A stretch of 59,213 nucleotides of DNA from Spirochaetia bacterium (lineage in GTDB: Bacteria; Spirochaetota; Spirochaetia; B11-G9). The DNA lies in contig JAQIBN010000082.1 of assembly GCA_027859095.1 (NCBI GenBank), forward strand, positions 1 through 59,213, written 5' to 3'. A model generated the notes under the pieces. It was not told the DNA's origin. It made no database searches and saw nothing but the letters and a program-made list of their open reading frames with translations. Positions 1 to 59,213 of the stretch are shown piece by piece; position 1 is the stretch's first letter, and each line of letters begins with the position of its first letter. Position numbers and translations under genes: made by a program.

Positions 1-25
1 TATGAGAAAAAAGATCAAGAATAAA

Positions 26-466
26 TTAGGATTCCAACCCCATTATCTTGTCTACACGTCTCTGATGTCTGCCACCCTCAAAGTCAGCATCAATAAAAGC
101 ATCTATCATATCATTTACAGAATCCTGATATTCAATTCTACCACCAAATGCTATAAAATTTGCATTATTATGAACCTTTGACATTTCTGATCCAAAAATA
201 TTTTGTGGAAGGGCACAGCGTATTCCGTCTACTTTATTTGCAGACATACTAATTCCTATTCCAGTGCCACAACAAACTATTCCAAATTCATAATTGCCTG
301 TTAAGAACTCTTTGCAGGTTTTTTCGGCCATATCCGGATAATCTACAGATTCAGCACTGTCGACTCCCATGTTCTTTACAGAAAAACCTCTTGTTTGAAG
401 ATGTTTTATAATATTAGCCTTTAACTCATAAGCGCCGTGATCTGCACCAATTACAACTTTTGCCAT
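26..466 (-). CDS. rpiB: Ribose-5-phosphate isomerase B (RpiB/LacAB family)
   Basis: 146-aa ORF. N-terminus MAKVVIGADHGAYELK and the CCGTGIGISMSANK active-site region are typical of RpiB. Confidence 0.9.
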   Translation of the reverse strand: MAKVVIGADHGAYELKANIIKHLQTRGFSVKNMGVDSAESVDYPDMAEKTCKEFLTGNYEFGIVCCGTGIGISMSANKVDGIRCALPQNIFGSEMSKVHNNANFIAFGGRIEYQDSVNDMIDAFIDADFEGGRHQRRVDKIMGLES

Positions 467-501
467 GTTGTCTCCCTAAATAAGTTTTGTTTGTTGTGAT
501 A

Positions 502-885
502 TTACCCAACTCCTTCGTAATGTTCAATATGCTTTATGTTGTTAGAACTATCCAGCACAATACAAACAGCATCCAGTCTGGCCAGACCGTCATAATGATT
601 AAATGCTATATATAGTTCTGCAGTATTTCTCATTCGGCGTAGTTTCTTTTTAGTAAGCGAATCTTCGGGCATTCCGTTGTCGTCTTTGGACTTTGTTCTG
701 ACTTCTACAAAAACAAGATATTCATTTTGTCTGGCTAAAATATCAATATCAGAATGACCAATCATATAATTTGTTTTTAATATCTGGTAACCTGATTTTT
801 CCAAAAAATCTACAGCAATATTTTCACCCTTTTTACCCAGCTCTATTTTTCTCCTGGAATTGTTAAACTGAAAATCATCACTCAT
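502..885 (-). CDS. YraN/UPF0102 family endonuclease-like protein
   Basis: 127 aa. GKKGENIAVDFLEKSGYQIL ... DIDILA ... LVFVEVRTKS matches the YraN restriction-endonuclease-like pattern. 4-nt overlap with the upstream comM. Confidence 0.8.
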   Translation of the reverse strand: MSDDFQFNNSRRKIELGKKGENIAVDFLEKSGYQILKTNYMIGHSDIDILARQNEYLVFVEVRTKSKDDNGMPEDSLTKKKLRRMRNTAELYIAFNHYDGLARLDAVCIVLDSSNNIKHIEHYEGVG

Positions 886-2411
886 TCGATAGCTCCAGGT
901 CTGTATTGAAGTGCTTCTGCAATATGCTTCTCTTTAACCTGTTCTTGCTTTTCCAGATCTGCAATTGTTCTCGCAATTTTAATTATTTTCAGATAAGACC
1001 TTGCAGATAGTTGAAAAATTTTCGCTGCATCTATTAGCATTGTTTTAGAGTTTGAATCCAGAGGTACATATTTTCTAATAAGTCTGTTTTTCATTTCAGA
1101 ATTTGTATGGATCAACTCCCCATCAAATCGCTGCTGTTGAGTTGCTCTGGCTATGGCAATTCTATTTCTTATTATAATGGAAGTTTCATTATTATTTGAA
1201 TTATTAAACCCTTTTGCAAGTTTCTTTATATCCACAACCGGTACATCAACATGAAGATCTATCCTGTCTAAAATTGGTCCGGAAAGCTTTTTACTGTACC
1301 GGATAATTTCTCTTTTAGTACAGGTACACACTTTTGAGTCATCATTTAAATAACCGCAGGGGCAGGGGTTAGCTGCGGCTACAAGCATAAATTGTGATGG
1401 ATAGGTAACTCTTTCAAGACTTCTTGATATGGTTAATTTACCATCTTCCATGGGTTGCCTCAATGCCTCAATTACAGAACGTGGAAATTCATTAAACTCA
1501 TCCAGAAAAAGTACGCCTCTGTGAGCTAAACTAATCTCTCCAGGTTGAGGGTGAGTACCCCCTCCTACAAGGCCAGCTTGTGAAATGATATGATGAGGTG
1601 ATCTGAAGGGGCGTGTTGTAATTAAGGATCCTCCAGGTGGTATATTACCAGCACTTGAATATATTTTTGTTACTTCCAATGATTCTTCATCATTTAAAAG
1701 TGGCAGAATACCGGGAAGTGCTCTTGCCAGCATTGTTTTCCCGGATCCAGGAGATCCTATCATAAGTAAATTATGACCTCCGGCAGCAGCAATTTCCATT
1801 GCTCTTTTTGCCTGTTCCTGTCCAAGTACTTCGGACATATCGAAATCAACTATCATTATGTTTCTTGATACAGGAACCTTGTAACTTGTTGGCAAAATTT
1901 CAAGTTCTGAATCAAAGTAGAGTATTAATTGATTAAGATTTTTTATAGGATAAACATTTATCCCTTTTACAACAGAGGCCTCATTGGCAGATCCTTCGGG
2001 AACAAAAATTGAGTCCATATTGTTTTCTTTTGCAAAAAGAGCAGCCAGTAAAGCTCCCTTTGTGTGCCTGAGAGAACCATCAAGGGAAAGTTCACCAAAG
2101 AATATGGAGTTTTTAGGTATAGAAAATCCATTTATATCAGAGAGTATTCCTACAGCAATGGGAAGGTCATAAAACGCTCCGTATTTAGGAACATCTCCTG
2201 GAGCAAGATTTACTGTAATTCTACGAAGGGGGAATTTTAATTTTGTGTTTATTAATGCAGTTCTTACTCTCTCCCTGCTTTCTGCTACAGCCTTATTAGG
2301 AAGTCCAACAATTTCAAAAGTTGGAAGCCCTTTGTCTGCAATATTCACCTCTACGTCGATTCTTATAGTTGTTAATCCCGAGAAAGAGACTGATGTTACC
2401 TTATAAAGCAT
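882..2411 (-). CDS. comM: YifB/ComM family Mg-chelatase-like AAA+ ATPase
   Basis: 509 aa. Lon-like N-domain, Walker A GSPGSGKT, ChlI-like core (GVLFLDEFNEF) and a C-terminal domain. Sits in the classical yraN-comM-dprA neighbourhood. Confidence 0.9.
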   Translation of the reverse strand: MLYKVTSVSFSGLTTIRIDVEVNIADKGLPTFEIVGLPNKAVAESRERVRTALINTKLKFPLRRITVNLAPGDVPKYGAFYDLPIAVGILSDINGFSIPKNSIFFGELSLDGSLRHTKGALLAALFAKENNMDSIFVPEGSANEASVVKGINVYPIKNLNQLILYFDSELEILPTSYKVPVSRNIMIVDFDMSEVLGQEQAKRAMEIAAAGGHNLLMIGSPGSGKTMLARALPGILPLLNDEESLEVTKIYSSAGNIPPGGSLITTRPFRSPHHIISQAGLVGGGTHPQPGEISLAHRGVLFLDEFNEFPRSVIEALRQPMEDGKLTISRSLERVTYPSQFMLVAAANPCPCGYLNDDSKVCTCTKREIIRYSKKLSGPILDRIDLHVDVPVVDIKKLAKGFNNSNNNETSIIIRNRIAIARATQQQRFDGELIHTNSEMKNRLIRKYVPLDSNSKTMLIDAAKIFQLSARSYLKIIKIARTIADLEKQEQVKEKHIAEALQYRPGAIE

Positions 2412-3279
2412 TTTTACCGACCTTTATCAAATAATATTTCCCTTCGTTCAAGGAGAGAGATTTTTTTAGAGAGAGTAATGTAAGTTCTGCTCCAATTTCC
2501 GATATCTTTTTCCCGGCCAATCTGGCAATATCATCAATTCCCAGGGGTTCATCTTCCAGATATTGTAAAATTTTTACCTGGGTTTTATTTAAGCCATACG
2601 ATTCTTTTTTCGAAAAAAGTTCATCTTGTTCAGCTCTCCCGTATTCAGATAGTATATCTTGTGTATTTGTTACAATTTTTGCGCCATGCTTAATTAATAA
2701 ATTTGTCCCCATAGATACTGAGCTTAAGAGGGATCCGGGCACTGCATAAATAGTTTTATTATATTTTTTTGCAATTTTTGCTGTAATTAGAGCTCCACTT
2801 TTTACTCCTGCTTCTACTACAAGTAGTATTGGTGATAACCCTGCTATAATTCTGTTACGCCTGGGGTAGGTCCAAAGGGCTGGAGGTGTATCTCCAGGAT
2901 ACTCTGATACTATAAGGCCATTATTTTTTATTATGCTTTCATATAAATTAGCCTGATATTCCGGATGGATTGTATCTATTCCACAGGGCATAACTGCAAT
3001 TGTTATTCCTCCGGTTTCAACTGCAGCGGTATGGGCTCTGGCATCTACCCCATACATGAAACCTGAAACAATTGTTATTCCTGCACTTGCAAGAGCAGAA
3101 ACTATATTATCAGTAATATTTCCGCCATAGACAGTCATTTTCCTGGAACCTACAACACTTAGAGTTTCTTTAAAAATATCTGTATTCCATTTTTTTTTGA
3201 AATATAATTTTGGCGGTGGATCTTTAATCATTTTTAATAGATATGGATATTCATTGCTGTTGATATCAACATAGTTCAT
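2401..3279 (-). CDS. dprA: DNA-processing protein DprA/Smf
   Basis: 292 aa. DprA Rossmann core (VSGFMYGVDARAHTAA, GITIAVMPCGID, RNRIIAGLS) plus a C-terminal winged-helix tail. Confidence 0.9.
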   Translation of the reverse strand: MNYVDINSNEYPYLLKMIKDPPPKLYFKKKWNTDIFKETLSVVGSRKMTVYGGNITDNIVSALASAGITIVSGFMYGVDARAHTAAVETGGITIAVMPCGIDTIHPEYQANLYESIIKNNGLIVSEYPGDTPPALWTYPRRNRIIAGLSPILLVVEAGVKSGALITAKIAKKYNKTIYAVPGSLLSSVSMGTNLLIKHGAKIVTNTQDILSEYGRAEQDELFSKKESYGLNKTQVKILQYLEDEPLGIDDIARLAGKKISEIGAELTLLSLKKSLSLNEGKYYLIKVGKNAL

Positions 3280-3381
3280 TGATTTCCCCTTTACATATCC
3301 AGTATGGGGAATTTTGTAATTTTGCTTCAGGAGGTTTGTATAATAATTATTTTATAAATATTTTATGTGGTGAACAGGACT

Positions 3382-4773
3382 TTACAAAACCAATTTACGA
3401 ATTTCTGACACCATATAAAAGGATCCTGTAACCAATACAGGGAATTTACTTCCAGCTAGTTCAAGAGCTTTGTTATACGCTTCAGCAGGATCGAGGATTA
3501 GCTCCACTGTGTCACTATATATTTTGAATATTTTATATACTTCCATAGGATAGCTTTCCTTAAATGTTCCGGGAGTAGAAATTATTATATTATCAAAATG
3601 AGGTGCAAGAAGTTTAGCCATATCGGTCGGATTTTTATCAGCTACAGATCCAAATATAAGTGTTCCTTTCCTTTTGAAAATACTATTCCATGATTCCAAA
3701 AGCCGATTGATAGATACAGGAGTGTGGGCTCCGTCAAAGACTAAGTTTATTCCATGCTTTGATATAATTTCGAATCGTCCAGGAAGTTTAGCCTTATTAA
3801 TCCCCTCTATTAAAAGATTTTTTACACTAATATCTGGTTGTAATAATTCCAGTAGTACAAGCCAGGCCAGAAGCGCATTTTCTGCTTGAACAGCACCGAT
3901 TGTAGTTAGATTAAAATGATTTTTTTCATTAGTAGCCATTATAAATGAAACTTCTGTACCAATTTCAGAAACTGATATCTCAATATTCTCTATTCGCTCA
4001 TTAAGAGTTATCAGAGAAGCTTTCATAGTTTGTGCTTTTTCTTTAATAACAGTAGAAGGGCTTTCTAACTGTTTCCCTGAAAAAACAGGTGTTTTAAACT
4101 TTATAATGCCAGCTTTTTCAGAGGCTATTTTTTCTATAGTATCTCCAAGAATATCCGCATGTTCCATTTCAATATGGGTAATAACAGATGCTTCTGGCAT
4201 AATAACATTTGTGGCATCCAGGCGCCCACCAATGCCAGTTTCAATTACGGCCCAGGTACATCCTGCTTTCTTAAAAATTAAAAATGCCATTAAAGTAAGA
4301 AGTTCAAAGGTTGTTGGTTCTTCACTTCCTGTTTTCTCTTCCAGAATAAAGGATTTTATTCCTTCAGCTATTTCAATAGCAGTTTCAATGTAGAGTGAAT
4401 CATTAAAAAAATGTCCTCCTAAAGAAATTCTTTCTCTATAATCGCTAATATGAGGAGAAGAATATAAACCTGTTTTTTCCCCGGTAGTATTCAAAGCTGA
4501 AGCTATAAACATTGCTGTAGATCCTTTTCCCTTTGAACCTGCAAGATGAATAGTTTTAAATGCTTTATCAGGGTTTCCAAAATGATCCATAAGTTTTTTC
4601 ATTCTATCCAGACGGTAATCTCTTATGGTTTGTTTTTTTGATTTTTCAAAATTTATAAATGAACCTATAAAATCAAAAGCATCCTCTGTTGTAAGGAAAT
4701 CTTTACTCAATTTAATTTTTCCCCCGTAATTTAAGAGCATTCCCATGAGTTTCAAATCCTTCATAATCTGCAA
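3382..4773 (-). CDS. folC: Folylpolyglutamate synthase/dihydrofolate synthase (Mur ligase family)
   Basis: P-loop HLAGSKGKGST and FolC-type central and C-terminal domains. The true start is probably an internal Met (about 4740-4746), because the longest ORF overlaps the hisD 3' end by 62 nt. Confidence 0.85.
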   Translation of the reverse strand: MQIMKDLKLMGMLLNYGGKIKLSKDFLTTEDAFDFIGSFINFEKSKKQTIRDYRLDRMKKLMDHFGNPDKAFKTIHLAGSKGKGSTAMFIASALNTTGEKTGLYSSPHISDYRERISLGGHFFNDSLYIETAIEIAEGIKSFILEEKTGSEEPTTFELLTLMAFLIFKKAGCTWAVIETGIGGRLDATNVIMPEASVITHIEMEHADILGDTIEKIASEKAGIIKFKTPVFSGKQLESPSTVIKEKAQTMKASLITLNERIENIEISVSEIGTEVSFIMATNEKNHFNLTTIGAVQAENALLAWLVLLELLQPDISVKNLLIEGINKAKLPGRFEIISKHGINLVFDGAHTPVSINRLLESWNSIFKRKGTLIFGSVADKNPTDMAKLLAPHFDNIIISTPGTFKESYPMEVYKIFKIYSDTVELILDPAEAYNKALELAGSKFPVLVTGSFYMVSEIRKLVL

Positions 4774-6016
4774 GTGTAATTACATGATCTTTAAAGTTTT
4801 CGTAACCATTTTTATCAACATAAACTACTGAGGAGTATTTAATAAAATCTCTTACAGAGACAGCTGAATAAGTTTTTGCATTTCCACCTGTAGGTAATAC
4901 TGCGTTTACACCTGTTACATAGTTTGCAGCAGAAAATGGTATGTTTTCTCCCAGAAGAATTTCCCCTGCATTTTTTATTAATGAAAGGGTTGAGAAGGGT
5001 TCTTTTGTTTTTAACTGCAAGTGTTCAGGAGCAAATGCATTAACAAGATCTGCACCTTTTTCAATACTTGAAACAAGAAATATTGCACCATAGCCCTTAA
5101 AAACATCAGAAACAAATGTTTTTCGAGGTTCGGAGAGGTTAGAAATTAATTTTTCGATATAATTTGCCGTAGTTTCTGCCGTTTTCTTAGAATTTGTTAC
5201 AAGTATGGCTGAAGAATCTGATCCATGTTCCGCCTCTACAAGAAGATCCAAAGCTAAGTTCCAGGGATCAGCATTCCCATCTGCAAGAATAATTGATTCA
5301 CTTGGGCCAGCCGGCAGACCCACATCCACAGTACCATACAGTAAACGTTTTGCAGCAGTAACGTACATAGAGCCTGGCCCTGTTATTTTATGTACGGCTT
5401 TTATACTTTCTGTCCCGTAAGCAAGTGCTGCTATACCATGAGCTCCTCCTACACGGTAAACTTCATCAATGCCACAGAGTTTAGCAGCATATAAACAGCC
5501 TGGATCAACCTCTCCATTTTCTCCGGGAGGGGTTATAACACAGACCCTTTCAACTCCGGCAACTGCTGCCGGTATGGCAAGCATATAGAGCATAGACGGG
5601 AAACTCCCTCGTCCTCTGGGTACATATAGACCAGCAGATTCTATGGGTATTGCCTTTTCTCCTGCGAAAAGACCTGGTCTGAGCTCATCAAAGTTCATGG
5701 AAGAAGGTTTTTGGGTTTCGTGAAATTTTTTAATATTTGTTACAGCATATCTTAGTGCCTTTTGAACTTTTTTTGGAAGAATTTTTTCAGCGGATTCGAA
5801 TTCCTCTTCTGATACCTTTATGGTTTTACTTGTTAAATCTATTCCGTCAAATTGCAGAGTATAATCCAGAAGGGCTTTATCACCTTTATCTTTTACTGTT
5901 TTTATAATTTCTAATACAGATTCCATCACCTCTGAAATATCTGACTCTGAGCGTTTCATAAAAAAGTCTTTTTTCTTCTGTGTCAGGTCATCCCATACTA
6001 AAATTTCCGGTTTCAT
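4712..6016 (-). CDS. hisD: Histidinol dehydrogenase
   Basis: 434 aa. HisD signatures (GPGSMYVTAAKR, LLVEAEHGSDS, APEHLQL). No other his genes are adjacent. Confidence 0.9.
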   Translation of the reverse strand: MKPEILVWDDLTQKKKDFFMKRSESDISEVMESVLEIIKTVKDKGDKALLDYTLQFDGIDLTSKTIKVSEEEFESAEKILPKKVQKALRYAVTNIKKFHETQKPSSMNFDELRPGLFAGEKAIPIESAGLYVPRGRGSFPSMLYMLAIPAAVAGVERVCVITPPGENGEVDPGCLYAAKLCGIDEVYRVGGAHGIAALAYGTESIKAVHKITGPGSMYVTAAKRLLYGTVDVGLPAGPSESIILADGNADPWNLALDLLVEAEHGSDSSAILVTNSKKTAETTANYIEKLISNLSEPRKTFVSDVFKGYGAIFLVSSIEKGADLVNAFAPEHLQLKTKEPFSTLSLIKNAGEILLGENIPFSAANYVTGVNAVLPTGGNAKTYSAVSVRDFIKYSSVVYVDKNGYENFKDHVITLADYEGFETHGNALKLRGKN

Positions 6017-6128
6017 AACTATCCTCTTTTATTATTCTTCAAAAAAATACTCTATAATAGTCTTTCTATCTGGTCAATGTTGTTTGGTGACTGATAAAAT
6101 GTAAGAGAACAGCCAGGAGAGTGTAAAG

Positions 6129-6818
6129 GTGAAAATTGAAGGTTATCAATTGGAAAAAACAGATACAGATTGCCCTTATCTTGAGAACCGTATATTTACC
6201 AGTAATAATCTTATTGTCAATTCTTTTGATGATGAGGGGCTTGAGACTTTTTTGGGGAATGGTTTCAGGCATTTTGGAGAATATTTTTTTAGACCAGAAT
6301 GCAATTTATGCAATGAGTGTCAACCTATAAGAGTTCCTGTAAAAAAATTTAACTTTTCCCGGTCTGGAAAAAGAGTATTGAAGAAAAATGCTCATTTCAC
6401 TGTTAAATTATTAGATAAACCTGATGCAGATATAAGATATTTTAACCTTTATAAAGAGCATAAAAGAAGATTTGCGGAAAGGGAAGTAGAGTCCTATGAA
6501 AATTGGGTTAGTTCATTTTTTTCTAAATTTAATACCAGTTATTTAATGGAAATAATTGATGGTGATATTCTTGTAGGAGTAACACATCTTGATGTTACAA
6601 AAAATATTATTTCTGCTGTATATTGTTACTGGAATGAAGCCTATGCTTCTTTTAGCCCTGGTAAATTTTCAATTCTTAAGGGAATAAGGTATGCACAGGA
6701 ATTAGGTAAAGAGTATTATTATCTGGGGTATTTTATTAAGGAGAATTTACATATGTCCTATAAGGTTAACTATAAGCCTAATGAGATACTGAAAGATGGG
6801 GTTTGGGGTTATAATTAA
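6129..6818 (+). CDS. bpt: Arginyl-tRNA-protein transferase-like / aspartate-glutamate leucyltransferase (Bpt/ATE family)
   Basis: 229 aa with a GTG start. Has the N-terminal CPYL...C..C..C cluster and the C-terminal ATE domain (YYYLGYFI, MSYK..YKP). Confidence 0.8.
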   Translation: MKIEGYQLEKTDTDCPYLENRIFTSNNLIVNSFDDEGLETFLGNGFRHFGEYFFRPECNLCNECQPIRVPVKKFNFSRSGKRVLKKNAHFTVKLLDKPDADIRYFNLYKEHKRRFAEREVESYENWVSSFFSKFNTSYLMEIIDGDILVGVTHLDVTKNIISAVYCYWNEAYASFSPGKFSILKGIRYAQELGKEYYYLGYFIKENLHMSYKVNYKPNEILKDGVWGYN

Positions 6819-6885
6819 CAGTAAACAGTTATCATTACTAAAACCAGGTAATAAGTTTAGGCTAAGGATATGATCCTTCAACAAG

Positions 6886-6924
6886 GGTTCATTGCCGAGA
6901 AGTGAGCTTGCGAACGACCAGGCC
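6886..6924 (+). repeat. GC-rich dispersed intergenic repeat, copy C (ggttcattgccgagaagtgagcttgcgaacgaccaggcc)
   Basis: Aligns with copies at 11049, 33821, 47467, 47551 and 58378. Shared frame is GGTTGCATAGCCGAGCAG-N12/13-GACCAGG. Confidence 0.8.
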
Positions 6925-7072
6925 TGTTCTTTAATGGACTGCAACTACAATCGGTGGTGCTAATTTGATTAGTGAAGCAAATAATATCAAGTACTATTGG
7001 GATGGTATTAAGCATACCTGTAACATTGTTTTTTATTATTGTACTTGTCATACTACAGAGTAGGTAATAATC

Positions 7073-7402
7073 TTAAACAGAAATTATATTGTGCTTCTCA
7101 AGAAAATTTTTCTCTTGTTCCAGAATCTGCAAAATCCTTTTAGCAGAACCGTTGGGTTTATTCCTTCCCGTTTCCCATGCTTCAACAGTTTTTATAGATA
7201 CCCCTAATGCCGCAGCAAAAATTGTTTGAGATAGATTTAATTGATTCCGGATATCTTTTACTTTTTTACCATCAAAGTCAGGTAGTGGTGCGATCGATAC
7301 CTTGCGTCTTTTTGCAGAGGGCAAACTACCTTTTGTATATTCCAGACCTTGATTAAGTCCAGATATAATACTGTCAAAAGCAGGATTGTTCTTTTTTCTC
7401 AT
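7073..7402 (-). CDS. higA: HigA-2-like XRE-family HTH antitoxin
   Basis: 109 aa. C-terminal XRE HTH (IRNQLNLSQTIFAAALGVSIKTVEAWETG). 4-nt overlap with the upstream toxin, in the toxin-first HigBA order. Confidence 0.8.
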   Translation of the reverse strand: MRKKNNPAFDSIISGLNQGLEYTKGSLPSAKRRKVSIAPLPDFDGKKVKDIRNQLNLSQTIFAAALGVSIKTVEAWETGRNKPNGSAKRILQILEQEKNFLEKHNIISV

Positions 7403-7746
7403 AAATTGTTCCCTCTTAAAATATTCTTTATATCAGTAATGATAACCTTAACAGCTTTCTTCTCTTCCTGAGAAAGACTGACTTTGACACTTTTAGGAAA
7501 ACAGGTAATAAGATAGATTTTTTCATAAAAAGGAAAATCTACATATAGTATACGAATTCCTCCGCTTTTCCCTTTTCCTGGTAAATTCCAGCGGAATTTC
7601 CTTAAACCACCTGTACCCTGTATCATACTGCCTACTTCCGGATATTCACAAAGGAAAGCTTCAAATTCTCTTTGTTGTAAATCTTTCAGACCACACTTAT
7701 CCCATTGCTTGTCAAACTCAGGCATATAAATAAACTCTCGTGTCAT
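7399..7746 (-). CDS. higB: HigB-2-like (RelE superfamily) toxin
   Basis: 115 aa. The motif GSMIQGTGGLRKFRWNLPGKGKSGGIRILYV closely resembles the Vibrio HigB-2 type motif (GDVIQGTGGLRKIR..KGKGKRGG.RIIYY, recalled from memory). Confidence 0.8.
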   Translation of the reverse strand: MTREFIYMPEFDKQWDKCGLKDLQQREFEAFLCEYPEVGSMIQGTGGLRKFRWNLPGKGKSGGIRILYVDFPFYEKIYLITCFPKSVKVSLSQEEKKAVKVIITDIKNILRGNNL

Positions 7747-7751
7747 ACTTA

Positions 7752-7780
7752 AATATAATCCCTATATAATAGGGTGTCAA
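7752..7780 (-). promoter_or_regulatory. Putative sigma70 promoter of higBA with a palindromic operator in the spacer
   Basis: Minus strand reads TTGACA-17 nt-TATATT, followed by 5 nt and then the ATG. The 17-nt spacer contains the 15-nt palindrome CCCTATTATATAGGG (7760-7774). Confidence 0.55.
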
Positions 7781-7903
7781 GAGAAGGCTATTTTATATTA
7801 CACTCTTCAAACAGACTCCCAACAAACTACCCAATGTCATATAATTCTTGCGCTTTACACGCAATCCGGTTATATTATAATAAACCTAAAACAGGAGAAA
7901 ATA

Positions 7904-9622
7904 ATGTATAAAAACAGAGAGCCATGGAAAGATCTTGAAGTATATAAAGGAAAATATTTTTCGGGTGAATGGCCGACACTACCTGAATTATTTAATATAA
8001 CAACAGATCGTTTTCCCGAAAGAAGGTGTTTTTCCACTTATGAGCCTGATTTGTTTTTTACTTATAAGGAAGCTCACACTAAAATACTAGCTGTCTCCAA
8101 TTATTTGAAAAAAATTGGAGTTAAAAAGGGTGATAAAGTAGCTGTTTCCGGTAAAAATTCACCTGAATGGAGCATTGCTTATCTATCAATTATGTTTGCT
8201 GGTGCAACAGTAGTTCCTCTTGATTATCAGCTGCATTCAGAAGAAATTGCAGCATTGTTAGATTTTTCCGGTGTTTCAATTCTCTTTCTGGATGAAGAAA
8301 AATTTGATGAAATAGGGAGATTGAAAAGTAATATTAATCTTATATCGCTGGCTCCGGATAAAAAAAATTATATTCTAAATTTAGAAGATTCTGGTGAAAT
8401 CCCCGGAGATTTGCCGAATGAAAACGATCTGGCAGCTATTCTTTTTACTTCCGGAACCACAGGTAATCAAAAAGGGGTTATGTTAACCCAGAGTAATTTT
8501 GTAAGTGACTGTTTTTTGTCCCAGGGCCACATGGCCTTGTCTGAAAATGATGTATTTTATGCTCTTCTTCCACTTCATCATTCCTATTCTATGTTAGCAG
8601 TTTTTATTGAAGCAATATCTGTAGGTGCAGAAATAGTATTTGCAAAAAAACTTGTTGTTACTCAAATACTAAAGGATCTTAAAATTGGAAATGTGACAAT
8701 GTTTCTTGCTATTCCAATGTTGTTTAATAAAATGCTCAAAGCTTTAATGAATGGAATTAAAGAAAAGGGTATAGTAATTTATGGAATAATTAAATTTTTA
8801 ATGTTTATAAGTGGAATAATCAAAAAAACAACCGGCAAAAATCCTGGTAAGAAAATGTTTAAAGGTTTACTTGCGAAGTTGTCTTTAGATACAAACCGTA
8901 TTTGTATTTGTGGTGGCGGCCCTCTTCCCTCTTCCACGTTTAAAATGTTTAATCAACTTGGAATAGATTTTGTTCAGGGCTATGGTCTGACTGAAACCTC
9001 TCCTATTATTGCCCTTAATCCTGTTGAACATTACAAAGAAGATTCTGTAGGTGCCTTAACTCCTCATACAGAGATGAAAATTCAGGATCCTGATGAAACA
9101 GGTTCCGGTGAAATACTTGTAAAAGGCCCTATGGTTATGCAGGGTTATTATAAAAACAAAGATGCCACAGATGAGATATTTACTGAAGATGGATGGCTGA
9201 AAACCGGCGATGTTGGTTACCTGGATGATGAAAATTTCTTATACCTTACAGGTAGAAAAAAATCTTTAATTGTGACCGAAGGCGGAAAGAATGTCTTTCC
9301 CGAAGAGATAGAAGATCATTTTCAGCTGTTTGATGAGATTGAACAGGTATTGGTAAGGGGATATGTTCTTGATGGTAAAATGAAAACTGAAGGAATAGAG
9401 GCTTTGTTCTTTCCAAATGAAGAGTTTCAAAAGAAACAGTTTGAAAAGGCTGGTCTTGAATATAACAAAAAAAATATTAAGATTGAATTTGATAAAGTAA
9501 TAGAACAGGTAAACAGAGAACTTCTGCCTTATAAAAGAATATCAAGACTGAGAGTTCTTGATGAAGCCATGGAGATGACAACAACCAAGAAAATTAAAAG
9601 ATTTAAGGTTTCAGCCGATTAG
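7904..9622 (+). CDS. Long-chain fatty acid-CoA ligase (AMP-forming, ANL superfamily)
   Basis: 572 aa. AMP-binding motif ILFTSGTTGNQKGVMLTQ, plus GYGLTETS and GWLKTGDVGY. Confidence 0.85.
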   Translation: MYKNREPWKDLEVYKGKYFSGEWPTLPELFNITTDRFPERRCFSTYEPDLFFTYKEAHTKILAVSNYLKKIGVKKGDKVAVSGKNSPEWSIAYLSIMFAGATVVPLDYQLHSEEIAALLDFSGVSILFLDEEKFDEIGRLKSNINLISLAPDKKNYILNLEDSGEIPGDLPNENDLAAILFTSGTTGNQKGVMLTQSNFVSDCFLSQGHMALSENDVFYALLPLHHSYSMLAVFIEAISVGAEIVFAKKLVVTQILKDLKIGNVTMFLAIPMLFNKMLKALMNGIKEKGIVIYGIIKFLMFISGIIKKTTGKNPGKKMFKGLLAKLSLDTNRICICGGGPLPSSTFKMFNQLGIDFVQGYGLTETSPIIALNPVEHYKEDSVGALTPHTEMKIQDPDETGSGEILVKGPMVMQGYYKNKDATDEIFTEDGWLKTGDVGYLDDENFLYLTGRKKSLIVTEGGKNVFPEEIEDHFQLFDEIEQVLVRGYVLDGKMKTEGIEALFFPNEEFQKKQFEKAGLEYNKKNIKIEFDKVIEQVNRELLPYKRISRLRVLDEAMEMTTTKKIKRFKVSAD

Positions 9623-9627
9623 TAATT

Positions 9628-10758
9628 ATGCTTAAAAGAAATTTTATATTGATGATTTTTTTATTTATAGGTTTATATCTTTATTCATGGGAAGCTGGGT
9701 TATTTTCTTCAAGTTTTGTAAATGTTCCTGAAGGATGGTATGTACTTGAAAATAGAGAAGATAAAGTAACCTTTGCTGATCCTGCAGATTCAGCATATTT
9801 CCAAATTAAACGATACCCTGGGGATAGTTTTCGTTCTGTTTTGGACTTATACAAGTATGTCTCCAGAGAACTTGGTTCTACTGGAGAAGGGGAGTTATTT
9901 CTATTTGATTCAAAAGAGAGTTATTTTTCAAGTATATCTTTTGAATCGTCCGGCTTTTCTTATATGGGGTATCTGGTTTGTATAGAAGGTGAATCTGAAG
10001 ATATTGTTCTTTTATCATTTAGTGATAGTGATAATTATAATATTTATCATGATTTTATAATTTCTGCCATTGATTCGTATTCTATGAATGAATCTGGATT
10101 AAAAAACCCCGGTCCCGTCAGTCAGTATTATTATCCCTGGCCTGGAAGAGATAAAACAATTAACTATCTAACTATGAATGGTCAAAAAATACCTGTTTCA
10201 TTTGATATAAATGAAATTGATACTGCAAAAGTTCTAATAGAGAGGGAAGCAAGAATACTTGTTCAATATACCAATTCTAATTTATCTGATTTAGCATGGG
10301 CAAGATATTACAAACTTATTTATAGAGATAATATTAACCGTCTTCGTAGAGTAGCACGAATAGCTGCCAGTGAAATAGCTGACGATTTTGAGAGTTTAAG
10401 CCCACTGGAAAAGAGTTCAAAGCTGCTACAATGGATCCAGGGGTTTGAGTATCTAAGAACAGGTACATTATCTGACTTCATGGGGCCAATAGATACTGTT
10501 TTTGAGGCTGCAGGAGATTGTGACTCAAGATCACTCTTGTATGTTATGCTACTTGAATATAATGGCATAGATAGTATATTAATGGTGTCATCAGAATATA
10601 GCCATAGCCTTACAGGTGTAGCAGTTGAAGGTAAGGGGGCACATTATTATTACGAGGGATCAGAGTATCTAATAGCAGAGACAACTGATAATGTTTCTAT
10701 AGGACTCATAGACCAGGATATGGCTGATCCTTCTAAATGGATGGGGATAAAATTTTAA
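9628..10758 (+). CDS. Secreted/membrane-anchored hypothetical protein with a C-terminal transglutaminase-like Cys-His-Asp fold (tentative)
   Basis: 376 aa with an N-terminal hydrophobic signal or anchor. The C-terminal pattern GDCDSRSLLYVMLL ... YSHSLTGV ... AETTD resembles the transglutaminase-like cysteine peptidase triad. Confidence 0.45.
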   Translation: MLKRNFILMIFLFIGLYLYSWEAGLFSSSFVNVPEGWYVLENREDKVTFADPADSAYFQIKRYPGDSFRSVLDLYKYVSRELGSTGEGELFLFDSKESYFSSISFESSGFSYMGYLVCIEGESEDIVLLSFSDSDNYNIYHDFIISAIDSYSMNESGLKNPGPVSQYYYPWPGRDKTINYLTMNGQKIPVSFDINEIDTAKVLIEREARILVQYTNSNLSDLAWARYYKLIYRDNINRLRRVARIAASEIADDFESLSPLEKSSKLLQWIQGFEYLRTGTLSDFMGPIDTVFEAAGDCDSRSLLYVMLLEYNGIDSILMVSSEYSHSLTGVAVEGKGAHYYYEGSEYLIAETTDNVSIGLIDQDMADPSKWMGIKF

Positions 10759-11030
10759 TGAAAAAAATAAGTAGCAGACAGAGAAATATACTTAGAAAAG
10801 AGGCTCACACCTTAAAACCAGTTGTTATGATTGGGAAAAATGGTGTGACTCCTGAACTTATTGCAGCAGTAGATGCTGCTCTTACTGATCATGAACTTAT
10901 AAAAATTAAGTTTCAGGATTTCAAAGAAGACAGAAGAGCCTTAACAGGATCATTGTCAGATTCCGTTAAAGCCATTGTTATTTCGGTAATTGGAAATATA
11001 GCAATTCTTTACAGGGAACTGGAAGAGTAG
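10758..11030 (+). CDS. yhbY: YhbY/CRS1 family RNA-binding protein
   Basis: MKKISSRQRNILRKEAHTLKPVVMIGKNGVTPELI is the YhbY signature. The ATG overlaps the upstream stop (TAATG). The ORF track offers an alternative start at 10737. Confidence 0.85.
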   Translation: MKKISSRQRNILRKEAHTLKPVVMIGKNGVTPELIAAVDAALTDHELIKIKFQDFKEDRRALTGSLSDSVKAIVISVIGNIAILYRELEE

Positions 11031-11096
11031 GGACAGGTCGCGACCTAAGGTTGCATAGGCGAGCAGGAAGCTTGCTTCCGACCAGCCTGTCCCTAC
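11027..11096. repeat. 28-bp palindrome unit (GTAGGGACAGG-TCGCGA-CCTGTCCCTAC) interrupted by a nested copy of the GC-rich dispersed repeat (copy A)
   Basis: The arms at 11027-11037 and 11086-11096 match the uninterrupted palindrome at 29308-29335. The inner approx 42 nt (cctaaggttgcataggcgagcaggaagcttgcttccgaccag) are the dispersed repeat. The stop codons of both convergent genes lie inside the arms. Confidence 0.8.
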
Positions 11097-11587
11097 TGTT
11101 CCTTGTATTTTAATACATCTTCACTTACATAATCCAACTGTATTCCTGCCTGTTTGAACATTTCTTCGGATTCATCTGCTGAATGATATCTGTTTTCACA
11201 CACTACTCTGACTATGCCACAGTTAATAATTAACATAGCACATGTTCTGCAAGGGGTCATTCTACAGTATAAAGTTGCTTTATCAATAGACATTCCTCTT
11301 TTCGCTGCCTGACATATTGCATTTTGTTCTGCATGAACTGTACGAACGCAATGCTGTGTGACATGACCATCTTCATGTATGGTTTTTTTCATTTGATGCC
11401 CTATTTCATCACAATGAGGGAGTTCCTGAGGCGAGCCTACATAGCCAGTAACAAGAAGCTGCTTATCTCTGGCAATGACACATCCACTTCTTCCTCTGTC
11501 ACATGTGGCTCTCTTTGAAATTGCATCTGCAACTTCCATAAAATAATCATCCCAGGAGGGGCGTTTATAACTACTGTCATTATCCAT
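11093..11587 (-). CDS. comEB: dCMP deaminase (ComEB/Dcd-type cytidine/deoxycytidylate deaminase)
   Basis: 164 aa. Zinc motifs HAEQNA and PCRTCA. The N-terminal WDDYFM is typical of dCMP deaminases. Confidence 0.9.
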   Translation of the reverse strand: MDNDSSYKRPSWDDYFMEVADAISKRATCDRGRSGCVIARDKQLLVTGYVGSPQELPHCDEIGHQMKKTIHEDGHVTQHCVRTVHAEQNAICQAAKRGMSIDKATLYCRMTPCRTCAMLIINCGIVRVVCENRYHSADESEEMFKQAGIQLDYVSEDVLKYKEQ

Positions 11588-11718
11588 TTAAGAACTCCTT
11601 GTCTTTTTTTTAGTATATCAGGAGATAATGGAAATTAAAAACTAAAAATGAAAAATAAATATATTTGTAAAAAATCTTCATATTTGACAATAATCTTAAT
11701 ATAGTGCAATCTTGCTCT

Positions 11719-12870
11719 ATGGATAAATTTACAATTTCACCAGTACCTGAACTTATTTTTGGTAGGGGTACAATTAAAGAATTACCTCCTATTATTGCTA
11801 AAATGGGTTTTTTAAATATTGCAGTTATAACAGGTGGAAAATCATTTGTAAATTCGATTTATTGGCAGTTCCTCTCTGATTCCTTTTCTGCAAATGGCCT
11901 TAAAGTATACCATTTTATATCTATAGGAGAGACAACTCCGGAAACAGTAGATGGAATTGTACAGAATCTCCTTGAAAGAAATATTGATGTTGTATTAGCA
12001 ATTGGTGGCGGGACTGTCATGGACACAGGAAAAGCTGTATCTGCAATGCTATGTATGTCTGGTTCTATTATTGATTATCTTGAGGGTGTTGGTACAAAAG
12101 AACCCACAGGAAAACGAAAACCTTTAATATGTGTACCTACCACTTCAGGGACAGGTTCTGAAGCCACAAAAAATGCTGTAATAACTAAAATTGGAAATAA
12201 TGGTTTTAAAAAATCACTACGCCATAAGGCTTATATCCCTGATACGGTTATTATTGATCCGGATTTAATAATGAGTTGTCCAATTCCTCTTACCATTGCT
12301 TCAGGTATGGACGCTGTAACTCAATTACTGGAATCATATGTTTCTATTAAATCTAATCCATTTACAGATCAACTTGCTTTAAATGGTCTTAAACTGGCAG
12401 GAAGTAGTTTGTCCCGGCTTGTTAATAATCCTGAAGACATGGATGCCAGAGTAAAAATGGCTTATGCAGCATATTTATCTGGAATAACTCTTGCAAATGC
12501 TGGTCTTGGGGTTGTACATGGAGCAGCTTCAGTTTTGGGCTCAATGAGATCTATTCCTCACGGTGTTGTATGCGGAACATTACTTGGATCAGCTACGGAA
12601 ATGATAATCGCAAAATTGAACAAACATAAAAATCCACTTAATGACGCAAGTCTTATCAAATATTCAGAAGCAGGTATTGCGTTAACTGGAAGTAATAATC
12701 TAATTGAGACTCTTAATAATTGGGTAAATGACTATAAAGTTTCAAGATTATCAGAATATGGTTTCACAGAAATGGAACTTGTTTCTGCATCAAAATTAAC
12801 AGGATTAAAAAATACACCTTTCCAGCTAGATAAAAAAGATATTTTTTCTATATTATTTTCAAGGTTGTGA
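11719..12870 (+). CDS. Iron-containing alcohol dehydrogenase family protein
   Basis: Fe-ADH motifs GGGTVMDTGKA, PTTSGTGSE and GVVHGAA. The ATG at 11719 is preferred over the GTG at 11704. Confidence 0.85.
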   Translation: MDKFTISPVPELIFGRGTIKELPPIIAKMGFLNIAVITGGKSFVNSIYWQFLSDSFSANGLKVYHFISIGETTPETVDGIVQNLLERNIDVVLAIGGGTVMDTGKAVSAMLCMSGSIIDYLEGVGTKEPTGKRKPLICVPTTSGTGSEATKNAVITKIGNNGFKKSLRHKAYIPDTVIIDPDLIMSCPIPLTIASGMDAVTQLLESYVSIKSNPFTDQLALNGLKLAGSSLSRLVNNPEDMDARVKMAYAAYLSGITLANAGLGVVHGAASVLGSMRSIPHGVVCGTLLGSATEMIIAKLNKHKNPLNDASLIKYSEAGIALTGSNNLIETLNNWVNDYKVSRLSEYGFTEMELVSASKLTGLKNTPFQLDKKDIFSILFSRL

Positions 12871-12979
12871 AAACTTAGAAAACTACTATATATAAATATA
12901 TTGATTTTTTATGTTAGTTAAGTTAACATACTATTCACATTGCGTTTATAAGATTAAAGAGAAATGGTGGAGAAGCTGA

Positions 12980-13732
12980 TTGCAACATAAAAATCATTTA
13001 ATACACTATTTATTAGCTTTGCTTACAATAATTCTGATTCCGGTCATGCAATCCTGCAGTCTAAAACAAGTTCTCAATATAGATAGTAGAGGATCAGGAA
13101 ATGTGAATTTTGAACTGACTCTTGCACCATTCTTTGTCGAAGTCACAGAGCAGTTATCAGCGCTTTTTCCCGAAGAAGGGGAAATCCCTGAAGAAGGGCA
13201 AAAACTATTTGATCTTGAAAAAATTAACGAAGACTTTTCTAAAGGAACAGGTACCATCTTAGAGAATTTGGAATCACCTTCGAATAATATTCTAAAGGGA
13301 AACTTGATTTTCGATAATATATCAACTGCATTAAATGGAGCCGGCACAAATAATATTTTAGATATTTTTAGTTTTACGACTGTAAATAATATACATACTT
13401 TATCTGTTGTCTTTAATTATAAAACTGTAGAGAAATTTTTGACAGCAAATCCTTCATTTAATTCACCTTTAATGGAGAACTTTGGTCCTCTTGCAAATAG
13501 AGGACTTAGTGATGAAGATTTTCTTGAAATGATGCAATTTGCTCTTGGTGACGAGAGCCGTTTAGGAATTAAGGGATCATTTTTATTTATGGATGTTAAT
13601 GTTAAAGGTAAAATAGTTGATCAAATTGGTGGAATTGTAGTTGATCAGGATACTGTCAGATTCCAGATACCACTGTTAAGAATTCTTTTATTGGATGAAC
13701 CTGAATCTTTCTCTGTACGTTTTAGTGACTAA
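12980..13732 (+). CDS. Hypothetical lipoprotein
   Basis: 250 aa. TTG start preceded by GGTGGAG. Signal peptide ending in VMQSC (a loose lipobox). No recognisable domain. Confidence 0.45.
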   Translation: MQHKNHLIHYLLALLTIILIPVMQSCSLKQVLNIDSRGSGNVNFELTLAPFFVEVTEQLSALFPEEGEIPEEGQKLFDLEKINEDFSKGTGTILENLESPSNNILKGNLIFDNISTALNGAGTNNILDIFSFTTVNNIHTLSVVFNYKTVEKFLTANPSFNSPLMENFGPLANRGLSDEDFLEMMQFALGDESRLGIKGSFLFMDVNVKGKIVDQIGGIVVDQDTVRFQIPLLRILLLDEPESFSVRFSD

Positions 13733-13778
13733 AAAGGTATATTTTTTTGATTAAGTAGAAATTGATTTTGGAGGGGAT

Positions 13779-14900
13779 ATGAGCATCGAAATAAGAGAAG
13801 TACTTTCCAGGAAGGATTTAAAAAAATTCGTTAAATTCCCCTTCGACCTTTATAAAGATAATCAATATTGGGCTCCTCCATTTATTGCCGATGAAATTAA
13901 AACCCTCAGTTACGATATAAATCCTGCGTTTGAATATTGTAATGCAAAATATTGGTTAGCTTACAAAAATGGGAAAATAGTTGGAAGGATTGCAGCAATA
14001 ATTAATAAAAAATTAATTGAGAAATGGAACGTAAAAAAAGCAAGATTCGGATGGATCGATTTTATTGATGATAAGGAAGTATCCAGGGTTCTTCTGGAAA
14101 AAGCAGAAGACTGGGCGAGAGAAAATGATTTAGATGCAATTGAAGGCCCTATGGGTTTTACCGATTTGGATGAAGAAGGAATGCTTATTGAAGGATTTGA
14201 AGAGCAGGGTACCTACCCTATGATCTATAATCACTCTTATTATCCTGAACATTTGAATGAGTTGGGTTATCAAAAAGAAGTAGATTGGCTCGAATTTGAA
14301 ATAAAAGTACCTGATGAGATTCCTGAGAAAATAGTCAGGGTGAACAATCTAATTCTTAAGCGATCCAAATTAAAATTACTTGAAGCAAAAAAAGCTAAAG
14401 AATATATGCCATATATACCTGGCTTTTGGAAGATTATTGAAGAAGCTTATGCTGAACTTTTTGGAGCAATTCCTTTTACAGATAAGCAGAAGAAATTTTA
14501 TACTGATCAATATTTTGGATTTTTACTCCCTGAATATTCAAAATTTATTATTAATGAAAAAGACGAAGTTGTTGCTGTCGGCCTTTCATTTCCTTCTTTT
14601 ACCAAAGCACTTAGAAGATCAAAAGGCAGACTTTATCCTTTTGGTGTGTTTCATATGCTTTATGCTATTAAAAAACCAACAATTCTTGATTTTTATCTAA
14701 TTGGGGTAAAAAAAGAATATATTGGTAATGGTGTTATCTCAATTATGATGAATGAAATAAACAAGAATGCCATAAAAAATGGGATTAAGTTTTGTGAGAC
14801 ATCTGGTGAATTGGAAGATAATAAGGCTGTGCAGGATCTGTGGAGACACTATGAACACAGGCAGCATAAAAGAAGGAGATGTTTTATAAAAGCATTATAA
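13779..14900 (+). CDS. GNAT-fold acyltransferase-like protein (candidate bacterial ceramide synthase-type N-acyltransferase; tentative)
   Basis: 373 aa. N-terminal region IREVLSRKDLKKFVKFPFDLY and the later GVKKEYIGNGVISIMM segment are consistent with an acyl-CoA N-acyltransferase fold. Immediately upstream of the KDSR-like and SPT-like genes, with a 3-nt gap. Confidence 0.5.
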   Translation: MSIEIREVLSRKDLKKFVKFPFDLYKDNQYWAPPFIADEIKTLSYDINPAFEYCNAKYWLAYKNGKIVGRIAAIINKKLIEKWNVKKARFGWIDFIDDKEVSRVLLEKAEDWARENDLDAIEGPMGFTDLDEEGMLIEGFEEQGTYPMIYNHSYYPEHLNELGYQKEVDWLEFEIKVPDEIPEKIVRVNNLILKRSKLKLLEAKKAKEYMPYIPGFWKIIEEAYAELFGAIPFTDKQKKFYTDQYFGFLLPEYSKFIINEKDEVVAVGLSFPSFTKALRRSKGRLYPFGVFHMLYAIKKPTILDFYLIGVKKEYIGNGVISIMMNEINKNAIKNGIKFCETSGELEDNKAVQDLWRHYEHRQHKRRRCFIKAL

Positions 14901-14903
14901 AAT

Positions 14904-15728
14904 ATGAAAAATTTTGCAAATAAACTGGTATATATTACCGGCGGCTCCAGTGGAATAGGTCTGGCTGCTGCCAGAGAGTTTCTTAAAGATGGAGCTTCTG
15001 TCCTTCTTATTTCCAGAAGTAAAGATAAATTGATTGATGCAGCTGAAATATTGTCTATGAATATAGGTTCTGAAACAAAAGGAAGAATTAATCTTTGTCC
15101 ACTGGATATAACAGAATATGATAAAGTTCAGAATGTTATAGCTGAACAGCTCATAAATATTGGGGTTCCTGATATAGTTTTTAATTGTGCAGGTATGGCA
15201 CATCCTGATTATTTTGAAAAAATTTCCTATCATGAGTATGAGAAGACGATCTCAACAAATTTAACTGGAACCTGGAATATATTAAGCGCATTGGTACCTT
15301 TCATGAAGATGGACAGCCATATTATAAATACGTCATCTATTGGAGGTTTTGTGGGGGTATTTGGATTTACTGCTTACAGTGCCTCTAAATTTGCTGTAAT
15401 GGGCCTGTCAGAAGCCCTTAGGGGTGAAATGAGGTCGAAAAGGATACATGTTTCTGTCCTTTGTCCTCCAGATACAGATACTCCGGGAATGGTCGTGGAA
15501 AACAAGACAAAGCCTAAAGAGACTCATGCAATCTCAGGGAATGTAAGACTTATGAGTTCAGAAGAAGTTGCAAAAGCGCTTATTAAGGGAATCCAACGAA
15601 GAAAGTTTATAATTATTCCAGGTGCAATGGGAAAATTTACTTTTCTTATGAAAAGATTATTTCCTTCTCTTGTATTTGCAATAATGGATAATGATGTCAA
15701 GAAGATAAATAGCACCAGGGAGAAGTAG
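14904..15728 (+). CDS. Short-chain dehydrogenase/reductase, 3-ketodihydrosphingosine reductase-like
   Basis: 274 aa. ITGGSSGIG cofactor motif, S...YSASK catalytic residues and a hydrophobic C-terminal tail. The pattern is like eukaryotic KDSR. Confidence 0.7.
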   Translation: MKNFANKLVYITGGSSGIGLAAAREFLKDGASVLLISRSKDKLIDAAEILSMNIGSETKGRINLCPLDITEYDKVQNVIAEQLINIGVPDIVFNCAGMAHPDYFEKISYHEYEKTISTNLTGTWNILSALVPFMKMDSHIINTSSIGGFVGVFGFTAYSASKFAVMGLSEALRGEMRSKRIHVSVLCPPDTDTPGMVVENKTKPKETHAISGNVRLMSSEEVAKALIKGIQRRKFIIIPGAMGKFTFLMKRLFPSLVFAIMDNDVKKINSTREK

Positions 15729-15733
15729 TCAAT

Positions 15734-16942
15734 ATGAGTAGTAATTCAAAAATATTTGATAAATGTTACGCATTTAAGGAAGCTCAGCAAGCCCGAGAAG
15801 CAGGAATATATCCATTTTTTAAACCAATAGGAAAGAATGCTGGGACAAAGGTTATTATTGAGGGTCGTGAGTTACTAATGGCTGGATCCAATAATTATCT
15901 TGGTTTGGCAGGTGATCCAAGAATGATAGAAGCTAGTGTAAATACTTTGAAAGAATATGGTACAAGTTGTTCCGGTTCAAGATTTATGAATGGCACACTA
16001 GCTTTACATGAAGAGTTGGAAGGGAATTTGGCAGATTTTGTTGGTAAAGAAGAAGCCCTTTGTTTTACTACAGGTCATCAGACAAATATGGGTGCTATTT
16101 CTACTCTTGTTGGACGTGGTGACCATGTTATTACAGATAAATATAATCATGCATCTATAATGGATGGTATATTTCTAACTGTAGGTATGAATAAAGCAGT
16201 AAATGTACATAGGTATCGGCACAATAATTATGAAGAGCTTGAGAGAATACTAAAATCCATACCAGAAGATGCTTCAAAATTAATAGTAACAGATGGTGTT
16301 TTCAGTATGGAAGGATCTATTGTTGACCTTCCAAAGATCAGATCCCTGGCGGATAAGTATCAGGCAGCAATATATCTTGATGAAGCTCATGCTATTGGTG
16401 TACTAGGAGAAACAGGAAGAGGAACTGCTGAATACTATAATAATTCTGCAATTGCAGATGTAATGATGTGTACATTTTCAAAATCTTTTGGTTCTATCGG
16501 TGGGTTTGTAGCCGGTGATTCTAAAATTATTGACTATATCAAACATTTTGCACGACCCCTGATGTTCAGTGCCAGTATGCCTCCGGCCAATATAGTTGCA
16601 GCATCAACTGCATTGGAGATTATCAAGAAGGAACCCGAACGTGTTCATCGTCTACAGGAGATTGGAAAAAAAATGGCAAAGGGCTTCGCGGATATGGGAT
16701 TTGATACCGGAACGACCAAGACTCCTATTGTTCCTCTTGTAATTGGTAATAATGAGAAAGCCTTTATTTTCTGGAAAACTCTTTTCGAGAGAGGTGTCTA
16801 TGTTAATCCTGTAATTACTCCCGCAGTACCACCCAACCGTGCAATGATAAGAACCAGTTTTATGTCTACACACACAGATACAGAACTTAATACTATTCTT
16901 GAAATAATTGGTGATACAGGAAGGGAGATAGGATTAATATAA
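15734..16942 (+). CDS. spt: Alpha-oxoamine synthase family PLP enzyme, serine palmitoyltransferase-like
   Basis: 402 aa. GSNNYLGL, GSRFMNGT (the SPT-type variant rather than BioF or Kbl), DEAHA and the PLP-lysine motif TFSKSFGSIGG. Architecture is collinear with Sphingomonas SPT as recalled. Confidence 0.75.
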   Translation: MSSNSKIFDKCYAFKEAQQAREAGIYPFFKPIGKNAGTKVIIEGRELLMAGSNNYLGLAGDPRMIEASVNTLKEYGTSCSGSRFMNGTLALHEELEGNLADFVGKEEALCFTTGHQTNMGAISTLVGRGDHVITDKYNHASIMDGIFLTVGMNKAVNVHRYRHNNYEELERILKSIPEDASKLIVTDGVFSMEGSIVDLPKIRSLADKYQAAIYLDEAHAIGVLGETGRGTAEYYNNSAIADVMMCTFSKSFGSIGGFVAGDSKIIDYIKHFARPLMFSASMPPANIVAASTALEIIKKEPERVHRLQEIGKKMAKGFADMGFDTGTTKTPIVPLVIGNNEKAFIFWKTLFERGVYVNPVITPAVPPNRAMIRTSFMSTHTDTELNTILEIIGDTGREIGLI

Positions 16943-18226
16943 CCCGTCTCTTTTATAGACAACTTCATAATCTATTGATAGTTTTTTGAGTTGTTCCATT
17001 ATCTTATTTTCAAGTCTAAGATTATCACATGAACTGCCAATGTTCATTTCAAGTTTTCCTTTGTAACTGAATAAAGCTGTATTTCTCCCCGGAACCGGGG
17101 AGTTGCATGGAATTATATCAAAGCTTACTATGGCCTCTTCCATTTGTGGTGGCAGTTTAATATCTCCCATATTTGTTAATACTCCAGAATACTGGCTTCT
17201 TGCAAATAGATGGTAGAATACTCTGAATAGTAATTGTTTTACTGCCCTAGGCAATATTCTAAAAAGTAAATTACTCTCAGCTCTTAAATTTCTTGATATC
17301 TGATTTTTAATTGATTCTGAGTGTCTTTCATGTCTAATATCCATGGAAATATTTTCTATGAGTTCTTGAAATGAATATGCGCCATTCGTAATATTGAATG
17401 ACGGTGAATATAAATATGAGAAATTTCTTAGACTTCTTGTAGGGTAATCTTTTCTCAGGTTTACTGGTATTTGTAATCTTATAGGTAGTTTTGATTTTTC
17501 CTTTCCATCTGCGATATCTTCAAGAAACATATCTTGTAAGACAAAAGCATAAATAGCAGCCATATATACATTCAGGGTTGCATTTCCCTTTCTTGCTTTT
17601 TTGCGCACTTCATCAAGATTCATGATGATTCTTGTACTGTAATATTTATCAACAGATATCATCTCTGCTTTCGGGATATAGGCTGGTGGATTCATTTTTA
17701 GAGCAGGACCCTTTTTGGGGAATATATTACGAAATGCACATTCCCATTCTTCATCTGTTGTATCATCTCCAGGTTTTTTGATCAGTACAGATTCCCCAAT
17801 ATCATAATTAGAAATACGTAAGTATTCTGCTGTAAGAGATAATAAAAAACTGAGTGTTCCATAGCCATCTGATAGAATATGTGATAGCTCAAGAGCTATA
17901 CTATTGTCATGGACTTTGATCCTAAATGGAAACTTGTTTTCATTAAAATTTATATATCTGTTAGTCCATTTTGTATCATTTTCTATAATTGGAAGATCTT
18001 CAGTTCTTTCAAATATGTAGTTAAAGAATTGTTTTTTTAAATATACCTGAAAAAATGGGAAGACTTTGATTATCCTTTTAAGCGCTTCATTTAATTGGTT
18101 TTTATCTATTGGCTGCTTTAAAGAAAGAGCTATTCTGGACATAGTTGTCTCTTTCTTCGAATTAATTGATACAAAAATCTGTGCAGCATTGTCTACTGGA
18201 ATCAATCTGGGTACTATTGCGCTCAT
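16934..18226 (-). CDS. Condensation-domain/WS-DGAT/PapA-like acyltransferase (HxxxDG)
   Basis: 430 aa. The SHILSDGYG motif at about residue 115 matches the HHxxxDG acyltransferase catalytic motif. The 3' end overlaps the convergent SPT-like gene by 9 nt. Confidence 0.55.
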   Translation of the reverse strand: MSAIVPRLIPVDNAAQIFVSINSKKETTMSRIALSLKQPIDKNQLNEALKRIIKVFPFFQVYLKKQFFNYIFERTEDLPIIENDTKWTNRYINFNENKFPFRIKVHDNSIALELSHILSDGYGTLSFLLSLTAEYLRISNYDIGESVLIKKPGDDTTDEEWECAFRNIFPKKGPALKMNPPAYIPKAEMISVDKYYSTRIIMNLDEVRKKARKGNATLNVYMAAIYAFVLQDMFLEDIADGKEKSKLPIRLQIPVNLRKDYPTRSLRNFSYLYSPSFNITNGAYSFQELIENISMDIRHERHSESIKNQISRNLRAESNLLFRILPRAVKQLLFRVFYHLFARSQYSGVLTNMGDIKLPPQMEEAIVSFDIIPCNSPVPGRNTALFSYKGKLEMNIGSSCDNLRLENKIMEQLKKLSIDYEVVYKRDGLY

Positions 18227-20496
18227 ATTTTCATCTTAGGAGTAGATTTTAATAGTGGGGGCAATATAATTAATGTAGCTAAACAAGCTGTACTTAAAGT
18301 AAAAACAATTAATAATCCAAAATATCTTATAGGTTGGAATTGTGCAAAACTAAGGAAAAGTAGTCCTGCTACTATAGAAAGAGTAGTTATAGCTATTGGG
18401 CGTCCTGCATGTTTTAATGTTTCTAATATTGCATTTCTATTATTTGTAGGATTTTTTATAGACTGCTTTTGATATTGTAGTAGAAAATGAATAGAGTCAT
18501 CTACACCAACTCCGATTGAAATACATGAAACCATAATTGTAGTCATATCTAAAGGTATTCGGAAAATTGCCATTAAAATAAGACTTGTAAATATTCCTGT
18601 AAGTAATGGTATTAGTGCTAAAAGGCCTTTTGCAATTGATTTAAAAGATATTGAGGCGATTATACCAATAAAAAATAGTGCTGCTAAAGTTGAGACAAGA
18701 AAGTCTCTTCTCATCTGCTTAGAAAGCTGAAGAAAATTCAGGCTCATTCCATTAATTCTCCATACAATATTACTCTCTACATTATTACTTAATATTTCTT
18801 CCAGATCCTGAACCAGCTTTACTGTGTCCTCTTCATCAATGGGTAGGTTTTTTTCTCTATTAAAAGTCCTAATAGAAATACTTATATTAGAATAATCTTT
18901 ATTTGCAATAGTTTCATCTTTGATGACAGTTCCAAATATTCTTGAAACAAGGAGGTTAAGACCTCTTGATTGAAAATTGCCTTCTTTTCCTGTCATAACA
19001 GTACCAGCAAAATTTAAATACCTGGGAAATGAAAATATATAACTAATATTGGGTAATTCAATGAGCTTTTGTTCCAGTTCATACATACTGGACAGTACTT
19101 CAGGCTTAAGGAAATAACCCTCTTCAGGACCTTTTAATTCTATCTTTAGTTCTTCAAACCCACCAATTTTTTCTAAAAATATTTTATGATCAATTATCAA
19201 ATTTGATGATTTGGGAAAGTACTTACTTGGGCTTGTATTAAATGAAACTCGCGGCATTAGAATAATAAAAGTGGCTAATATTAAAATAATTAAAATAATC
19301 GCCTGAATCTTCCAGTTTACAATTCGTGCACCAAAATGATTCAGAAACTTGGATAATGGATCCTTATCCAGAATCCTTAACTTTTTTTTCTCTGGAGCTG
19401 GTTGTAAAGTAAGGAAAGCTGGTAAGAGAGTTATTGAAAGGATAGCTGTGAAAAATATACCAAGGGAAGTTATCATTGCAAATTCCCTTGTTTGCCTGAT
19501 TGTTGCCAGCATCAGGCTCATTAATCCTATGAGTGTAGTAAAGGAAGCTAATATTACTGTTCCGCTAATACCTGTAACAGATTTTGCAATAATATCAACT
19601 TTAGGTTCATTACTATATTTTGAAAGGTTATAGTAAGCATTCATAACATGAATACTATAGGAGCTGCCAAGGGTAAGTACGAGGGGTGGTGATATTATGC
19701 TGACCATTGATAACTTAAAACCTGCCAGGACCATAATACCCAGAGAGAATATTGTACCACTTATGACAATGGTAATTGGAAGAAAAACTGCACGTTTTGA
19801 TTGAAAGCCCAGATAGTAGCTTACGAGTATAGTTGCAATTACAAGTAATAATAGTTTACCAAATCCTTCAGTTAGAAAAATTTCAGTTTCTGCGGAAAAT
19901 GGCAGTGTACCAGTGACGACAACCTCAAGGTTTTTTCTTAATGGTTCAATTGTTGAATTTATCTCCTGCATCATACTTTTGTAATTATTAGTTTTTTCCA
20001 ATAATATAAGAACCACTAAAGCATCTTTATTTTTTGAACTCAAAAAACCCGTTATGAAGTTTGATTTACTTAACCTGTTTTTAAATATCAAAAGGTCTTC
20101 AATATTTTCAGGTGCAGTACCACCCGGAGAGAGTGGTACTGCTGTAAGTCTGGAACCAATTTTCTCTAGGGTTGTAAATGAAAAGGGATCAATAATTTTT
20201 TTTACAGGAAGTATTGACTGGAGCTTTGAATAGCTATTCTGAAAGTTTTGTAGACTATCTACTGAAAAAAGATTATCTCCACTTACCATTATTAGTAATT
20301 TATCATATATTTCTATATTTTCCTGACCAATCCCTTCTGTTAATTCTTTTGGTAGAAGGCTTTCAACATCCGATTCTATTTGCAATCGTTGGAGAGGCAA
20401 GGCAAATAAAATAGTAATGATTGATGCTATTCCAATTATTATCCATGGATGTTTAACACTGAAATTTACTATTTTATGAGTAAAATATTTAAACAT
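18223..20496 (-). CDS. MMPL/RND-superfamily lipid exporter (COG1033-like)
   Basis: 757 aa. Two blocks of about 6 TM helices, each following a large loop, as in the MMPL/HpnN architecture. 4-nt overlap with the downstream acyltransferase and 8-nt overlap with the upstream pfp. Confidence 0.8.
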   Translation of the reverse strand: MFKYFTHKIVNFSVKHPWIIIGIASIITILFALPLQRLQIESDVESLLPKELTEGIGQENIEIYDKLLIMVSGDNLFSVDSLQNFQNSYSKLQSILPVKKIIDPFSFTTLEKIGSRLTAVPLSPGGTAPENIEDLLIFKNRLSKSNFITGFLSSKNKDALVVLILLEKTNNYKSMMQEINSTIEPLRKNLEVVVTGTLPFSAETEIFLTEGFGKLLLLVIATILVSYYLGFQSKRAVFLPITIVISGTIFSLGIMVLAGFKLSMVSIISPPLVLTLGSSYSIHVMNAYYNLSKYSNEPKVDIIAKSVTGISGTVILASFTTLIGLMSLMLATIRQTREFAMITSLGIFFTAILSITLLPAFLTLQPAPEKKKLRILDKDPLSKFLNHFGARIVNWKIQAIILIILILATFIILMPRVSFNTSPSKYFPKSSNLIIDHKIFLEKIGGFEELKIELKGPEEGYFLKPEVLSSMYELEQKLIELPNISYIFSFPRYLNFAGTVMTGKEGNFQSRGLNLLVSRIFGTVIKDETIANKDYSNISISIRTFNREKNLPIDEEDTVKLVQDLEEILSNNVESNIVWRINGMSLNFLQLSKQMRRDFLVSTLAALFFIGIIASISFKSIAKGLLALIPLLTGIFTSLILMAIFRIPLDMTTIMVSCISIGVGVDDSIHFLLQYQKQSIKNPTNNRNAILETLKHAGRPIAITTLSIVAGLLFLSFAQFQPIRYFGLLIVFTLSTACLATLIILPPLLKSTPKMKI

Positions 20497-22192
20497 TTTC
20501 GATATTATTTCCTTCCAGCTGCAGGGTCATAGATGTAGCGTCACAAACCTCTGAAGGTCCGAAATATTGAATTGCTCCTGGAAACATATAAGTAGACTTG
20601 ATGCCCCAGCTATCCCTTTTAGATGCAAATTCGGCAAATGGTTTTCCATTTAAATCTACCATTGCTTTCTTTATTACTGGTTTCATTTTCCCGTGTCTCT
20701 GTTCAAGGTTCATCATCATGGTTATTGGAACCCCGCCTGCTGTCCACTTACCTACTGGTTTTGATAGATTTCGAATTGATGATAAATACCCTGTTAGCCC
20801 TGATGCCGCCAGAATATATGCGTTAAAACCCAAAGAATAGCAGTAATCAGTATCAAAATTAGATGGAAATGCACATCTTCCTTCATAACCAAAGAAATGA
20901 TCCTGGGGGCTGAAAGTTCCCTTAAACTTGCCTTCACTTTCCATTTCATCCAGTATTGAGGCAACCATTTGAATAAGCAGTTTCTCAGTATCAATACGTG
21001 ATACCTGTACATTGCCGTGAGGGTCTCTATCCACTAGTAACTGTCTTTGGATATTGTTAGGGAGTGTAGAAAAAACGTAAGATGAATCTCTGGAGAGTTC
21101 CCGATTTATCCATCTCGATTGATCCTCAAAAGTATGAAGGGTTTCAAAATGGTCAGTATGGTCTGCAAGCAGTGTATTTAATTCTGAAATTAGTTGTTTC
21201 ATTTCCGGGATAAATTCAATAAGACCTTCAGGTATAAGAACTATTCCGTAATTGCTTCCCATCTCACTTCTTTTTGCAATTATACTCACCATATCCATAA
21301 CTATATCTGTTAATGATTTATGATTATGTTCAATTTCTTCAGAAATAAGAGCAATATTAGGGTGAGTTTGCAGAGCACATTCAAGGCAGATATGAGAAGC
21401 ACTTCTTCCCATTAACTTAATAAAATGCCAGTATTTTTTTGCAGAATTGGCATCTTTTTCTATGTTTCCAATTAATTCAGAATAAGTTTTTGTAGCTGTA
21501 TCGAATCCAAAGGAAACTTCAATGTATTCATTTTTAAGATCACCATCTATTGTTTTTGGTACTCCTATAACAGAAATACCTGAATTTTTCTGTTTGAAAT
21601 ATTCAGCAAGGACTGCTCCATTTGTATTCGAGTCATCTCCACCTACTATAACTATAGATGAAATATCAAGTAATTTACATACATCCTCACAGATATCAAA
21701 TTGTTCAGTTGATTCAAGTTTAGTTCGTCCGGATCCAATAATATCAAATCCACCAGTATTTCTGTATTGATCTACAATCTCAGCACTAAGTTCAATAGAT
21801 TTATTATCAAGTATACCTGAAGGACCACCAAGGAACCCTATTAGTTTAGAGTCTGGGTTAGCCTTTTTCATGGCATCATACAGACCTGAAATAACATTAT
21901 GTCCTCCAGGAGCTTGCCCTCCGGATAATACTACTCCAATATTGATACTTTCTGATTCTATACCTTCCTGTAGTGTTACAGTTTCTATAAAAGGTGCTCC
22001 ATATGTTCTTGGAAAAAGTTCTGTCAATTCCTTTTGATCTGTTTCTGATTTAGTAGAACCTTTGGGATTTATTCCAATTTTATGAATATCTCCTTTTAGT
22101 ACTTCTGGAAGTTTTGGTTCATATTTGTAACGCTCTGTCTGTAATGGTGAATATAACATATTTAACTCCTGCCTATTTATTGTATAACTCAA
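20489..22192 (-). CDS. pfp: Pyrophosphate-dependent 6-phosphofructokinase (long PFP type)
   Basis: 567 aa. Contains GGQAPGGHN, GGDDSNTN, PKTIDGDL and MGR, which are hallmarks of PPi-PFK. Confidence 0.9.
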   Translation of the reverse strand: MSYTINRQELNMLYSPLQTERYKYEPKLPEVLKGDIHKIGINPKGSTKSETDQKELTELFPRTYGAPFIETVTLQEGIESESINIGVVLSGGQAPGGHNVISGLYDAMKKANPDSKLIGFLGGPSGILDNKSIELSAEIVDQYRNTGGFDIIGSGRTKLESTEQFDICEDVCKLLDISSIVIVGGDDSNTNGAVLAEYFKQKNSGISVIGVPKTIDGDLKNEYIEVSFGFDTATKTYSELIGNIEKDANSAKKYWHFIKLMGRSASHICLECALQTHPNIALISEEIEHNHKSLTDIVMDMVSIIAKRSEMGSNYGIVLIPEGLIEFIPEMKQLISELNTLLADHTDHFETLHTFEDQSRWINRELSRDSSYVFSTLPNNIQRQLLVDRDPHGNVQVSRIDTEKLLIQMVASILDEMESEGKFKGTFSPQDHFFGYEGRCAFPSNFDTDYCYSLGFNAYILAASGLTGYLSSIRNLSKPVGKWTAGGVPITMMMNLEQRHGKMKPVIKKAMVDLNGKPFAEFASKRDSWGIKSTYMFPGAIQYFGPSEVCDATSMTLQLEGNNIENV

Positions 22193-22346
22193 GTTTTATA
22201 GGCTATTATGTCCTTTTTTATAACTTTTTTGCAATAAGATGACTTGATATGCTGGAATAACTACATTTTAAAATATCATACAGCAATAAGCTCAACTGAA
22301 AAAAGTATTCTTGACTATCTTGTGTCTGAAATATAAACTTTTGTTT

Positions 22347-23540
22347 ATGAAACCTTTTAAATTAAAAAATATAATTCAAAATTATTCCTGGGGTACTACT
22401 GATTTTATTCCTGAATTATTAGGTCTAAATGATACTGGTGAACATTCTGCTGAACTCTGGATGGGAGATCATCCCAGAGGGGCATCAATAGCACTCCTTG
22501 ATTCAGAAGATATCCCGTTAGATCAGATTAAATTAGAAGTTTATCAGGATATTTTAGGTAAAGACGCAGAAAGATTTGGTAACAATCTTCCTTTTCTTTT
22601 TAAGGTTCTTTCTGCAGAGTCACCACTTTCAATTCAGGCTCATCCAACTAAAGAACAAGCTGAAAATGGTTTTTTGACAGAAAATAATAAGTTTGTCCCT
22701 TTGGATGCTTTCAATAGAAATTATAAGGATAATAACCACAAACCCGAAATTATATGTGCTTTAACAACTTTTACTGCTATGTGCGGATTTAAAGCTTCTA
22801 ATGAAATAGAATCAAATTTTATTAAACTGAAAAGTGAGGTCTTTAAAGATTATTTACAATCTGATTTTGATATAAAAGTAGAAAACAGTATAAAATCATT
22901 TTTTTCAACTTTGATGTCTCTGGATACTTTGAAATTAAAGAGTTTGGTAAAAGATGCTCTTCTTTGGGCCGGAAATGATAAATCTCTGGAAGCAAAACTG
23001 GTTCGGGAATTTGCTCTATTGTATGATAATGATCCTGGAGTTCTTTCCCCACTATTCCTGAATGTTTACGTTCTTCACCCTGGTGAAGCTCTATATCAGG
23101 GGCCTGGTGAACTTCATGCATATATTAAAGGTACTGGTATAGAGTTAATGTCCAATTCAGATAATGTCCTTCGTGGAGGATTAACTCCTAAGCATGTGGA
23201 TGTAGAAGAATTATTAAAAGTTTTAAATTTTCAGTCTACTGGTAAAAAAATACTTTTCCCAAAAAATATTTTACAAGGTGTTTCTGAGTATACCACCCCC
23301 TCAGATGAATTTATTTTAAGATATTTCAAGATTGCTGAAAAAGGAACAATCGAAATAAAAAATCGTATGTCCCTTGAAATTCTTTTATGTACATCTGGAG
23401 ATGCCGTTTTGACTTACAATACAGGATCTATATCGATTTCGAAAGGTGAAAGTATACTTATTCCTGCTTCTCTTAATTCTTACATAATTAAAGGATCTTC
23501 AGAAATATATTCTGCAGGAATACCACAGGCTCAGTCATAA
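22347..23540 (+). CDS. manA: Mannose-6-phosphate isomerase, class I
   Basis: MKPFKLKNIIQNYSWG..., ELWMGDHP, SIQAHP and LHAY motifs. The ATG at 22347 is preferred over the TTG at 22311. Confidence 0.85.
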   Translation: MKPFKLKNIIQNYSWGTTDFIPELLGLNDTGEHSAELWMGDHPRGASIALLDSEDIPLDQIKLEVYQDILGKDAERFGNNLPFLFKVLSAESPLSIQAHPTKEQAENGFLTENNKFVPLDAFNRNYKDNNHKPEIICALTTFTAMCGFKASNEIESNFIKLKSEVFKDYLQSDFDIKVENSIKSFFSTLMSLDTLKLKSLVKDALLWAGNDKSLEAKLVREFALLYDNDPGVLSPLFLNVYVLHPGEALYQGPGELHAYIKGTGIELMSNSDNVLRGGLTPKHVDVEELLKVLNFQSTGKKILFPKNILQGVSEYTTPSDEFILRYFKIAEKGTIEIKNRMSLEILLCTSGDAVLTYNTGSISISKGESILIPASLNSYIIKGSSEIYSAGIPQAQS

Positions 23541-24019
23541 TGAAAATTTGGGTAGATTCTGACTCTTGTCCTCGTCAAATTCGTCAAATTATAGTACGTG
23601 CATCAATAAGGGTTGAAATTAAGACAGTTTTTGTTGCAAATGTAAATATTCCTGATGCAAAAAATAAGTGGTCATCAATGCAGTTGGTTCCTGTAGGTGA
23701 AGGTGAAGCAGATAAATATATCGTTAGAAATGGTGAAAAAGGGGATATGGCCATAACCAGAGATATTCCTCTGGCTGCTGACCTTGTAAAAATGGGATTA
23801 TTAGTTTTGGATGACAGAGGTAGTGTCTTTACAGCTGATAATATAGGTGAAAGGCTTTCCATGAGAAATGCAATGACTGAACTAAGAAGTTATGGAGTTA
23901 TGTCTAAATCATCTGGAACTATGAGTAATAAGGATATTCAGCAGTTTGCCAATGCATTTGACAAGGAATTAAGAACCTGGCAAAATAATTTTGAAAAAAA
24001 GATTGATTTTGGGGTTTAA
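23540..24019 (+). CDS. YaiI/YqxD (UPF0178) family protein
   Basis: 159 aa. N-terminal MKIWVDSDSCP and downstream ITRDIPLAA are typical of UPF0178. Its start overlaps the manA stop (TAATG). Confidence 0.8.
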   Translation: MKIWVDSDSCPRQIRQIIVRASIRVEIKTVFVANVNIPDAKNKWSSMQLVPVGEGEADKYIVRNGEKGDMAITRDIPLAADLVKMGLLVLDDRGSVFTADNIGERLSMRNAMTELRSYGVMSKSSGTMSNKDIQQFANAFDKELRTWQNNFEKKIDFGV

Positions 24020-24044
24020 CCATGTATATTGAAAGTGAAGATAA

Positions 24045-25052
24045 ATGAAAAAAATATTGTTTTTGTCACCTGCTATTTTCCTATTTATGATTTCCGCATG
24101 TTCTATTAATCAGTTTGCAGTACGAATTGTTGCAGATGCCCTTACGGGTAGTGAAGGTGGATCCGTTTTTATGACAGATGATGATCCTGAATTTATTGCT
24201 GCTGCTCTTCCTTTTGCATTGAAAACTTTTGAGAGCTTATTACAATCAGATCCCAAAAATATTGATTTAATTGAAGCAACTGCAGGTGGATTTATATCTT
24301 ATGCAAATGGTTTCCTCCAATCTCCTGCAGAACTAATGGAATATGACCAAATAGAGGTGAAAGAAAGACTTCTAACCCGGGCCGCAGCAATGTACAGGCG
24401 GGGTGGTGGATATGCATCCCGTGGACTTGAATTAGTCTATCCTGAATTTAATTTAAGTTTTTCCAATGGAGACAGTAACTTAGCTTTAATGAATCTGGAG
24501 AATAATGCTGTTCCTTTTCTATACTGGAAAGCAGCAGCAATTATGGGTGAGTTCTCGGTGGACAGTTTTAACCCTGAACTGATGGTAAAGATCCCTCAGG
24601 CTGTTGCTTTCGCTGTAAGAGCTTTGGAATTGGAGGAAGACTATAATAAAGGGGCTATCCATGACCTTTTGATTTCCATTTTTGCTAATTTACCGGTGAA
24701 TTTGATATATAGTGCAGATGAAACAGTCAGTACCTATTCTGTAAAACAGGTTTTGGAAGATTATTACAGCAGTTATGGCTATGGTTTTAAAGAAATGTCT
24801 CTTGAAGATCAAGCTATATTCCATTTTGATCTATCCATTCAAATATCACGTGGATTGAATGCGTCACCATATGTTTCAATTAGTCCAATATATATAATCA
24901 ATCAGGATACGGATAGTTTTATTTCGGTTCTAAATAAAGCTATAGAGATAGATCTGGATTTAAATCCTGAAAACAGATTGCAGAATATTATAAGTCAAAG
25001 AAAGGCCAGATGGTTTCTGGAGCATATAGAAGACTATTTTTTTATACTTTAA
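24045..25052 (+). CDS. tatT: TatT-like TPR lipoprotein accessory component of a TRAP transporter
   Basis: 335 aa with lipobox MISAC and a helical-repeat body. Sits immediately upstream of the DctP-like and fused DctQM genes, as in the Treponema pallidum Tp0956-0958 TPAT arrangement. Confidence 0.65.
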   Translation: MKKILFLSPAIFLFMISACSINQFAVRIVADALTGSEGGSVFMTDDDPEFIAAALPFALKTFESLLQSDPKNIDLIEATAGGFISYANGFLQSPAELMEYDQIEVKERLLTRAAAMYRRGGGYASRGLELVYPEFNLSFSNGDSNLALMNLENNAVPFLYWKAAAIMGEFSVDSFNPELMVKIPQAVAFAVRALELEEDYNKGAIHDLLISIFANLPVNLIYSADETVSTYSVKQVLEDYYSSYGYGFKEMSLEDQAIFHFDLSIQISRGLNASPYVSISPIYIINQDTDSFISVLNKAIEIDLDLNPENRLQNIISQRKARWFLEHIEDYFFIL

Positions 25053-25067
25053 TTACCAGGAGACCTA

Positions 25068-26066
25068 ATGCAAATTAGAAGGATATTACTGATTTTTATT
25101 TTTATATTTTTCACAGGGACAACTGTTTTTTCTTTAACAATGAAATTAGGTAGTTTAGCTCCCAGAAATTCTCCATGGGATAAAACTCTTAATGAAATCG
25201 CAGCAGAATGGAAAACAATATCAGGAGGAAAGATTCAACTGAAAATTTATCCCGGCGGAATTACCGGTAATGAGGATGATACTCTTAGAAAATTGAGAGT
25301 TGGAGCGTTGGATGGAATGATTGCCTCAACAATGGGCCTTAACAAAATATCCACTGATCTTTTTGCGTTAAGCCTTCCCCTGCTTATTCATGATGAAGGT
25401 GAACTCAATTTTGTAATGAATAAAACTTATGAAACCTTTCATAAGATTATGTCAGATAAAGGATTTGAATTAGTAGGATGGACGAAGGCTGGATGGACAA
25501 ATGTTTTTTCGAGGGATCCTGTTTATTACCCCAGGGATCTTGAATCACAAAAACTTGGATTTACTACAGGGGAGGTTGTTTTTACTCAAATATTGAAGGA
25601 TCTTGGTTTTCATATAGTTCCTGGTGATTCCATAGACTGGCTGACTGGTCTTCAAAGTGGTCGTACAGATGCACTATTGCTTTCTTCACTAATTGCTGCA
25701 GCTTATCAGATTTTCCCAATTGCAGATAATATGCTTGATTTTCAGCTGGCACCAATTCTTGGGGCAATAGTGTTTAGCGAAAGATCCTGGAAGAAAATAC
25801 CCGAGGAGTACAGACAGGATTTTCTGGATGTAATAAAAGAAAAAATTATTACTTTGGATGCAGAGGCACTGGCACTTGAAAAAACCGCACTGCAAGTAAT
25901 GCTTGATAACGGACTTACGGTTAACGCTGCTAATAATGATGTTGTGGCAGCCTGGAAAGATATTGTAAATGATCTCTATGCAAAAGAGGGAATAATAGGA
26001 TCTCTGGTTTCCAGGGACATATATAACGAGATTATTTTCTATACAGAAGAATACAGAAATAACTGA
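25068..26066 (+). CDS. TRAP transporter solute-binding protein (DctP family)
   Basis: 332 aa. Signal peptide and DctP-like N-terminal region (MKLGSLAPRNSPWDK...IQLKIYPGG). Confidence 0.8.
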   Translation: MQIRRILLIFIFIFFTGTTVFSLTMKLGSLAPRNSPWDKTLNEIAAEWKTISGGKIQLKIYPGGITGNEDDTLRKLRVGALDGMIASTMGLNKISTDLFALSLPLLIHDEGELNFVMNKTYETFHKIMSDKGFELVGWTKAGWTNVFSRDPVYYPRDLESQKLGFTTGEVVFTQILKDLGFHIVPGDSIDWLTGLQSGRTDALLLSSLIAAAYQIFPIADNMLDFQLAPILGAIVFSERSWKKIPEEYRQDFLDVIKEKIITLDAEALALEKTALQVMLDNGLTVNAANNDVVAAWKDIVNDLYAKEGIIGSLVSRDIYNEIIFYTEEYRNN

Positions 26067-26073
26067 TAGAACA

Positions 26074-27933
26074 ATGCAAATTAAAAAATATACTATAAAA
26101 GTTGAAGATACAGTTACTTCCGTTTTACTATTGCTATTGGCTATTCTTCCTTTTGTAGAAATTTTACTCCGTACTTTCTTCAAATCAGGTCTGGTCGGAG
26201 GTTCTGAATATACTGCCCACCTTGTTTTGTGGATTACTTTTCTGGGAGGAATGATCACATCCCGAAATAATCAGCATCTGGCAATTTCAGCAGGTTTGAA
26301 TTTACTTGGAAAAAGAACAGTAACCGTTATTGATTTATTTAACCGGACAATTTCAACAGCAATAACATTTGCCTTTGCAATCAGCGGGTTTTCAATGATA
26401 CTTTTAGCTTTTGATAAGGCAATGATGATTGGAGTGTTCCCAGTACGTCTTCTTACATCTATTATACCACTTGGTTATCTCTTCATTTCTATTAGATTTT
26501 CAACAAGCAGCAAAACCAGTGCTTCAGGTAAATGGCTAATTAGAAGTGGTTTTTTATTTGGTATAATTCTTGCAATTCCTTCCATAATAAATATTTTATA
26601 TACTCTACTCCCTGAAGTTCCTGTGTTCATGGATGAAATAAACGATATTTACTTTAATATTGCAGGTATTTTATTTAAGCCCTTTCTTGTTATTCTTATT
26701 TTGTCAACTTTTTTTGGAGTTCCACTTTTTGTCATACTTGGTGGTGTAGCATATATACTTTTTGCAGGGAACTGGGGTGTGCTCGAATTAATTCCAAATG
26801 AGGCGTATTCCATGCTGACAGGAAATACTATAGCAGCTATTCCCATGTTTACTCTTGCTGGTTTTATTCTTTCTGAGAGCAAGGCTGGGGAGCGTTTAAT
26901 TGGACTTTTCCAGGCATTGTTTGGGTGGGTTCCAGGTGGAATGGCTGTCGCTGCAGTATTTGTTTGTGCCTTTTTTACAACTTTTACAGGGGCATCAGGT
27001 GTCACCATACTTGCCCTTGGTGCTTTACTTGCTTTTATCTTGGAAGGAAGAGGTGGTTACAGGAAAGATTTTTCCCATGGACTTCTTACTGCATCAGGTA
27101 GTATTGGCCTTCTTTTTCCACCCAGCCTCCCAATAATCCTTTATGGTGTTATTGCTCAGATTAGTATAAAAGATCTTTTTATAGGGGGAATAATCCCTGG
27201 TTTTTTAATGGTAATAGCACTTTCCGGTTTCGGAATTGTCGTCGCAGTAAAAAGTAAAATTCCAAGGACAAAGTTTAAATTTTCTCTGGTTTTTAGTTCA
27301 CTTAAAGAAGCTGTATGGGAAATATTTTTGCCATTCATTATTTTGTTATCCTATTTTGGTGGTATAACTACTATTGTGGAAACAGGTGCTGTGGCTGTTA
27401 TTTATGTACTTTTTGTAGAAGTTATTATTCAAAAGGATATTAAATATCGTGATATTGTTTCAGTTTTTTTAAAGAGCATTCCTATAATTGGTGGTATTCT
27501 AATAATACTTGCCTCTTCCAGAGGTCTTTCTTATTTTATAATTGATGCAGAAATACCTATGAAGTTGACCTCATGGGTAGAGATTAATATAAGTTCAAAA
27601 TATGTATTTCTTATTCTTCTTAACATTGCACTACTTCTTACAGGTAGTTTGATGGATATCTTTTCTGCAATAATGGTTATTGTCCCTCTCATGCTCCCTC
27701 TTGGTGCCGTATTTGGAATCGATCCGGTACATTTAGGAATAATTTTTCTTGCAAATTTGGAATTAGGTTACCTAACTCCACCTGTAGGACTTAATTTATT
27801 TCTTGCTTCATATCGATTTGAAGAACCTCTTTTAATAATTTATAAAACAGTAATTCCATTTTTCCTTATGCTGCTTTTTATTGTTCTTCTTATTACATAT
27901 GTACCATGGTTGTCTACAGGCCTGTTAAAATAG
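26074..27933 (+). CDS. TRAP transporter fused small/large permease (DctQ-DctM)
   Basis: 619 aa polytopic protein: an N-terminal DctQ-like 4-TM module followed by a DctM-like 12-TM module. Confidence 0.85.
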   Translation: MQIKKYTIKVEDTVTSVLLLLLAILPFVEILLRTFFKSGLVGGSEYTAHLVLWITFLGGMITSRNNQHLAISAGLNLLGKRTVTVIDLFNRTISTAITFAFAISGFSMILLAFDKAMMIGVFPVRLLTSIIPLGYLFISIRFSTSSKTSASGKWLIRSGFLFGIILAIPSIINILYTLLPEVPVFMDEINDIYFNIAGILFKPFLVILILSTFFGVPLFVILGGVAYILFAGNWGVLELIPNEAYSMLTGNTIAAIPMFTLAGFILSESKAGERLIGLFQALFGWVPGGMAVAAVFVCAFFTTFTGASGVTILALGALLAFILEGRGGYRKDFSHGLLTASGSIGLLFPPSLPIILYGVIAQISIKDLFIGGIIPGFLMVIALSGFGIVVAVKSKIPRTKFKFSLVFSSLKEAVWEIFLPFIILLSYFGGITTIVETGAVAVIYVLFVEVIIQKDIKYRDIVSVFLKSIPIIGGILIILASSRGLSYFIIDAEIPMKLTSWVEINISSKYVFLILLNIALLLTGSLMDIFSAIMVIVPLMLPLGAVFGIDPVHLGIIFLANLELGYLTPPVGLNLFLASYRFEEPLLIIYKTVIPFFLMLLFIVLLITYVPWLSTGLLK

Positions 27934-27950
27934 CTGAAAAGGGGTATTAA

Positions 27951-29291
27951 ATGAAATTAATTGTTGGTCACACAAATATGGATATGGACTGTCTAAGCTC
28001 CATGGCATTGGCAAAATTACTTTACCCGGATCATCAAATGGTGAAAAGCAGATTTGTACATCCGGTAGCAAGGGACTTCTGTAATCTTTATGATAGTTAT
28101 TTTGATTTCTTAAATGTTAAGGATATTAAAAATGCAGTAGTTGAGGATCTTGTAGTGGTAGATACCAGGTCTGTAAAGCGAATAGATGAATATCTAAAAG
28201 TAATTGATGGAATGCCAGAGAGAATTACAGTCTATGATCATCATCCTTCAGATTTAGATGATTTGGATGCACAGGTGGTCCATTATAATGATTTCGGATC
28301 AAATACTACCATTCTTGCTTTGGAAATAATGGAGAAAGGTATCAAAATCTCTCCTGATGTTGCAACTATTGCTTTAACAGGAATATTTGCAGATACAGGT
28401 AATTTCACTCATGATAATGTTAGAGTAGAAGATTTTAAAGTAGCTCATCATTTAATGTATTGTGGGGCAGATATTAATATAGTTCGCAGGTATTTAAAAA
28501 CATTGAAAGAGGAATATCAAATGAGTCTATTTCATGATATTCTAAATCATCAAATATCTAAATATATAAATGGACATCTTATACTATTCTCCTATATTGA
28601 GCTTGAAAAACAGGTAAGTGGTTTAGCTGCTGTAGCTGAAAAAGTATTTGAGGTGGAAAATCCTGATGCCTATTTTTCTGTGTTCTCTTTTAAGAAAACT
28701 TCATCCTCTATTATTATTGGCCGAAGTCAAAAAGAAGCTATCAATTTAAACCAACTTCTCGGTGAACTTGGAGGAGGAGGCCATGCAATGGCTGCTTCAG
28801 TATTATTTAAAGATAAATCAGGTGAAGGTGTACTGGATTATCTGGTAGAACATCTGGAAATAAATATGAAGCATGCTGTTACTGTAGGAACTATTATGAC
28901 TAAAGATGTTTATTCTGTTGGTGAAGACTGGAGTCTGATAGATACATCAATTTTTCTTGAATCCATAAATCATTCCGGTGCTCCGGTAAATAATCAGGAA
29001 AACGAGATTTCCGGATTCATTACATTAAAAGATATTATGAAAGCCAGAAAAGCTAAGCAAATGCATGCTCCTGTTAAGGGTTATATGATTAAGAATGTTA
29101 TTAAAGGCAGTAGTGATCTTCCAATAAGAGATATTGAGCGATTAATGTTTGGTAATAATATTGGACATATCCCAATAGTTGAGGATGGAAAAACTATAGG
29201 TCTTGTTACAAGGACTGATTATCTTAACTTCATAAAAGTCAACAATCAATCTGACAATTTGATCAATCCTGTTGCATTGCAAACGTCGTAG
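27951..29291 (+). CDS. DHH/DHHA1 phosphoesterase fused to a CBS-domain pair
   Basis: 446 aa. Contains HTNMDMDCLSS, the DHH motif (VYDHHP), the DHHA1 motif GGGGHAMAAS and two C-terminal CBS repeats. Confidence 0.8.
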   Translation: MKLIVGHTNMDMDCLSSMALAKLLYPDHQMVKSRFVHPVARDFCNLYDSYFDFLNVKDIKNAVVEDLVVVDTRSVKRIDEYLKVIDGMPERITVYDHHPSDLDDLDAQVVHYNDFGSNTTILALEIMEKGIKISPDVATIALTGIFADTGNFTHDNVRVEDFKVAHHLMYCGADINIVRRYLKTLKEEYQMSLFHDILNHQISKYINGHLILFSYIELEKQVSGLAAVAEKVFEVENPDAYFSVFSFKKTSSSIIIGRSQKEAINLNQLLGELGGGGHAMAASVLFKDKSGEGVLDYLVEHLEINMKHAVTVGTIMTKDVYSVGEDWSLIDTSIFLESINHSGAPVNNQENEISGFITLKDIMKARKAKQMHAPVKGYMIKNVIKGSSDLPIRDIERLMFGNNIGHIPIVEDGKTIGLVTRTDYLNFIKVNNQSDNLINPVALQTS

Positions 29292-29299
29292 GGACATTC

Positions 29300-29341
29300 C
29301 ATCTTGTAGGGACAGGTCGCGACCTGTCCCTACAAGATGGA
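29300..29341. terminator. Perfect 42-nt palindrome between convergent genes (putative bidirectional terminator/REP-like hairpin)
   Basis: CCATCTTGTAGGGACAGGTCG|CGACCTGTCCCTACAAGATGG forms a 21-bp perfect stem. No clean U-tract follows it. It contains the 28-bp unit also seen at 11027-11096. Confidence 0.6.
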
Positions 29342-29347
29342 TATGTT

Positions 29348-30733
29348 TTAAAATTCTGCGCTGCCCACTGTTCTTGGGAATGGTATAACGTCCCGTATAT
29401 TCTGCATCCCGGTTACGTATTGTATTAATCGTTCGAATCCCAGACCAAAGCCAGCATGTGGAACAGTTCCATATTGACGTAATTCAAGATACCACCAGTA
29501 ATCCTGATGATTAAGATCCTGTTCATCAAGCCTTGTTTTAAGCTTTTCAAGATCACTTTCTCGCTCACTTCCACCAATTATTTCACCAAGTCTTGGAACA
29601 AGTATATCCATTGCTCTTACAGTTTTACCATCTTCGTTGAGTTTCATATAAAATGCTTTTATATCTTTTGGATAATCAGTAAGAATAACAGGGCCATTAT
29701 AAATTTCTTCTGTAAGGTATCTTTCATGCTCAGACTGGAGGTCATGTCCCCATTCAACAGGGAATTCAAATTTTGTAGCAGAACTGATTAATATTTCTAC
29801 AGCTTCAGTATAAGTTAAATGGGTAAAAGGACTATTGATGACATGTTTTATATCATCTATAATTCCTTTTTGAACAAAGCTGTTAAAGAAGTTCATATCC
29901 TCGCTGGAGTTGTCAAGAACATATTGAAGAATATATTTCAGAAATTTTTCAGCTACTTCTATATTGCCGTCAAGATTACAAAAAGCCATTTCAGGTTCAA
30001 TCATCCAGAATTCTGCCAGATGTCTGCTGGTATTTGAATTTTCAGCTCTAAAGGTAGGACCAAATGTATATATATCTTTTAGTGCTGTAGCGTATATTTC
30101 ACCTTCCAACTGTCCGCTTACGGTTAAATTTGCAGGTTTCCCGAAAAAGTCTTTAGTATAGTCAACTTCACCATCAATTTTTGGGACATTATCCATTGGC
30201 AGAGTTGTTATTTGAAACATCTCTCCGGCACCCTCTGCATCACTAGCGGATATTATTGGTGTATGAACATAAACAAAGTCATTTTCCTGAAAAAATTTGT
30301 GTACAGCAAAGCTTAAAGTACTTCTAACTCTTGTAATGGCCGCAAATGTGTTTGTTCGGGGACGGAGGTGAGCAATTTCCCGTAAAAACTCAAAAGAATG
30401 ACGTTTTTTCTGTAGGGGGTATGTTTCTGGTGAAGCTTCCCCTATAACTTCTATAGACTGACCCTGAAGTTCTACACTCTGGTTTTTCCCCGGAGATTTT
30501 ACAAGAGTTCCTGTTATTACAGCACTTGCACCGGTAGATAAACGATCTATCTCTTTGCTTAGATCATATTTTTCTTTGTCAATGATAATTTGAAGATTTT
30601 TTAGAGAAGAACCATCTGAGAGTTCAAAAAAACAAAGATTCTTTGAATCTCTTTTTGTTCTAATCCAGCCTTCTACAGTAATTTCCTGATCTTCTGCTTC
30701 AGTCTTTAGTATATCTTTTATTCTGTTTTCCAT
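29348..30733 (-). CDS. asnS: Asparaginyl-tRNA synthetase
   Basis: 461 aa class IIb aaRS. N-terminal OB fold, FRAE, GGSERE and the C-terminal GFGLGFERL...PFPR motif. Confidence 0.95.
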
Positions 30734-30760
30734 ACCATAGAATTACCATAGATTAGAGCC

Positions 30761-31041
30761 TTAGTCAAATTCAAACTTCGCGCCCTTACAATCCATGACA
30801 GGTTGCATTAGATTTGTTTTATTATAAAAAATAAAATGACTTCCCTGGGGGAATTGTCTGTAGCCTTCTTTGATATAATGCATGCTTTTTCTGTAAAAGG
30901 ATTGTTGGCAAGTAAATGAAATACATCATCAAACTGTTTTATATAGAAATTTCTTTGACTCTTATCCCAACGTTGCTCAGTAAAGACAGCAAATTGAACC
31001 AGGTCGTTTTTTGCTTTATTAGTTAATTTAAATATTTTCAT
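30761..31041 (-). pseudogene. parE: ParE-family toxin gene inactivated by a 1-nt frameshift
   Basis: Frame 1 gives MKIFKLTNKAKNDL...LLANNPFTEKAC. The hallmark C-terminus HYIKEGYRQFPQGSHFIFYNK continues in another frame from about 30880 and stops at 30761. Confidence 0.7.
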
Positions 31042-31187
31042 TGTTGACTTGTATTATCTAACTCAGAAATAAATGTTTCATAGTTGTAATCAGATAAACC
31101 ACTATTTTCTTCTTCAATCAGCATCGTTCTTAATGTCTCAGTTTTGTCTCGTTGATAACAGAAAAGACAAATACGCTTGAGATCCAT
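31038..31187 (-). pseudogene. parD: 5'-truncated ParD-family antitoxin remnant
   Basis: Only the C-terminal half is recognisable (ETLRTMLIEEENSGLSDYNYETFISELD). Its stop overlaps the parE ATG (ATGA). The N-terminal RHH part is missing where the PEGA fragment begins. Confidence 0.5.
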
Positions 31188-31189
31188 CT

Positions 31190-32454
31190 TAAGGAAACCT
31201 ATGGGAATCTGCTTATTAAATCTACTTTTAAAGATATAGATGTGTACCTTGATGGGTATTTTATTGGAAAACTGGGATCAGGGGTTTTTTCAGATATTAC
31301 TGTTGGTGAGCATGTCATAACCCTGGAGGGCAATGACTACCGATGGGAGGGTTCTGCTTCTATTATTGCAAATAAAAGTTTGACTTTAGCGGTTGAACCA
31401 AAAGCCTATAGTGTTTTTAGGTATAATATTCAGGATGGTGCAACAGCTGTATTATTGAATACATTATGGTCAATAGATACTCATTCCGGAAATGGCGAGA
31501 TCAATCTATGGGCAGGTGATTATACTATAAAAGTTTTTGGAGATAATCTTGAAGTTCAGGATTTTTCAATCTCAATAAATAGAGCAGATAAATATAATTT
31601 TGCTCCAAGACTGGAGTTGAACAGAGAGTTTATTTATTCAGGTTTATTAGAGGAGTTAAACCTTTATACAGAACTAAATAATAAGGAGAGCATCGTTACT
31701 ACAAATAATATTCATAACCTTCAGATGTTCAAAATGATATTCAAAATTCCAGATTCCAGTTTGATGAGCTGTTAAGAGATGTTAGCAGTCTGCTTACAGA
31801 GTTAATTGTAAAGAAAGACAGCCATGATGAGATTGAACGTCTTGAAAAGGTTAAGCAGGATACTATTGCTCGACTTAAAGTGATCCAGGATCGTAGGAAA
31901 GTGACCTAAAATTCTCTCGATACTAAACAATCTTCCAAGATTATGAGAAATAAAAATATGCTCGGATGGAGTTTGGCTGGAACCAGTCTTGTAAGTGCCA
32001 GCCTTTACGGATTATTCACCTACCTTAGTAATGACTCCTATAATAGCTATTCATCGACAACAATCACATCAGATGCAATAAGTTACAGGGAAGAATTTCA
32101 AACTTATGATATACTTAGTTATGTATCTCTTGGAACTTCACTACTTAGTGCAGGAGTTTCAGTGTATTGATTGGTCCTGGTGCCGGGGAAGTTATAACAG
32201 GCAGAACACAAACTCTTAGTGTGTATAAGTTCAATACTGATATTGTAAACAGATACTGGATTCAGATTCCTACCGATGGTAGTGACTTTGATAATACTAT
32301 TATTTTTACAAAAGATGATTATAGTACAAATGAATGCATTGTTGCTGAGGGTACTTTGCCTAATAATACTACATATTATTGGAGAGCAAAGGCTTTTGAT
32401 GGGATTAAATGGAGTAATGCCTGGAGTTTAATCCCTATATGTCAAGATAGATGA
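31190..32454 (+). pseudogene. 5'- and 3'-truncated, frameshifted fragment of a PEGA/FN3-like surface protein gene (paralog of 43257-44710)
   Basis: PEGA segment (LLIKSTFKDIDVYLDGYFIG...VGEHVITLEGNDYRWEGS). The reading frame switches near 31720-31780 and again near 31940 and 32167. The FN3-like segment (TTYYWRAKAFDGIKWSNAWS) ends at the IS remnant. Confidence 0.6.
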
Positions 32455-32715
32455 CAGTAAAACATTTAGAAAGGAGTCATCTATTTATGAAATACAGCAC
32501 CGGGTTTCGGAACAATGTAATAAAGAAAGTATTGCCGCCTGAAAACAAATCAATTGCAGAAGTTAGTAAAGAAACAGGAGTAAGTGACCGGACAATAAGG
32601 AACTGGTTATTCAAATTAAAAATGATAATCTTAGTCCACAGGAAGGGGAAGTATCCCCGGAACAAAGGAGTCCTTCAGAAAAGATGTCACTAATATTTGA
32701 GAGCAGATCCCTTTC
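32452..32715 (+). mobile_element. IS-element remnant (transposase orfA-like HTH, frameshifted and truncated)
   Basis: Begins TGACAGTAAAAC. The ORF MKYSTGFRNNVIKKVLPPENKSIAEVSKETGVSDRTIRNW is a transposase-type HTH. A frame switch follows KLK, and the remnant is cut off near 32715. Ends are approximate. Confidence 0.5.
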
Positions 32716-33100
32716 CTCTTTTGGTTTTCTCCATCTCTTTGATCCATAAGAATACTTGAGCTCCTCCTGATATATTTTTATCTTTTGCACCAGAAGTTCA
32801 TTTTCAAGAACTCTATTAGATGTAGGAGTAATTAGCCTTTGAGAAAATGGCCAAGGCTTTTTTTAAGATATCACGCTCCTCTTTGGTATCTGCTAACTCT
32901 CGTTTCAATTTAAATAATTCTTCATCTCGCCGGATTCCTAGTGACTCGGCTACTGCAGTAATTGTTTTCTCTGGATGACTTAATAAATACTGCACCGATT
33001 CTTCTTTCATTTCATTACTGTAAGTTCTTCGTTTTCCCATATTATCCCAATTTTATCTGGGGCTTAACCTCTTGTCTATTATATCAGGGGAATACCACAT
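32716..33100 (-). mobile_element. IS3-family remnant (shortened orfA plus the first approx 25 codons of orfB)
   Basis: orfA is MGKRRTYSNEMKEESVQYLL...ERDILKKALAIFSK (leucine-zipper end typical of IS3 OrfA, with the middle part missing). It is followed by an orfB-like ...IYQEELKYSYGSKR segment and then truncation. The outer end reads TGTGGTATT on the minus strand. Ends are approximate. Confidence 0.55.
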
Positions 33101-33196
33101 CCAGCGCAAGGTTCTTGATACAATGTTACAATAAAAAGTTACTGTTGTTTCCATTGATTTGTAGTGATAGACTATACTTGTTATGTGGAGTTATTA

Positions 33197-33472
33197 ATGG
33201 ATTTTGAATGGAATATACAGAAGGCTGAGAATAATATAAAAAAACACGATATTTCATTTGAAGAGGCTTCAACTGTATTTGGAGATGTTTTGTCAACCAC
33301 GTTTTTAGATCCTGAACATTCTATTCATGAAGGTCGTTATTTAGTGGTAGGTTTTTCTGACAAGTACAAAGTTCTGGTTGTTTCTCACACCTTTCGTAAT
33401 GAAAACATCCGTATTATAAGTGCACGACAAGCAACTTTCAAGGAGAAGAGATTTTATGAACATGGAAAATAG
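33197..33472 (+). CDS. brnT: BrnT-family ribonuclease toxin
   Basis: MDFEWNIQKAENNIKKHDISFEEASTVFGD...RIISARQATFKEKRFYE matches the BrnT (DUF497) pattern. Confidence 0.8.
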   Translation: MDFEWNIQKAENNIKKHDISFEEASTVFGDVLSTTFLDPEHSIHEGRYLVVGFSDKYKVLVVSHTFRNENIRIISARQATFKEKRFYEHGK

Positions 33473-33683
33473 TAATGAAGTGAATGATGACCTTCAAGAT
33501 GAATATGATTTTTCCAATATGGCAGGTGGAGTCCGTGGAAAATATGCTAAAGACTATCAAAAGGGTGTTAAACTTATTCAACTTGAACCTGATGTAGCAA
33601 AGATGTTTCCCGATACAAAATCGGTCAATGAGGCCTTGAGAGCTCTATCAAAAATTATTCAGCAACACAATAAGACTGCTTAA
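33456..33683 (+). CDS. brnA: BrnA-like antitoxin
   Basis: 75 aa, overlapping the brnT 3' end by 17 nt. The C-terminus IQLEPDVAKMFPDTKSVNEALRAL resembles the BrnA antitoxin tail. Confidence 0.7.
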   Translation: MNMENSNEVNDDLQDEYDFSNMAGGVRGKYAKDYQKGVKLIQLEPDVAKMFPDTKSVNEALRALSKIIQQHNKTA

Positions 33684-33820
33684 TATCCTTCATTTATGGT
33701 AAAAGAGTATAATTCTGGGCGGAATTCTGGGGACAGAGGTTTCTGGAGTAATAAACCGAAGAAAAAATAGATACGAGTTAGTGAATACGAGATTTCCAGT
33801 ACCCTGGTTTACGGCGGCTA

Positions 33821-33872
33821 TTAGCAACAGCAGCGAAGTTGCGACCAGGAAGCTTGCTTCCGACCAGCCCGC
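33821..33872 (+). repeat. GC-rich dispersed repeat, copy D (about 1.5 units)
   Basis: Sequence ...agcagcgaagttgcGACCAGGAAGCTTGCTTCCGACCAGCC. It shares the GGAAGCTTGCTTCC hairpin and GACCAG frame with copy A, and is flanked by GGCGGC/GCCGCC. Confidence 0.7.
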
Positions 33873-33902
33873 CCGGCCGCCAAAAATATGGATATGGATG
33901 TT

Positions 33903-34760
33903 TTAAACCATAGTATCTTCTTCATTAATGGTTCCAGCCTTCTCTTTAAGATACTTGCTGAAGGAAATTTTGGGAACAGAGATAGCAGGTTTTGCTTTAA
34001 TAGTGATCTCCTCACCCGTTTCAGGATGCCGGATAATTCTTGCTTTCTGTGCCTCTTTTCGTTTTAATGAGAGTCGGCCGATCCTGCCCAGTGGAACACT
34101 CTCCCCCAGCATCATTCCTGTTTCAATCAGTAGACTATAGTCATCAAGAATTTCTTTAGCCAGTGCTGCTGTAATATTATATCTTTTTGCAATATACCTG
34201 GTCATGGATTTAGAAGTGAATTGTTCAGGTACACTTGATTTATCAATATGGATACTTCTATTAATCTTCATGAATCCGTTGGTCAGAAATATTGTACCCT
34301 CTCTGATACGTTCTTTTTGTTTTTCGATATCAATAGAACTATCACATACGGCAAGCATATATGCTGCTGATGTCTGTTTAAGTTGGCCTGTTGTGAATCT
34401 GACAGCTTCACCGATATGAATATCATCTGAAAGTTCTGTTGCAACAATCGAAATCGTTTTTGGTACATCAGTTCTTAAATGTATACTGGCATACTCAACT
34501 TCTCTAGCTTTTTCTTTTGGTCCTATGCTGACTATAGAACCTGAATAGGTCATTACAATCATTCCACGGAGATCATCTGCTTCAATTCCATTTATAATTT
34601 CCATGTTTAAAAGATTGGCCTGCTGTTTAAAGAGGCTGCTTTTTCTTTCCCATGTATCTGCCATCAGATTACGGGAATCGGTATTATCAGGTAATTCCGA
34701 TGATTCTAGTATCGATTGAATATGTATTTGTATTCTTACGGGTAATTCATTGAATGTCAT
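33903..34760 (-). CDS. Fusion of an unassigned approx 175-aa N-terminal domain to a C-terminal HU/IHF-type DNA-binding domain
   Basis: Residues from about 195 to 280 align along their length with HU (..LAKEILDDY...VPLGRIGRLSLKRKEAQKARIIRHPETGEEITIKAKPAISVPKISFSKYLKEKA). The N-domain is paralogous to ORF 34920-35450. Confidence 0.75.
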   Translation of the reverse strand: MTFNELPVRIQIHIQSILESSELPDNTDSRNLMADTWERKSSLFKQQANLLNMEIINGIEADDLRGMIVMTYSGSIVSIGPKEKAREVEYASIHLRTDVPKTISIVATELSDDIHIGEAVRFTTGQLKQTSAAYMLAVCDSSIDIEKQKERIREGTIFLTNGFMKINRSIHIDKSSVPEQFTSKSMTRYIAKRYNITAALAKEILDDYSLLIETGMMLGESVPLGRIGRLSLKRKEAQKARIIRHPETGEEITIKAKPAISVPKISFSKYLKEKAGTINEEDTMV

Positions 34761-34919
34761 TACTTGACTCCTATATTAATTTTCTAGTAATAGCTTTCAT
34801 AATATTTACATTATAAGTATAACACTATTATTTTCAAAAAGTACCGAAAATAATGGTTTTTTATGGAAAACTGTTTTATATTGGTATTTGTTATATAAAA
34901 TACTTACGGAGGTATTGAA

Positions 34920-35450
34920 ATGGATGAATATTTTTCAGAAGTATCAGAAGAGGTGCAAAATCACTTGAAACAGCTTGTTGGTTCTGTAAATTTGCCTTCA
35001 GGAGCTGATGCTCTTGAAGTTTTGGCAAAAGCCTGGCTTGAGAAAGAAAAGGTTTTTATGTCTCAGATAAGAGAGCGGAATTTAGAAGAGGCAGATGAGT
35101 TTTCTGTAGAAGAACCAAGGGGCGCATTGTTAATGACCTATTCCGGTTCGCTTCTGACATTAGGACCTATAAGCGAAGACGGACGAAAAGTTGAATATGC
35201 GAGTGTTGGTCTACGATCCGATGTTCCTGATAGTGCTGAAAAAGATGGATCAGTTCTTAGTTCCGATGTATCTGTGGGCGGATCGGCTGAATTCCTACTT
35301 GGCCCAATTAAAAAGAGCTCACCAGTTTATAAAATTGCGGTAGTTCGGGAAGAGATGCCACTGGAAGAGGAAGAAGAATTTCTTTCTGAAGTTACACAGA
35401 TAATGGCTGATGATTTTGTAGAAATCAACAAGACTTTGATAATAGAGTAA
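34920..35450 (+). CDS. Stand-alone paralog of the unassigned domain found in the HU fusion
   Basis: 176 aa. Shared blocks are LLMTYSGSLLTLGP / IVMTYSGSIVSIGP, KVEYASVGLRSDVP / EVEYASIHLRTDVP, plus a C-terminal helix. Its stop lies 1 nt before the phosphatase ATG. Confidence 0.65.
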   Translation: MDEYFSEVSEEVQNHLKQLVGSVNLPSGADALEVLAKAWLEKEKVFMSQIRERNLEEADEFSVEEPRGALLMTYSGSLLTLGPISEDGRKVEYASVGLRSDVPDSAEKDGSVLSSDVSVGGSAEFLLGPIKKSSPVYKIAVVREEMPLEEEEEFLSEVTQIMADDFVEINKTLIIE

Positions 35451-35451
35451 T

Positions 35452-36462
35452 ATGTATATTAAAAGTCCTCTCCGACGAATAACTGGTATTTTGGATAGGA
35501 ATAGTGTTCCCGATTCCAGGGATCTTGAAAAATCTCTGGAACAGGTTCTTTTTACTTTAAATTCGGAAGAACCGGACATCCGCCCAAAAGCCAGTGATGG
35601 AAATCCAGGAGGTCTTATTCTTCTTAATTCTCTTCCAACCATAATAGTACCTGATCTCCATGCACGGATGGGATATTTAAGAGCTCTTCTTTCATGGATT
35701 CCTCCTGATGCAAACTTTACAGTATATCAGGGTCTCTTATTGGGAAAACTACAGATTGTTTGTGTGGGCGATGGATTTCATTCAGAAGCCAGGGGCATCC
35801 CTCGTTGGAAGACAGCTTTCAAAGAGTTTTCTTCTGATTATAAAAAGCACAAGTCTATGGATGAGGAGATGCTGGAGAGTCTTGGGGTTATGATGATTGT
35901 CATGGAACTAAAAGCTGCATTCCCGGAAAATTTTCACTTTTTAAAGGGGAATCATGAGAATGTTGCCAATGAAGAATCAGCAGACAACAGACCTTTTAGA
36001 AAATTTGTTTATGAAGGTGCCATGGTAACATCATGGTTCCATAAATTTATGAACGAAGAAACTTATAGGAAGTACTATATGTTTGAAAAAAAACTTCCTG
36101 TATTCGCTGTAGGTGATCGATTTTGTGTTACTCATGCAGAACCTAGAAAGCATTATAAAAAGAATGAATTGATAGATGCTATGATCCACCGGGAAGTTGT
36201 ATTTGACTTAACATGGACGGCTAATGATGAAGCGGAAGAAAACAGTGTAATAAAATACCTTGAGGAATACTTTCCAGGGGATAATCAGTCTTTGATGTTT
36301 GGCGGTCATCGGCCTGTACCGAAGTTTTATAAGACAAGAGCTTTTGGTCGGTATCTTCAGATTCACAACCCGGACCAATACATTGCAGTATATATGAATA
36401 ATATCCTTGAGTTTTCAACAGAGAAAAATATTCTAATTCTGCCTAAAAAAGGGGAGGCTTAA
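35452..36462 (+). CDS. Calcineurin/PPP-like metallophosphoesterase (putative Ser/Thr phosphatase) with an atypical first motif
   Basis: 336 aa. Has IIVPDLHAR in place of GDxHG, VCVGDGFHSE in place of GDxxDRG, an intact LKGNHEN, and later VTHAEP and GGHRP. Confidence 0.65.
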   Translation: MYIKSPLRRITGILDRNSVPDSRDLEKSLEQVLFTLNSEEPDIRPKASDGNPGGLILLNSLPTIIVPDLHARMGYLRALLSWIPPDANFTVYQGLLLGKLQIVCVGDGFHSEARGIPRWKTAFKEFSSDYKKHKSMDEEMLESLGVMMIVMELKAAFPENFHFLKGNHENVANEESADNRPFRKFVYEGAMVTSWFHKFMNEETYRKYYMFEKKLPVFAVGDRFCVTHAEPRKHYKKNELIDAMIHREVVFDLTWTANDEAEENSVIKYLEEYFPGDNQSLMFGGHRPVPKFYKTRAFGRYLQIHNPDQYIAVYMNNILEFSTEKNILILPKKGEA

Positions 36463-36467
36463 AGAGT

Positions 36468-38081
36468 ATGGCAAAATTACCTGAAAGTATTGGTAAGTAC
36501 AAGGTTGAAGCTCTAATAGCTCAGGGGGGTATGGGTGCAGTATATAAGGCAATTCATCCAACTTTAAATCGCCCTGTAATAATCAAAAAACTAACCCTTC
36601 GTGGACGAAAAGATATTACAGAACGCTTTAAGCGGGAAGCAAGAATACTGATGAATTTTAGACATGAAGGTGTAGTAAATATGTACGATCACTTTAAACT
36701 GGGGTTGTCATACTACTTAGTTCTTGAGTTTGTCGATGGAGCTGCTCTGGACAGTATTATAAAGAAGCAGCGCTACCTTGATAATGGTGTTGTTGCCTAT
36801 ATTCTCTATCATGCAGCTCAATCCCTACATTATGCCCATGAAAAGAAGGTTGTACATAGGGATATCAAACCAGCGAACCTGCTTCTTTCTAAAAAAGGGG
36901 AGATTAAACTTGTCGATTTCGGGATCGCAGTTTCTGATGAAGATTCTGAAGAAGGTCTTACCCGGGATGGAATGACCCTGGGGACACCCAGTTATATGGC
37001 TCCGGAACAGTTCAGCAATACAAAAAATGTTGACCTACGGGCAGATGTGTATTCGTTAGGTGTCCTGGTATATGAAATGCTTACAGGTAAGAAACCATTT
37101 CCAGGTGGATTTAGTCCTGAACTTGTTGTTAAGATACAGAAAGGGAAATATCCCAATCCAGGGAAATTTAATCCCCACATACATCCTGTGCTTAAGCATT
37201 TTATCAGGAAATCAATGAAACCAAAGCTTGATCGCCGATACAGGAATTTAATACCGGTCATAAAGGAACTGGAACATTTTCTAAAGGGATATGACAAAGC
37301 AGAGCTTTCCAGTATTGTTGCCGATTTGGCTGCTGGAAAGGAGCCTGCAAAGCCTGTTTATAGAAGACAAGGTCGTTTTTTCCTAAAAATAATAGTACCA
37401 GTTGTAGTTGGCATAATAATGTCTCTGATAGGGTCATTCTGTTATTTTACAGGGTATTATAATGAAATTTTTCATAGTAAAAGTTTTGGTGCAATTGTTT
37501 TTTCAGCCAAAATCCCGGGAGCCACACAACCCTGGAATAAGGTATTTATTAATGCTGAAATCTTTCAGGATGATGATAATTTAATACCGGAAGTATGGAA
37601 TAAAAAGATTATTTTTAGAAAAATACAGAGTGACGTTGAAGAAGGAATTTACATTTTTCGATCTTTTCCTGTTTTCCTTCCTAAAGGAGCATATCGTGCA
37701 AAGGTTGAAATTGAAGATGAACTTCACTGGCATTCATTTATTGTATTGCCAGAAGGTATTCAGAAATTTGATCCATTTATATCAAATGCAATGGTGGTTT
37801 CTTCGGGGCGAAAAACTGAGACTTCGTCTCCACTTTCTTTTAAGATTGAAGTCAGTGATATCCTTACAGGAAATGATATTAAGAATGAGACGGAAATTTC
37901 GATTAGCCGGAATGGAATTTGGGTAGAACTTACAGATTTTGAGAACCTGCTGACTGGAAAGGTCTACAAATTCCGCTTACAGCATGAAAACTACCAAAGT
38001 AAAATATTTTCTCTCAGAATCAAAGATGATCAGAATATACTAAGGATAAAAGCAGGGCTTGTACCTCATCCTGGAAGCTGA
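36468..38081 (+). CDS. Hanks-type Ser/Thr protein kinase with one TM helix and a beta-rich (PEGA-like) C-terminal ectodomain
   Basis: 537 aa. Contains GGMGAVYKA, VIIKKL, HRDIKPANLL, DFG and SYMAPE. The TM helix is FFLKIIVPVVVGIIMSLIGSFCYF. The approx 210-aa C-terminal domain has PEGA-like strands. Confidence 0.9.
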   Translation: MAKLPESIGKYKVEALIAQGGMGAVYKAIHPTLNRPVIIKKLTLRGRKDITERFKREARILMNFRHEGVVNMYDHFKLGLSYYLVLEFVDGAALDSIIKKQRYLDNGVVAYILYHAAQSLHYAHEKKVVHRDIKPANLLLSKKGEIKLVDFGIAVSDEDSEEGLTRDGMTLGTPSYMAPEQFSNTKNVDLRADVYSLGVLVYEMLTGKKPFPGGFSPELVVKIQKGKYPNPGKFNPHIHPVLKHFIRKSMKPKLDRRYRNLIPVIKELEHFLKGYDKAELSSIVADLAAGKEPAKPVYRRQGRFFLKIIVPVVVGIIMSLIGSFCYFTGYYNEIFHSKSFGAIVFSAKIPGATQPWNKVFINAEIFQDDDNLIPEVWNKKIIFRKIQSDVEEGIYIFRSFPVFLPKGAYRAKVEIEDELHWHSFIVLPEGIQKFDPFISNAMVVSSGRKTETSSPLSFKIEVSDILTGNDIKNETEISISRNGIWVELTDFENLLTGKVYKFRLQHENYQSKIFSLRIKDDQNILRIKAGLVPHPGS

Positions 38082-38114
38082 GAAAAATAACTAACAATAA
38101 TATAAGGAGATAAT

Positions 38115-38999
38115 ATGACAGCGTTCTTAAGGAAGATATTTATGACTCTGATAGGATTACTAGCCGGGACAGCATCCTGGGCAGTTATTGAAATCCTTTT
38201 TTATTATGGTGAATCAATAGGCTCTCACATTTTATGGAATAGTCTGGCCGGTGCAGCTATGGGATTCTTATTCGGTCTTTTCTTTGGTAGTGCCGAGGGA
38301 ATAATGTTATCAGACCTAAAACGTTCCATCCGTGGCGGTCTTACGGGTGCAGTTTTTGGATTGGTAGCGGGGGTTGTTGTTGTAATCCTGGCTCAGGGAT
38401 TATTGTATGGAATTGGAAATGCTGAACTATTTGCAGCTTCAGTCAGCGATTCACTGCTTACTCCTTTATCAAGAGCACTGGGATGGAGTCTTCTCGGTCT
38501 GGTTATTGGTTCTATTGATGGTATCAGATCTAACTCTTCCAGAAGGATGGGGATTGGTATATCTGGAGGCTTTCTTGGAGGATTGGCAGGGGGATTACTT
38601 CTGGAATTTCTTACGGTGTATTGGGCAAATGGTTTTTTTGCTAGGGGTATAGGTCTTGCTGTAATGGGGATTGGCATTGGTTTGTTTTACACTCTTTTCG
38701 AATCATACCGTTCTTTCGGTCTTCTTCGTGTCCTTACAGGAGCATTACGAGGAAAGGATTATGTTATTGTCATGAAAAAGACCAGGATCGGTTTGGCTTC
38801 TAAAATGAATATTCCTTTAAGTGGTTATTCTGCTGTATTAGCTGAGCATGCGATGTTAGTTGCCAAAAGCAATACTGTTTTTATTCAGGAATCTGAAGGT
38901 TCAGTTCTGGTAAATGATCAGCCTATAATTAAACATGAGCTGAAGTATGAGGATGTTATACAGATAGGTGAAGCAAAGCTTTTATATTTACCTAAATAA
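38115..38999 (+). CDS. Polytopic glycine-zipper membrane protein with a C-terminal FHA-like domain
   Basis: 294 aa. About 6 Gly-rich TM segments. The C-terminus TRIGLASKMNIPLSG...AEHAMLV...VLVNDQPI...YEDVIQIGEAKLLY has an FHA-like layout, but the canonical Ser is replaced. Confidence 0.6.
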   Translation: MTAFLRKIFMTLIGLLAGTASWAVIEILFYYGESIGSHILWNSLAGAAMGFLFGLFFGSAEGIMLSDLKRSIRGGLTGAVFGLVAGVVVVILAQGLLYGIGNAELFAASVSDSLLTPLSRALGWSLLGLVIGSIDGIRSNSSRRMGIGISGGFLGGLAGGLLLEFLTVYWANGFFARGIGLAVMGIGIGLFYTLFESYRSFGLLRVLTGALRGKDYVIVMKKTRIGLASKMNIPLSGYSAVLAEHAMLVAKSNTVFIQESEGSVLVNDQPIIKHELKYEDVIQIGEAKLLYLPK

Positions 39000-39019
39000 G
39001 AATAATTGGAGGATTAAGA

Positions 39020-40402
39020 ATGAAAAATAGAAAATTATTAACTCTTATTGCATTTGGGATGCTTATCTTTCCTGGCTTTATCTGGTCACAAAACATTACG
39101 ATTACACAGATTGATTCAGCTGAACTTCTGCCATTCTCCCGTATTGACTGCTACTTGAGTATAAGCAATGATCAGGGGGAAGTTGTTAACGATGCTGATC
39201 CTGCATATATCAGTATAAAACATGAAACATCAGAAGGAATGCAGGATGCTACTATTCTGGATGTTCAGAGAAATGACTCAGCTAATGGAACGATAACATT
39301 TTTGTTAATCCTGGATAATTCGGGGAGCATGTATGAAGCTGTTGGAGACGGAGCTGAAGGTCATCGGATGAATCATGCTGTTCGGGCTGTAGAAGAGTTT
39401 CTAAACAGAATGGACAATCCTGACGCAAGGGTAGGTTTGGCTGTATTTAACACCCGGTATACATTACTGTCAGAACCGGTGAAGGATTTCAGGATTATAC
39501 AAGAAGCCCTTAAAAATATTTCAGAACCTGACAACGAAGAGGCTTACACCGAACTGTTTTATTCAATCAATATGGCAGCCCTGGATATGGCTCCTTATAG
39601 GGGGAGGAAGGCGATAATTCTATTATCTGATGGAGAGAACTATCCGTACTTTTCAATGTCAGGAAAGTCACATCCCGATATTGGTGACATTCTTTATCAT
39701 CCAGAAAATGCACTTGATTCATTAAAGCGGGAAAGTGTAACTCTATATGGTATTAACTTCTCCCCAGACAAGGATCAGTCATTATCATCCATCAGTATTG
39801 GATCAGGAGGGAAAATTTATGATGCTCTAACTGATAGTCAACTGTCAAGCATCTACAATAAAATTAGAGATAGAATTGAAAGTGAATATAAAATTACGGT
39901 TAGAGCACCCCTGGGTTTTCTAGGGTCACCGGATATATTGGCTAAATATAATAACATCACTGATACCCGAACTTATCATAGCAGCTCACTCATGGGATTA
40001 CCTGGAAATAGTAATTTGTTACTGCTACTACTTATTTTGTTAGGATCCTTTATTCTCTGGTTTGTGCTGTTAATAATTCGTTTTGAAAAACCAGCAAGTA
40101 CAGCTGAGCTCTCCATGTTGCCTTATGGCAGAGGGAAACCCATTCAGAGAACCATTCCACTTACTTCAAACAGAACAGTTATAGGTGGATCTGCCCAGGC
40201 GGATTTTACTATTGCAGGGATACCTAATTTAAAGGAATCACATGCTACAATTGTTCAGAATGAAAAAGAGGGTACATATACTGTTGTTTCGGATGAAGAT
40301 ATTTTGGTAAACAACCAAATAACAAAGAAGCGTAAACTTAAACCTGGAGATGTAATTAATGTAGAGGGTGCAACAATCGTTTTTGATGCTCCGGAGGGAT
40401 AA
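39020..40402 (+). CDS. Signal peptide - vWA (MIDAS) ectodomain - TM - cytoplasmic FHA domain protein
   Basis: 460 aa. MIDAS motif LILDNSGSM and downstream ILLSDGEN. The TM helix is LLLLLLILLGSFILWFVLLII. The C-terminal FHA-like region is RTVIGGSAQADFTI...ESHATIV...ILVNNQ...LKPGDVINVEGATIVF. Confidence 0.8.
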   Translation: MKNRKLLTLIAFGMLIFPGFIWSQNITITQIDSAELLPFSRIDCYLSISNDQGEVVNDADPAYISIKHETSEGMQDATILDVQRNDSANGTITFLLILDNSGSMYEAVGDGAEGHRMNHAVRAVEEFLNRMDNPDARVGLAVFNTRYTLLSEPVKDFRIIQEALKNISEPDNEEAYTELFYSINMAALDMAPYRGRKAIILLSDGENYPYFSMSGKSHPDIGDILYHPENALDSLKRESVTLYGINFSPDKDQSLSSISIGSGGKIYDALTDSQLSSIYNKIRDRIESEYKITVRAPLGFLGSPDILAKYNNITDTRTYHSSSLMGLPGNSNLLLLLLILLGSFILWFVLLIIRFEKPASTAELSMLPYGRGKPIQRTIPLTSNRTVIGGSAQADFTIAGIPNLKESHATIVQNEKEGTYTVVSDEDILVNNQITKKRKLKPGDVINVEGATIVFDAPEG

Positions 40403-40515
40403 ACAGGCTGCAATATAAAGTGAAGAAAATTTAATAACTGTTACCTGATAACAGCAAAGTTTTCTATTGAATTAATACTGGAATATTTATAGAGTGTGCT
40501 CTTGGGAGCTTAGTT

Positions 40516-40851
40516 ATGAATATTCAGATAATTGGAACAAAAAAAAGTAATAATACAAAAAAAGCAATCCGTTTTTTTCAAGAACGAAATATTAAATTCC
40601 ATTTTATGGATCTAAATGAGAGAAAGATTTCTGAAGGTGAACTTTCAAATATATTAAATAGAATAAAGGCTGAGGATTTAATCGATACTGAAAGTGCTGT
40701 ATATAAAAAACGTGGCTTTGCCTATATGGAATATGATCCGGTGGAAGAGCTTTTAGAGGATAACAACCTGATGCGAACTCCAGTTGTTAGAAATGGGAAA
40801 GAAGTTACAGTAGGAAATGCAATTGAGGTTTGGAAACAGTGGCTGGAATAA
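40516..40851 (+). CDS. ArsC/Spx/YffB-fold family protein lacking the N-terminal redox cysteines
   Basis: 111 aa, collinear with YffB/Spx (..IRFFQERNIKFHFMDL..., LMRTPVV..G). The usual C..C position reads KKSNNTKKA. Confidence 0.65.
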   Translation: MNIQIIGTKKSNNTKKAIRFFQERNIKFHFMDLNERKISEGELSNILNRIKAEDLIDTESAVYKKRGFAYMEYDPVEELLEDNNLMRTPVVRNGKEVTVGNAIEVWKQWLE

Positions 40852-41600
40852 GATATGCTGTCTTAGGCAGTGGTTCCAGTGCTAATTCATATATATTTGA
40901 GAAAGATGGTTTTTCGTTTATAATTGACAACGGTTTTACTCTTAAAGAATTAAGTAGAAGAGCCGGTTTAGCTGGTTTTGATTTAACAAAAGTAAAGTTT
41001 ATCCTTTTAACACATACACATAGTGATCATTTTAAAGGGGTTGGAACCTTATCCAGGAAATATAAAATACCTGTAGTTGTTCATCATCTGCTTCCGGATG
41101 ATGATTTTAATAAAATGAATCCTTTCAGTCGTTTGGATGTTGTTCCAGGTAAGGAATATAACTTTGATTCATTAAGTCTTACTCCTTTTTCTACTTCTCA
41201 TGATGCTTGTTGTCCCCTTGGTTACCATTTTTCTTTAGAGGATAAAACATTTATGCTGCTTACAGATACAGGCATAGTTACAGATGAAATGCATAGATTT
41301 GCAGAAAAAACAGAAACTTTATTTCTGGAAGCAAATTATTCAGAAGATCTGTTAATGTCAGACCCTTACCCTGAGTTTCTTAAAAATAGAATCAGTTCAG
41401 ATAAAGGTCATCTTTCTAATGATGCTGCTATTGAATTTCTTAATTCAATGACGGATAGTACTCCAGAGATGGTTTACCTCTGTCATCTGTCAGATTCCAA
41501 TAATTCTCCTGCAGCCATTAATGCAGCCCTGGCATTAAAACTAAAATGGATTGGAAATATAAAAATATGCAATAAAGGTGAAATTTATGAAAGCTATTGA
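40830..41600 (+). CDS. MBL-fold metallo-hydrolase
   Basis: 256 aa. Has the LLTHTHSDH motif and a downstream Asp/His pattern. Start is uncertain (TTG 40830 or GTG 40839). Confidence 0.75.
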   Translation: METVAGIRYAVLGSGSSANSYIFEKDGFSFIIDNGFTLKELSRRAGLAGFDLTKVKFILLTHTHSDHFKGVGTLSRKYKIPVVVHHLLPDDDFNKMNPFSRLDVVPGKEYNFDSLSLTPFSTSHDACCPLGYHFSLEDKTFMLLTDTGIVTDEMHRFAEKTETLFLEANYSEDLLMSDPYPEFLKNRISSDKGHLSNDAAIEFLNSMTDSTPEMVYLCHLSDSNNSPAAINAALALKLKWIGNIKICNKGEIYESY

Positions 41601-42651
41601 TGATTTACATATAAAACAGATAACTCCACTTATTTCTCCAGAGGAGTTAAAAAAAGATTTTTCAGCAAAAAATTCTGACTATAATTATATTATAGAAAGT
41701 AGAAACACTATTACAAATATACTGGAACGTAAAGATGACAGACTCCTTGCTATAGTAGGACCATGTTCAATTCATGATACTGTCGCCGGATTGGAATATG
41801 CAGAAAAGTTAAAGGAATTATCCAGGAAAATTGATGATGAAATATTTCCTGTAATGCGGGTATATTTTGAAAAACCCAGAACCACTATAGGTTGGAGGGG
41901 TTTGATAATGGATCCTGATATGGATGATACCTACGATATTCAGAAGGGACTTCATTTTTCCAGAGAGTTTCTTTTAAAAATAGCTCAATTGGAACTTCCC
42001 ACGGGAACAGAGATGTTAGATCCAATTATTCCTCAATATATTTCTGATCTAATTTCATGGGCAGCCGTTGGTGCACGAACATCAGAGAGTCAGACTCATC
42101 GAAGCCTGGCAAGTGGGATGTCGATACCTGTAGGTTTTAAGAATGGTACAGGGGGAAATCTTAATTTAGCTGTAAATGCAATAAATACAGCCATGCATCC
42201 CTCCAGTTTTATTGGAATTGATCAACAGGGTAATACCTGTATTCTTCGAACAGAAGGAAACAGATCCTGCCACCTTATTTTAAGAGGTGGAACATCAGGA
42301 CCAAACTACTATGAAGAAGATGTTGAAGAATCTGTAGAATTGATGGTAGAGGCTAGAATTGATAATCCATCTGTTATTATTGATTGCAGTCATGCTAATT
42401 CCGGGAAGAAACATACACGCCAAAGAAGAGTATTCCGTTCTGTTCTTGATCAGGTATTACATGGACAAAAGAATATTGCAGGTATTATGATGGAGAGTAA
42501 CCTTTTTGAAGGTAATCAGAAATTTACTGAAAAATTTGATGATTTGAAGTATGGTGTCTCTATAACGGATTCCTGTATAGGTTGGAATGAAACAGAGGAA
42601 ATTCTTCTTTCTGCAGCAGAAGATTTAAGGAATTATCGGAAAAATAAATAA
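41587..42651 (+). CDS. aroG: 3-deoxy-7-phosphoheptulonate (DAHP) synthase, class I
   Basis: About 354 aa. Contains IVGPCSIHD, RVYFEKPRTTIGWRG, GARTSESQTHR and DCSHANS. The ATG at 41587 is preferred over the GTG at 41578. Confidence 0.9.
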   Translation: MKAIDDLHIKQITPLISPEELKKDFSAKNSDYNYIIESRNTITNILERKDDRLLAIVGPCSIHDTVAGLEYAEKLKELSRKIDDEIFPVMRVYFEKPRTTIGWRGLIMDPDMDDTYDIQKGLHFSREFLLKIAQLELPTGTEMLDPIIPQYISDLISWAAVGARTSESQTHRSLASGMSIPVGFKNGTGGNLNLAVNAINTAMHPSSFIGIDQQGNTCILRTEGNRSCHLILRGGTSGPNYYEEDVEESVELMVEARIDNPSVIIDCSHANSGKKHTRQRRVFRSVLDQVLHGQKNIAGIMMESNLFEGNQKFTEKFDDLKYGVSITDSCIGWNETEEILLSAAEDLRNYRKNK

Positions 42652-42702
42652 ATTACGTCTGTACACAGGGAGACAAAATATTTCCAGGGGGGTGGAAGAA
42701 AT

Positions 42703-43254
42703 ATGAAAAAAATAACTGTATTAATTGCTACTGGTTTTGAAGAAATCGAGGCTATTACTCCAATTGATATTCTAAGGCGTGGTGGCCTTGATGTAGTTAC
42801 AGCAGGTATTGGTGATACAAAGATAACTGGTTCTCATGGAATAAAAATTGAATGTGATGCAACTATTGAACAAATAAATGCAGATGATTTTGATGGAGTT
42901 GTAATTCCTGGTGGTCTGCCTGGTGCTTCAAATATTTCAGAATCATCAGAAGCTAATCAGTTTATAAAAAGTATGTATCGCGACAAAAAATTGATAGCAG
43001 CAATTTGTGCCTCTCCTTCTATGGTTCTCTCACCTTTGAAAATACTTGACGGAATGAAATCTACCGGATATCCAGGTTTTGAAAGTGAATTTAGTGATTT
43101 TGTAGAAATTAAAACAGAAAATGTTGTCGTAGACGGTAATTTTATAACCAGCAAAGGACCTGGTACTGCAGCAGATTTTTCATTTGCAATTCTGGAATAT
43201 CTGCTTGGAAAAGAAAAAATGGATTCTGTTGCACAGAGTATGCTGTTTTTCTAA
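42703..43254 (+). CDS. DJ-1/PfpI (YajL/ThiJ-like) family protein
   Basis: 183 aa. Nucleophile elbow AAICASP and the IPGG motif. Confidence 0.85.
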   Translation: MKKITVLIATGFEEIEAITPIDILRRGGLDVVTAGIGDTKITGSHGIKIECDATIEQINADDFDGVVIPGGLPGASNISESSEANQFIKSMYRDKKLIAAICASPSMVLSPLKILDGMKSTGYPGFESEFSDFVEIKTENVVVDGNFITSKGPGTAADFSFAILEYLLGKEKMDSVAQSMLFF

Positions 43255-43256
43255 TA

Positions 43257-44710
43257 AGTATAGTACAAATAGCTTTTCTTCTAACTTTTATAATTATCCT
43301 ATCCACTTATGCAGACCAATTTAAACCCCGCATTGCAGTAATGCCTTTTAATCCTATTGGAGTTTCTAAAAATGATGCACTGGTTGTTACTGGTCTCTTT
43401 GAGACGGGTCTGGTAAAGACTGATAGCTTTAATGTAATTGAACAGAAGCAGGTTAATGAAATACTGGCTGCCCAGGCTTTTACTCTAACAGGTTGTACTG
43501 ATGATGCCTGTGCTATTGAATTTGGAAAACTCCTGGCAGCAGAACAGATTATTCTTGGTGATCTTTCTACTATAGGCGGTAAATATATTCTTAATGTTAA
43601 AATAATAGATGTTGAACTGGGCAAAAATATTAAAGCAGATAGCGTCGAAACATCCAAATTATCAGAGATGACAGCTGCAGCTGAGCTTCTTGCTTTCAAA
43701 CTTGCCAGTCTTACATATTCAGAAGGGAAAAATGTACAGATTGCCAATGCTTTTCGGGATGTTTTTATAGAAACTGATCCAACTGGTGCAGATATTTATA
43801 TAAATGGAGTAAGGAAGGGTGTAAGCCCGGGGCTTTTTGAGAAGGTTCCTTTAGGTAATATTACTGTTGGGGAGCATAGCATTGCCCTCGAGGGTAATGG
43901 TTACCGATGGGAAGGTTCTGAATCTATTACTGCTAATTGGGGTTAATGGAGAATTATCAAGCTCATCTGGTTTGATCCAAAAGCTAACTCAAAATGGCGA
44001 TCTGGTACTTTCTGTTGGTGACTATACTGTAAAACTTTCCGGTGATAATTATGAAACTGAAGAAGTATCTATTGCTATACAAAAGGGTGAAAATTCTTTT
44101 TTAAATTCTGTACTGAAGCATGACCGGGAGTTTGTACTTAAAGGTTTTACAGAGTCCATCAGGTATTACTCTGAGCTTATCAGTGGTTCCGCCCCTGTTA
44201 CGACGGAGAATATTAAAGGCTTACTGGATTTACAGAAAGAACACAAACTCTTAGTGTATTTAACTTCAATCCTGAACTTGTTGGCAGATACTGGATTCAG
44301 ATTGCTATAGATGGTAGTGACTTTGATAATACTATTGTTTTTACAAAAGATGATTATAGTACAAATGATTGTATTATTCCTGCTGGAACTTTGCCCAATA
44401 GTTCTACATATTACTGGAACTATTCTTGTGGATGATAACTCTATTATAATTCCAGAATATCCAATTATAACGCCATTGCTAAACAGCAACACCTATTTTT
44501 GGCGTGTGAAGATTAAAAATGATGATAATATATGGGGTGATTGGAGTAGTATTTGGAGTTTCTCTATTGAAATTTATTTTACCGAACACATAATCACCAA
44601 CACTTTTGATAATGCCAGTGATGTTTATACTTTTGATGTTGATAAAGATGGAGATATGGATATTTTAGGAACTGCTAGAGATGCTGGCGATATAGTATGG
44701 TGGGAGAATT
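43257..44710 (+). pseudogene. Multi-frameshift pseudogene of a CsgG/LpoB-like + PEGA + FN3-like + FG-GAP surface protein
   Basis: A signal-peptide-like stretch (IAFLLTFIIILSTYADQFKPRIAVMPF) has no ATG, GTG or TTG ahead of it. Frame changes occur near 43935, 44230 and 44420. FN3-like segments are STYYWN and NTYFWRVKIKNDDNIWGDWSSIWSF. The FG-GAP repeat (DVDKDGDMDILGTARDAGDIVWWEN) is cut at about 44710. Confidence 0.65.
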
Positions 44711-44730
44711 CATTACAATTATATACAGCA

Positions 44731-45180
44731 ATGATGGAGGAGATTAAAAAGCGATTAGCAGTAGTAGTGTCTTTTATGAAAGGCTCCCAAACTACTGGAT
44801 TTTTAATAACAGATGTTGAGTTTGTTTGTCTTCACTTTCGTAAAGTTCTTGAGCATATAGCCCTATCTTCTCTGATTGCTAACAAAGAAGAGTACACAAA
44901 ACAATATAAAAATTTTAAAAGACATTGGAATGCTAGAAGAATCCTTGAGGGTATTGAAAAAATCAACTCTGAATATTATCCTCAACCTACAGTTTAGATT
45001 ATTGATCCTCATACTCAGAAAGTTAAGGAAACTGTAAAAACAGAGAATGATTATTTATTAAAGAAAGATTTTATAGATATATATGATAAATGTTGCAAAG
45101 TCCTTCATACGAGTAATCCATATGGTATTGTTGTGGAGATAAAAACAATACAGGCATACCACTCAGCATGGAGCAATTGA
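44731..45180 (+). pseudogene. Hypothetical gene remnant interrupted by an in-frame TAG (44995-44997)
   Basis: MMEEIKKRLAVVV...INSEYYPQPTV-TAG-IIDPHTQKVKETVK...LHTSNPYG reads through in one frame. No domain recognised. Confidence 0.35.
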
Positions 45181-45330
45181 AGGTAAAACACAGATAAAAG
45201 AAGTGAAATACTATAACCTGGACGCCATTATTTCTGTCGGTTACCGGGTGAAATCACAACAGGGCACACAATTCCGGAAATGGGCTACCTAGCGTCTTAA
45301 GGAAAATAATTGGGGAAGGAGGAATAAATA
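45179..45330 (+). pseudogene. RhuM-family protein fragment with an in-frame TAG
   Basis: KYYNLDAIISVGYRVKSQQGTQFRKWAT-TAG-RLKEN matches the conserved RhuM core (YNLD.II.VGYRV.S..GTQFR.WAT..LKEY). Only about 45 codons remain. Confidence 0.55.
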
Positions 45331-45381
45331 AAAAAATCCGAAAACAGGGGACAGAGGAATAAAAAATCGCTTCGAGGTTAT

Positions 45382-45627
45382 TTACAAAGCGATTGCATAT
45401 GGACGAACATTGAAGATTTCATTTGAAGTTAATGGTTCAATTACTGACTTTGGAACCGTTAATACAGCAACAAAATCTCCAAGGGAATTGAATACTTCCA
45501 AAGAATAACCTTCTTCTCCTATAGATACAGGATGGTGTTCAACAATAGTTGCAACATCACCTCTTTTTAATCCTTTTTCAGGAATATCTTTGGCTAAGGA
45601 AACTTCTTCAAATAATTTATATGTCAT
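45382..45627 (-). CDS. DUF4926 family protein (putative antitoxin-like partner)
   Basis: 81 aa. FEEVSLAKDIPEKGLKRGDVATIVEHH...GYSLEVFN matches the DUF4926 pattern. Separated by 1 nt from the upstream DUF6883-like gene. Confidence 0.7.
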   Translation of the reverse strand: MTYKLFEEVSLAKDIPEKGLKRGDVATIVEHHPVSIGEEGYSLEVFNSLGDFVAVLTVPKSVIEPLTSNEIFNVRPYAIAL

Positions 45628-45628
45628 G

Positions 45629-45961
45629 TTATTGCTCCTTTTTATCAGGATACATTGTTATAAACTTTGTGTTTCCTGTTTCAGATTCTATCAACCAAAT
45701 AGTACAAATTGCAATACTATTATTGTTTGGCCCTAATAGATTACCTCTTATCTCATAGAGTTGACCATATGGTGTATCTTCAATATAACTGGCATCATTT
45801 CGTAATATTTGCTTTTTTAAATCATTTTCTAATATTTTCCAATTACCAGCTTTGTATCCGGCTTTTGCTAACCATTGGGATTTATCATTTCGCTTTTTAA
45901 AAACTAACAAATATTTTGTAAACTTCTCCTTCGGAATAATTACTTTATCAGTAAGTTTCAT
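45629..45961 (-). CDS. DUF6883-like protein (putative toxin-like partner of DUF4926)
   Basis: Approx 110 aa counted from MKLTDKVIIPKEKFTKYLL... The pattern KF..YLL...DKS..L.AGY is typical of the small proteins usually paired with DUF4926. The longest ORF extends to 46018. Confidence 0.55.
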   Translation of the reverse strand: MKLTDKVIIPKEKFTKYLLVFKKRNDKSQWLAKAGYKAGNWKILENDLKKQILRNDASYIEDTPYGQLYEIRGNLLGPNNNSIAICTIWLIESETGNTKFITMYPDKKEQ

Positions 45962-46064
45962 TATTAAATTATGAAAGATTATTTTAGAATTTGCAAGGCA
46001 AAATCTACCATTCCACAAAAATGGCTTTAACAGATATCAAAAAAATGGGATGGAGTTGCCTGAC

Positions 46065-46104
46065 CCCTTTATTAGGACGCAATTCATTGCGTCCTAATAA
46101 AGGG
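46065..46104. terminator. 19-bp perfect-stem hairpin downstream of ackA
   Basis: CCCTTTATTAGGACGCAAT-tc-ATTGCGTCCTAATAAAGGG, 16 nt past the ackA stop. No adjacent U-tract on the minus strand, so terminator function is inferred from position only. Confidence 0.55.
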
Positions 46105-46119
46105 AAAACGCCCTAAATA

Positions 46120-47454
46120 TTAAGAAATCTTAGCTAAAATATCGGCCAATGCAGGATTCTTTTTTATATCTCGTTTTAACCCATCAGCACGAACCGCATT
46201 TACATAATCTTTACTCTGGAAAGAATATGTAAACTTTGTATGTACATCATAAGTTCCTTCTACAAGGGCAACTGCATCTTCAGTCATTACTAGTTCTTCA
46301 TCTGTAGGTATAACAAATACTTTTGTTTTGGAGCCTTCACCTGTAATATCAGTTTCTGCATTTCTCGTTCTTGAGTTCATACTCTTTTCTGGATTTGTAA
46401 CAATTCCAAGGTTATCCAGGCCTTCCAGCACTTTTGTTCGAATTAAGGGAGCCATTTCACCTACACCGGCAGTAAATACAAGTGCATCTACTCTGCCAAG
46501 AGCCGCAGCATAGGAACCAATATATTTTTTTAGGCGGTATACTTCCATGTCCATTGCAAGTTTAGCTCTGTGATCACCTTCTTCTGCTGCTTTCTGGATA
46601 TCTCTTCTATCAATATACTTTCCTGATATCCCAAGAACACCACTTTTTTTATTTAATGCTTTTTCAATTTCATCTGCACTCAGTTCTGTTTTATTCATTA
46701 GATAAAATACAATAGCAGGATCAAAATCACCGCTTCTGGTTCCCATAATAAGACCTTCAAGGGGAGTTAATCCCATAGAAGTATCTATAGAAACACCATT
46801 TTTAACAGCGCAGATACTGGCTCCATTACCAATATGACAAATAATAACATTCATATCTGATGGTTTTTTATTTAGGAGAACTGCAGCTCTTTTTGACACG
46901 TATAGAAATGAAGTTCCATGATAACCATATCTACGAACATTGTAGTTTTCGTACCATTCATATGGTAGAGCATACATGTATGCTTTTTCCGGCATAGTCT
47001 GATGCCATGCTGTATCCATAATTGCACATTGTGGAACTCCTGGCATTACTGCCATTGCTGCTTCAATACCCTGGATATTTGCAGGGTTATGCAGGGGAGC
47101 CAAATCTGAAACTTCTTTGAAGGTATTAAGTGCTTCGTCATCAATTATAAGGGATTTATTAAACTTTTCTCCACCCTGTACAACTCTATGGCCCACAGCC
47201 TTTATTTCACTCATGTCCTTAATGGCTCCAACATTCTTATCCAGAATAGTTTCCATTATTAACTGAATTGCCTCTGTATGATTTGTACATGTCTGATCTT
47301 TTGTGTATGTTTCCTCACCTGTTCTGTTGTGTTCTATAGCAGAATTGTCGCCAACCCTTTCAACTAGTCCGCTTGCGAGAACCTCTTTATTTTTCCAGTC
47401 ATATACCTGATATTTCACGGACGAACTACCGCAGTTAAGTGTTAAAATTGTCAT
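46120..47454 (-). CDS. ackA: Acetate kinase (with an approx 40-45 aa C-terminal extension)
   Basis: 444 aa. Contains [31 protein letters not shown] and VFTAGVGE. Sequence continues beyond the usual IPTDEELVM end. Confidence 0.9.
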
Positions 47455-47466
47455 AATATCTCCTTT

Positions 47467-47584
47467 GGTTGCATAGCCGAGCAGGGACGAAGTCCCGACC
47501 AGGCTTTGGTTGCTGAGATCGTTCCTCAGGACTTCGTCCTTCCGGTACGACTCATAGCCGAGCAGGGACGAAGTCCCGACCAGG
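47467..47584 (+). repeat. Three tandem approx 42-nt units of the GC-rich dispersed repeat (copies E1-E3)
   Basis: E1 (47467-47503) and E3 (47551-47584) carry an identical CATAGCCGAGCAGGGACGAAGTCCCGACCAGGC core. The middle unit keeps the GGAC/GTCC stem, but its loop reads TTC instead of GAA. Confidence 0.8.
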
Positions 47585-47736
47585 CCTAAGTTGTAATGGC
47601 GATTAAATGATGATTATTGACTGGTTTGTACAGGAAGTAAAGGAAAAAACAACAAAATATTTAACAAAACATAAAAAATTTCATTTTTTTTGTAAATACT
47701 AAAAGTAAAAAAGTAAAAATACCCCTAATAGTAATT

Positions 47737-49014
47737 ATGCAGTTAAAAAATATTATTATTTTTTATTTTATGATGATAATTCACGGTACTTTTCTGTTTG
47801 CTATTGAGATAGACAGCAAACTTGACAATAGTCTTTTTATTACAAGAGGAATATATACTAACCTGGAAAATTCCTTTTGCTTCATAAGTGCTTTGAAAAC
47901 TGAAAGTTCTGAAATAAATACGGATTTTTCTTTTGAAAATAATTTCATAAAAATTGGCAGGGTACAAAGACTGGGAATTTGGAGAGAGCTTTATAATCCT
48001 CTTGGAGTTTCTGCTAATTCTGATTTGTTTAAGGAAACTATTGGATTTAGTAAAAATTATTCATTATATTCGGGAGGCCTTTATGGTTTTTCAATGGATT
48101 TGGAAGAGGGTACAGGATTTAGCTTTCTTTTTCCTGATAATCCATGGTTAGGAGGGAACTATACAATTTCATTGGATCCTTTTCTAATAAGAGTGTTTGC
48201 TTCAGTTTCCGGTGCTCTGAAAACTTCATCAGATGACTGGACAAGTACTTATTCCATTATTCCAGAAACTAATCCTATTCATATAGGACTTAATACTATC
48301 ATTAAATGGGATAATTTTAATATTGATTATTTGGGAACGCTTTCCGGTAGCAGTACATACAAGTCAGGAATATATAATCGATTATTTTTAGAATTATATA
48401 TGGGTAAACTGAGTATTAAAAGCTATGGAGGAATTACCAGTCCTTATTTTATCAGCACAGGTGTAAAACTGGTAGAAAAGAGGTATTTGTTAAGTTCCTG
48501 GATTGAGCTTCGTCCTTTTAGGTACTGGGAAACTACAGTTAAAGCAGAATATAGTGAAGATCATATTCCTGTGATTCCAGTTTCTTATATTCAAACTTCC
48601 GGGAGTACATTCTTTAAACTAAAATATGATAACTCGAAATTTATTTTTAGAACTGAGCTTGGACAGAAATTTGATTTTGACAATTACGGAACTGAGTCTC
48701 TGGAAAATATTTTTGATGTAAGACTGGGGTTTTACAGCAAATTATCTCTATTTATTGACTATGGTTTTTCTTTTGATTTTGAATCCATAATTGAACGAAA
48801 AATTGAACTTAACTTTAAGGGTAATCTTAAAAAAACAGATGTGGAAATTGTTCTTAAACACAATGAGACAATTTATGAACCTACTTATGAAAATATTTTG
48901 AGGTTTAGATTGGATCAGGAATTTAGGAATGGGTCTGTATTCTTTAAGCTTGAGGTAGGGGAGGATTTTCAGCTTGAAGTTTTTTCAATAGGGTTTAAAA
49001 CAAATTTAGATTGA
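47737..49014 (+). CDS. Hypothetical secreted protein, possibly an outer-membrane beta-barrel
   Basis: 425 aa. Has an N-terminal signal-like segment and alternating aromatic/hydrophilic strand-like periodicity throughout. It is the first gene of the co-directional T2SS-like cluster and overlaps the next gene by 4 nt. Confidence 0.4.
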   Translation: MQLKNIIIFYFMMIIHGTFLFAIEIDSKLDNSLFITRGIYTNLENSFCFISALKTESSEINTDFSFENNFIKIGRVQRLGIWRELYNPLGVSANSDLFKETIGFSKNYSLYSGGLYGFSMDLEEGTGFSFLFPDNPWLGGNYTISLDPFLIRVFASVSGALKTSSDDWTSTYSIIPETNPIHIGLNTIIKWDNFNIDYLGTLSGSSTYKSGIYNRLFLELYMGKLSIKSYGGITSPYFISTGVKLVEKRYLLSSWIELRPFRYWETTVKAEYSEDHIPVIPVSYIQTSGSTFFKLKYDNSKFIFRTELGQKFDFDNYGTESLENIFDVRLGFYSKLSLFIDYGFSFDFESIIERKIELNFKGNLKKTDVEIVLKHNETIYEPTYENILRFRLDQEFRNGSVFFKLEVGEDFQLEVFSIGFKTNLD

Positions 49015-49478
49015 TTTGGAGTAATTGTATGGAATATTTAATGGTCATTCTATTTTTAGTATTTTCAATTCCAGCCTGCATAATAGATATCAAACAAAAG
49101 AGGATTCCTGACTGGACTGTTTTTTCCGGAGTGACTGTAATTATTGCTTTTAGACTACTTATTTTAGGTGATCTTATTAAAATAATACTACTTGAATTGA
49201 TATCTGCACCTCTAATATTTATTGGAATCAGATCTATTACAAAGGGGAAACTTGGAATGGGTGATGTTAAATTTGCAGCCCTGATGGCTATTTATATTGG
49301 ATTCCCGGGTTGGTTTATTGCTACTGGGGTAGCCTCCCTTTTGGGGCTGTTATTTGCAGTATTAGGTTTATTCTCCGGAAGGTTAAATAGAAATACCAGG
49401 ATTCCTTTTGCTCCCTTTTTAACAGTTGGAAGTATTGGTGCATACTTTGTAAATTACGATATTTTACTAAATATTTAG
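49011..49478 (+). CDS. Short A24-family prepilin peptidase (no N-terminal methyltransferase domain)
   Basis: 149-155 aa. First catalytic Asp context is IDIKQKRIPD and the second is GMGDVKF (GxGD). Size resembles TadV/CpaA-type peptidases. The start may instead be the ATG at 49029. Confidence 0.8.
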   Translation: MIWSNCMEYLMVILFLVFSIPACIIDIKQKRIPDWTVFSGVTVIIAFRLLILGDLIKIILLELISAPLIFIGIRSITKGKLGMGDVKFAALMAIYIGFPGWFIATGVASLLGLLFAVLGLFSGRLNRNTRIPFAPFLTVGSIGAYFVNYDILLNI

Positions 49479-49489
49479 GTTTGGATGTA

Positions 49490-51652
49490 ATGAAAAAAAA
49501 CTGGTTCGTCTTACTTTTAATGTTTCTCATTTTCTCAGTGTCTGCTCAGGAGATAAAGCAGATGGAATTTGTAAACCAGTCAATAAAGGATATTCTTTTT
49601 ACTTTGGCGCAAACTATAGGAACATCTATCATTGCTGATGATACTGTGGAGGGACAAGCATCATATCATTTTAGTGATACGAACCTTGATATTGCTTTAG
49701 AGCATTTTCTTTCCCACTATGACCTCTATTTCTGGAAAAAAGACGGAATCTATTATGTGTCGAAGGTTATGGTGAAATATAATGAAAACACTGGCGCTTT
49801 AACACTGTTTGCAAAAGATGTGGAACCACGATTGATTTTTGAAAAGATATCAAAAGAGATAAAGTCTACTATTCTTTTTGATGCACTTCCCCGGGAGCGG
49901 TTAACAGTAAATGCTGATGGCTTGCCGGTTGGCCAGGTAATTGAGATTGTAATGCACCGTTTTAATGATTATGAGGTTGAAGATCTTGAAGACTACTACT
50001 ATGTAAAAAAACGACCTTCGGAAGGTCGCTCTTCCCCGAGGGGTGCTGCTGATACAATTACAGAGGAGAATGGTCTTTTTTCAATTTCTGCTGATTCCAT
50101 ACGTCTGACAGATGTACTCTCAAAGCTTTTTTCAGAATCAGGGACTGAGTATTCAATGATGAAAAGAGGAGACTTTGTCCTTGAAAATATCCATTTCAAA
50201 GATAAATCTTTTGATGAATTACTTCGTCTTGTTTTGGAACTCTCTGATGGAGATTTTACTGTACGCAATCATATTTATTACATATTCGATGTTTCAAAAA
50301 ACGAGATTATGAAGAAGATGGATGATATTGCATTTGTGAAGCTGAATAATATTCCTGTAGAACTGCTTCCCTCTTTGTTCCCGGCAGGGCTTGCGAGTTC
50401 ATCCATTTTCAAAATAGACAAGGATAATAATGCAATTATTCTTTCGGGCACTTACGAGGAAACAACTCCGGTCAGAGAATTTATTACAAAACTGGAAGCA
50501 GAATATGAGGATAAGCAGGTATCAAAACTTGATCTCTCCTTTCTTACTGTGGATGAGCTGTTAAAGCTGCTTCCAGCAAGATTACAAAAGCTTCAGGTCT
50601 TTCGGACAGGGAACCAGCGTACACTGATCCTTGAAGCGACAGAAGAGCAGATAGATGATTTTATTTCTTTTGCACATATGATGGACATTCATGGCGGGGG
50701 TCTTGCTGTTCCTCTGAAGTATATAAGAGCCGAAGATTTATTGAAGAATATTCCTCCATCTATTAGCGAAAATGATATTGTTAAATCAGCCGATCCGAAC
50801 CTGATTTTTTTTAAGGGTTCTAAAGAAAAGCTGGATCTATTTCTTAAAGATCTTGAATATATTGACAAACCCATTTCTCAGATCAGGTATGAACTTCTTA
50901 TTGTACAGTATCAGGAAAGTAAGAATAAAGAGTTTGGTATTACAATCGGAAATGAGATAATGCAGGAAGGAGCTCAAACTTCCATCCTTGGGACTCTTGG
51001 TAATCTTATTAACCTGAATCTTGATATAGTAAGCACCTTTGGGTATCTCTTTGCTATTGATTTGAATGCCAAGATAAGTGATTCAGAAGCAAGGATCATG
51101 GCTGACACTACTCTAAATGGTCTTACCGGAGAAGATATAAGTTTTCAAAATACAAATACCTACAGATACAGGGATATGGAAATTGATCCTGATACAGGAG
51201 AAGCTCAGTCGACGGGGGTGACCCGTGAAATTACGTCCGGTCTTATTGTCAGTATTAACGGTTGGGTTTCTGGTGATGATATGATAACTATGGATATAAA
51301 ATCCACTGTTTCAAAGAGAGGAGCAGATGTTTCTTCTTCCACAGGGAACCCTCCTCCCACTTCAGAGAAGGTAATCAGTACCCACGTCCGCACTCCCTCA
51401 GGGAAGCCTGTGATAATTAGCGGACTTCTTCAACAGGAAAGAGATGTAATCCTTCAGAAAACTCCCTTTCTTAGCAGTATTCCACTTCTGGGATGGCTCT
51501 TTACAAGTGAAGTAGAGACATCCACTAACACGGAAATGATTATATATATCGTTCCCTATATCGAGTACCCGGAGAGGGAGAGGATAACAGGCGACAAAAT
51601 CTTTAAAGAATACTATGAAAATTTCTTCCAGGAAAAGACTGTATGGAACTGA
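49490..51652 (+). CDS. gspD: Secretin (GspD/PilQ family)
   Basis: About 720 aa with signal peptide MKKNWFVLLLMFLIFSVSAQE. The C-terminal secretin domain includes ...VISGLLQQE...KTPFLSSIPLLGWLF... Confidence 0.85.
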   Translation: MKKNWFVLLLMFLIFSVSAQEIKQMEFVNQSIKDILFTLAQTIGTSIIADDTVEGQASYHFSDTNLDIALEHFLSHYDLYFWKKDGIYYVSKVMVKYNENTGALTLFAKDVEPRLIFEKISKEIKSTILFDALPRERLTVNADGLPVGQVIEIVMHRFNDYEVEDLEDYYYVKKRPSEGRSSPRGAADTITEENGLFSISADSIRLTDVLSKLFSESGTEYSMMKRGDFVLENIHFKDKSFDELLRLVLELSDGDFTVRNHIYYIFDVSKNEIMKKMDDIAFVKLNNIPVELLPSLFPAGLASSSIFKIDKDNNAIILSGTYEETTPVREFITKLEAEYEDKQVSKLDLSFLTVDELLKLLPARLQKLQVFRTGNQRTLILEATEEQIDDFISFAHMMDIHGGGLAVPLKYIRAEDLLKNIPPSISENDIVKSADPNLIFFKGSKEKLDLFLKDLEYIDKPISQIRYELLIVQYQESKNKEFGITIGNEIMQEGAQTSILGTLGNLINLNLDIVSTFGYLFAIDLNAKISDSEARIMADTTLNGLTGEDISFQNTNTYRYRDMEIDPDTGEAQSTGVTREITSGLIVSINGWVSGDDMITMDIKSTVSKRGADVSSSTGNPPPTSEKVISTHVRTPSGKPVIISGLLQQERDVILQKTPFLSSIPLLGWLFTSEVETSTNTEMIIYIVPYIEYPERERITGDKIFKEYYENFFQEKTVWN

Positions 51653-53169
51653 CAGAGAATTCCGTACTAATTTCAGATTTTCTGCCTCTTCCTGATGATA
51701 AAAATCAATATAGCTCAAACTTTACCCAGGCCCATTCAGCTGTTGTTTTAAAGAGTGATGATATTTCTGTTACTATCGGTATTTGTAACTCTGACAACCT
51801 TGAGTTGAAGGAAATACTCTCACATTTTCATGATAAGAAAATTATATACAAACGAATTGATCATGATGAACTGTCAGAATACCTTGGAAAACTTCATGGC
51901 GGGCTCGATGATCAGAATCTTCCAGCTTCTTCTTCAGTCAATGAAAAACTGCTCCTTGACAAGATTGCCAATGATGCACCTATAATCAATTTTGTTAACA
52001 GCACTATTATTGAAGGGATTCGAAAAAGAGCATCGGATATCCATATTGAAGCTTTTACCAATACTGTAAAGGTTCGCTACCGGATTGACGGAGTCCTTCA
52101 GACAGTCAAACAGATATCTCCTTCAATGTTTCCGGCGGTATCATCCCGGATCAAAATTATGTCAAACCTGAATATTATGGAACGAAGGCTTCCTCAGGAC
52201 GGCAGAACATCGGTCCAGCTGGGTGAGGACAGCCAGGATATTCGTGTTTCCATTGTTCCCACTGCCCGAGGTGAATCTATTGTTCTTAGACTATTAAATA
52301 GAAAAAGTACACTCATAGGACTTGATGTAATAGGCCTTCGGAATGAGGGGCTTGTCGATGTAAGAGAAATGCTTAAAACTCCATTTGGTCTGATTCTTGC
52401 AACCGGCCCTACCGGAAGCGGGAAAACTACAACCTTAAACTCTATGCTCCGTGAGATGGATAGTGAAAGGCAAAAGATTATAACTATAGAAGATCCTATT
52501 GAATATGTGATAGACGGTATTGATCAGATTCAAACTAATGAAGCCATAGGGCTAACTTTTTCTACTATTCTGAAACGTATTCTCCGACAGGATCCGAATA
52601 TTATTATGGTTGGTGAGATAAGAGACTCAGAAACTGCTAATCTTTGTATCCGGGCTGCTTTAACAGGGCACCTGGTTCTTTCAACACTGCATACAAATGA
52701 TTCTGTCTCTGTAATTGACAGACTCCATGATATGGGAGTGGAGCCTTTTATGATTGCGGCAGTGTTGAAGACAGCCATGGCACAGCGCTTAGTAAGACGT
52801 CTATGCCCTTCTTGTAGAGTAAAAAGAAAGATTAGTCCGATAGAGAAGGAGTTTTTCAGAGAAACCGAAAGTATCCCAGGGCTGGTCGCAAACAAGTTTG
52901 CTGCTCGCCCATGCATCCCTGAATATATTTTTGAGCCAGGAGGATGTGATAACTGTGATGGTACAGGATATCATGGGCGGACACTTATACATGAGTATTT
53001 CTCCTGGGATGAAGAGATCGAGCGACTAATTGTAGCCGGCGCTAAACACTCAGAGATAAAAGCATATTTGAAAAAAACAGGAATGGTTACTTTATTTGAA
53101 GATGGTCTTGAAAAAATAAAAGAGGGGCTTACTACCCTTGCTGAACTTGATCTGGTAATGACAGTCTGA
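51643..53169 (+). CDS. gspE: Type II secretion/type IV pilus assembly ATPase (GspE/PilB family)
   Basis: 508 aa. Walker A GPTGSGKTT, Asp box, Walker B IIMVGEIRD, His box LSTLHTND and the tetracysteine motif CPSC...CDNC. Confidence 0.9.
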   Translation: MELTENSVLISDFLPLPDDKNQYSSNFTQAHSAVVLKSDDISVTIGICNSDNLELKEILSHFHDKKIIYKRIDHDELSEYLGKLHGGLDDQNLPASSSVNEKLLLDKIANDAPIINFVNSTIIEGIRKRASDIHIEAFTNTVKVRYRIDGVLQTVKQISPSMFPAVSSRIKIMSNLNIMERRLPQDGRTSVQLGEDSQDIRVSIVPTARGESIVLRLLNRKSTLIGLDVIGLRNEGLVDVREMLKTPFGLILATGPTGSGKTTTLNSMLREMDSERQKIITIEDPIEYVIDGIDQIQTNEAIGLTFSTILKRILRQDPNIIMVGEIRDSETANLCIRAALTGHLVLSTLHTNDSVSVIDRLHDMGVEPFMIAAVLKTAMAQRLVRRLCPSCRVKRKISPIEKEFFRETESIPGLVANKFAARPCIPEYIFEPGGCDNCDGTGYHGRTLIHEYFSWDEEIERLIVAGAKHSEIKAYLKKTGMVTLFEDGLEKIKEGLTTLAELDLVMTV

Positions 53170-54380
53170 TGAACAGGTATAAATGCACAGTTTCTGATAA
53201 AAACGGGAAAATACTTAAGTTTATCAGGCCTGGGAGCTCTCCTGCAACAGTTCAGGCAGAACTTCAAAAGGAAGATTACTTTCCAATTTCCATTCGGGAC
53301 CAGGGTGGAAAAAGCACTAGAAGACAAGTTCGCAGCTCAAGGACTAAACCATCGACAATTGCTGAATTTACAGCTCTGTTATCTATGCTTCTAGATTCAG
53401 GTCTTAGTGTAAAAGATGGGCTTGAGATCTTAAAATCTATTACTAAGGATATTAAAGTTAACGCTCTGGTCTGGGCAATAGAAAAAGACCTGAAGGCCGG
53501 CTCTTCATTCTATTCCAGTATAAGGAATATAGGACCATCTTTGCCCGTTATTTATTCGAGTATGGTGAAAGTAGGTGAAACAACCGGAGATCTGGCCTTT
53601 GTGTTTCGAAAGATAAATAATTATCTTATCAGACAGAAAAAAATACGTGAAAAGCTTGTAAGTTCATTGATCTATCCTGTTATTGTATTGCTTGTTGCCG
53701 TATTAAGCATGATCCTTATTTCTACATTTATCATACCTAAAATATCGGAAATGTTTATCGATTTGGGTTCCGGTGTTCCGGATGAGGTTAAACAGACCCT
53801 TTCATTTTCCAGGGGTATTTTTACTGTTTTTCTTATTATAATTCCACTTATCGCAATATCAGGTTTTTGCATATCTGTTATAAGGAAACGAAACAGTAAT
53901 TTTGCCTGTACTATCGATTGGTTAAAACTGAAAATCCCCTTTATCGGATCTTTCAGTGAAGATAATATTTTCTTAAACATTCTGTTTACTTTTGATGCAC
54001 TAACGTCCTGTGGTGTGACTGTAGAAGATGCTTTAGACGAAGTAACTTCTAATGCTGATAATACTGCTGTTAGAGAAGCGCTGAATAAGGCTCATGAAAA
54101 GGTCCTTAGGGGTATTAGTCTATCAGAGGCTCTTGGCTATGAAAAGATTATTCCAACCCGGATTACGAAATGGATTGCAGTTGGTGAGAGGACCGGTAGT
54201 ATGGGGAAAGTTTTTGTTCAGTTGTCGGATTATTATGAAAATGAACTGGAGAAGAAATCGACGAGATTCATGAGTTTTATTGAACCTGCTCTAATAATAT
54301 TTACAGGATTAATAGTTTTTGGAATTGTGATGATGGTAATTATTCCTCTGTTTTCAACATTCGGAACAATACTTGAGTAA
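53169..54380 (+). CDS. gspF: Type II secretion platform protein (GspF/PilC family)
   Basis: 403 aa. Duplicated GspF domains with three TM segments. ATGA overlap with gspE. Confidence 0.9.
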   Translation: MNRYKCTVSDKNGKILKFIRPGSSPATVQAELQKEDYFPISIRDQGGKSTRRQVRSSRTKPSTIAEFTALLSMLLDSGLSVKDGLEILKSITKDIKVNALVWAIEKDLKAGSSFYSSIRNIGPSLPVIYSSMVKVGETTGDLAFVFRKINNYLIRQKKIREKLVSSLIYPVIVLLVAVLSMILISTFIIPKISEMFIDLGSGVPDEVKQTLSFSRGIFTVFLIIIPLIAISGFCISVIRKRNSNFACTIDWLKLKIPFIGSFSEDNIFLNILFTFDALTSCGVTVEDALDEVTSNADNTAVREALNKAHEKVLRGISLSEALGYEKIIPTRITKWIAVGERTGSMGKVFVQLSDYYENELEKKSTRFMSFIEPALIIFTGLIVFGIVMMVIIPLFSTFGTILE

Positions 54381-54398
54381 GGCGGGACAAAGGTTAAA

Positions 54399-55532
54399 GT
54401 GAGAAATGAACTGTTTTCCAGCAATAGCGCCCGGGCAGATAGAAGACTGACCAATTTGTGCAGCAGCAAATCTGTTGATTTGCCCGGGGTAAAGTATAAG
54501 TTTTCCATATTGCCTGACAGACAGATGAGCTTTGTTAAAATACTGGATCTGCCTCCGGCTCCGGAAAATAAACTTCGTGATATGGTTCGTTTTCAGATGT
54601 TGAAAATCTATCCCGGGGACACTGAAGATGTCTCCTTTGATTTCATCTCCTTTAAAACAGATACAGGATGGAAGATTGTTTTATATATCCTAAAGAAAAA
54701 TTATCTGAAAGAAGTTATTGATAATAAAAGGTTTGTGGGTATTGTTCTTCCTCTGCAGCTTCTGTCAAAGAAGGAATTACAAAGCTTATCTGACCTGATT
54801 ATTATTTATCCTGGTATGGTAGAGATATGGAAGTTTGTAAATGGAGTTCCTAAAGAAGTAGAGAGGTATGATCCTGATGAGTTTTCAGTTCAGGATTCAC
54901 TGATCAATGAAAACAAAATATCCGATCCTGAAAAACTTATGATAATTTATCCCTATAATGAAACACCAAAATGGGAAATAAAAAACATCAGGACTAAGAA
55001 ATTTTCTGAAACTCTGGATTTTACCAGTAAGGATGCAATTTATTTCCCTGAATACAGAGTAACAACAAGGGATAGAATAACTGCCCCTATTGTTATTACA
55101 GCTTTTATGCTCTCTCTTGTCCTGTTAAGCCTAACTACATTGAAACACCAGGATTTTATAAGAAAAGAAAGAGAGGTAAATACCTGGATTGAAAGTATCC
55201 AATTAGAGATTGATCAAAATCGTGGGGCTCTGGAGTTAACCGGTAAACTGGAAAATGAGTTAAAAGGGATTAGGGAAGATGCCCCAATTAATGTTTATAA
55301 TCTCCTCCTTCGAACCAGTAAGGCAATAGATTCAGCTACTGATGTATTGTCTTTTGGGTTAAAGGGAGAGGAACTTACCCTTACTCTTAAAAGCATAAGC
55401 GCCCTTAACGATCTTGAGGGTATTAAACTTGCGTTTGGGAATGTACGGGCATCCAATATACGTACTCTGGAAGGTGGTTTTGAGAGTTACACCGTCTGGG
55501 TGGAGATAGACCCAGGGGAGACAAACCCGTGA
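54399..55532 (+). CDS. Bitopic assembly protein, GspL/PilM-PilN-like (tentative)
   Basis: 377 aa with a cytoplasmic N-domain, a single TM helix (ITAPIVITAFMLSLVLLSLTTL) and a coiled periplasmic tail. Its position after gspF suggests this role. Start is uncertain (GTG 54399 with an AAAGG upstream, or ATG 54525). Confidence 0.4.
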   Translation: MRNELFSSNSARADRRLTNLCSSKSVDLPGVKYKFSILPDRQMSFVKILDLPPAPENKLRDMVRFQMLKIYPGDTEDVSFDFISFKTDTGWKIVLYILKKNYLKEVIDNKRFVGIVLPLQLLSKKELQSLSDLIIIYPGMVEIWKFVNGVPKEVERYDPDEFSVQDSLINENKISDPEKLMIIYPYNETPKWEIKNIRTKKFSETLDFTSKDAIYFPEYRVTTRDRITAPIVITAFMLSLVLLSLTTLKHQDFIRKEREVNTWIESIQLEIDQNRGALELTGKLENELKGIREDAPINVYNLLLRTSKAIDSATDVLSFGLKGEELTLTLKSISALNDLEGIKLAFGNVRASNIRTLEGGFESYTVWVEIDPGETNP

Positions 55533-56020
55533 AAAAGAAAATAATAATAATTATATTTTTTACTCTGGCTATAATAAATACTATTATTGCAGGATTTTGG
55601 ATTTTGGGCATTGGACGAAAAACGGATCTCCTTTCACAAAGAATTGAGAATGCTATAAAATTAGATAGTTCTCTTTATGACAGCACTTCTCTTAAACTGG
55701 CAATTTTGTCTCTTGAGGAAGAAGTATCTAAGGCAGGTGCCCTTAAGCGAAAGGGTGAAGAATATAATCCACTTAAAATGACCGAAGAGGTGCTTCTTCT
55801 TTTTGAAAAAAACGGAATAAGGGTGATTAGCTATCGCCTGGAAGGAGAAGAAAACAGGGAGGAACTTGTTCTGACCGGGGAAGGACCGCCCGGCTCTGTT
55901 TTGAAACTAATTTATGAACTTTCTTTTTCTAAAAGTAGTTTCCGTTTCAATTTTGTTAGTATTGATGCCAGATTCCCAGGGGAACCGGCTATTCTTGTGA
56001 TCAGGATTACATATGTATAA
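55529..56020 (+). CDS. Small bitopic protein, GspM/PilO-like (tentative)
   Basis: 163 aa with one N-terminal TM helix. Overlaps the genes on both sides inside the T2SS-like operon. No motif-level assignment. Confidence 0.35.
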   Translation: MKKKIIIIIFFTLAIINTIIAGFWILGIGRKTDLLSQRIENAIKLDSSLYDSTSLKLAILSLEEEVSKAGALKRKGEEYNPLKMTEEVLLLFEKNGIRVISYRLEGEENREELVLTGEGPPGSVLKLIYELSFSKSSFRFNFVSIDARFPGEPAILVIRITYV

Positions 56021-56501
56021 TATTAAACTTGCTGGAGTTCTGCGATTTATTTCTATAATTGTAATCTCTTTGCTTGTCTTTCTATATATTACGATTAATA
56101 TCGTAATAGATGATATTGCTTTTAAAAGTAGTGATGCACAGCCCAGGAAAGAATATGAATATAGAGCCAGCCCTGGGGGGATGAGTATTCCAGAATTTAC
56201 ATATAATCTTGAATCACTTTTTTCCGGGCAATTAATTCCAGTGATAGCTGAAACAATAATTGTTTCCGAACCGGCCGCCACTGTTGATATCCCGTCATTG
56301 AAGTTTATCGGGATGATTGAAACTGATAAAAAGATAATCTACTCCTTTCGGAATATGGATACAAACAGAATGCTTCTTCTTGAGGAAGGCTCCAGTGTCA
56401 ATGGACTTACTCTCCAGGCTATTGAAAGGTCACCTGCAGGTAGAGGGAAAGTGTTCATACTAAAAAAACAAGGTCATACATTTCAGGTGGGTAAAGAATG
56501 A
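56013..56501 (+). CDS. Small bitopic protein, GspC/PilP-like (tentative)
   Basis: 162 aa with an N-terminal TM helix and a beta-rich C-terminus. Assigned by operon position only. Confidence 0.3.
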   Translation: MYNIKLAGVLRFISIIVISLLVFLYITINIVIDDIAFKSSDAQPRKEYEYRASPGGMSIPEFTYNLESLFSGQLIPVIAETIIVSEPAATVDIPSLKFIGMIETDKKIIYSFRNMDTNRMLLLEEGSSVNGLTLQAIERSPAGRGKVFILKKQGHTFQVGKE

Positions 56502-57190
56502 AGAAATACTTTTATAGTTTATTACTGCTTATTACATTAGCTTCCAGTTGTAAGAGTGTGGATAATGGCAGTTTCAGCCAGTTTACTGAGGCGCCGTTAT
56601 TCGGAATGATTTATGATTCGGAAAGTTCCCCCGTTGCCGGAGCTCTGGTAGTGCTTGATGATGAAAAATCTGCTAAAACGGACATAAACGGCAGGGTTCT
56701 GTTCAGTGCAGTATCCTATGGAGAGCATTCGGTTGTGATAACTAAAGATGGTTTTGAAGAAACTCAGATGGTTCTTAACTTTTCAAACCGGGACCAGGTT
56801 CTTTATTCAACTCTTTTCTCATTACAGAATATTCTGGATAACCTTGAGAGCTCTATGCAAAACGGTAAAATGTTAGAAGCCAAATCGTTTCTTATGAGAG
56901 CTTCAGGAATTAATTCAGAGGATATCCGTTTAAGGTATCTTAATGTTGTATACCTTTCTGAAATGAAAGAATATCCGGAAGTTTTAAAAGAAATAGGTCT
57001 GTTAAGGGAAATCTATCCTAATGATCCCTATATTGTTATGACCCAGGCAAAAATACTCTTCTATGGGCTTGAGAGACAGGAAGAAGCATTAGAAGTTCTT
57101 CAGAGTATCCTTCCATCAAATAGTAACGAAGAGCTTGAGAACCTTTTAGGGAAAATGACAGAAGAGAAAACAGGAGAAACGAATGATTAA
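56498..57190 (+). CDS. Lipoprotein with a carboxypeptidase-regulatory-like beta-sandwich plus TPR repeats (possible secretin pilotin/PilF-like)
   Basis: 230 aa. Lipobox LASSC. The stretch GMIYDSESSPVAGALVVLDD...TDINGRVLF...GEHSVVITKDGF is CarboxypepD_reg-like. The C-terminus is helical-repeat. Confidence 0.5.
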   Translation: MKKYFYSLLLLITLASSCKSVDNGSFSQFTEAPLFGMIYDSESSPVAGALVVLDDEKSAKTDINGRVLFSAVSYGEHSVVITKDGFEETQMVLNFSNRDQVLYSTLFSLQNILDNLESSMQNGKMLEAKSFLMRASGINSEDIRLRYLNVVYLSEMKEYPEVLKEIGLLREIYPNDPYIVMTQAKILFYGLERQEEALEVLQSILPSNSNEELENLLGKMTEEKTGETND

Positions 57191-57632
57191 AAAAATAAAA
57201 GCCTTGATGAAGAACGAAGATGGATGGACCTTCGTTGAGACTCTGATAGTTATATCCATAGTTTTAATTCTTACAAGCACAGTCGGTTTCATGGCTTTTA
57301 AATATGTTGGCAAGGCTAAAATAGTTGCAGCAAGGACACAGATAGAAAATCTTTCCATGGCATTGGATACCTACTTTATGGACAACATGCGCTACCCTTT
57401 AGATGAGCAGGGTCTTGCTTCCTTATGGGAGAAACCCATTCTTGAACCGGTTCCGAAGGATTGGGACGGCCCATACCTTAAAAAGAATCTGGCAAAGGAC
57501 CCCTGGGATAATGATTATGAATATGTAGTGCCTGGGACTAATGGATTACCTTATGGAATCAGTTCACTTGGAGCAGATGGGAATCCTGGTGGTGAGGGAG
57601 ATGATCGGGATATTACTTCCTGGGAAAATTAA
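57183..57632 (+). CDS. gspG: Major pseudopilin GspG
   Basis: 149 aa. Class III signal ...NEDG|WTFVETLIVISIVLIL with Glu at +5. The GspG body includes DPWDNDYEY...SLGADG. Confidence 0.9.
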   Translation: MIKKIKALMKNEDGWTFVETLIVISIVLILTSTVGFMAFKYVGKAKIVAARTQIENLSMALDTYFMDNMRYPLDEQGLASLWEKPILEPVPKDWDGPYLKKNLAKDPWDNDYEYVVPGTNGLPYGISSLGADGNPGGEGDDRDITSWEN

Positions 57633-57633
57633 A

Positions 57634-57834
57634 GTGAATAGGTGCAAAACTACAGAAGGTTTTTTTCTTCTGGATGCTGTTATATCCCTTCTTGTTGTTT
57701 CGGTTGTAATTATAGAAATTCTTGTATTTGTTCTAAATGCCGGGGGAGCCGCGGTAAAGACAAATGTAAAGATAACTGAATCTATTGAATTAAGAAACAG
57801 GAGTGCCATTGAACTTTTTGAAATACAAAAGTAA
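57634..57834 (+). CDS. Very short pseudopilin-like protein (Asp at +5)
   Basis: 66 aa from a GTG start 2 nt after the gspG stop. Has a ...TTEG|FFLLDAVISLLVVSV prepilin-like N-terminus. The body is unusually short. Confidence 0.4.
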   Translation: MNRCKTTEGFFLLDAVISLLVVSVVIIEILVFVLNAGGAAVKTNVKITESIELRNRSAIELFEIQK

Positions 57835-58357
57835 TACAAAAAGATACCTGGAATCATTACCAAAAAAGAAAGATAGCGGCTTTACTCTGGTAGAAACTCT
57901 AATTGCAATTACCCTCATTTCTCTCATTGGAATTCCTGTTTTCATGGTCTTTTCTGAAACCCTTGGTTTTACTGACAAGATTAAGGATCTTAATCGTTGG
58001 AACAAGGAGCTGATTCAGCTGGAAAATGTACTTAGGCAATCGGTTTCAGAAGTTAAGGTTCCCTTCTGGATAAGTGATATTGAACTTACTGAAGAAGCCG
58101 GTGTTATGAGTGTTCCATACTGGGATGGGAATGCAGACTCCTTTCTTGAAATAGAGATTGAAGATACTATTCTGAAGATAAGCACACCTCTGGGGAGTAC
58201 AATATTCAAAGGCTATGAAGGATTTGAGGTTAATTTCCTTAAAGACAGCGGGTCAGGGACTATTGGATTGTCCATACTAGTTAAAAAAAACAAAAAAGAA
58301 AATATAACATTTCAATGTGCCTTTGGCTCAATTGGAAGAGATCTTTTTAATGAGTGA
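57803..58357 (+). CDS. Minor pseudopilin (prepilin-type N-terminal cleavage motif)
   Basis: KKKDSG|FTLVETLIAITLISLIG is the canonical motif. About 180 aa. Start is uncertain (GTG 57803 or TTG 57818). Confidence 0.65.
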   Translation: MPLNFLKYKSNTKRYLESLPKKKDSGFTLVETLIAITLISLIGIPVFMVFSETLGFTDKIKDLNRWNKELIQLENVLRQSVSEVKVPFWISDIELTEEAGVMSVPYWDGNADSFLEIEIEDTILKISTPLGSTIFKGYEGFEVNFLKDSGSGTIGLSILVKKNKKENITFQCAFGSIGRDLFNE

Positions 58358-58377
58358 GGTACGAGACTCGCAGATTG

Positions 58378-58415
58378 GGTTGCATAGCCGAGCAGAGAGC
58401 TTGCGAACGACCAGG
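58378..58415 (+). repeat. GC-rich dispersed repeat, copy F, inside the pseudopilin operon
   Basis: ggttgcatagccgagcagagagcttgcgaacgaccagg lies in the 79-nt gap between two co-directional pseudopilin genes. Confidence 0.8.
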
Positions 58416-58436
58416 TACCGAACTGAAAAATTAATA

Positions 58437-59213
58437 ATGAAAAATAAAGATAACGGTTTTTCCAGTATACAGACAATGCTAATCCTGTTTATTTTAAGTC
58501 TCTCTGTTTTGGGCCTGGGAACCGGGATCTCACTGACACAGAAATATTATCAAAAGAATGAAGTAATTCAACAAGATCTCATTCTGCTGAAGACTGAAGT
58601 TACAGCAATAATTAAACAGCTTGAAAGTGACCCTACACCGGAATCTGATTCCAGTACCGATCCTGTCTGGAGCTATATTGAGGGCAAGGCTGGTGAATAT
58701 GAAAATCTGGAACTGTCCGATGTTTCCAGCAGAATCAATCCCAATTGGGTAAGATCTGTATTTTTTGAAAGAACTGATCTTAAAAATTTCCTGTTAAATG
58801 GAGTTTCTCCTGATATATTGAAAGATCATAGAACTGAAACAGGCTATGTCCTGGATCTCTATTCTGTGTACTCTGAATTGATAGATCCTGAAGCCCTGGA
58901 AACCTACTTTACCCCTTACAGCTATCTGAACGTTAATACGGCTTACGAGTATGTCTTAAAGGATATGTATGAGCTCTTAACGGTCGATTCAGGAGGGGCT
59001 GAGAATTTTCATGCCTTTATAGCAAACGCTCTGAGTGAAAAGCATATTATTACAGAAACTGAGCTTCAAAATACTACAGGAAGCGATTACGAATCTATTT
59101 ATCCCATTATAAGTACTCTTCCCGAGATGAATATCCATTTTATCCCGGAGCTCCTTTTGGAACAGGTTCTATCCTATCCATACGGCGGAAAGGTGATAGA
59201 GAATAACAGTTCA
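58437..59213 (+). CDS. GspK-like minor pseudopilin (partial; runs off the window)
   Basis: Open frame of 259 codons to the window end. The N-terminus KDNG|FSSIQTMLILFILSL lacks Glu at +5, as in GspK. Internal RINPNW and YLNVNTA motifs resemble GspK helix-hairpin-helix repeats. Absent from the ORF track because it has no stop. Confidence 0.5.
   Translation, partial: MKNKDNGFSSIQTMLILFILSLSVLGLGTGISLTQKYYQKNEVIQQDLILLKTEVTAIIKQLESDPTPESDSSTDPVWSYIEGKAGEYENLELSDVSSRINPNWVRSVFFERTDLKNFLLNGVSPDILKDHRTETGYVLDLYSVYSELIDPEALETYFTPYSYLNVNTAYEYVLKDMYELLTVDSGGAENFHAFIANALSEKHIITETELQNTTGSDYESIYPIISTLPEMNIHFIPELLLEQVLSYPYGGKVIENNSS

Follow-up and report, generated by a model that had tools for sequence, protein, structure and literature searches.

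Most of what genetics has revealed about how bacteria build sphingolipids comes from Caulobacter and Bacteroides. The ceramide pathway of Caulobacter and the Sphingomonads, as set out by Olea-Ozuna in 2021 and Stankeviciute in 2022, reportedly consists of Spt, bCerS and CerR. The bCerS proteins are CC_1154 and Swit_3908 and the CerR proteins CC_1164 and Swit_3897, the Swit loci being those of table S2B in PMC11324152. A metagenomic survey, in which bCerS was assigned at e<=1e-30 and >=50% coverage, found many Spt-encoding genomes with no CerR nearby (PMC11334938). A mixed pathway combining bCerS with a KDSR-type reductase was not described in the literature searched. For Spirochaetota that literature offered only gut-microbiome correlation papers, none of them reporting sphingolipids or these genes in the phylum, which was also not named in the accessible part of the supplements to the Black Sea paper. 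Here we describe an operon in which a bCerS homologue, a relative of human KDSR and a predicted serine palmitoyltransferase are encoded side by side. It lies in a stretch of 59,213 nucleotides from a Spirochaetia bacterium (GCA_027859095.1), referred to below as the window.

Organization of the operon

The three co-directional open reading frames (Table 1) form one operon. On the raw sequence the first and second genes are separated by 3 nt (TAA aat ATG) and the second and third by 5 nt (TAG tcaat ATG), and both coordinates and gaps are exactly those of an earlier note on this DNA. A GGGAG precedes the third gene, and neither a signal peptide nor a TM segment was present in any of the three products. 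Promoter and terminator scans stayed close to the shuffled background (40 found versus 33.5 expected, and 4 versus 4.4, respectively), Rfam gave no match within 12500-21000, and the window contained no tRNAs and no head-group or ACP genes that we could find.

Table 1. Features of the operon and of the convergent gene pair downstream of it
Feature	Coordinates	Strand	Length	Basis
Shine-Dalgarno-like GGAGGGG	13770..13776	+		read from sequence; GGAGG 4 nt 5' of first ATG
bCerS-family tandem-GNAT N-acyltransferase (putative ceramide synthase)	13779..14900	+	373 aa	BLASTP, hhalign, AF2/Foldseek, neighbours
KDSR-type classical SDR (putative NADPH-dependent 3-ketosphinganine reductase)	14904..15728	+	274 aa	BLAST, phmmer, alignment
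Predicted serine palmitoyltransferase (Spt), Bacteroidota-like alpha-oxoamine synthase	15734..16942	+	402 aa	NCBIfam, PDB, active site, NJ tree
PapA5/condensation-superfamily acyltransferase	16934..18226	-	430 aa	AF2/Foldseek, HxxxD motif, conserved neighbourhood
RND transporter, HAE3/MMPL type, sterol-sensing-like domain	18223..20496	-	757 aa	Pfam, NCBIfam

Family assignment of the three proteins

Among NCBIfam models, the alpha-oxoamine synthase (AOS) encoded by the third gene scored highest with SerpalmtaseCFB (494.9 bits), followed by bioF (366.8), Kbl (350.7), HemA (246.8) and CqsA (192.4). The top score is below the curated equivalog cut-off of NF047600 (640 bits), a model built for Bacteroidota, and the window Spt belongs to a divergent lineage. 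The PDB search was likewise headed by the Sphingobacterium SPT (8guh/3a2b, 397 bits), with the next solved family at 270 bits. When the set of S. multivorum SPT active-site residues given in PMC10196870 was aligned, 16 of the 17 were identical in the AOS: T247, S249, K250, H139, D216, A218 and H219 correspond to T241, S243, K244, H138, D210, A212 and H213, so that the PLP lysine of the TFSK motif and the His/Asp/His PLP cage are both present. Asn52 of S. multivorum, which contacts serine, is matched by N53, and the serine-contacting loop Gly80-Ser81-Arg82-Phe83-Leu84-Asn85 by G81-S82-R83-F84-M85-N86, whereas the same loop in Thermus BioF/KBL reads A-V-R-T-I-A. The GSRFMNGT motif (residues 81-88) and the TFSKSFGSIGG lysine (Lys250), on which the earlier note had based its SPT-like call, are both present. 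In a neighbour-joining tree, the placement that note had proposed, the AOS fell inside an SPT clade bounded by two biochemically characterised SPTs, and Spt proteins linked to KDSR-type SDRs formed one clade. Taking its best model, its best solved match and the active site it retains, the AOS is, as far as sequence can tell, a serine palmitoyltransferase of Bacteroidota type.

Existing annotation points elsewhere, as the protein carries only the broad label of class I/II aminotransferase at NCBI and one copy in IMG is called 8-amino-7-oxononanoate synthase; its raw identity to Thermus BioF/KBL (40%) also exceeds that to alphaproteobacterial Spt (35%). That it is a housekeeping BioF or Kbl and that the three genes are neighbours sharing no pathway is nevertheless extremely improbable: the BioF and Kbl models score some 130-145 bits under the SPT model, the substrate loop is of the SPT type, no biotin or threonine genes adjoin it, the three-gene order is kept in differing genomic contexts, and both partner families are linked to spt independently elsewhere. 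We consider it only slightly less improbable that the AOS takes another amino acid and that the product is another, sphingolipid-like aminolipid, for instance a cysteate-based sulfonolipid of the capnine type, a 1-deoxy base or one derived from glycine. Sulfonolipid synthesis does employ the same trio of activities, an AOS, an SDR and N-acylation (PMC11211663, PMC9304779), and SPTs have some weak activity with alanine and glycine (PMC10196870). However, the solved cysteate-C-fatty acyltransferase (28eh CFAT) matched at 192.9 bits versus 397 for SPT, every residue touching the hydroxyl or the carboxylate of serine in the S. multivorum enzyme has an identical counterpart here, and the window showed no cysteate synthase. 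On the NCBIfam and PDB scores the AOS was rejected as BioF/Kbl, CqsA or CFAT.

For the 373-aa protein, the reference used was Swit_3908, the orthologue of CC_1154, which was located by gene order: the S. wittichii Spt was rebuilt from a PDB alignment and led to the RW1 protein, to its locus and thence to Swit_3908 and Swit_3897. BLASTP aligned residues 1-373 with 1-382 of Swit_3908 at 23% identity (E 3e-36), phmmer gave 108 bits, and the HMM comparison with bCerS, suggested in the earlier note, yielded a full-length hhalign match at a probability of 99.9. The match is comparable to the assignment rule of PMC11334938, with the proviso that the database sizes differ. The idea that this protein has an acyl-CoA N-acyltransferase fold was refined to that of a tandem GNAT by an AF2 model (pLDDT 83.6), for which Foldseek retrieved the tandem GNATs 2wpw, 5kf1 and 7q3a and MshD 2c27 (E 1e-13 to 1e-10). 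Pfam detected a weak Acetyltransf_1 in the N-terminal half, NCBIfam had no model matching the protein and a PDB sequence search gave no match. All 80 of the 80 GNAT relatives matched Swit_3908. The protein is therefore a full-length homologue of the bCerS orthologue and a putative ceramide synthase.

The 274-aa SDR resembles human KDSR (reference sequence verified as exactly NP_002026.1) with 42% identity across the catalytic domain (BLAST E 3e-53; phmmer 162 bits), whereas Cryptococcus Tsc10 gave 78.6 bits and no solved SDR in the PDB exceeded 104 bits with two domains added together, or 89 in one domain. Invariant in the alignment with human KDSR are T12-G13-G14-S15-S16-G17-I18-G19, S144/S145, Y158 and K162, and the segment PPDTDTPG...EN.TKP.ET is common to both; human KDSR has in addition 26 residues at its N terminus and a C-terminal insertion, which the SDR lacks. 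The resemblance to 3-ketodihydrosphingosine reductase that the earlier note had remarked on, together with its ITGGSSGIG motif (residues 11-19), was borne out. The hydrophobic tail was not, since the highest 19-residue Kyte-Doolittle average in the whole protein is 1.25, below TM grade. No significant alignment with CerR (Swit_3897) was obtained (E 3.0), by which the SDR was rejected as a CerR, and the window contained no CerR-like open reading frame at E<1e-8. The name given by IMG to the representative of its cluster is 3-dehydrosphinganine reductase. All this argues for a genuine KDSR relative of the eukaryote-like reductase class, and each of the three enzyme classes of ceramide synthesis proposed for the operon was upheld.

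Conserved linkage and proposed pathway

The order GNAT-SDR-AOS, with the convergent pair downstream, recurs in two further loci from related spirochaetes, L002 (72/53/78% identity) and L164, in both of which the genes flanking the module differ; the three-gene arrangement is thus more than chance adjacency. Six metagenome contigs also pair a KDSR-type SDR with Spt. The organism is a spirochaete, the origin that had been raised as a condition: Spirochaetes MAGs supply the closest loci, and a cluster member at least 90% identical carries the name Spirochaetaceae. Of the genes pointed out nearby, the Fe-ADH (11719-12870) has two possible starts, GTG 11704 and ATG 11719; neither it, the acyl-CoA ligase (7904-9622) nor the two upstream lipoprotein-like open reading frames stand beside the module in L002 or L164, and all were discarded as parts of it.

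Across 81 loci of the GNAT family, the only recurrent neighbours shared with the module of the window were Spt (19), CerR (18), KDSR-like SDR (5) and RND transporter (4), and canonical spt-bcerS-cerR clusters house GNAT relatives in Bacteroidota and Phycisphaerae. Because about three quarters of the loci have no spt within 5-10 kb, the GNAT family could have wider roles. Three seemingly conserved clusters of neighbouring open reading frames proved to be antisense shadows inside the GNAT gene.

The 3' end of the convergent acyltransferase gene overlaps the spt stop by 9 nt. Its product had no Pfam match even at E 10; its AF2 model (pLDDT 88.7) is two-lobed and retrieved PapA5 (1q9j, E 1e-15) first with Foldseek, then NRPS C domains and WS/DGAT, at a sequence identity to PapA5 of about 14%. 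H116xxxD120G121 and G123 were invariant in 31 sequences. The stop of the RND transporter gene overlaps the acyltransferase start by 4 nt, and the two genes are translationally coupled. The transporter matched Pfam MMPL (83.5 bits), Sterol-sensing (50.2 bits) and also Patched, and in NCBIfam HAE3 (TIGR00921) at 215 bits, under the cut-off of 352, with HpnN and BstA weaker. Both genes are paired in L002, L163 and L164, and the transporter adjoins the GNAT gene in L004 and L006. The pair probably modifies or exports a lipid from this pathway, the least firm of our assignments.

Taken together, the family identities and their linkage make it rather probable that the operon makes dihydroceramide de novo in the spirochaete cytoplasm. 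As regards substrates, the order of the second and third steps and the product, we infer that Spt would use PLP-Lys250 to condense L-serine and a long-chain acyl-CoA into 3-ketosphinganine, that the KDSR-type SDR would convert this to sphinganine by NADPH-dependent reduction of the 3-keto group, and that the bCerS-family tandem GNAT would add the second acyl chain to the amine, yielding dihydroceramide. The order of the last two steps may be wrong because in Caulobacter acylation comes before reduction (PMC11087976). The GNAT would then acylate 3-ketosphinganine to 3-oxo-dihydroceramide and the SDR, functionally replacing CerR, would reduce it to the same product. Consistent with such an order, Caulobacter lacking CerR accumulates oxidised ceramide and bCerS has been reported to act on both 3-ketosphinganine and sphinganine (PMC11087976; PMC11324152 supplement); the gene order GNAT, SDR, Spt does not dictate the order of reactions, and the SDR occupies the cerR slot in relatives. 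We nonetheless think it unlikely, as human KDSR, to which the SDR is 42% identical, has the free base as its substrate, and as the spatial case for acylation first in Caulobacter needs a periplasmic CerR, whereas the SDR has no signal peptide. Reduction before acylation is the order we favour.

If correct, this would add a new phylum to the sphingolipid makers, since the operon predicts ceramide production by a clade of free-living spirochaetes. As it joins bCerS to a eukaryotic-type reductase, three small soluble proteins allow a direct test of which comes first in bacteria, reduction or acylation, a matter in dispute. The finding is also relevant to the question of full convergence between the bacterial and eukaryotic routes. 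Replacement of CerR by a KDSR-type SDR would explain some of the CerR-less Spt genomes of PMC11334938. For sphingolipid transport and modification, the linked RND transporter and the acyltransferase provide concrete candidates.

A bolder proposal, which we hold only tentatively and think more doubtful than not, is that the real unit is a mobile module of five genes. In it the hybrid ceramide pathway would be linked, physically as well as functionally, with an O-acyltransferase resembling PapA5 and an RND pump resembling MmpL/HpnN, which between them would attach an acyl chain to a lipid derived from ceramide and deliver that lipid to the spirochaete outer membrane. Were this true, the module would offer a candidate export route other than the Lpt-paralogue route of Caulobacter, and would present Spt followed by KDSR, the 'eukaryotic' steps one and two, as a linked bacterial gene pair, qualifying the picture of convergent evolution.

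Comparison with known systems

With the Caulobacter/Sphingomonad set the operon shares a homologous Spt, a homologous bCerS, again a tandem GNAT matching over its full length and with a similarly weak Acetyltransf_1 hit in the N-terminal half, and clustering of the genes. It differs in the low identity of its bCerS (the 23% to Swit_3908), in the lack of a dedicated ACP or acyl-ACP synthetase in the window and of LptF/G paralogues, a ceramide kinase or a fatty-acid hydroxylase near the operon, and in that its three enzymes are predicted to be cytoplasmic whereas CerR is periplasmic. The earlier statement that the Caulobacter route uses exactly these classes does not hold for the reductase; Caulobacter CerR is of the epimerase/NDUFA9-like type, unlike the SDR of the window, and the operon is therefore a hybrid rather than a copy of the Caulobacter set.

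By sequence, the Spt of the window comes nearest (44-50% identity) to the lineage found in the spt-bcerS-cerR clusters of Bacteroidota (Flavisolibacter, L032; Chitinophagaceae, L011) and of Phycisphaerae (L028), whose GNATs are of the same family at 45-51% identity. These clusters have the order spt, bcerS, cerR with an epimerase-type CerR, while the window has bcerS, the KDSR-type SDR and spt.

Human KDSR/FVT1 resembles the SDR in its cofactor motif, in its Ser-Tyr-Lys triad and in the PPDTDTPG segment, and differs in having an N-terminal signal anchor and a C-terminal membrane insertion; fungal (Cryptococcus) Tsc10 is much less similar. For a bacterial KDSR-like step, SDR-type precedents exist in BT_0972 of Bacteroides thetaiotaomicron and PfSgaC of Pseudomonas MYb115 (PMC9278070, PMC12134224). 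By description, the former is about 16-30% identical to Tsc10/FVT1 and not clustered with spt, and the latter lies in a PKS cluster and not beside Spt. In fold, both members of the downstream pair correspond to those of the mycobacterial lipid acylation and export pairs, PapA5 with MmpL7 and other PapA/MmpL combinations, from which the pair is set apart by its low identity to PapA5, by its spirochaete host and by a link to ceramide that is one of gene neighbourhood.

Organization of the operon and assignment of its serine palmitoyltransferase

ORF calling placed three co-directional genes exactly where the earlier note had them, and the raw sequence bore out the 3 and 5 nt gaps claimed between them, the junctions reading TAA-aat-ATG and TAG-tcaat-ATG; all the motifs quoted in that note were likewise found in the encoded proteins. 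A GGAGG ribosome-binding site was read upstream of the GNAT gene, the first in the operon, and the GC content of the region (0.345–0.351) is like that of the remaining window. As consensus promoter and terminator scans of the window performed no better than on shuffled sequence, and an Rfam scan of the operon region gave no matches, the operon call is based on spacing and conservation. This conserved, tightly spaced unit brings together three families of proteins, and for each of them there is a separate link to sphingolipid synthesis.

Features of the window, with coordinates and basis of assignment
Feature	Position	Strand	Remarks
Probable toxin-antitoxin pair	7073-7746	-	115-aa RelE-like protein (weak Pfam RelE match), 109-aa HTH/MqsA-like antitoxin
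Acyl-CoA ligase gene	7904-9622		upstream of operon
ORF with N-terminal hydrophobic signal-like segment	9628-10758	+	weak transglutaminase-like match
ORF with N-terminal hydrophobic signal-like segment	12980-13732	+	possible lipobox Cys at VMQSC; no Pfam family
bCerS-family GNAT gene, 373 aa	13779-14900	+	ORF call
KDSR-type SDR gene, 274 aa	14904-15728	+	ORF call
Spt (alpha-oxoamine synthase) gene, 402 aa	15734-16942	+	ORF call
PapA5-like acyltransferase, 430 aa	16934-18226	-	structure match to model
RND transporter, HAE3/MMPL type, 757 aa	18223-20496	-	sterol-sensing-like domain; Pfam, NCBIfam
PPi-type phosphofructokinase-like gene	20489-22192	-	Pfam PFK
TatT-type TRAP transporter set	24045-27933		T-component, DctP-like binding protein, fused DctQM permease
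Ser/Thr protein kinase, FHA-domain and VWA-domain protein cluster	34920-40402		plus two ORFs without family match
Type II secretion or type IV pilus-like cluster	47737-58357		prepilin peptidase, secretin, GspE-like ATPase, GspF-like platform protein

The alpha-oxoamine synthase (AOS), which had been regarded as SPT-like, is by sequence a predicted serine palmitoyltransferase. Among the NCBIfam models it scored highest with that for the Bacteroidota serine palmitoyltransferase (494.9 bits, below the strict cut-off of 640), followed by BioF (366.8), Kbl (350.7), HemA (246.8) and the CqsA-type enzyme (192.4). Its top match among solved structures was the Sphingobacterium multivorum SPT (8guh, 3a2b; 397 bits), ahead of Thermus BioF/KBL (270 bits) and the sphingomonad SPTs (256–264 bits); an assignment as cysteate-C-fatty acyltransferase (193 bits) was rejected. 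When the active-site residues of the S. multivorum enzyme (PMC10196870) were mapped by alignment, 16 of 17 were identical in the AOS (N53, G81, S82, R83, F84, N86, H139, S191, D216, A218, H219, T247, S249, K250, M277 and F278), the sole difference being Met85 in place of Leu84. The two proteins share the GSRF(L/M)N loop, whereas Thermus BioF/KBL carries AVRTIA, which together with the model scores led us to dismiss BioF or Kbl. Neighbour joining, with Thermus BioF/KBL as root, placed the AOS within the clade bounded by the characterized S. multivorum and S. wittichii SPTs. As its raw identity to Thermus BioF/KBL (40%) exceeds that to alphaproteobacterial Spt (35%), the SPT call rests on the 47.5% identity to the Bacteroidota-type SPT, on the active-site residues and on the scores against the profiles.

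The GNAT protein and its genomic neighbourhoods

The 373-aa protein gave a weak Acetyltransf_1 match in Pfam (residues 42–120) and nothing else there, and no match to NCBIfam models. A bCerS reference was therefore recovered by rebuilding the S. wittichii Spt from a PDB alignment, finding the RW1 protein and its locus (L082), and assigning the genes there by table S2B of PMC11324152, which gives Swit_3900 as Spt, Swit_3897 as CerR and Swit_3908 as orthologue of CC_1154 (bCerS) at 45% identity. The genes of L082 follow the order of the table one by one, and Swit_3908 falls at L082:19091-20239 (382 aa). The alignment to Swit_3908 runs along the entire length of the 373-aa protein (E 3e-36 at 23% identity; profile–profile probability 99.9), and the two proteins leave the same weak Pfam footprint. 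Its AlphaFold model, built with an alignment of 25 homologues, is a tandem GNAT (pLDDT 83.6) that resembles, among other structures, the clavulanate tandem GNAT, glucosamine N-acetyltransferase, MAB_4324 and mycothiol synthase. The acyltransferase fold suggested previously is thus upheld, and homology indicates that the protein belongs to the bCerS family.

All 80 retrieved members of this GNAT family matched Swit_3908 over the full length (best E 5e-52). The family occurs in at least 593 species genomes of Spirochaetota, Bacteroidota, Ignavibacteriota, Chloroflexota, Cloacimonadota, Marinimicrobia, Planctomycetota, Verrucomicrobiota, Acidobacteriota and Bacillota, largely the phyla with Spt-like genes reported from the Black Sea (PMC11334938). 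Clustering of every ORF within 5 kb of the GNAT gene at 81 loci revealed as recurrent module-type neighbours Spt (19 loci), CerR (18), a KDSR-like SDR (5) and an RND transporter (4), besides a few smaller clusters recurring solely within subsets of the loci. On the functional side, nothing supports the assignment as ceramide synthase more strongly than this neighbourhood. Bacteroidota and one Phycisphaerae MAG have the canonical three-gene set, with spt first, then the GNAT gene and a cerR-like epimerase; about three-quarters of the GNAT loci, many of them short contigs, have no spt nearby. Three further apparent neighbour clusters were discarded as antisense shadow ORFs. Such long ORFs, antisense within the GNAT gene (L004-L077), mimicked a conserved neighbour at 41 of the loci, an artefact that arose because ORFs were called mechanically. 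Tandem GNAT copies lie side by side in five Chloroflexota and Bacteroidales MAG loci (L013, L058, L066, L067, L078) and could represent two ceramide synthases with differing acyl preferences.

The KDSR-type reductase and the proposed order of the pathway

The reductase had been likened to 3-ketodihydrosphingosine reductase within a Caulobacter-type route. The former likeness held and the latter did not, similarity to the CerR reference Swit_3897 not being significant. With human KDSR (NP_002026.1/KDSR_HUMAN, confirmed by exact look-up) the SDR shares 42% identity over residues 9–228 (E 3e-53) and 162 bits in phmmer, as against 104 bits summed over two domains (89 for a single domain) for the best solved SDRs and 78.6 bits for Cryptococcus Tsc10. 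TGGSSGIG, Ser144/145, Tyr158, Lys162 and Arg38 are kept in the alignment, the segment PPDTDTPG...EN.TKP.ET..IS is common to both proteins, and the SDR's cluster representative is named 3-dehydrosphinganine reductase in IMG. The operon reductase is eukaryote-like rather than CerR. It lacks the membrane anchors of human KDSR; no signal peptide or TM-grade segment was detected in the SDR, the GNAT protein or Spt.

Many KDSR-type SDRs were found in a metagenome scan. Six directly adjoin Spt (L087, L089, L091, L096, L098 and L100, all unassigned metagenome contigs), their Spt partners being 48–66% identical to that of the window, and no bCerS homologue lies within 8 kb of these pairs. KDSR-linked Spt proteins, that of the window included, form a single clade in the neighbour-joining tree. 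Among bacteria, BT_0972 has been demonstrated to carry out a KDSR step (PMC9278070); another has been proposed for a PKS cluster of Pseudomonas, in a paper that considers the step unusual in bacteria beyond Bacteroides and Prevotella (PMC12134224). Directly 3′ of the GNAT gene, a Bacteroidetes (L050) and an Endomicrobiales MAG (L051) carry a distant SDR that is not CerR (26–30% identity to the window SDR, 73–98 bits to human KDSR) and may represent a third reductase solution.

Taken together, the operon probably makes a ceramide-type lipid. Spt would condense serine with acyl-CoA to 3-ketosphinganine, the SDR would reduce this with NADPH, and the bCerS homologue would N-acylate sphinganine to dihydroceramide, all on the cytoplasmic side. 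In Caulobacter, acylation precedes reduction (PMC11087976), and this order is the main rival here, bCerS being reported to accept both bases (PMC11324152). The operon SDR, however, is close to an enzyme acting on the free base and is devoid of an export signal, which the spatial argument made for Caulobacter requires, and we therefore lean towards reduction before acylation.

The convergent gene pair and the five-gene module

The RND transporter and 430-aa acyltransferase genes, a translationally coupled pair, converge on the operon, the latter starting 4 nt within the end of the former and overlapping the spt stop by 9 nt at its 3′ end. The 430-aa protein had no Pfam match and only 75 homologues, those named being nearly all spirochaetal; H116xxxD120G121 is invariant among the aligned homologues. 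Its model (pLDDT 88.7) had PapA5 as top match, with NRPS condensation domains, BAHD acyltransferases and WS/DGAT next. All five genes recur in the same arrangement in a Guaymas Spirochaetes MAG (L002) and an ENA contig (L164) with entirely different flanking genes, and at least a dozen contigs, paired by their lengths, are common to the GNAT and 430-aa match lists. The acyl-CoA ligase and Fe-ADH, mentioned earlier as lying nearby, do not adjoin the module in either L002 or L164, nor do the upstream YhbY-like gene, dCMP deaminase and two lipoprotein-like ORFs, and all were rejected as module parts. The ORF at 12980-13732, which stops 46 nt short of the operon, has no counterpart in L002.

The pair also occurs without spt (L163), there with a fatty-acid hydroxylase and an acyl-CoA ligase nearby. 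In the window the phosphofructokinase-like gene overlaps the RND gene start by 8 nt, and the pair may be co-transcribed with this glycolytic gene; L164, in contrast, shows no such linkage. Mycobacterial PapA and MmpL proteins form acylation and export pairs, which the RND–acyltransferase pair resembles; its neighbourhood hints, tentatively, at a ceramide-related role. No ceramide head-group genes were seen in the window, the remainder of which is ordinary chromosomal content. The genes of the RelE-like/MqsA-like pair overlap by 4 nt, and the secretion or pilus-like cluster further encodes a pilin-like protein bearing an N-methylation motif, along with several family-less ORFs.

Our literature search returned no report of sphingolipids in Spirochaetota; Spt-like genes are listed in 38 phyla by PMC11334938, the names of which were available in part. 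The components are of known kinds. Their combination is a variant for which we found no description in the literature: a single spirochaetal operon with bCerS and, replacing CerR, a KDSR-type reductase, linked to an acyltransferase–RND pair.

Follow-up and report, generated by a model that had tools for sequence, protein, structure and literature searches.

A conserved Ser/Thr kinase-phosphatase module of Spirochaetota with free and HU-fused copies of one domain

What brings an HU-type DNA-bending protein together with a Ser/Thr kinase, a Ser/Thr phosphatase and membrane proteins with FHA folds? The question is posed by six genes in a 59,213-nt stretch of spirochaete DNA (the window). A preliminary description of that DNA took them for an unrecognised pairing, with either an envelope-to-nucleoid signalling role or a role in conflict and defence. 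The module is genuine, and no description of it was found in the full-text literature searched, which included a survey of the HU/IHF superfamily and a survey of vWA conflict systems.

Six genes, their spacer and their surroundings

All six open reading frames listed in the preliminary description are present where it placed them, the operon is as tightly packed as it held (intergenic gaps of 1, 5, 33 and 20 nt), and the AT-rich spacer does span 159 nt (34761-34919, 22% GC). On the minus strand, the HU-fusion gene (33903-34760) encodes 285 residues, in which an N-terminal copy of a domain that is here called dom (residues 1-175, 34236-34760) precedes a C-terminal HU/IHF DNA-bending domain (residues 182-274, 33939-34217) with the beta-arm RHPETGEEITIKAKP. 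The HU/IHF fold that had been claimed for this C-terminal part is matched by Pfam PF00216 (E 2e-12), and the arm residues K-a-R....p.TGe.....akp are conserved across the 64 orthologs recovered. Named sources label the fusion merely 'HU family DNA-binding protein'. Divergently, on the plus strand, the operon encodes a free-standing dom protein of 176 aa (34920-35450), a PP1-like PPP-family Ser/Thr phosphatase of 336 aa (35452-36462), a receptor-type Hanks Ser/Thr kinase of 537 aa (36468-38081), a polytopic Gly-rich membrane protein of 294 aa with a C-terminal FHA fold (TM-FHA; 38115-38999) and a vWA-FHA protein of 460 aa (39020-40402). No Rfam family is matched anywhere in the window.

A block of about 50 nt within the spacer (TTTTCAAAAAGTACCGAAAATAATGGTTTTTTATGGAAAACTGTTTTATATT, 34831-34882) is nearly unchanged in nine relatives despite divergence of the spacer around it; it is a likely back-to-back promoter/operator region. 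Its TGG-N7/8-TGGAAA core is present in 20 of 82 upstream regions, with Breznakiella among the carriers, and locus L051 has a one-base variant of it. The best consensus match in the spacer, TTGAAA-16-TATAAT (11/12; 34810-34837, minus strand), is by that match only a candidate sigma-70-like promoter for the HU-fusion gene; its -35 hexamer falls within the conserved TTTTCAAAAA element. The spacer holds no good consensus match for a promoter of the plus-strand operon.

Together the six genes make up a single signalling module, which is conserved in Spirochaetota and inherited with the chromosome. dom is encoded in at least 136 species-level genomes, and every taxonomically named carrier belongs to that phylum. 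The synteny of dom homologs with kinase, phosphatase, FHA and vWA genes, set beforehand as a test, is nearly without exception: at loci long enough for testing, collinearity with dom is kept by the phosphatase in 79 of 81, the kinase in 67 of 68, TM-FHA in 61 of 63 and vWA-FHA in 56 of 57, and the order of these five genes holds down to 41% dom identity. The five-gene order stays stable as sequence identity declines stepwise with distance from the window, from its nearest relatives out to remote lineages of spirochaetes, and flanking genes vary between loci. The HU-fusion gene is divergent and upstream at 55 of 74 loci, downstream at four and co-directional at one; at the other 14 there is none within 10 kb. 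Adjacency by chance of unrelated genes is refuted by an order kept in 56-79 of 57-81 testable loci from the spirochaete lineages sampled, with unrelated flanks; nothing was found in its support, and its probability is negligible.

Genes for envelope, division, flagella or secretion are not conserved beside the cluster; the sole gene to recur there encodes a small FHA protein of canonical type, and this protein or, in one locus, an FHA-LuxR HTH fusion accompanies the cluster in about 18 of 82 loci. A che/flaA neighbourhood is seen at locus L088 alone. TA/IS debris does flank the locus in the window, as had been described, but it is not the native context of the cluster, which in close relatives abuts asnS on one side and housekeeping genes (including DAHP synthase) through to ackA on the other; the patches are thus insertions specific to the window's lineage. 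Their presence, and a highly variable kinase ectodomain, are what might be expected if the module sensed threats at the surface (phage or epibiont attack), like vWA-MoxR ternary systems or the actinobacterial Esr pathway, and combinations of vWA, Ser/Thr kinase, phosphatase and FHA proteins do occur in threat-sensing pathways (PMC7159879; PMC13622651). The conflict/defence role is nevertheless highly improbable, and this half of the earlier proposal is not supported: PADLOC matches generic kinase models alone, no dom homologs were found on plasmids or phages, the cluster contains neither a MoxR AAA+ gene nor one for a beta-propeller, an NTPase or a toxin/effector, and both the housekeeping neighbours and the stable gene order, with identity falling in step with relatedness, speak against it.

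dom and the phosphatase encoded next to it

The evolutionary core of the module is the alpha/beta dom, of about 175 residues, together with the PP1-like phosphatase encoded directly downstream. The two copies of dom in the locus are paralogs, as had been supposed (33% identity over 172 residues, E 2e-31), and the domain is as unassignable as it first appeared: free dom is without a Pfam or NCBIfam match, and its AF2 model (pLDDT 89.9, pTM 0.86) has no Foldseek neighbour in the PDB or among the viral structures of BFVD. Its homologs make up only 201 clusters among 1.84 billion representatives and take, with hardly an exception, one of three forms: free dom, the HU fusion and a single vWA fusion. 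dom is also the only component with two ancient paralog lineages; the HU-fused (64/64) and free (83/83) copies fall into pure, reciprocally monophyletic clades, and both therefore have distinct retained functions; the decoy-like role first suggested for the free copy is putative.

Two segments of dom stand out by their invariance. The first is the loop Y93-x-S95-I-G-L-R99-x-D-V-P103 of the free protein (35196-35228), a candidate site coupled to phosphatase and kinase, in which Y93, S95, R99 and P103 are kept in 83 of 83 orthologs and D101 and V102 in 81; in the HU fusion, where a T.SGS hairpin and the loop EYaSIxLRxDVP are invariant, Y, S, R, V and P are found in 64 of 64 and D in 62. The second, a candidate phospho or docking site, is the C-terminal N170-K171-T172 (35427-35435), invariant in 83 of 83 free copies, with a counterpart N167-[RQK]-[T/S] that has Thr or Ser in 52 of 64 HU fusions; it is missing from kinase-less dom variants. 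The loop is a lower-pLDDT segment of the model, and pLDDT drops to 65 at the C-terminus; both sites are probably exposed on an otherwise rigid predicted structure.

That structure, which runs from two helices through eight strands to a long helix at the C-terminus, and the abundance of invariant Ser, Thr, Arg and Gly in its loops allow dom to be read as a small-molecule sensor: the sheet would grip the long helix, the conserved residues would line a ligand or anion pocket instead of serving as phospho-acceptors, and ligand would allosterically control the phosphatase through the free copy and DNA binding through the fused one. Several non-significant Foldseek hits are to helix-grip receptors of the PYR/PYL type, which regulate PP2C phosphatases. 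These hits lie at noise level (E 0.15-0.6, TM 0.16-0.25, rmsd 15-18 Å), a Pfam scan of 28 members of the dom family matched no ligand-binding family, and it would not be explained why a kinase and two membrane FHA proteins are so strictly conserved along with dom; a sensor of this kind is very unlikely.

The Metallophos match of the 336-aa protein in Pfam is weak (E 1e-4), and its first metal motif had been called degenerate. The ligands of that motif, D-x-H, are in fact invariant, like those of GD, GNHE (recognised as intact from the start), H and GGH, across the 41-78 orthologs compared. The AF2 model (pLDDT 93) finds in its Foldseek top 50 almost exclusively PP1, PPZ1 and Glc7, with one PP2A catalytic subunit (E about 1e-12 to 5e-11, TM 0.6-0.7). 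Judged by motifs and predicted structure, the PP1-like fold is genuine, and none of its metal ligands is missing.

The phosphatase gene starts 1 nt past the dom stop codon, at several loci the stop codon of dom overlaps the start codon of the phosphatase gene, and some dom-PPP pairs have no kinase gene beside them. A sister system consists of a dom2-PPP2 pair, likewise with a stop/start overlap, followed in three contigs by a PUR-domain BpuR homolog and in two of them by SMC. The dom2 family keeps the loop as Y.S...R..[VI]P, so that it is present in all three dom subfamilies with a PPP partner; the loop is lost only in a vWA-TM-dom fusion that has neither phosphatase nor kinase. In eukaryotes, control of PP1 falls to regulatory subunits, which use short motifs to bind. 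dom could accordingly be a regulatory or targeting subunit rather than a substrate, with free dom and PPP forming a holoenzyme, the HU-fused copy tethering the phosphatase to the nucleoid and the kinase opposing it on other substrates. The 79 of 81 adjacent pairs, the persistence of the pair without a kinase, the exact coincidence of loop loss with PPP absence and the PP1 fold itself all favour such a subunit. We nonetheless consider it unlikely, if the most serious of the alternatives, since the kinase is co-conserved almost as strictly (67/68), the invariant loop Ser and terminal Thr of free dom are what acceptor sites would be expected to show, and the vWA-TM-dom fusion points to a role of dom that is independent of PPP.

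The kinase and the membrane FHA proteins

The kinase domain (36498-37238; Pkinase E 5e-51) is catalytically complete, as had been claimed: the G-loop, catalytic Lys, HRDxKPxN, DFG, activation loop LT..G.TLGTP and APE motif are conserved in 64 orthologs. Kinase and phosphatase thus both look catalytically competent at the level of motifs, and the phosphatase also at the level of its modelled fold. A single TM helix (residues 304-322, 37377-37433) leads to a beta-rich extracytoplasmic domain (37434-38078) that is poorly conserved and highly variable; neither PEGA, to which it had been likened, nor any other Pfam family is matched in ten orthologous ectodomains.

By hydropathy and topology three of the six proteins are membranous, with periplasmic or polytopic parts. 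TM-FHA has 5-6 TM segments and a cytoplasmic C-terminal FHA fold (38727-38981) with Pfam matches to FHA and, best, to Yop-YscD_cpl; its ortholog profile matches GarA (E 6.5e-10). vWA-FHA has a signal peptide, a periplasmic vWA domain (39302-39856; VWA E 6e-12), a TM segment (40022-40078) and a cytoplasmic C-terminus (40148-40387) that is sub-threshold in Pfam, its FHA fold being confirmed by a match of the ortholog profile to the FHA domain of Mtb FhaA (E 6e-7). The DNSGS MIDAS noted earlier is complete, with the downstream yTE Thr and L.DGe Asp, in 58 orthologs. The FHA folds that had been assigned to these two proteins are real, but the canonical phosphate-contact Arg and Ser are absent from both. 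In TM-FHA the residue after G226 is Ser or Ala, Arg being found there in 3 of 53 orthologs, and the position three before H245 is Ala instead of Ser; in vWA-FHA, GR has become GG and the Ser of SRRH is absent. The phosphothreonine logic of kinase and FHA domain therefore needs revision, and any contact between FHA folds and dom would be phospho-independent or non-canonical.

YscD-type FHA folds without pThr contacts serve as scaffolds in secretion machines. The Yop-YscD_cpl match, the three membranous proteins and a conserved MIDAS of the kind expected for a periplasmic protein ligand raise the prospect that the real output lies at the envelope (cell-wall growth, periplasmic flagella, or secretion and assembly), the HU fusion, missing from 14 of 74 loci within a 10-kb range, being a local autoregulator or accessory partner. 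Against an envelope output stand the lack of any conserved envelope, division, flagellar or secretion gene beside the cluster, a che/flaA neighbourhood at L088 that is not repeated at L091, and a partner for nucleic-acid binding that turns up independently in three guises: the HU fusion, the PUR/BpuR-like protein and, in one lineage, a soluble kinase ending in a Lys/Ala/Pro-rich, histone-like basic tail. It is accordingly a distinctly unlikely reading.

A putative phospho-switch and parallels in known systems

The envelope-to-nucleoid option of the preliminary description gains support from three sides: the fusion of dom to HU, the dom-PPP-PUR/BpuR(-SMC) sister system and the histone-like kinase tail. 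The reading that we put forward, tentatively and at not quite even confidence, is an envelope-to-nucleoid Ser/Thr phospho-switch that would turn on dom and act on DNA through the HU fusion. It draws on the conserved synteny, on two enzymes that look active and, for dom as the pivot, on the two ancient paralog lineages that no other component has. Retention of the loop in the three subfamilies with a PPP partner, and its loss in the fusion that has neither phosphatase nor kinase, also speak for it, as do the small canonical FHA protein and the FHA-LuxR HTH fusion near some loci, which are phosphothreonine readers. dom would be a phospho-switch and docking domain: the kinase would add, and the phosphatase remove, phosphate on the exposed, invariant loop YxSIGLRxDVP, with the C-terminal NKT as a possible additional phosphorylation site. 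Depending on their phosphate state, dom proteins would either be tied to the membrane through the FHA-fold domains or be free. Placement of dom at the membrane complex follows from a Rosetta-stone fusion: in P0153 (8 contigs) the orthologous signal-peptide-vWA-TM protein (E 7e-41) bears dom instead of FHA, and its gene is still downstream of a TM-FHA gene (41% identity, E 3e-55). Envelope or periplasmic signals would, by sequestration or release, alter the amount of HU fusion available for DNA bending, transcription or nucleoid structure at its putative targets, and free dom would compete with the HU fusion for common partners.

Several observations weigh against the phospho-switch. The invariant Ser and Thr of dom could be purely structural or ligand-binding; the missing pThr contacts of both FHA folds leave control by the kinase over FHA-dom contact unexplained; kinase-free dom-PPP pairs fit the role of phosphatase subunit at least as well as that of substrate; the HU fusion is absent within 10 kb from those 14 loci; and the plus-strand operon has no good promoter match.

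Precedent for the switch exists in mycobacterial HupB, whose phosphorylation by a Ser/Thr kinase weakens its DNA binding (PMC4754617). An output at the envelope would have its parallels in the FhaA/FhaB-PstP-PknAB cluster of actinobacteria, the T6SS threonine-phosphorylation pathway and the archaeal Arn network; in the last, FHA and vWA proteins, Hanks kinases and a PPP (PP2A) together control a motility organelle (PMC7472852), and it counts as support for that reading. From the vWA-MoxR ternary systems the spirochaete cluster differs in that a MoxR AAA+ gene is absent from it.

The locus and its genomic setting

Six open reading frames occupy positions 33903-40402 of the window, all of them located where the preliminary description had placed them. 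A 285-aa protein is encoded on the minus strand (33903-34760). Across a divergent spacer that measures 159 nt and is AT-rich (22% GC), as described, lies a plus-strand operon for a 176-aa protein (34920-35450), a 336-aa phosphatase (PPP; 35452-36462), a 537-aa Hanks kinase (36468-38081), a 294-aa polytopic, Gly-rich protein with an FHA fold (TM-FHA; 38115-38999) and a 460-aa vWA protein with a second FHA fold (vWA-FHA; 39020-40402), with intergenic gaps of 1, 5, 33 and 20 nt (1-35 nt had been claimed). The 176-aa protein is indeed a paralog of the first ~175 residues of the 285-aa protein (33% identity over 172 residues, E 2e-31); this shared domain, called dom below, is free in the one and the N-terminal part of an HU fusion in the other. 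Pfam recognises an HU domain in the fusion (PF00216, residues 182-274 of 285, E 2e-12), Pkinase in the kinase (E 5e-51), a VWA domain in the 460-aa protein (VWA_2, E 6e-12), an FHA/YscD-type domain at the C-terminus of TM-FHA (the best match being of the YscD type) and, weakly, Metallophos in the phosphatase; an NCBIfam search of the cluster proteins gained nothing specific and left dom unmatched. The topologies proposed for the three membrane proteins are supported by a simple hydropathy scan, which predicts a single TM segment in the kinase (residues 304-322), a signal peptide and a TM segment in vWA-FHA (335-353), and five or six hydrophobic segments in TM-FHA. Just 3' of the cluster lies a 111-aa gene (40516-40851) that has an ArsC/Spx-family look by eye, though Pfam matches nothing in it at E 1e-5. 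The closest relatives keep this gene in synteny with the cluster, and it overlaps the beginning of the MBL-fold gene that follows.

A scan that sampled one genome per species, with conserved blocks taken from 11 sequences, finds relatives of free dom encoded in at least 136 genomes. All taxonomically named carriers are Spirochaetota (Spirochaetaceae, Sediminispirochaeta, Alkalispirochaeta, Treponema, Treponemataceae, Breznakiella, Leptonemataceae and Leptospirales). When the six window proteins are compared with the 82 fetched loci, each gene being counted only where the locus is long enough, PPP is collinear with dom in 79 of 81 loci, the kinase in 67 of 68, TM-FHA in 61 of 63 and vWA-FHA in 56 of 57; the association of dom with kinase, PPP, FHA and vWA genes that had been put forward thus holds in 56-79 of 57-81 testable loci, and collinearity persists down to 41% dom identity. 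The genes flanking the cluster vary from locus to locus, and clustering all flanking ORFs of 83 loci yields no further widely conserved neighbour. Of the 74 loci in which the HU fusion was followed, 55 have it divergently upstream, 4 have it downstream of the operon and 1 has it co-directional; in the other 14 the fetched stretch does not contain it. The adjacency of these genes is meaningful, and the probability that it arose by chance is practically nil. Orphan free-standing dom genes also occur, with no cluster partners on their contigs (L033:6690-7220, L089:5543-6058 and L090:2174-2689); one lies between a recJ-like gene and proS, and two lie directly 3' of fpg (formamidopyrimidine DNA glycosylase).

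The toxin-antitoxin and accessory debris reported on both sides of the cluster is present (a ParE fragment, IS3-type transposase fragments, BrnT, PEGA-gene fragments and a DUF4926/DUF6883 pair), but it does not stand as the cluster's native context. The stretch at 30808-33683 (a fragment of a ParE toxin, two HTH fragments of IS3-type transposases, and a BrnT toxin that looks intact and is overlapped by a putative BrnA) and that at 43307-46018 (the DUF4926/DUF6883 gene pair) are taken to be lineage-specific insertions, because close relatives do without them: in L006 asnS directly adjoins the HU-fusion gene, and in L003 the cluster is followed, in unbroken synteny, by the small ArsC-like gene, the MBL-fold gene, DAHP synthase, DJ-1 and ackA. 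Two pairs of direct repeats, 31294-31373 with 43858-43937 and 32197-32383 with 44232-44418, have diverged to 83% and 86% identity and bracket the cluster region ~12 kb apart; both segments come from a PEGA/CsgG-like lipoprotein gene family, of which two fragmented copies are present, each apparently split into several ORFs.

A conflict or defence role, which the debris had suggested, finds little support, because the context in relatives speaks against it and the searches for its hallmarks are negative. PADLOC returns generic kinase-domain matches for the kinase only (PD-T4-6, mad6) and none for the other five proteins; no dom homologs were found among plasmids and phages; and MoxR AAA+, NTPase, beta-propeller and effector genes are absent from the cluster and from the recurrent flanking genes. 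The module is a stable chromosomal one, not a variable island, and that it is a defence system is very unlikely.

The dom domain and its HU fusion

An exhaustive profile search finds dom in only 201 clusters among 1.84 billion representative proteins, their lengths being, with one exception, ~176 aa (free) or 280-305 aa (HU fusion). The first reading could not assign the domain, and Pfam (28 members scanned, no family matched), NCBIfam, a PDB profile search and Foldseek have likewise returned no credible relative. The AlphaFold model of free dom (pLDDT 89.9, pTM 0.86) predicts two N-terminal helices, eight strands and a long C-terminal helix; the best Foldseek matches to this model are not significant, either against the PDB (E 0.11, TM <0.25) or against BFVD (E 0.047, TM 0.23). 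The best match of the PDB profile search, a proteasome beta subunit (E 0.0064), is without Foldseek support and was rejected as chance, and a cryptic FHA domain was rejected at an hhalign probability of 0.05%. A PYR/PYL helix-grip fold, at a noise-level Foldseek TM of ~0.2, survives only as a low-weight rival; that dom is a small-molecule sensor domain is improbable.

The conserved residues of dom are numerous and specific. T73, S75, G76, S77, R89, Y93, S95, R99, P103, G128, P129, S134, F166, N170, K171 and T172 are invariant in 83 free orthologs, and D101 is kept in 81 of these. HU-fused copies retain the T.SGS and EYaSIxLRxDVP motifs; 52 of the 64 carry a Thr or a Ser at the position that corresponds to NKT. 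In a neighbour-joining tree the 64 fused and 83 free copies form two pure clades, and the identity of free to fused dom within a genome is not above the cross-genome mean; these two properties indicate, at the level of sequence, that one ancient duplication gave rise to free and fused dom and that both copies were kept.

By its sequence the fusion's C-terminal domain is a true member of the HU/IHF family, beta-arm Pro included, and DNA bending is predicted: the arm that had been noted stands out in the pattern KaR....p.TGe.....akp, kept in 64 orthologs. In the spacer a ~50-nt block (34831-34882) is almost invariant among relatives in which its surroundings have diverged; the block is a good candidate for an operator. 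Its core, TGG-N7/8-TGGAAA, recurs in 20 of 82 upstream regions, carriers including Breznakiella, and L051 has a one-base variant. The best promoter-like match in the spacer is on the minus strand (TTGAAA-16-TATAAT, 11/12 consensus), with its -35 hexamer inside the conserved block, and would be a candidate promoter driving the HU-fusion gene; the plus strand offers no consensus promoter for the operon in the spacer. Sigma-54, sigma-28 and ECF readings of the block were rejected by eye, spacing and bases being unfit, and no Rfam family is matched anywhere in the window. Other leaders carry other elements. A GCAGCTGC palindrome, which the window does not have, is conserved upstream of dom in L017, L028, L029, L039, L040, L051, L064 and L066, ~25-35 nt downstream of the TGGAAAA element, and a CTGGAATTCC...GTGCAATG element replaces the TGGAAAA block upstream of dom in L014, L020, L026, L035, L037, L070 and L075.

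Enzymes, membrane proteins and a proposed phospho-switch

The kinase is of the Hanks (eukaryotic-like) Ser/Thr type judging by its motifs, and was rightly called catalytically complete: GGMG, the catalytic Lys in VIIKKL, HRDIKPAN, DFG and SYMAPE are all present and conserved in 64 orthologs, and the activation loop is Thr-rich. Its ectodomain is poorly conserved among orthologs, falls in no assigned family and does not bear out the PEGA-like assignment, since neither 10 orthologous ectodomains, searched at E up to 1, nor the window protein match PF08308, while the same Pfam library detects true PEGA fragments in the window flanks. The phosphatase had been credited with an intact GNHEN, which it has (LKGNHEN), and with a degenerate first metal motif, which it does not have: in PDLHAR the D and H are retained and the Gly residues are replaced. 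Together with GDGFHSE, THAEP and GGHR these motifs supply D68, H70, D107, N167, H168, H228 and H286, all metal ligands included, which are invariant in 41 sequences. With its AF2 model (pLDDT 93, pTM 0.92) Foldseek retrieves, as its top 50, nearly all PP1/PPZ1/Glc7 and one PP2A catalytic subunit (E 2e-12 to 5e-11, probability 1.0, TM 0.6-0.7), and the enzyme is, on this modelled fold, a genuine PPP-type, predicted Ser/Thr phosphatase and not a degenerate one.

The FHA-like domains claimed for both membrane proteins are confirmed as to fold, but not as to the canonical phosphothreonine contacts. Single-sequence PDB searches with the two regions retrieve no FHA domain, and ortholog profiles are needed: that of TM-FHA matches GarA (E 6.5e-10; an FHA beta-sandwich fold) and that of vWA-FHA the FHA domain of Mtb FhaA (E 6e-7). 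In canonical FHA domains the Arg of the G-R motif and the Ser of the S-x-x-H motif contact phosphate. In TM-FHA the residue after G226 is Ser in 31 of 53 orthologs and Arg in 3 of 53, and the residue three before H245 is Ala in 26 and Ser in 4; in vWA-FHA the residue after G389 is Gly, Ala or Ser, with Arg in 1 of 58, and Lys and others precede H408 by three. Alignments to GarA and FhaA confirm this register, and the structural Gly, His and Asn are kept in both. Because the contact Arg and Ser are missing, both folds are unlikely to be the usual phosphothreonine readers; in sequence they resemble YscD-type scaffolding FHA domains. The vWA domain has its MIDAS as claimed: DNSGS (DxSxS), the Thr of yTEly and the Asp of L.DGe, the downstream ligands, are kept in 58 orthologs.

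A canonical reader type, to judge by its motifs, is a facultative neighbour. This small FHA protein (~112 aa), with GR, SRKH and NG motifs and a GarA/OdhI-like N-terminal DET[IV] Thr motif, adjoins the cluster in ~18 of 82 loci at varying positions (L003:9387-9725, L004:11741-12079, L005:7558-7893, L071:2237-2569, L067:5197-5529; also in L024, L079, L074, L041, L082, L058, L044 and L061). It is absent from the window, where 113 nt separate the vWA-FHA stop (40402) from the next gene (40516) at the place in which L003 carries it. One divergent genome has, immediately upstream of the cluster (L002:6216-6803, minus strand), a canonical FHA domain joined to a GerE/LuxR-type HTH in place of this protein; there the HU fusion is co-directional with the operon.

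Three variants bear on mechanism. P0153, a 701-aa vWA-TM-dom fusion protein found on 8 contigs (L083/L084/L085:8001-10106), is an ortholog of the SP-vWA-TM protein (E 7e-41) in which a full-length dom (hhalign probability 99.5%) stands where the FHA fold would be and is followed by a ~125-aa helical C-terminal extension. Its gene is directly 3' of a TM-FHA gene (41% identity, E 3e-55) in a locus with no kinase and no PPP; its dom retains the T.SGS hairpin, GP..S and F...N and has lost the Y.S.G.R.DVP loop and NKT. A HAMP-guanylate cyclase gene and a 7TMR-DISM-SpoIIE (PP2C) gene are in its neighbourhood. The second variant is a sister system, dom2-PPP2-DUF3276, on three independent contigs (L088:7001-8990, L091:7001-8961 and L092:237-2226), with no kinase, FHA or vWA gene. 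In two of these loci the dom2 stop codon overlaps the PPP2 start codon, and in the third 1 nt lies between them; dom2 retains Y.S...R..[VI]P; and an SMC gene lies 3' in L088 and L092. DUF3276 matches PDB entries 3NM7 and 3N8B, the Borrelia burgdorferi PUR-domain protein Bpur/BpuR, a characterised DNA/RNA-binding regulator (PMC3764826, PMC2954813, PMC6736767); the genes upstream of Borrelia bpuR are not named in the BpuR paper. In L088 the sister system is directly 3' of a flaA-cheA-cheW/R-cheX-cheY operon; a chemotaxis link is treated as incidental, for the upstream context differs in L091 and the L092 contig ends just upstream. Third, L050 has dom, PPP and kinase only, and within 10 kb neither the genes for the membrane FHA and vWA proteins nor the HU fusion is present; its 394-aa kinase (L050:12114-13298) is a soluble protein with no TM, whose C-terminal tail is rich in Lys, Ala and Pro (42% Lys in the last 90 residues) and resembles that of histone H1 or HupB.

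Taken together, these variants make dom-PPP the minimal conserved pair, associate the loop motif with the presence of PPP, indicate that dom can sit at the vWA/TM-FHA membrane complex, and present a nucleic-acid-binding partner in three different forms. On the main rival explanation, dom would be a PP1-style regulatory or targeting subunit of PPP and not a substrate, a view favoured by the dom-PPP pairs without a kinase. The invariant Ser and Thr residues of dom and its near-perfect co-conservation with the kinase favour the substrate view, and the rival is unlikely. An envelope-directed output of the module is quite unlikely.

The best reading, held with a confidence a little short of even, is that the module is an envelope-to-nucleoid phospho-switch. 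The kinase and PPP would set the state of dom; dom would dock on the membrane FHA folds; and its state would decide the amount of HU fusion free for DNA, with free dom competing with the fusion for the same partners and the predicted regulatory sites placed in the fused dom domain, not in HU itself. All of these biochemical steps are proposals, and the degenerate FHA pockets are a real difficulty for a simple phosphothreonine-docking model. A broader proposal is possible, and more doubtful: dom may be a phospho-switch ("receiver-like") domain, not recognised before, that is dedicated to Hanks-kinase/PPP pairs and with which spirochaetes would operate a widely conserved partner-switch gating nucleic-acid-binding global regulators (the HU fusion here; PUR/BpuR-type, with SMC nearby, in dom2-PPP2), with the degenerate membrane FHA folds as its docking platform. 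Such a partner-switch would be a Ser/Thr-based counterpart, by analogy, of the receiver-plus-DNA-binding-domain logic of two-component response regulators.

Hanks kinases of bacteria are not usually known to come with a dedicated output, encoded beside them, that could be likened to a response regulator. The module offers one candidate: a small conserved domain that occurs both by itself and joined to a DNA-bending protein, its kinase and phosphatase being encoded alongside. If confirmed, it would establish a new signalling domain and show how envelope signals reach the nucleoid in a phylum in which little is understood of gene regulation, possibly with a further link to BpuR biology, studied in Borrelia; it would also be a clear further example of FHA folds put to new use with the phosphothreonine contacts gone. 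Cultured carriers are Breznakiella homolactica RmG30, Marispirochaeta aestuarii and Salinispira pacifica.

Comparison with known signalling systems

The module was not found described in the conflict-system survey and full-text literature searched. The main text of the HU/IHF survey (Burroughs et al. 2017) does not discuss a dom fusion and never mentions kinase, FHA, phosphatase or vWA. Database names of the cluster proteins are only "HU family DNA-binding protein", "metallophosphoesterase" or "hypothetical".

In the Arn network of Sulfolobus (ArnA FHA, ArnB vWA, ArnC and ArnD Hanks kinases, PP2A), phosphorylation controls the assembly state of the FHA-vWA complex and hence gene expression (PMC7472852). 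FHA, vWA, Hanks-type kinase and a phosphatase of the PPP family, not PP2C, are common to both; unlike the spirochaetal module, the Arn proteins are soluble and archaeal, ArnA has a zinc finger, and there is no dom, HU fusion or membrane anchoring. ArnA (PDB 5a8i) matches the FHA profile insignificantly (E 0.67). The T6SS threonine-phosphorylation pathway (PpkA/PppA/Fha1) joins a membrane Hanks kinase to a periplasmic vWA, to a phosphatase that opposes the kinase and to an FHA protein, and turns a periplasmic signal into a step of assembly in the cytoplasm. That kinase itself contains the vWA, and it works with a PP2C phosphatase and with Fha1, which binds pThr canonically; here there are a PPP and FHA folds without pThr contacts. 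No T6SS genes occur among the cluster neighbours or the clustered flanks of 83 loci, and no rodA or pbpA in the flanks, in keeping with the initial remark that T6SS and division genes are not nearby.

The actinobacterial FhaA/FhaB-PstP-PknA/PknB cluster is alike in that the FHA folds best match mycobacterial GarA and FhaA and in that FhaB is membrane-anchored; EmbR is likewise an FHA-containing DNA-binding regulator under Hanks-kinase control, and the small FHA of related loci has a GarA-like N-terminal Thr motif. It differs in its PP2C, its PASTA kinases, its rodA/pbpA linkage and its canonical pThr pockets, and in having no vWA, dom or HU; Pfam finds neither PASTA nor PP2C domains in the cluster, and NCBIfam PknB_PASTA matches the kinase domain only, with a score below cutoff. 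[quoted passage not shown]

Two further comparisons concern the mode of action. Phosphorylation of a small invariant-Ser protein decides its binding partner in partner switching (RsbV/SpoIIAA, RsbW/SpoIIAB, RsbU/SpoIIE). The module would be alike only in the sense of working like these, with a small single-domain, invariant-Ser protein encoded beside a phosphatase and a kinase; the components are STAS against dom, GHKL against Hanks and PP2C against PPP, and what partner switching controls is a sigma factor, where the module has an HU-type protein. Ser/Thr-kinase phosphorylation of HupB lowers its DNA binding (PMC4754617), whereas here the predicted regulatory sites are in the fused dom.

The module is thus of a known kind, that of Hanks kinase, phosphatase, FHA and vWA, exemplified by Arn, the T6SS pathway, mycobacterial FhaA/B-PstP-PknA/B, DRA0331-0334 and Esr. 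It differs from those five systems in using a PPP in bacteria, in having both FHA folds membrane-anchored and without pThr contacts, and in being centred on a domain that has no relative found and is fused to HU.
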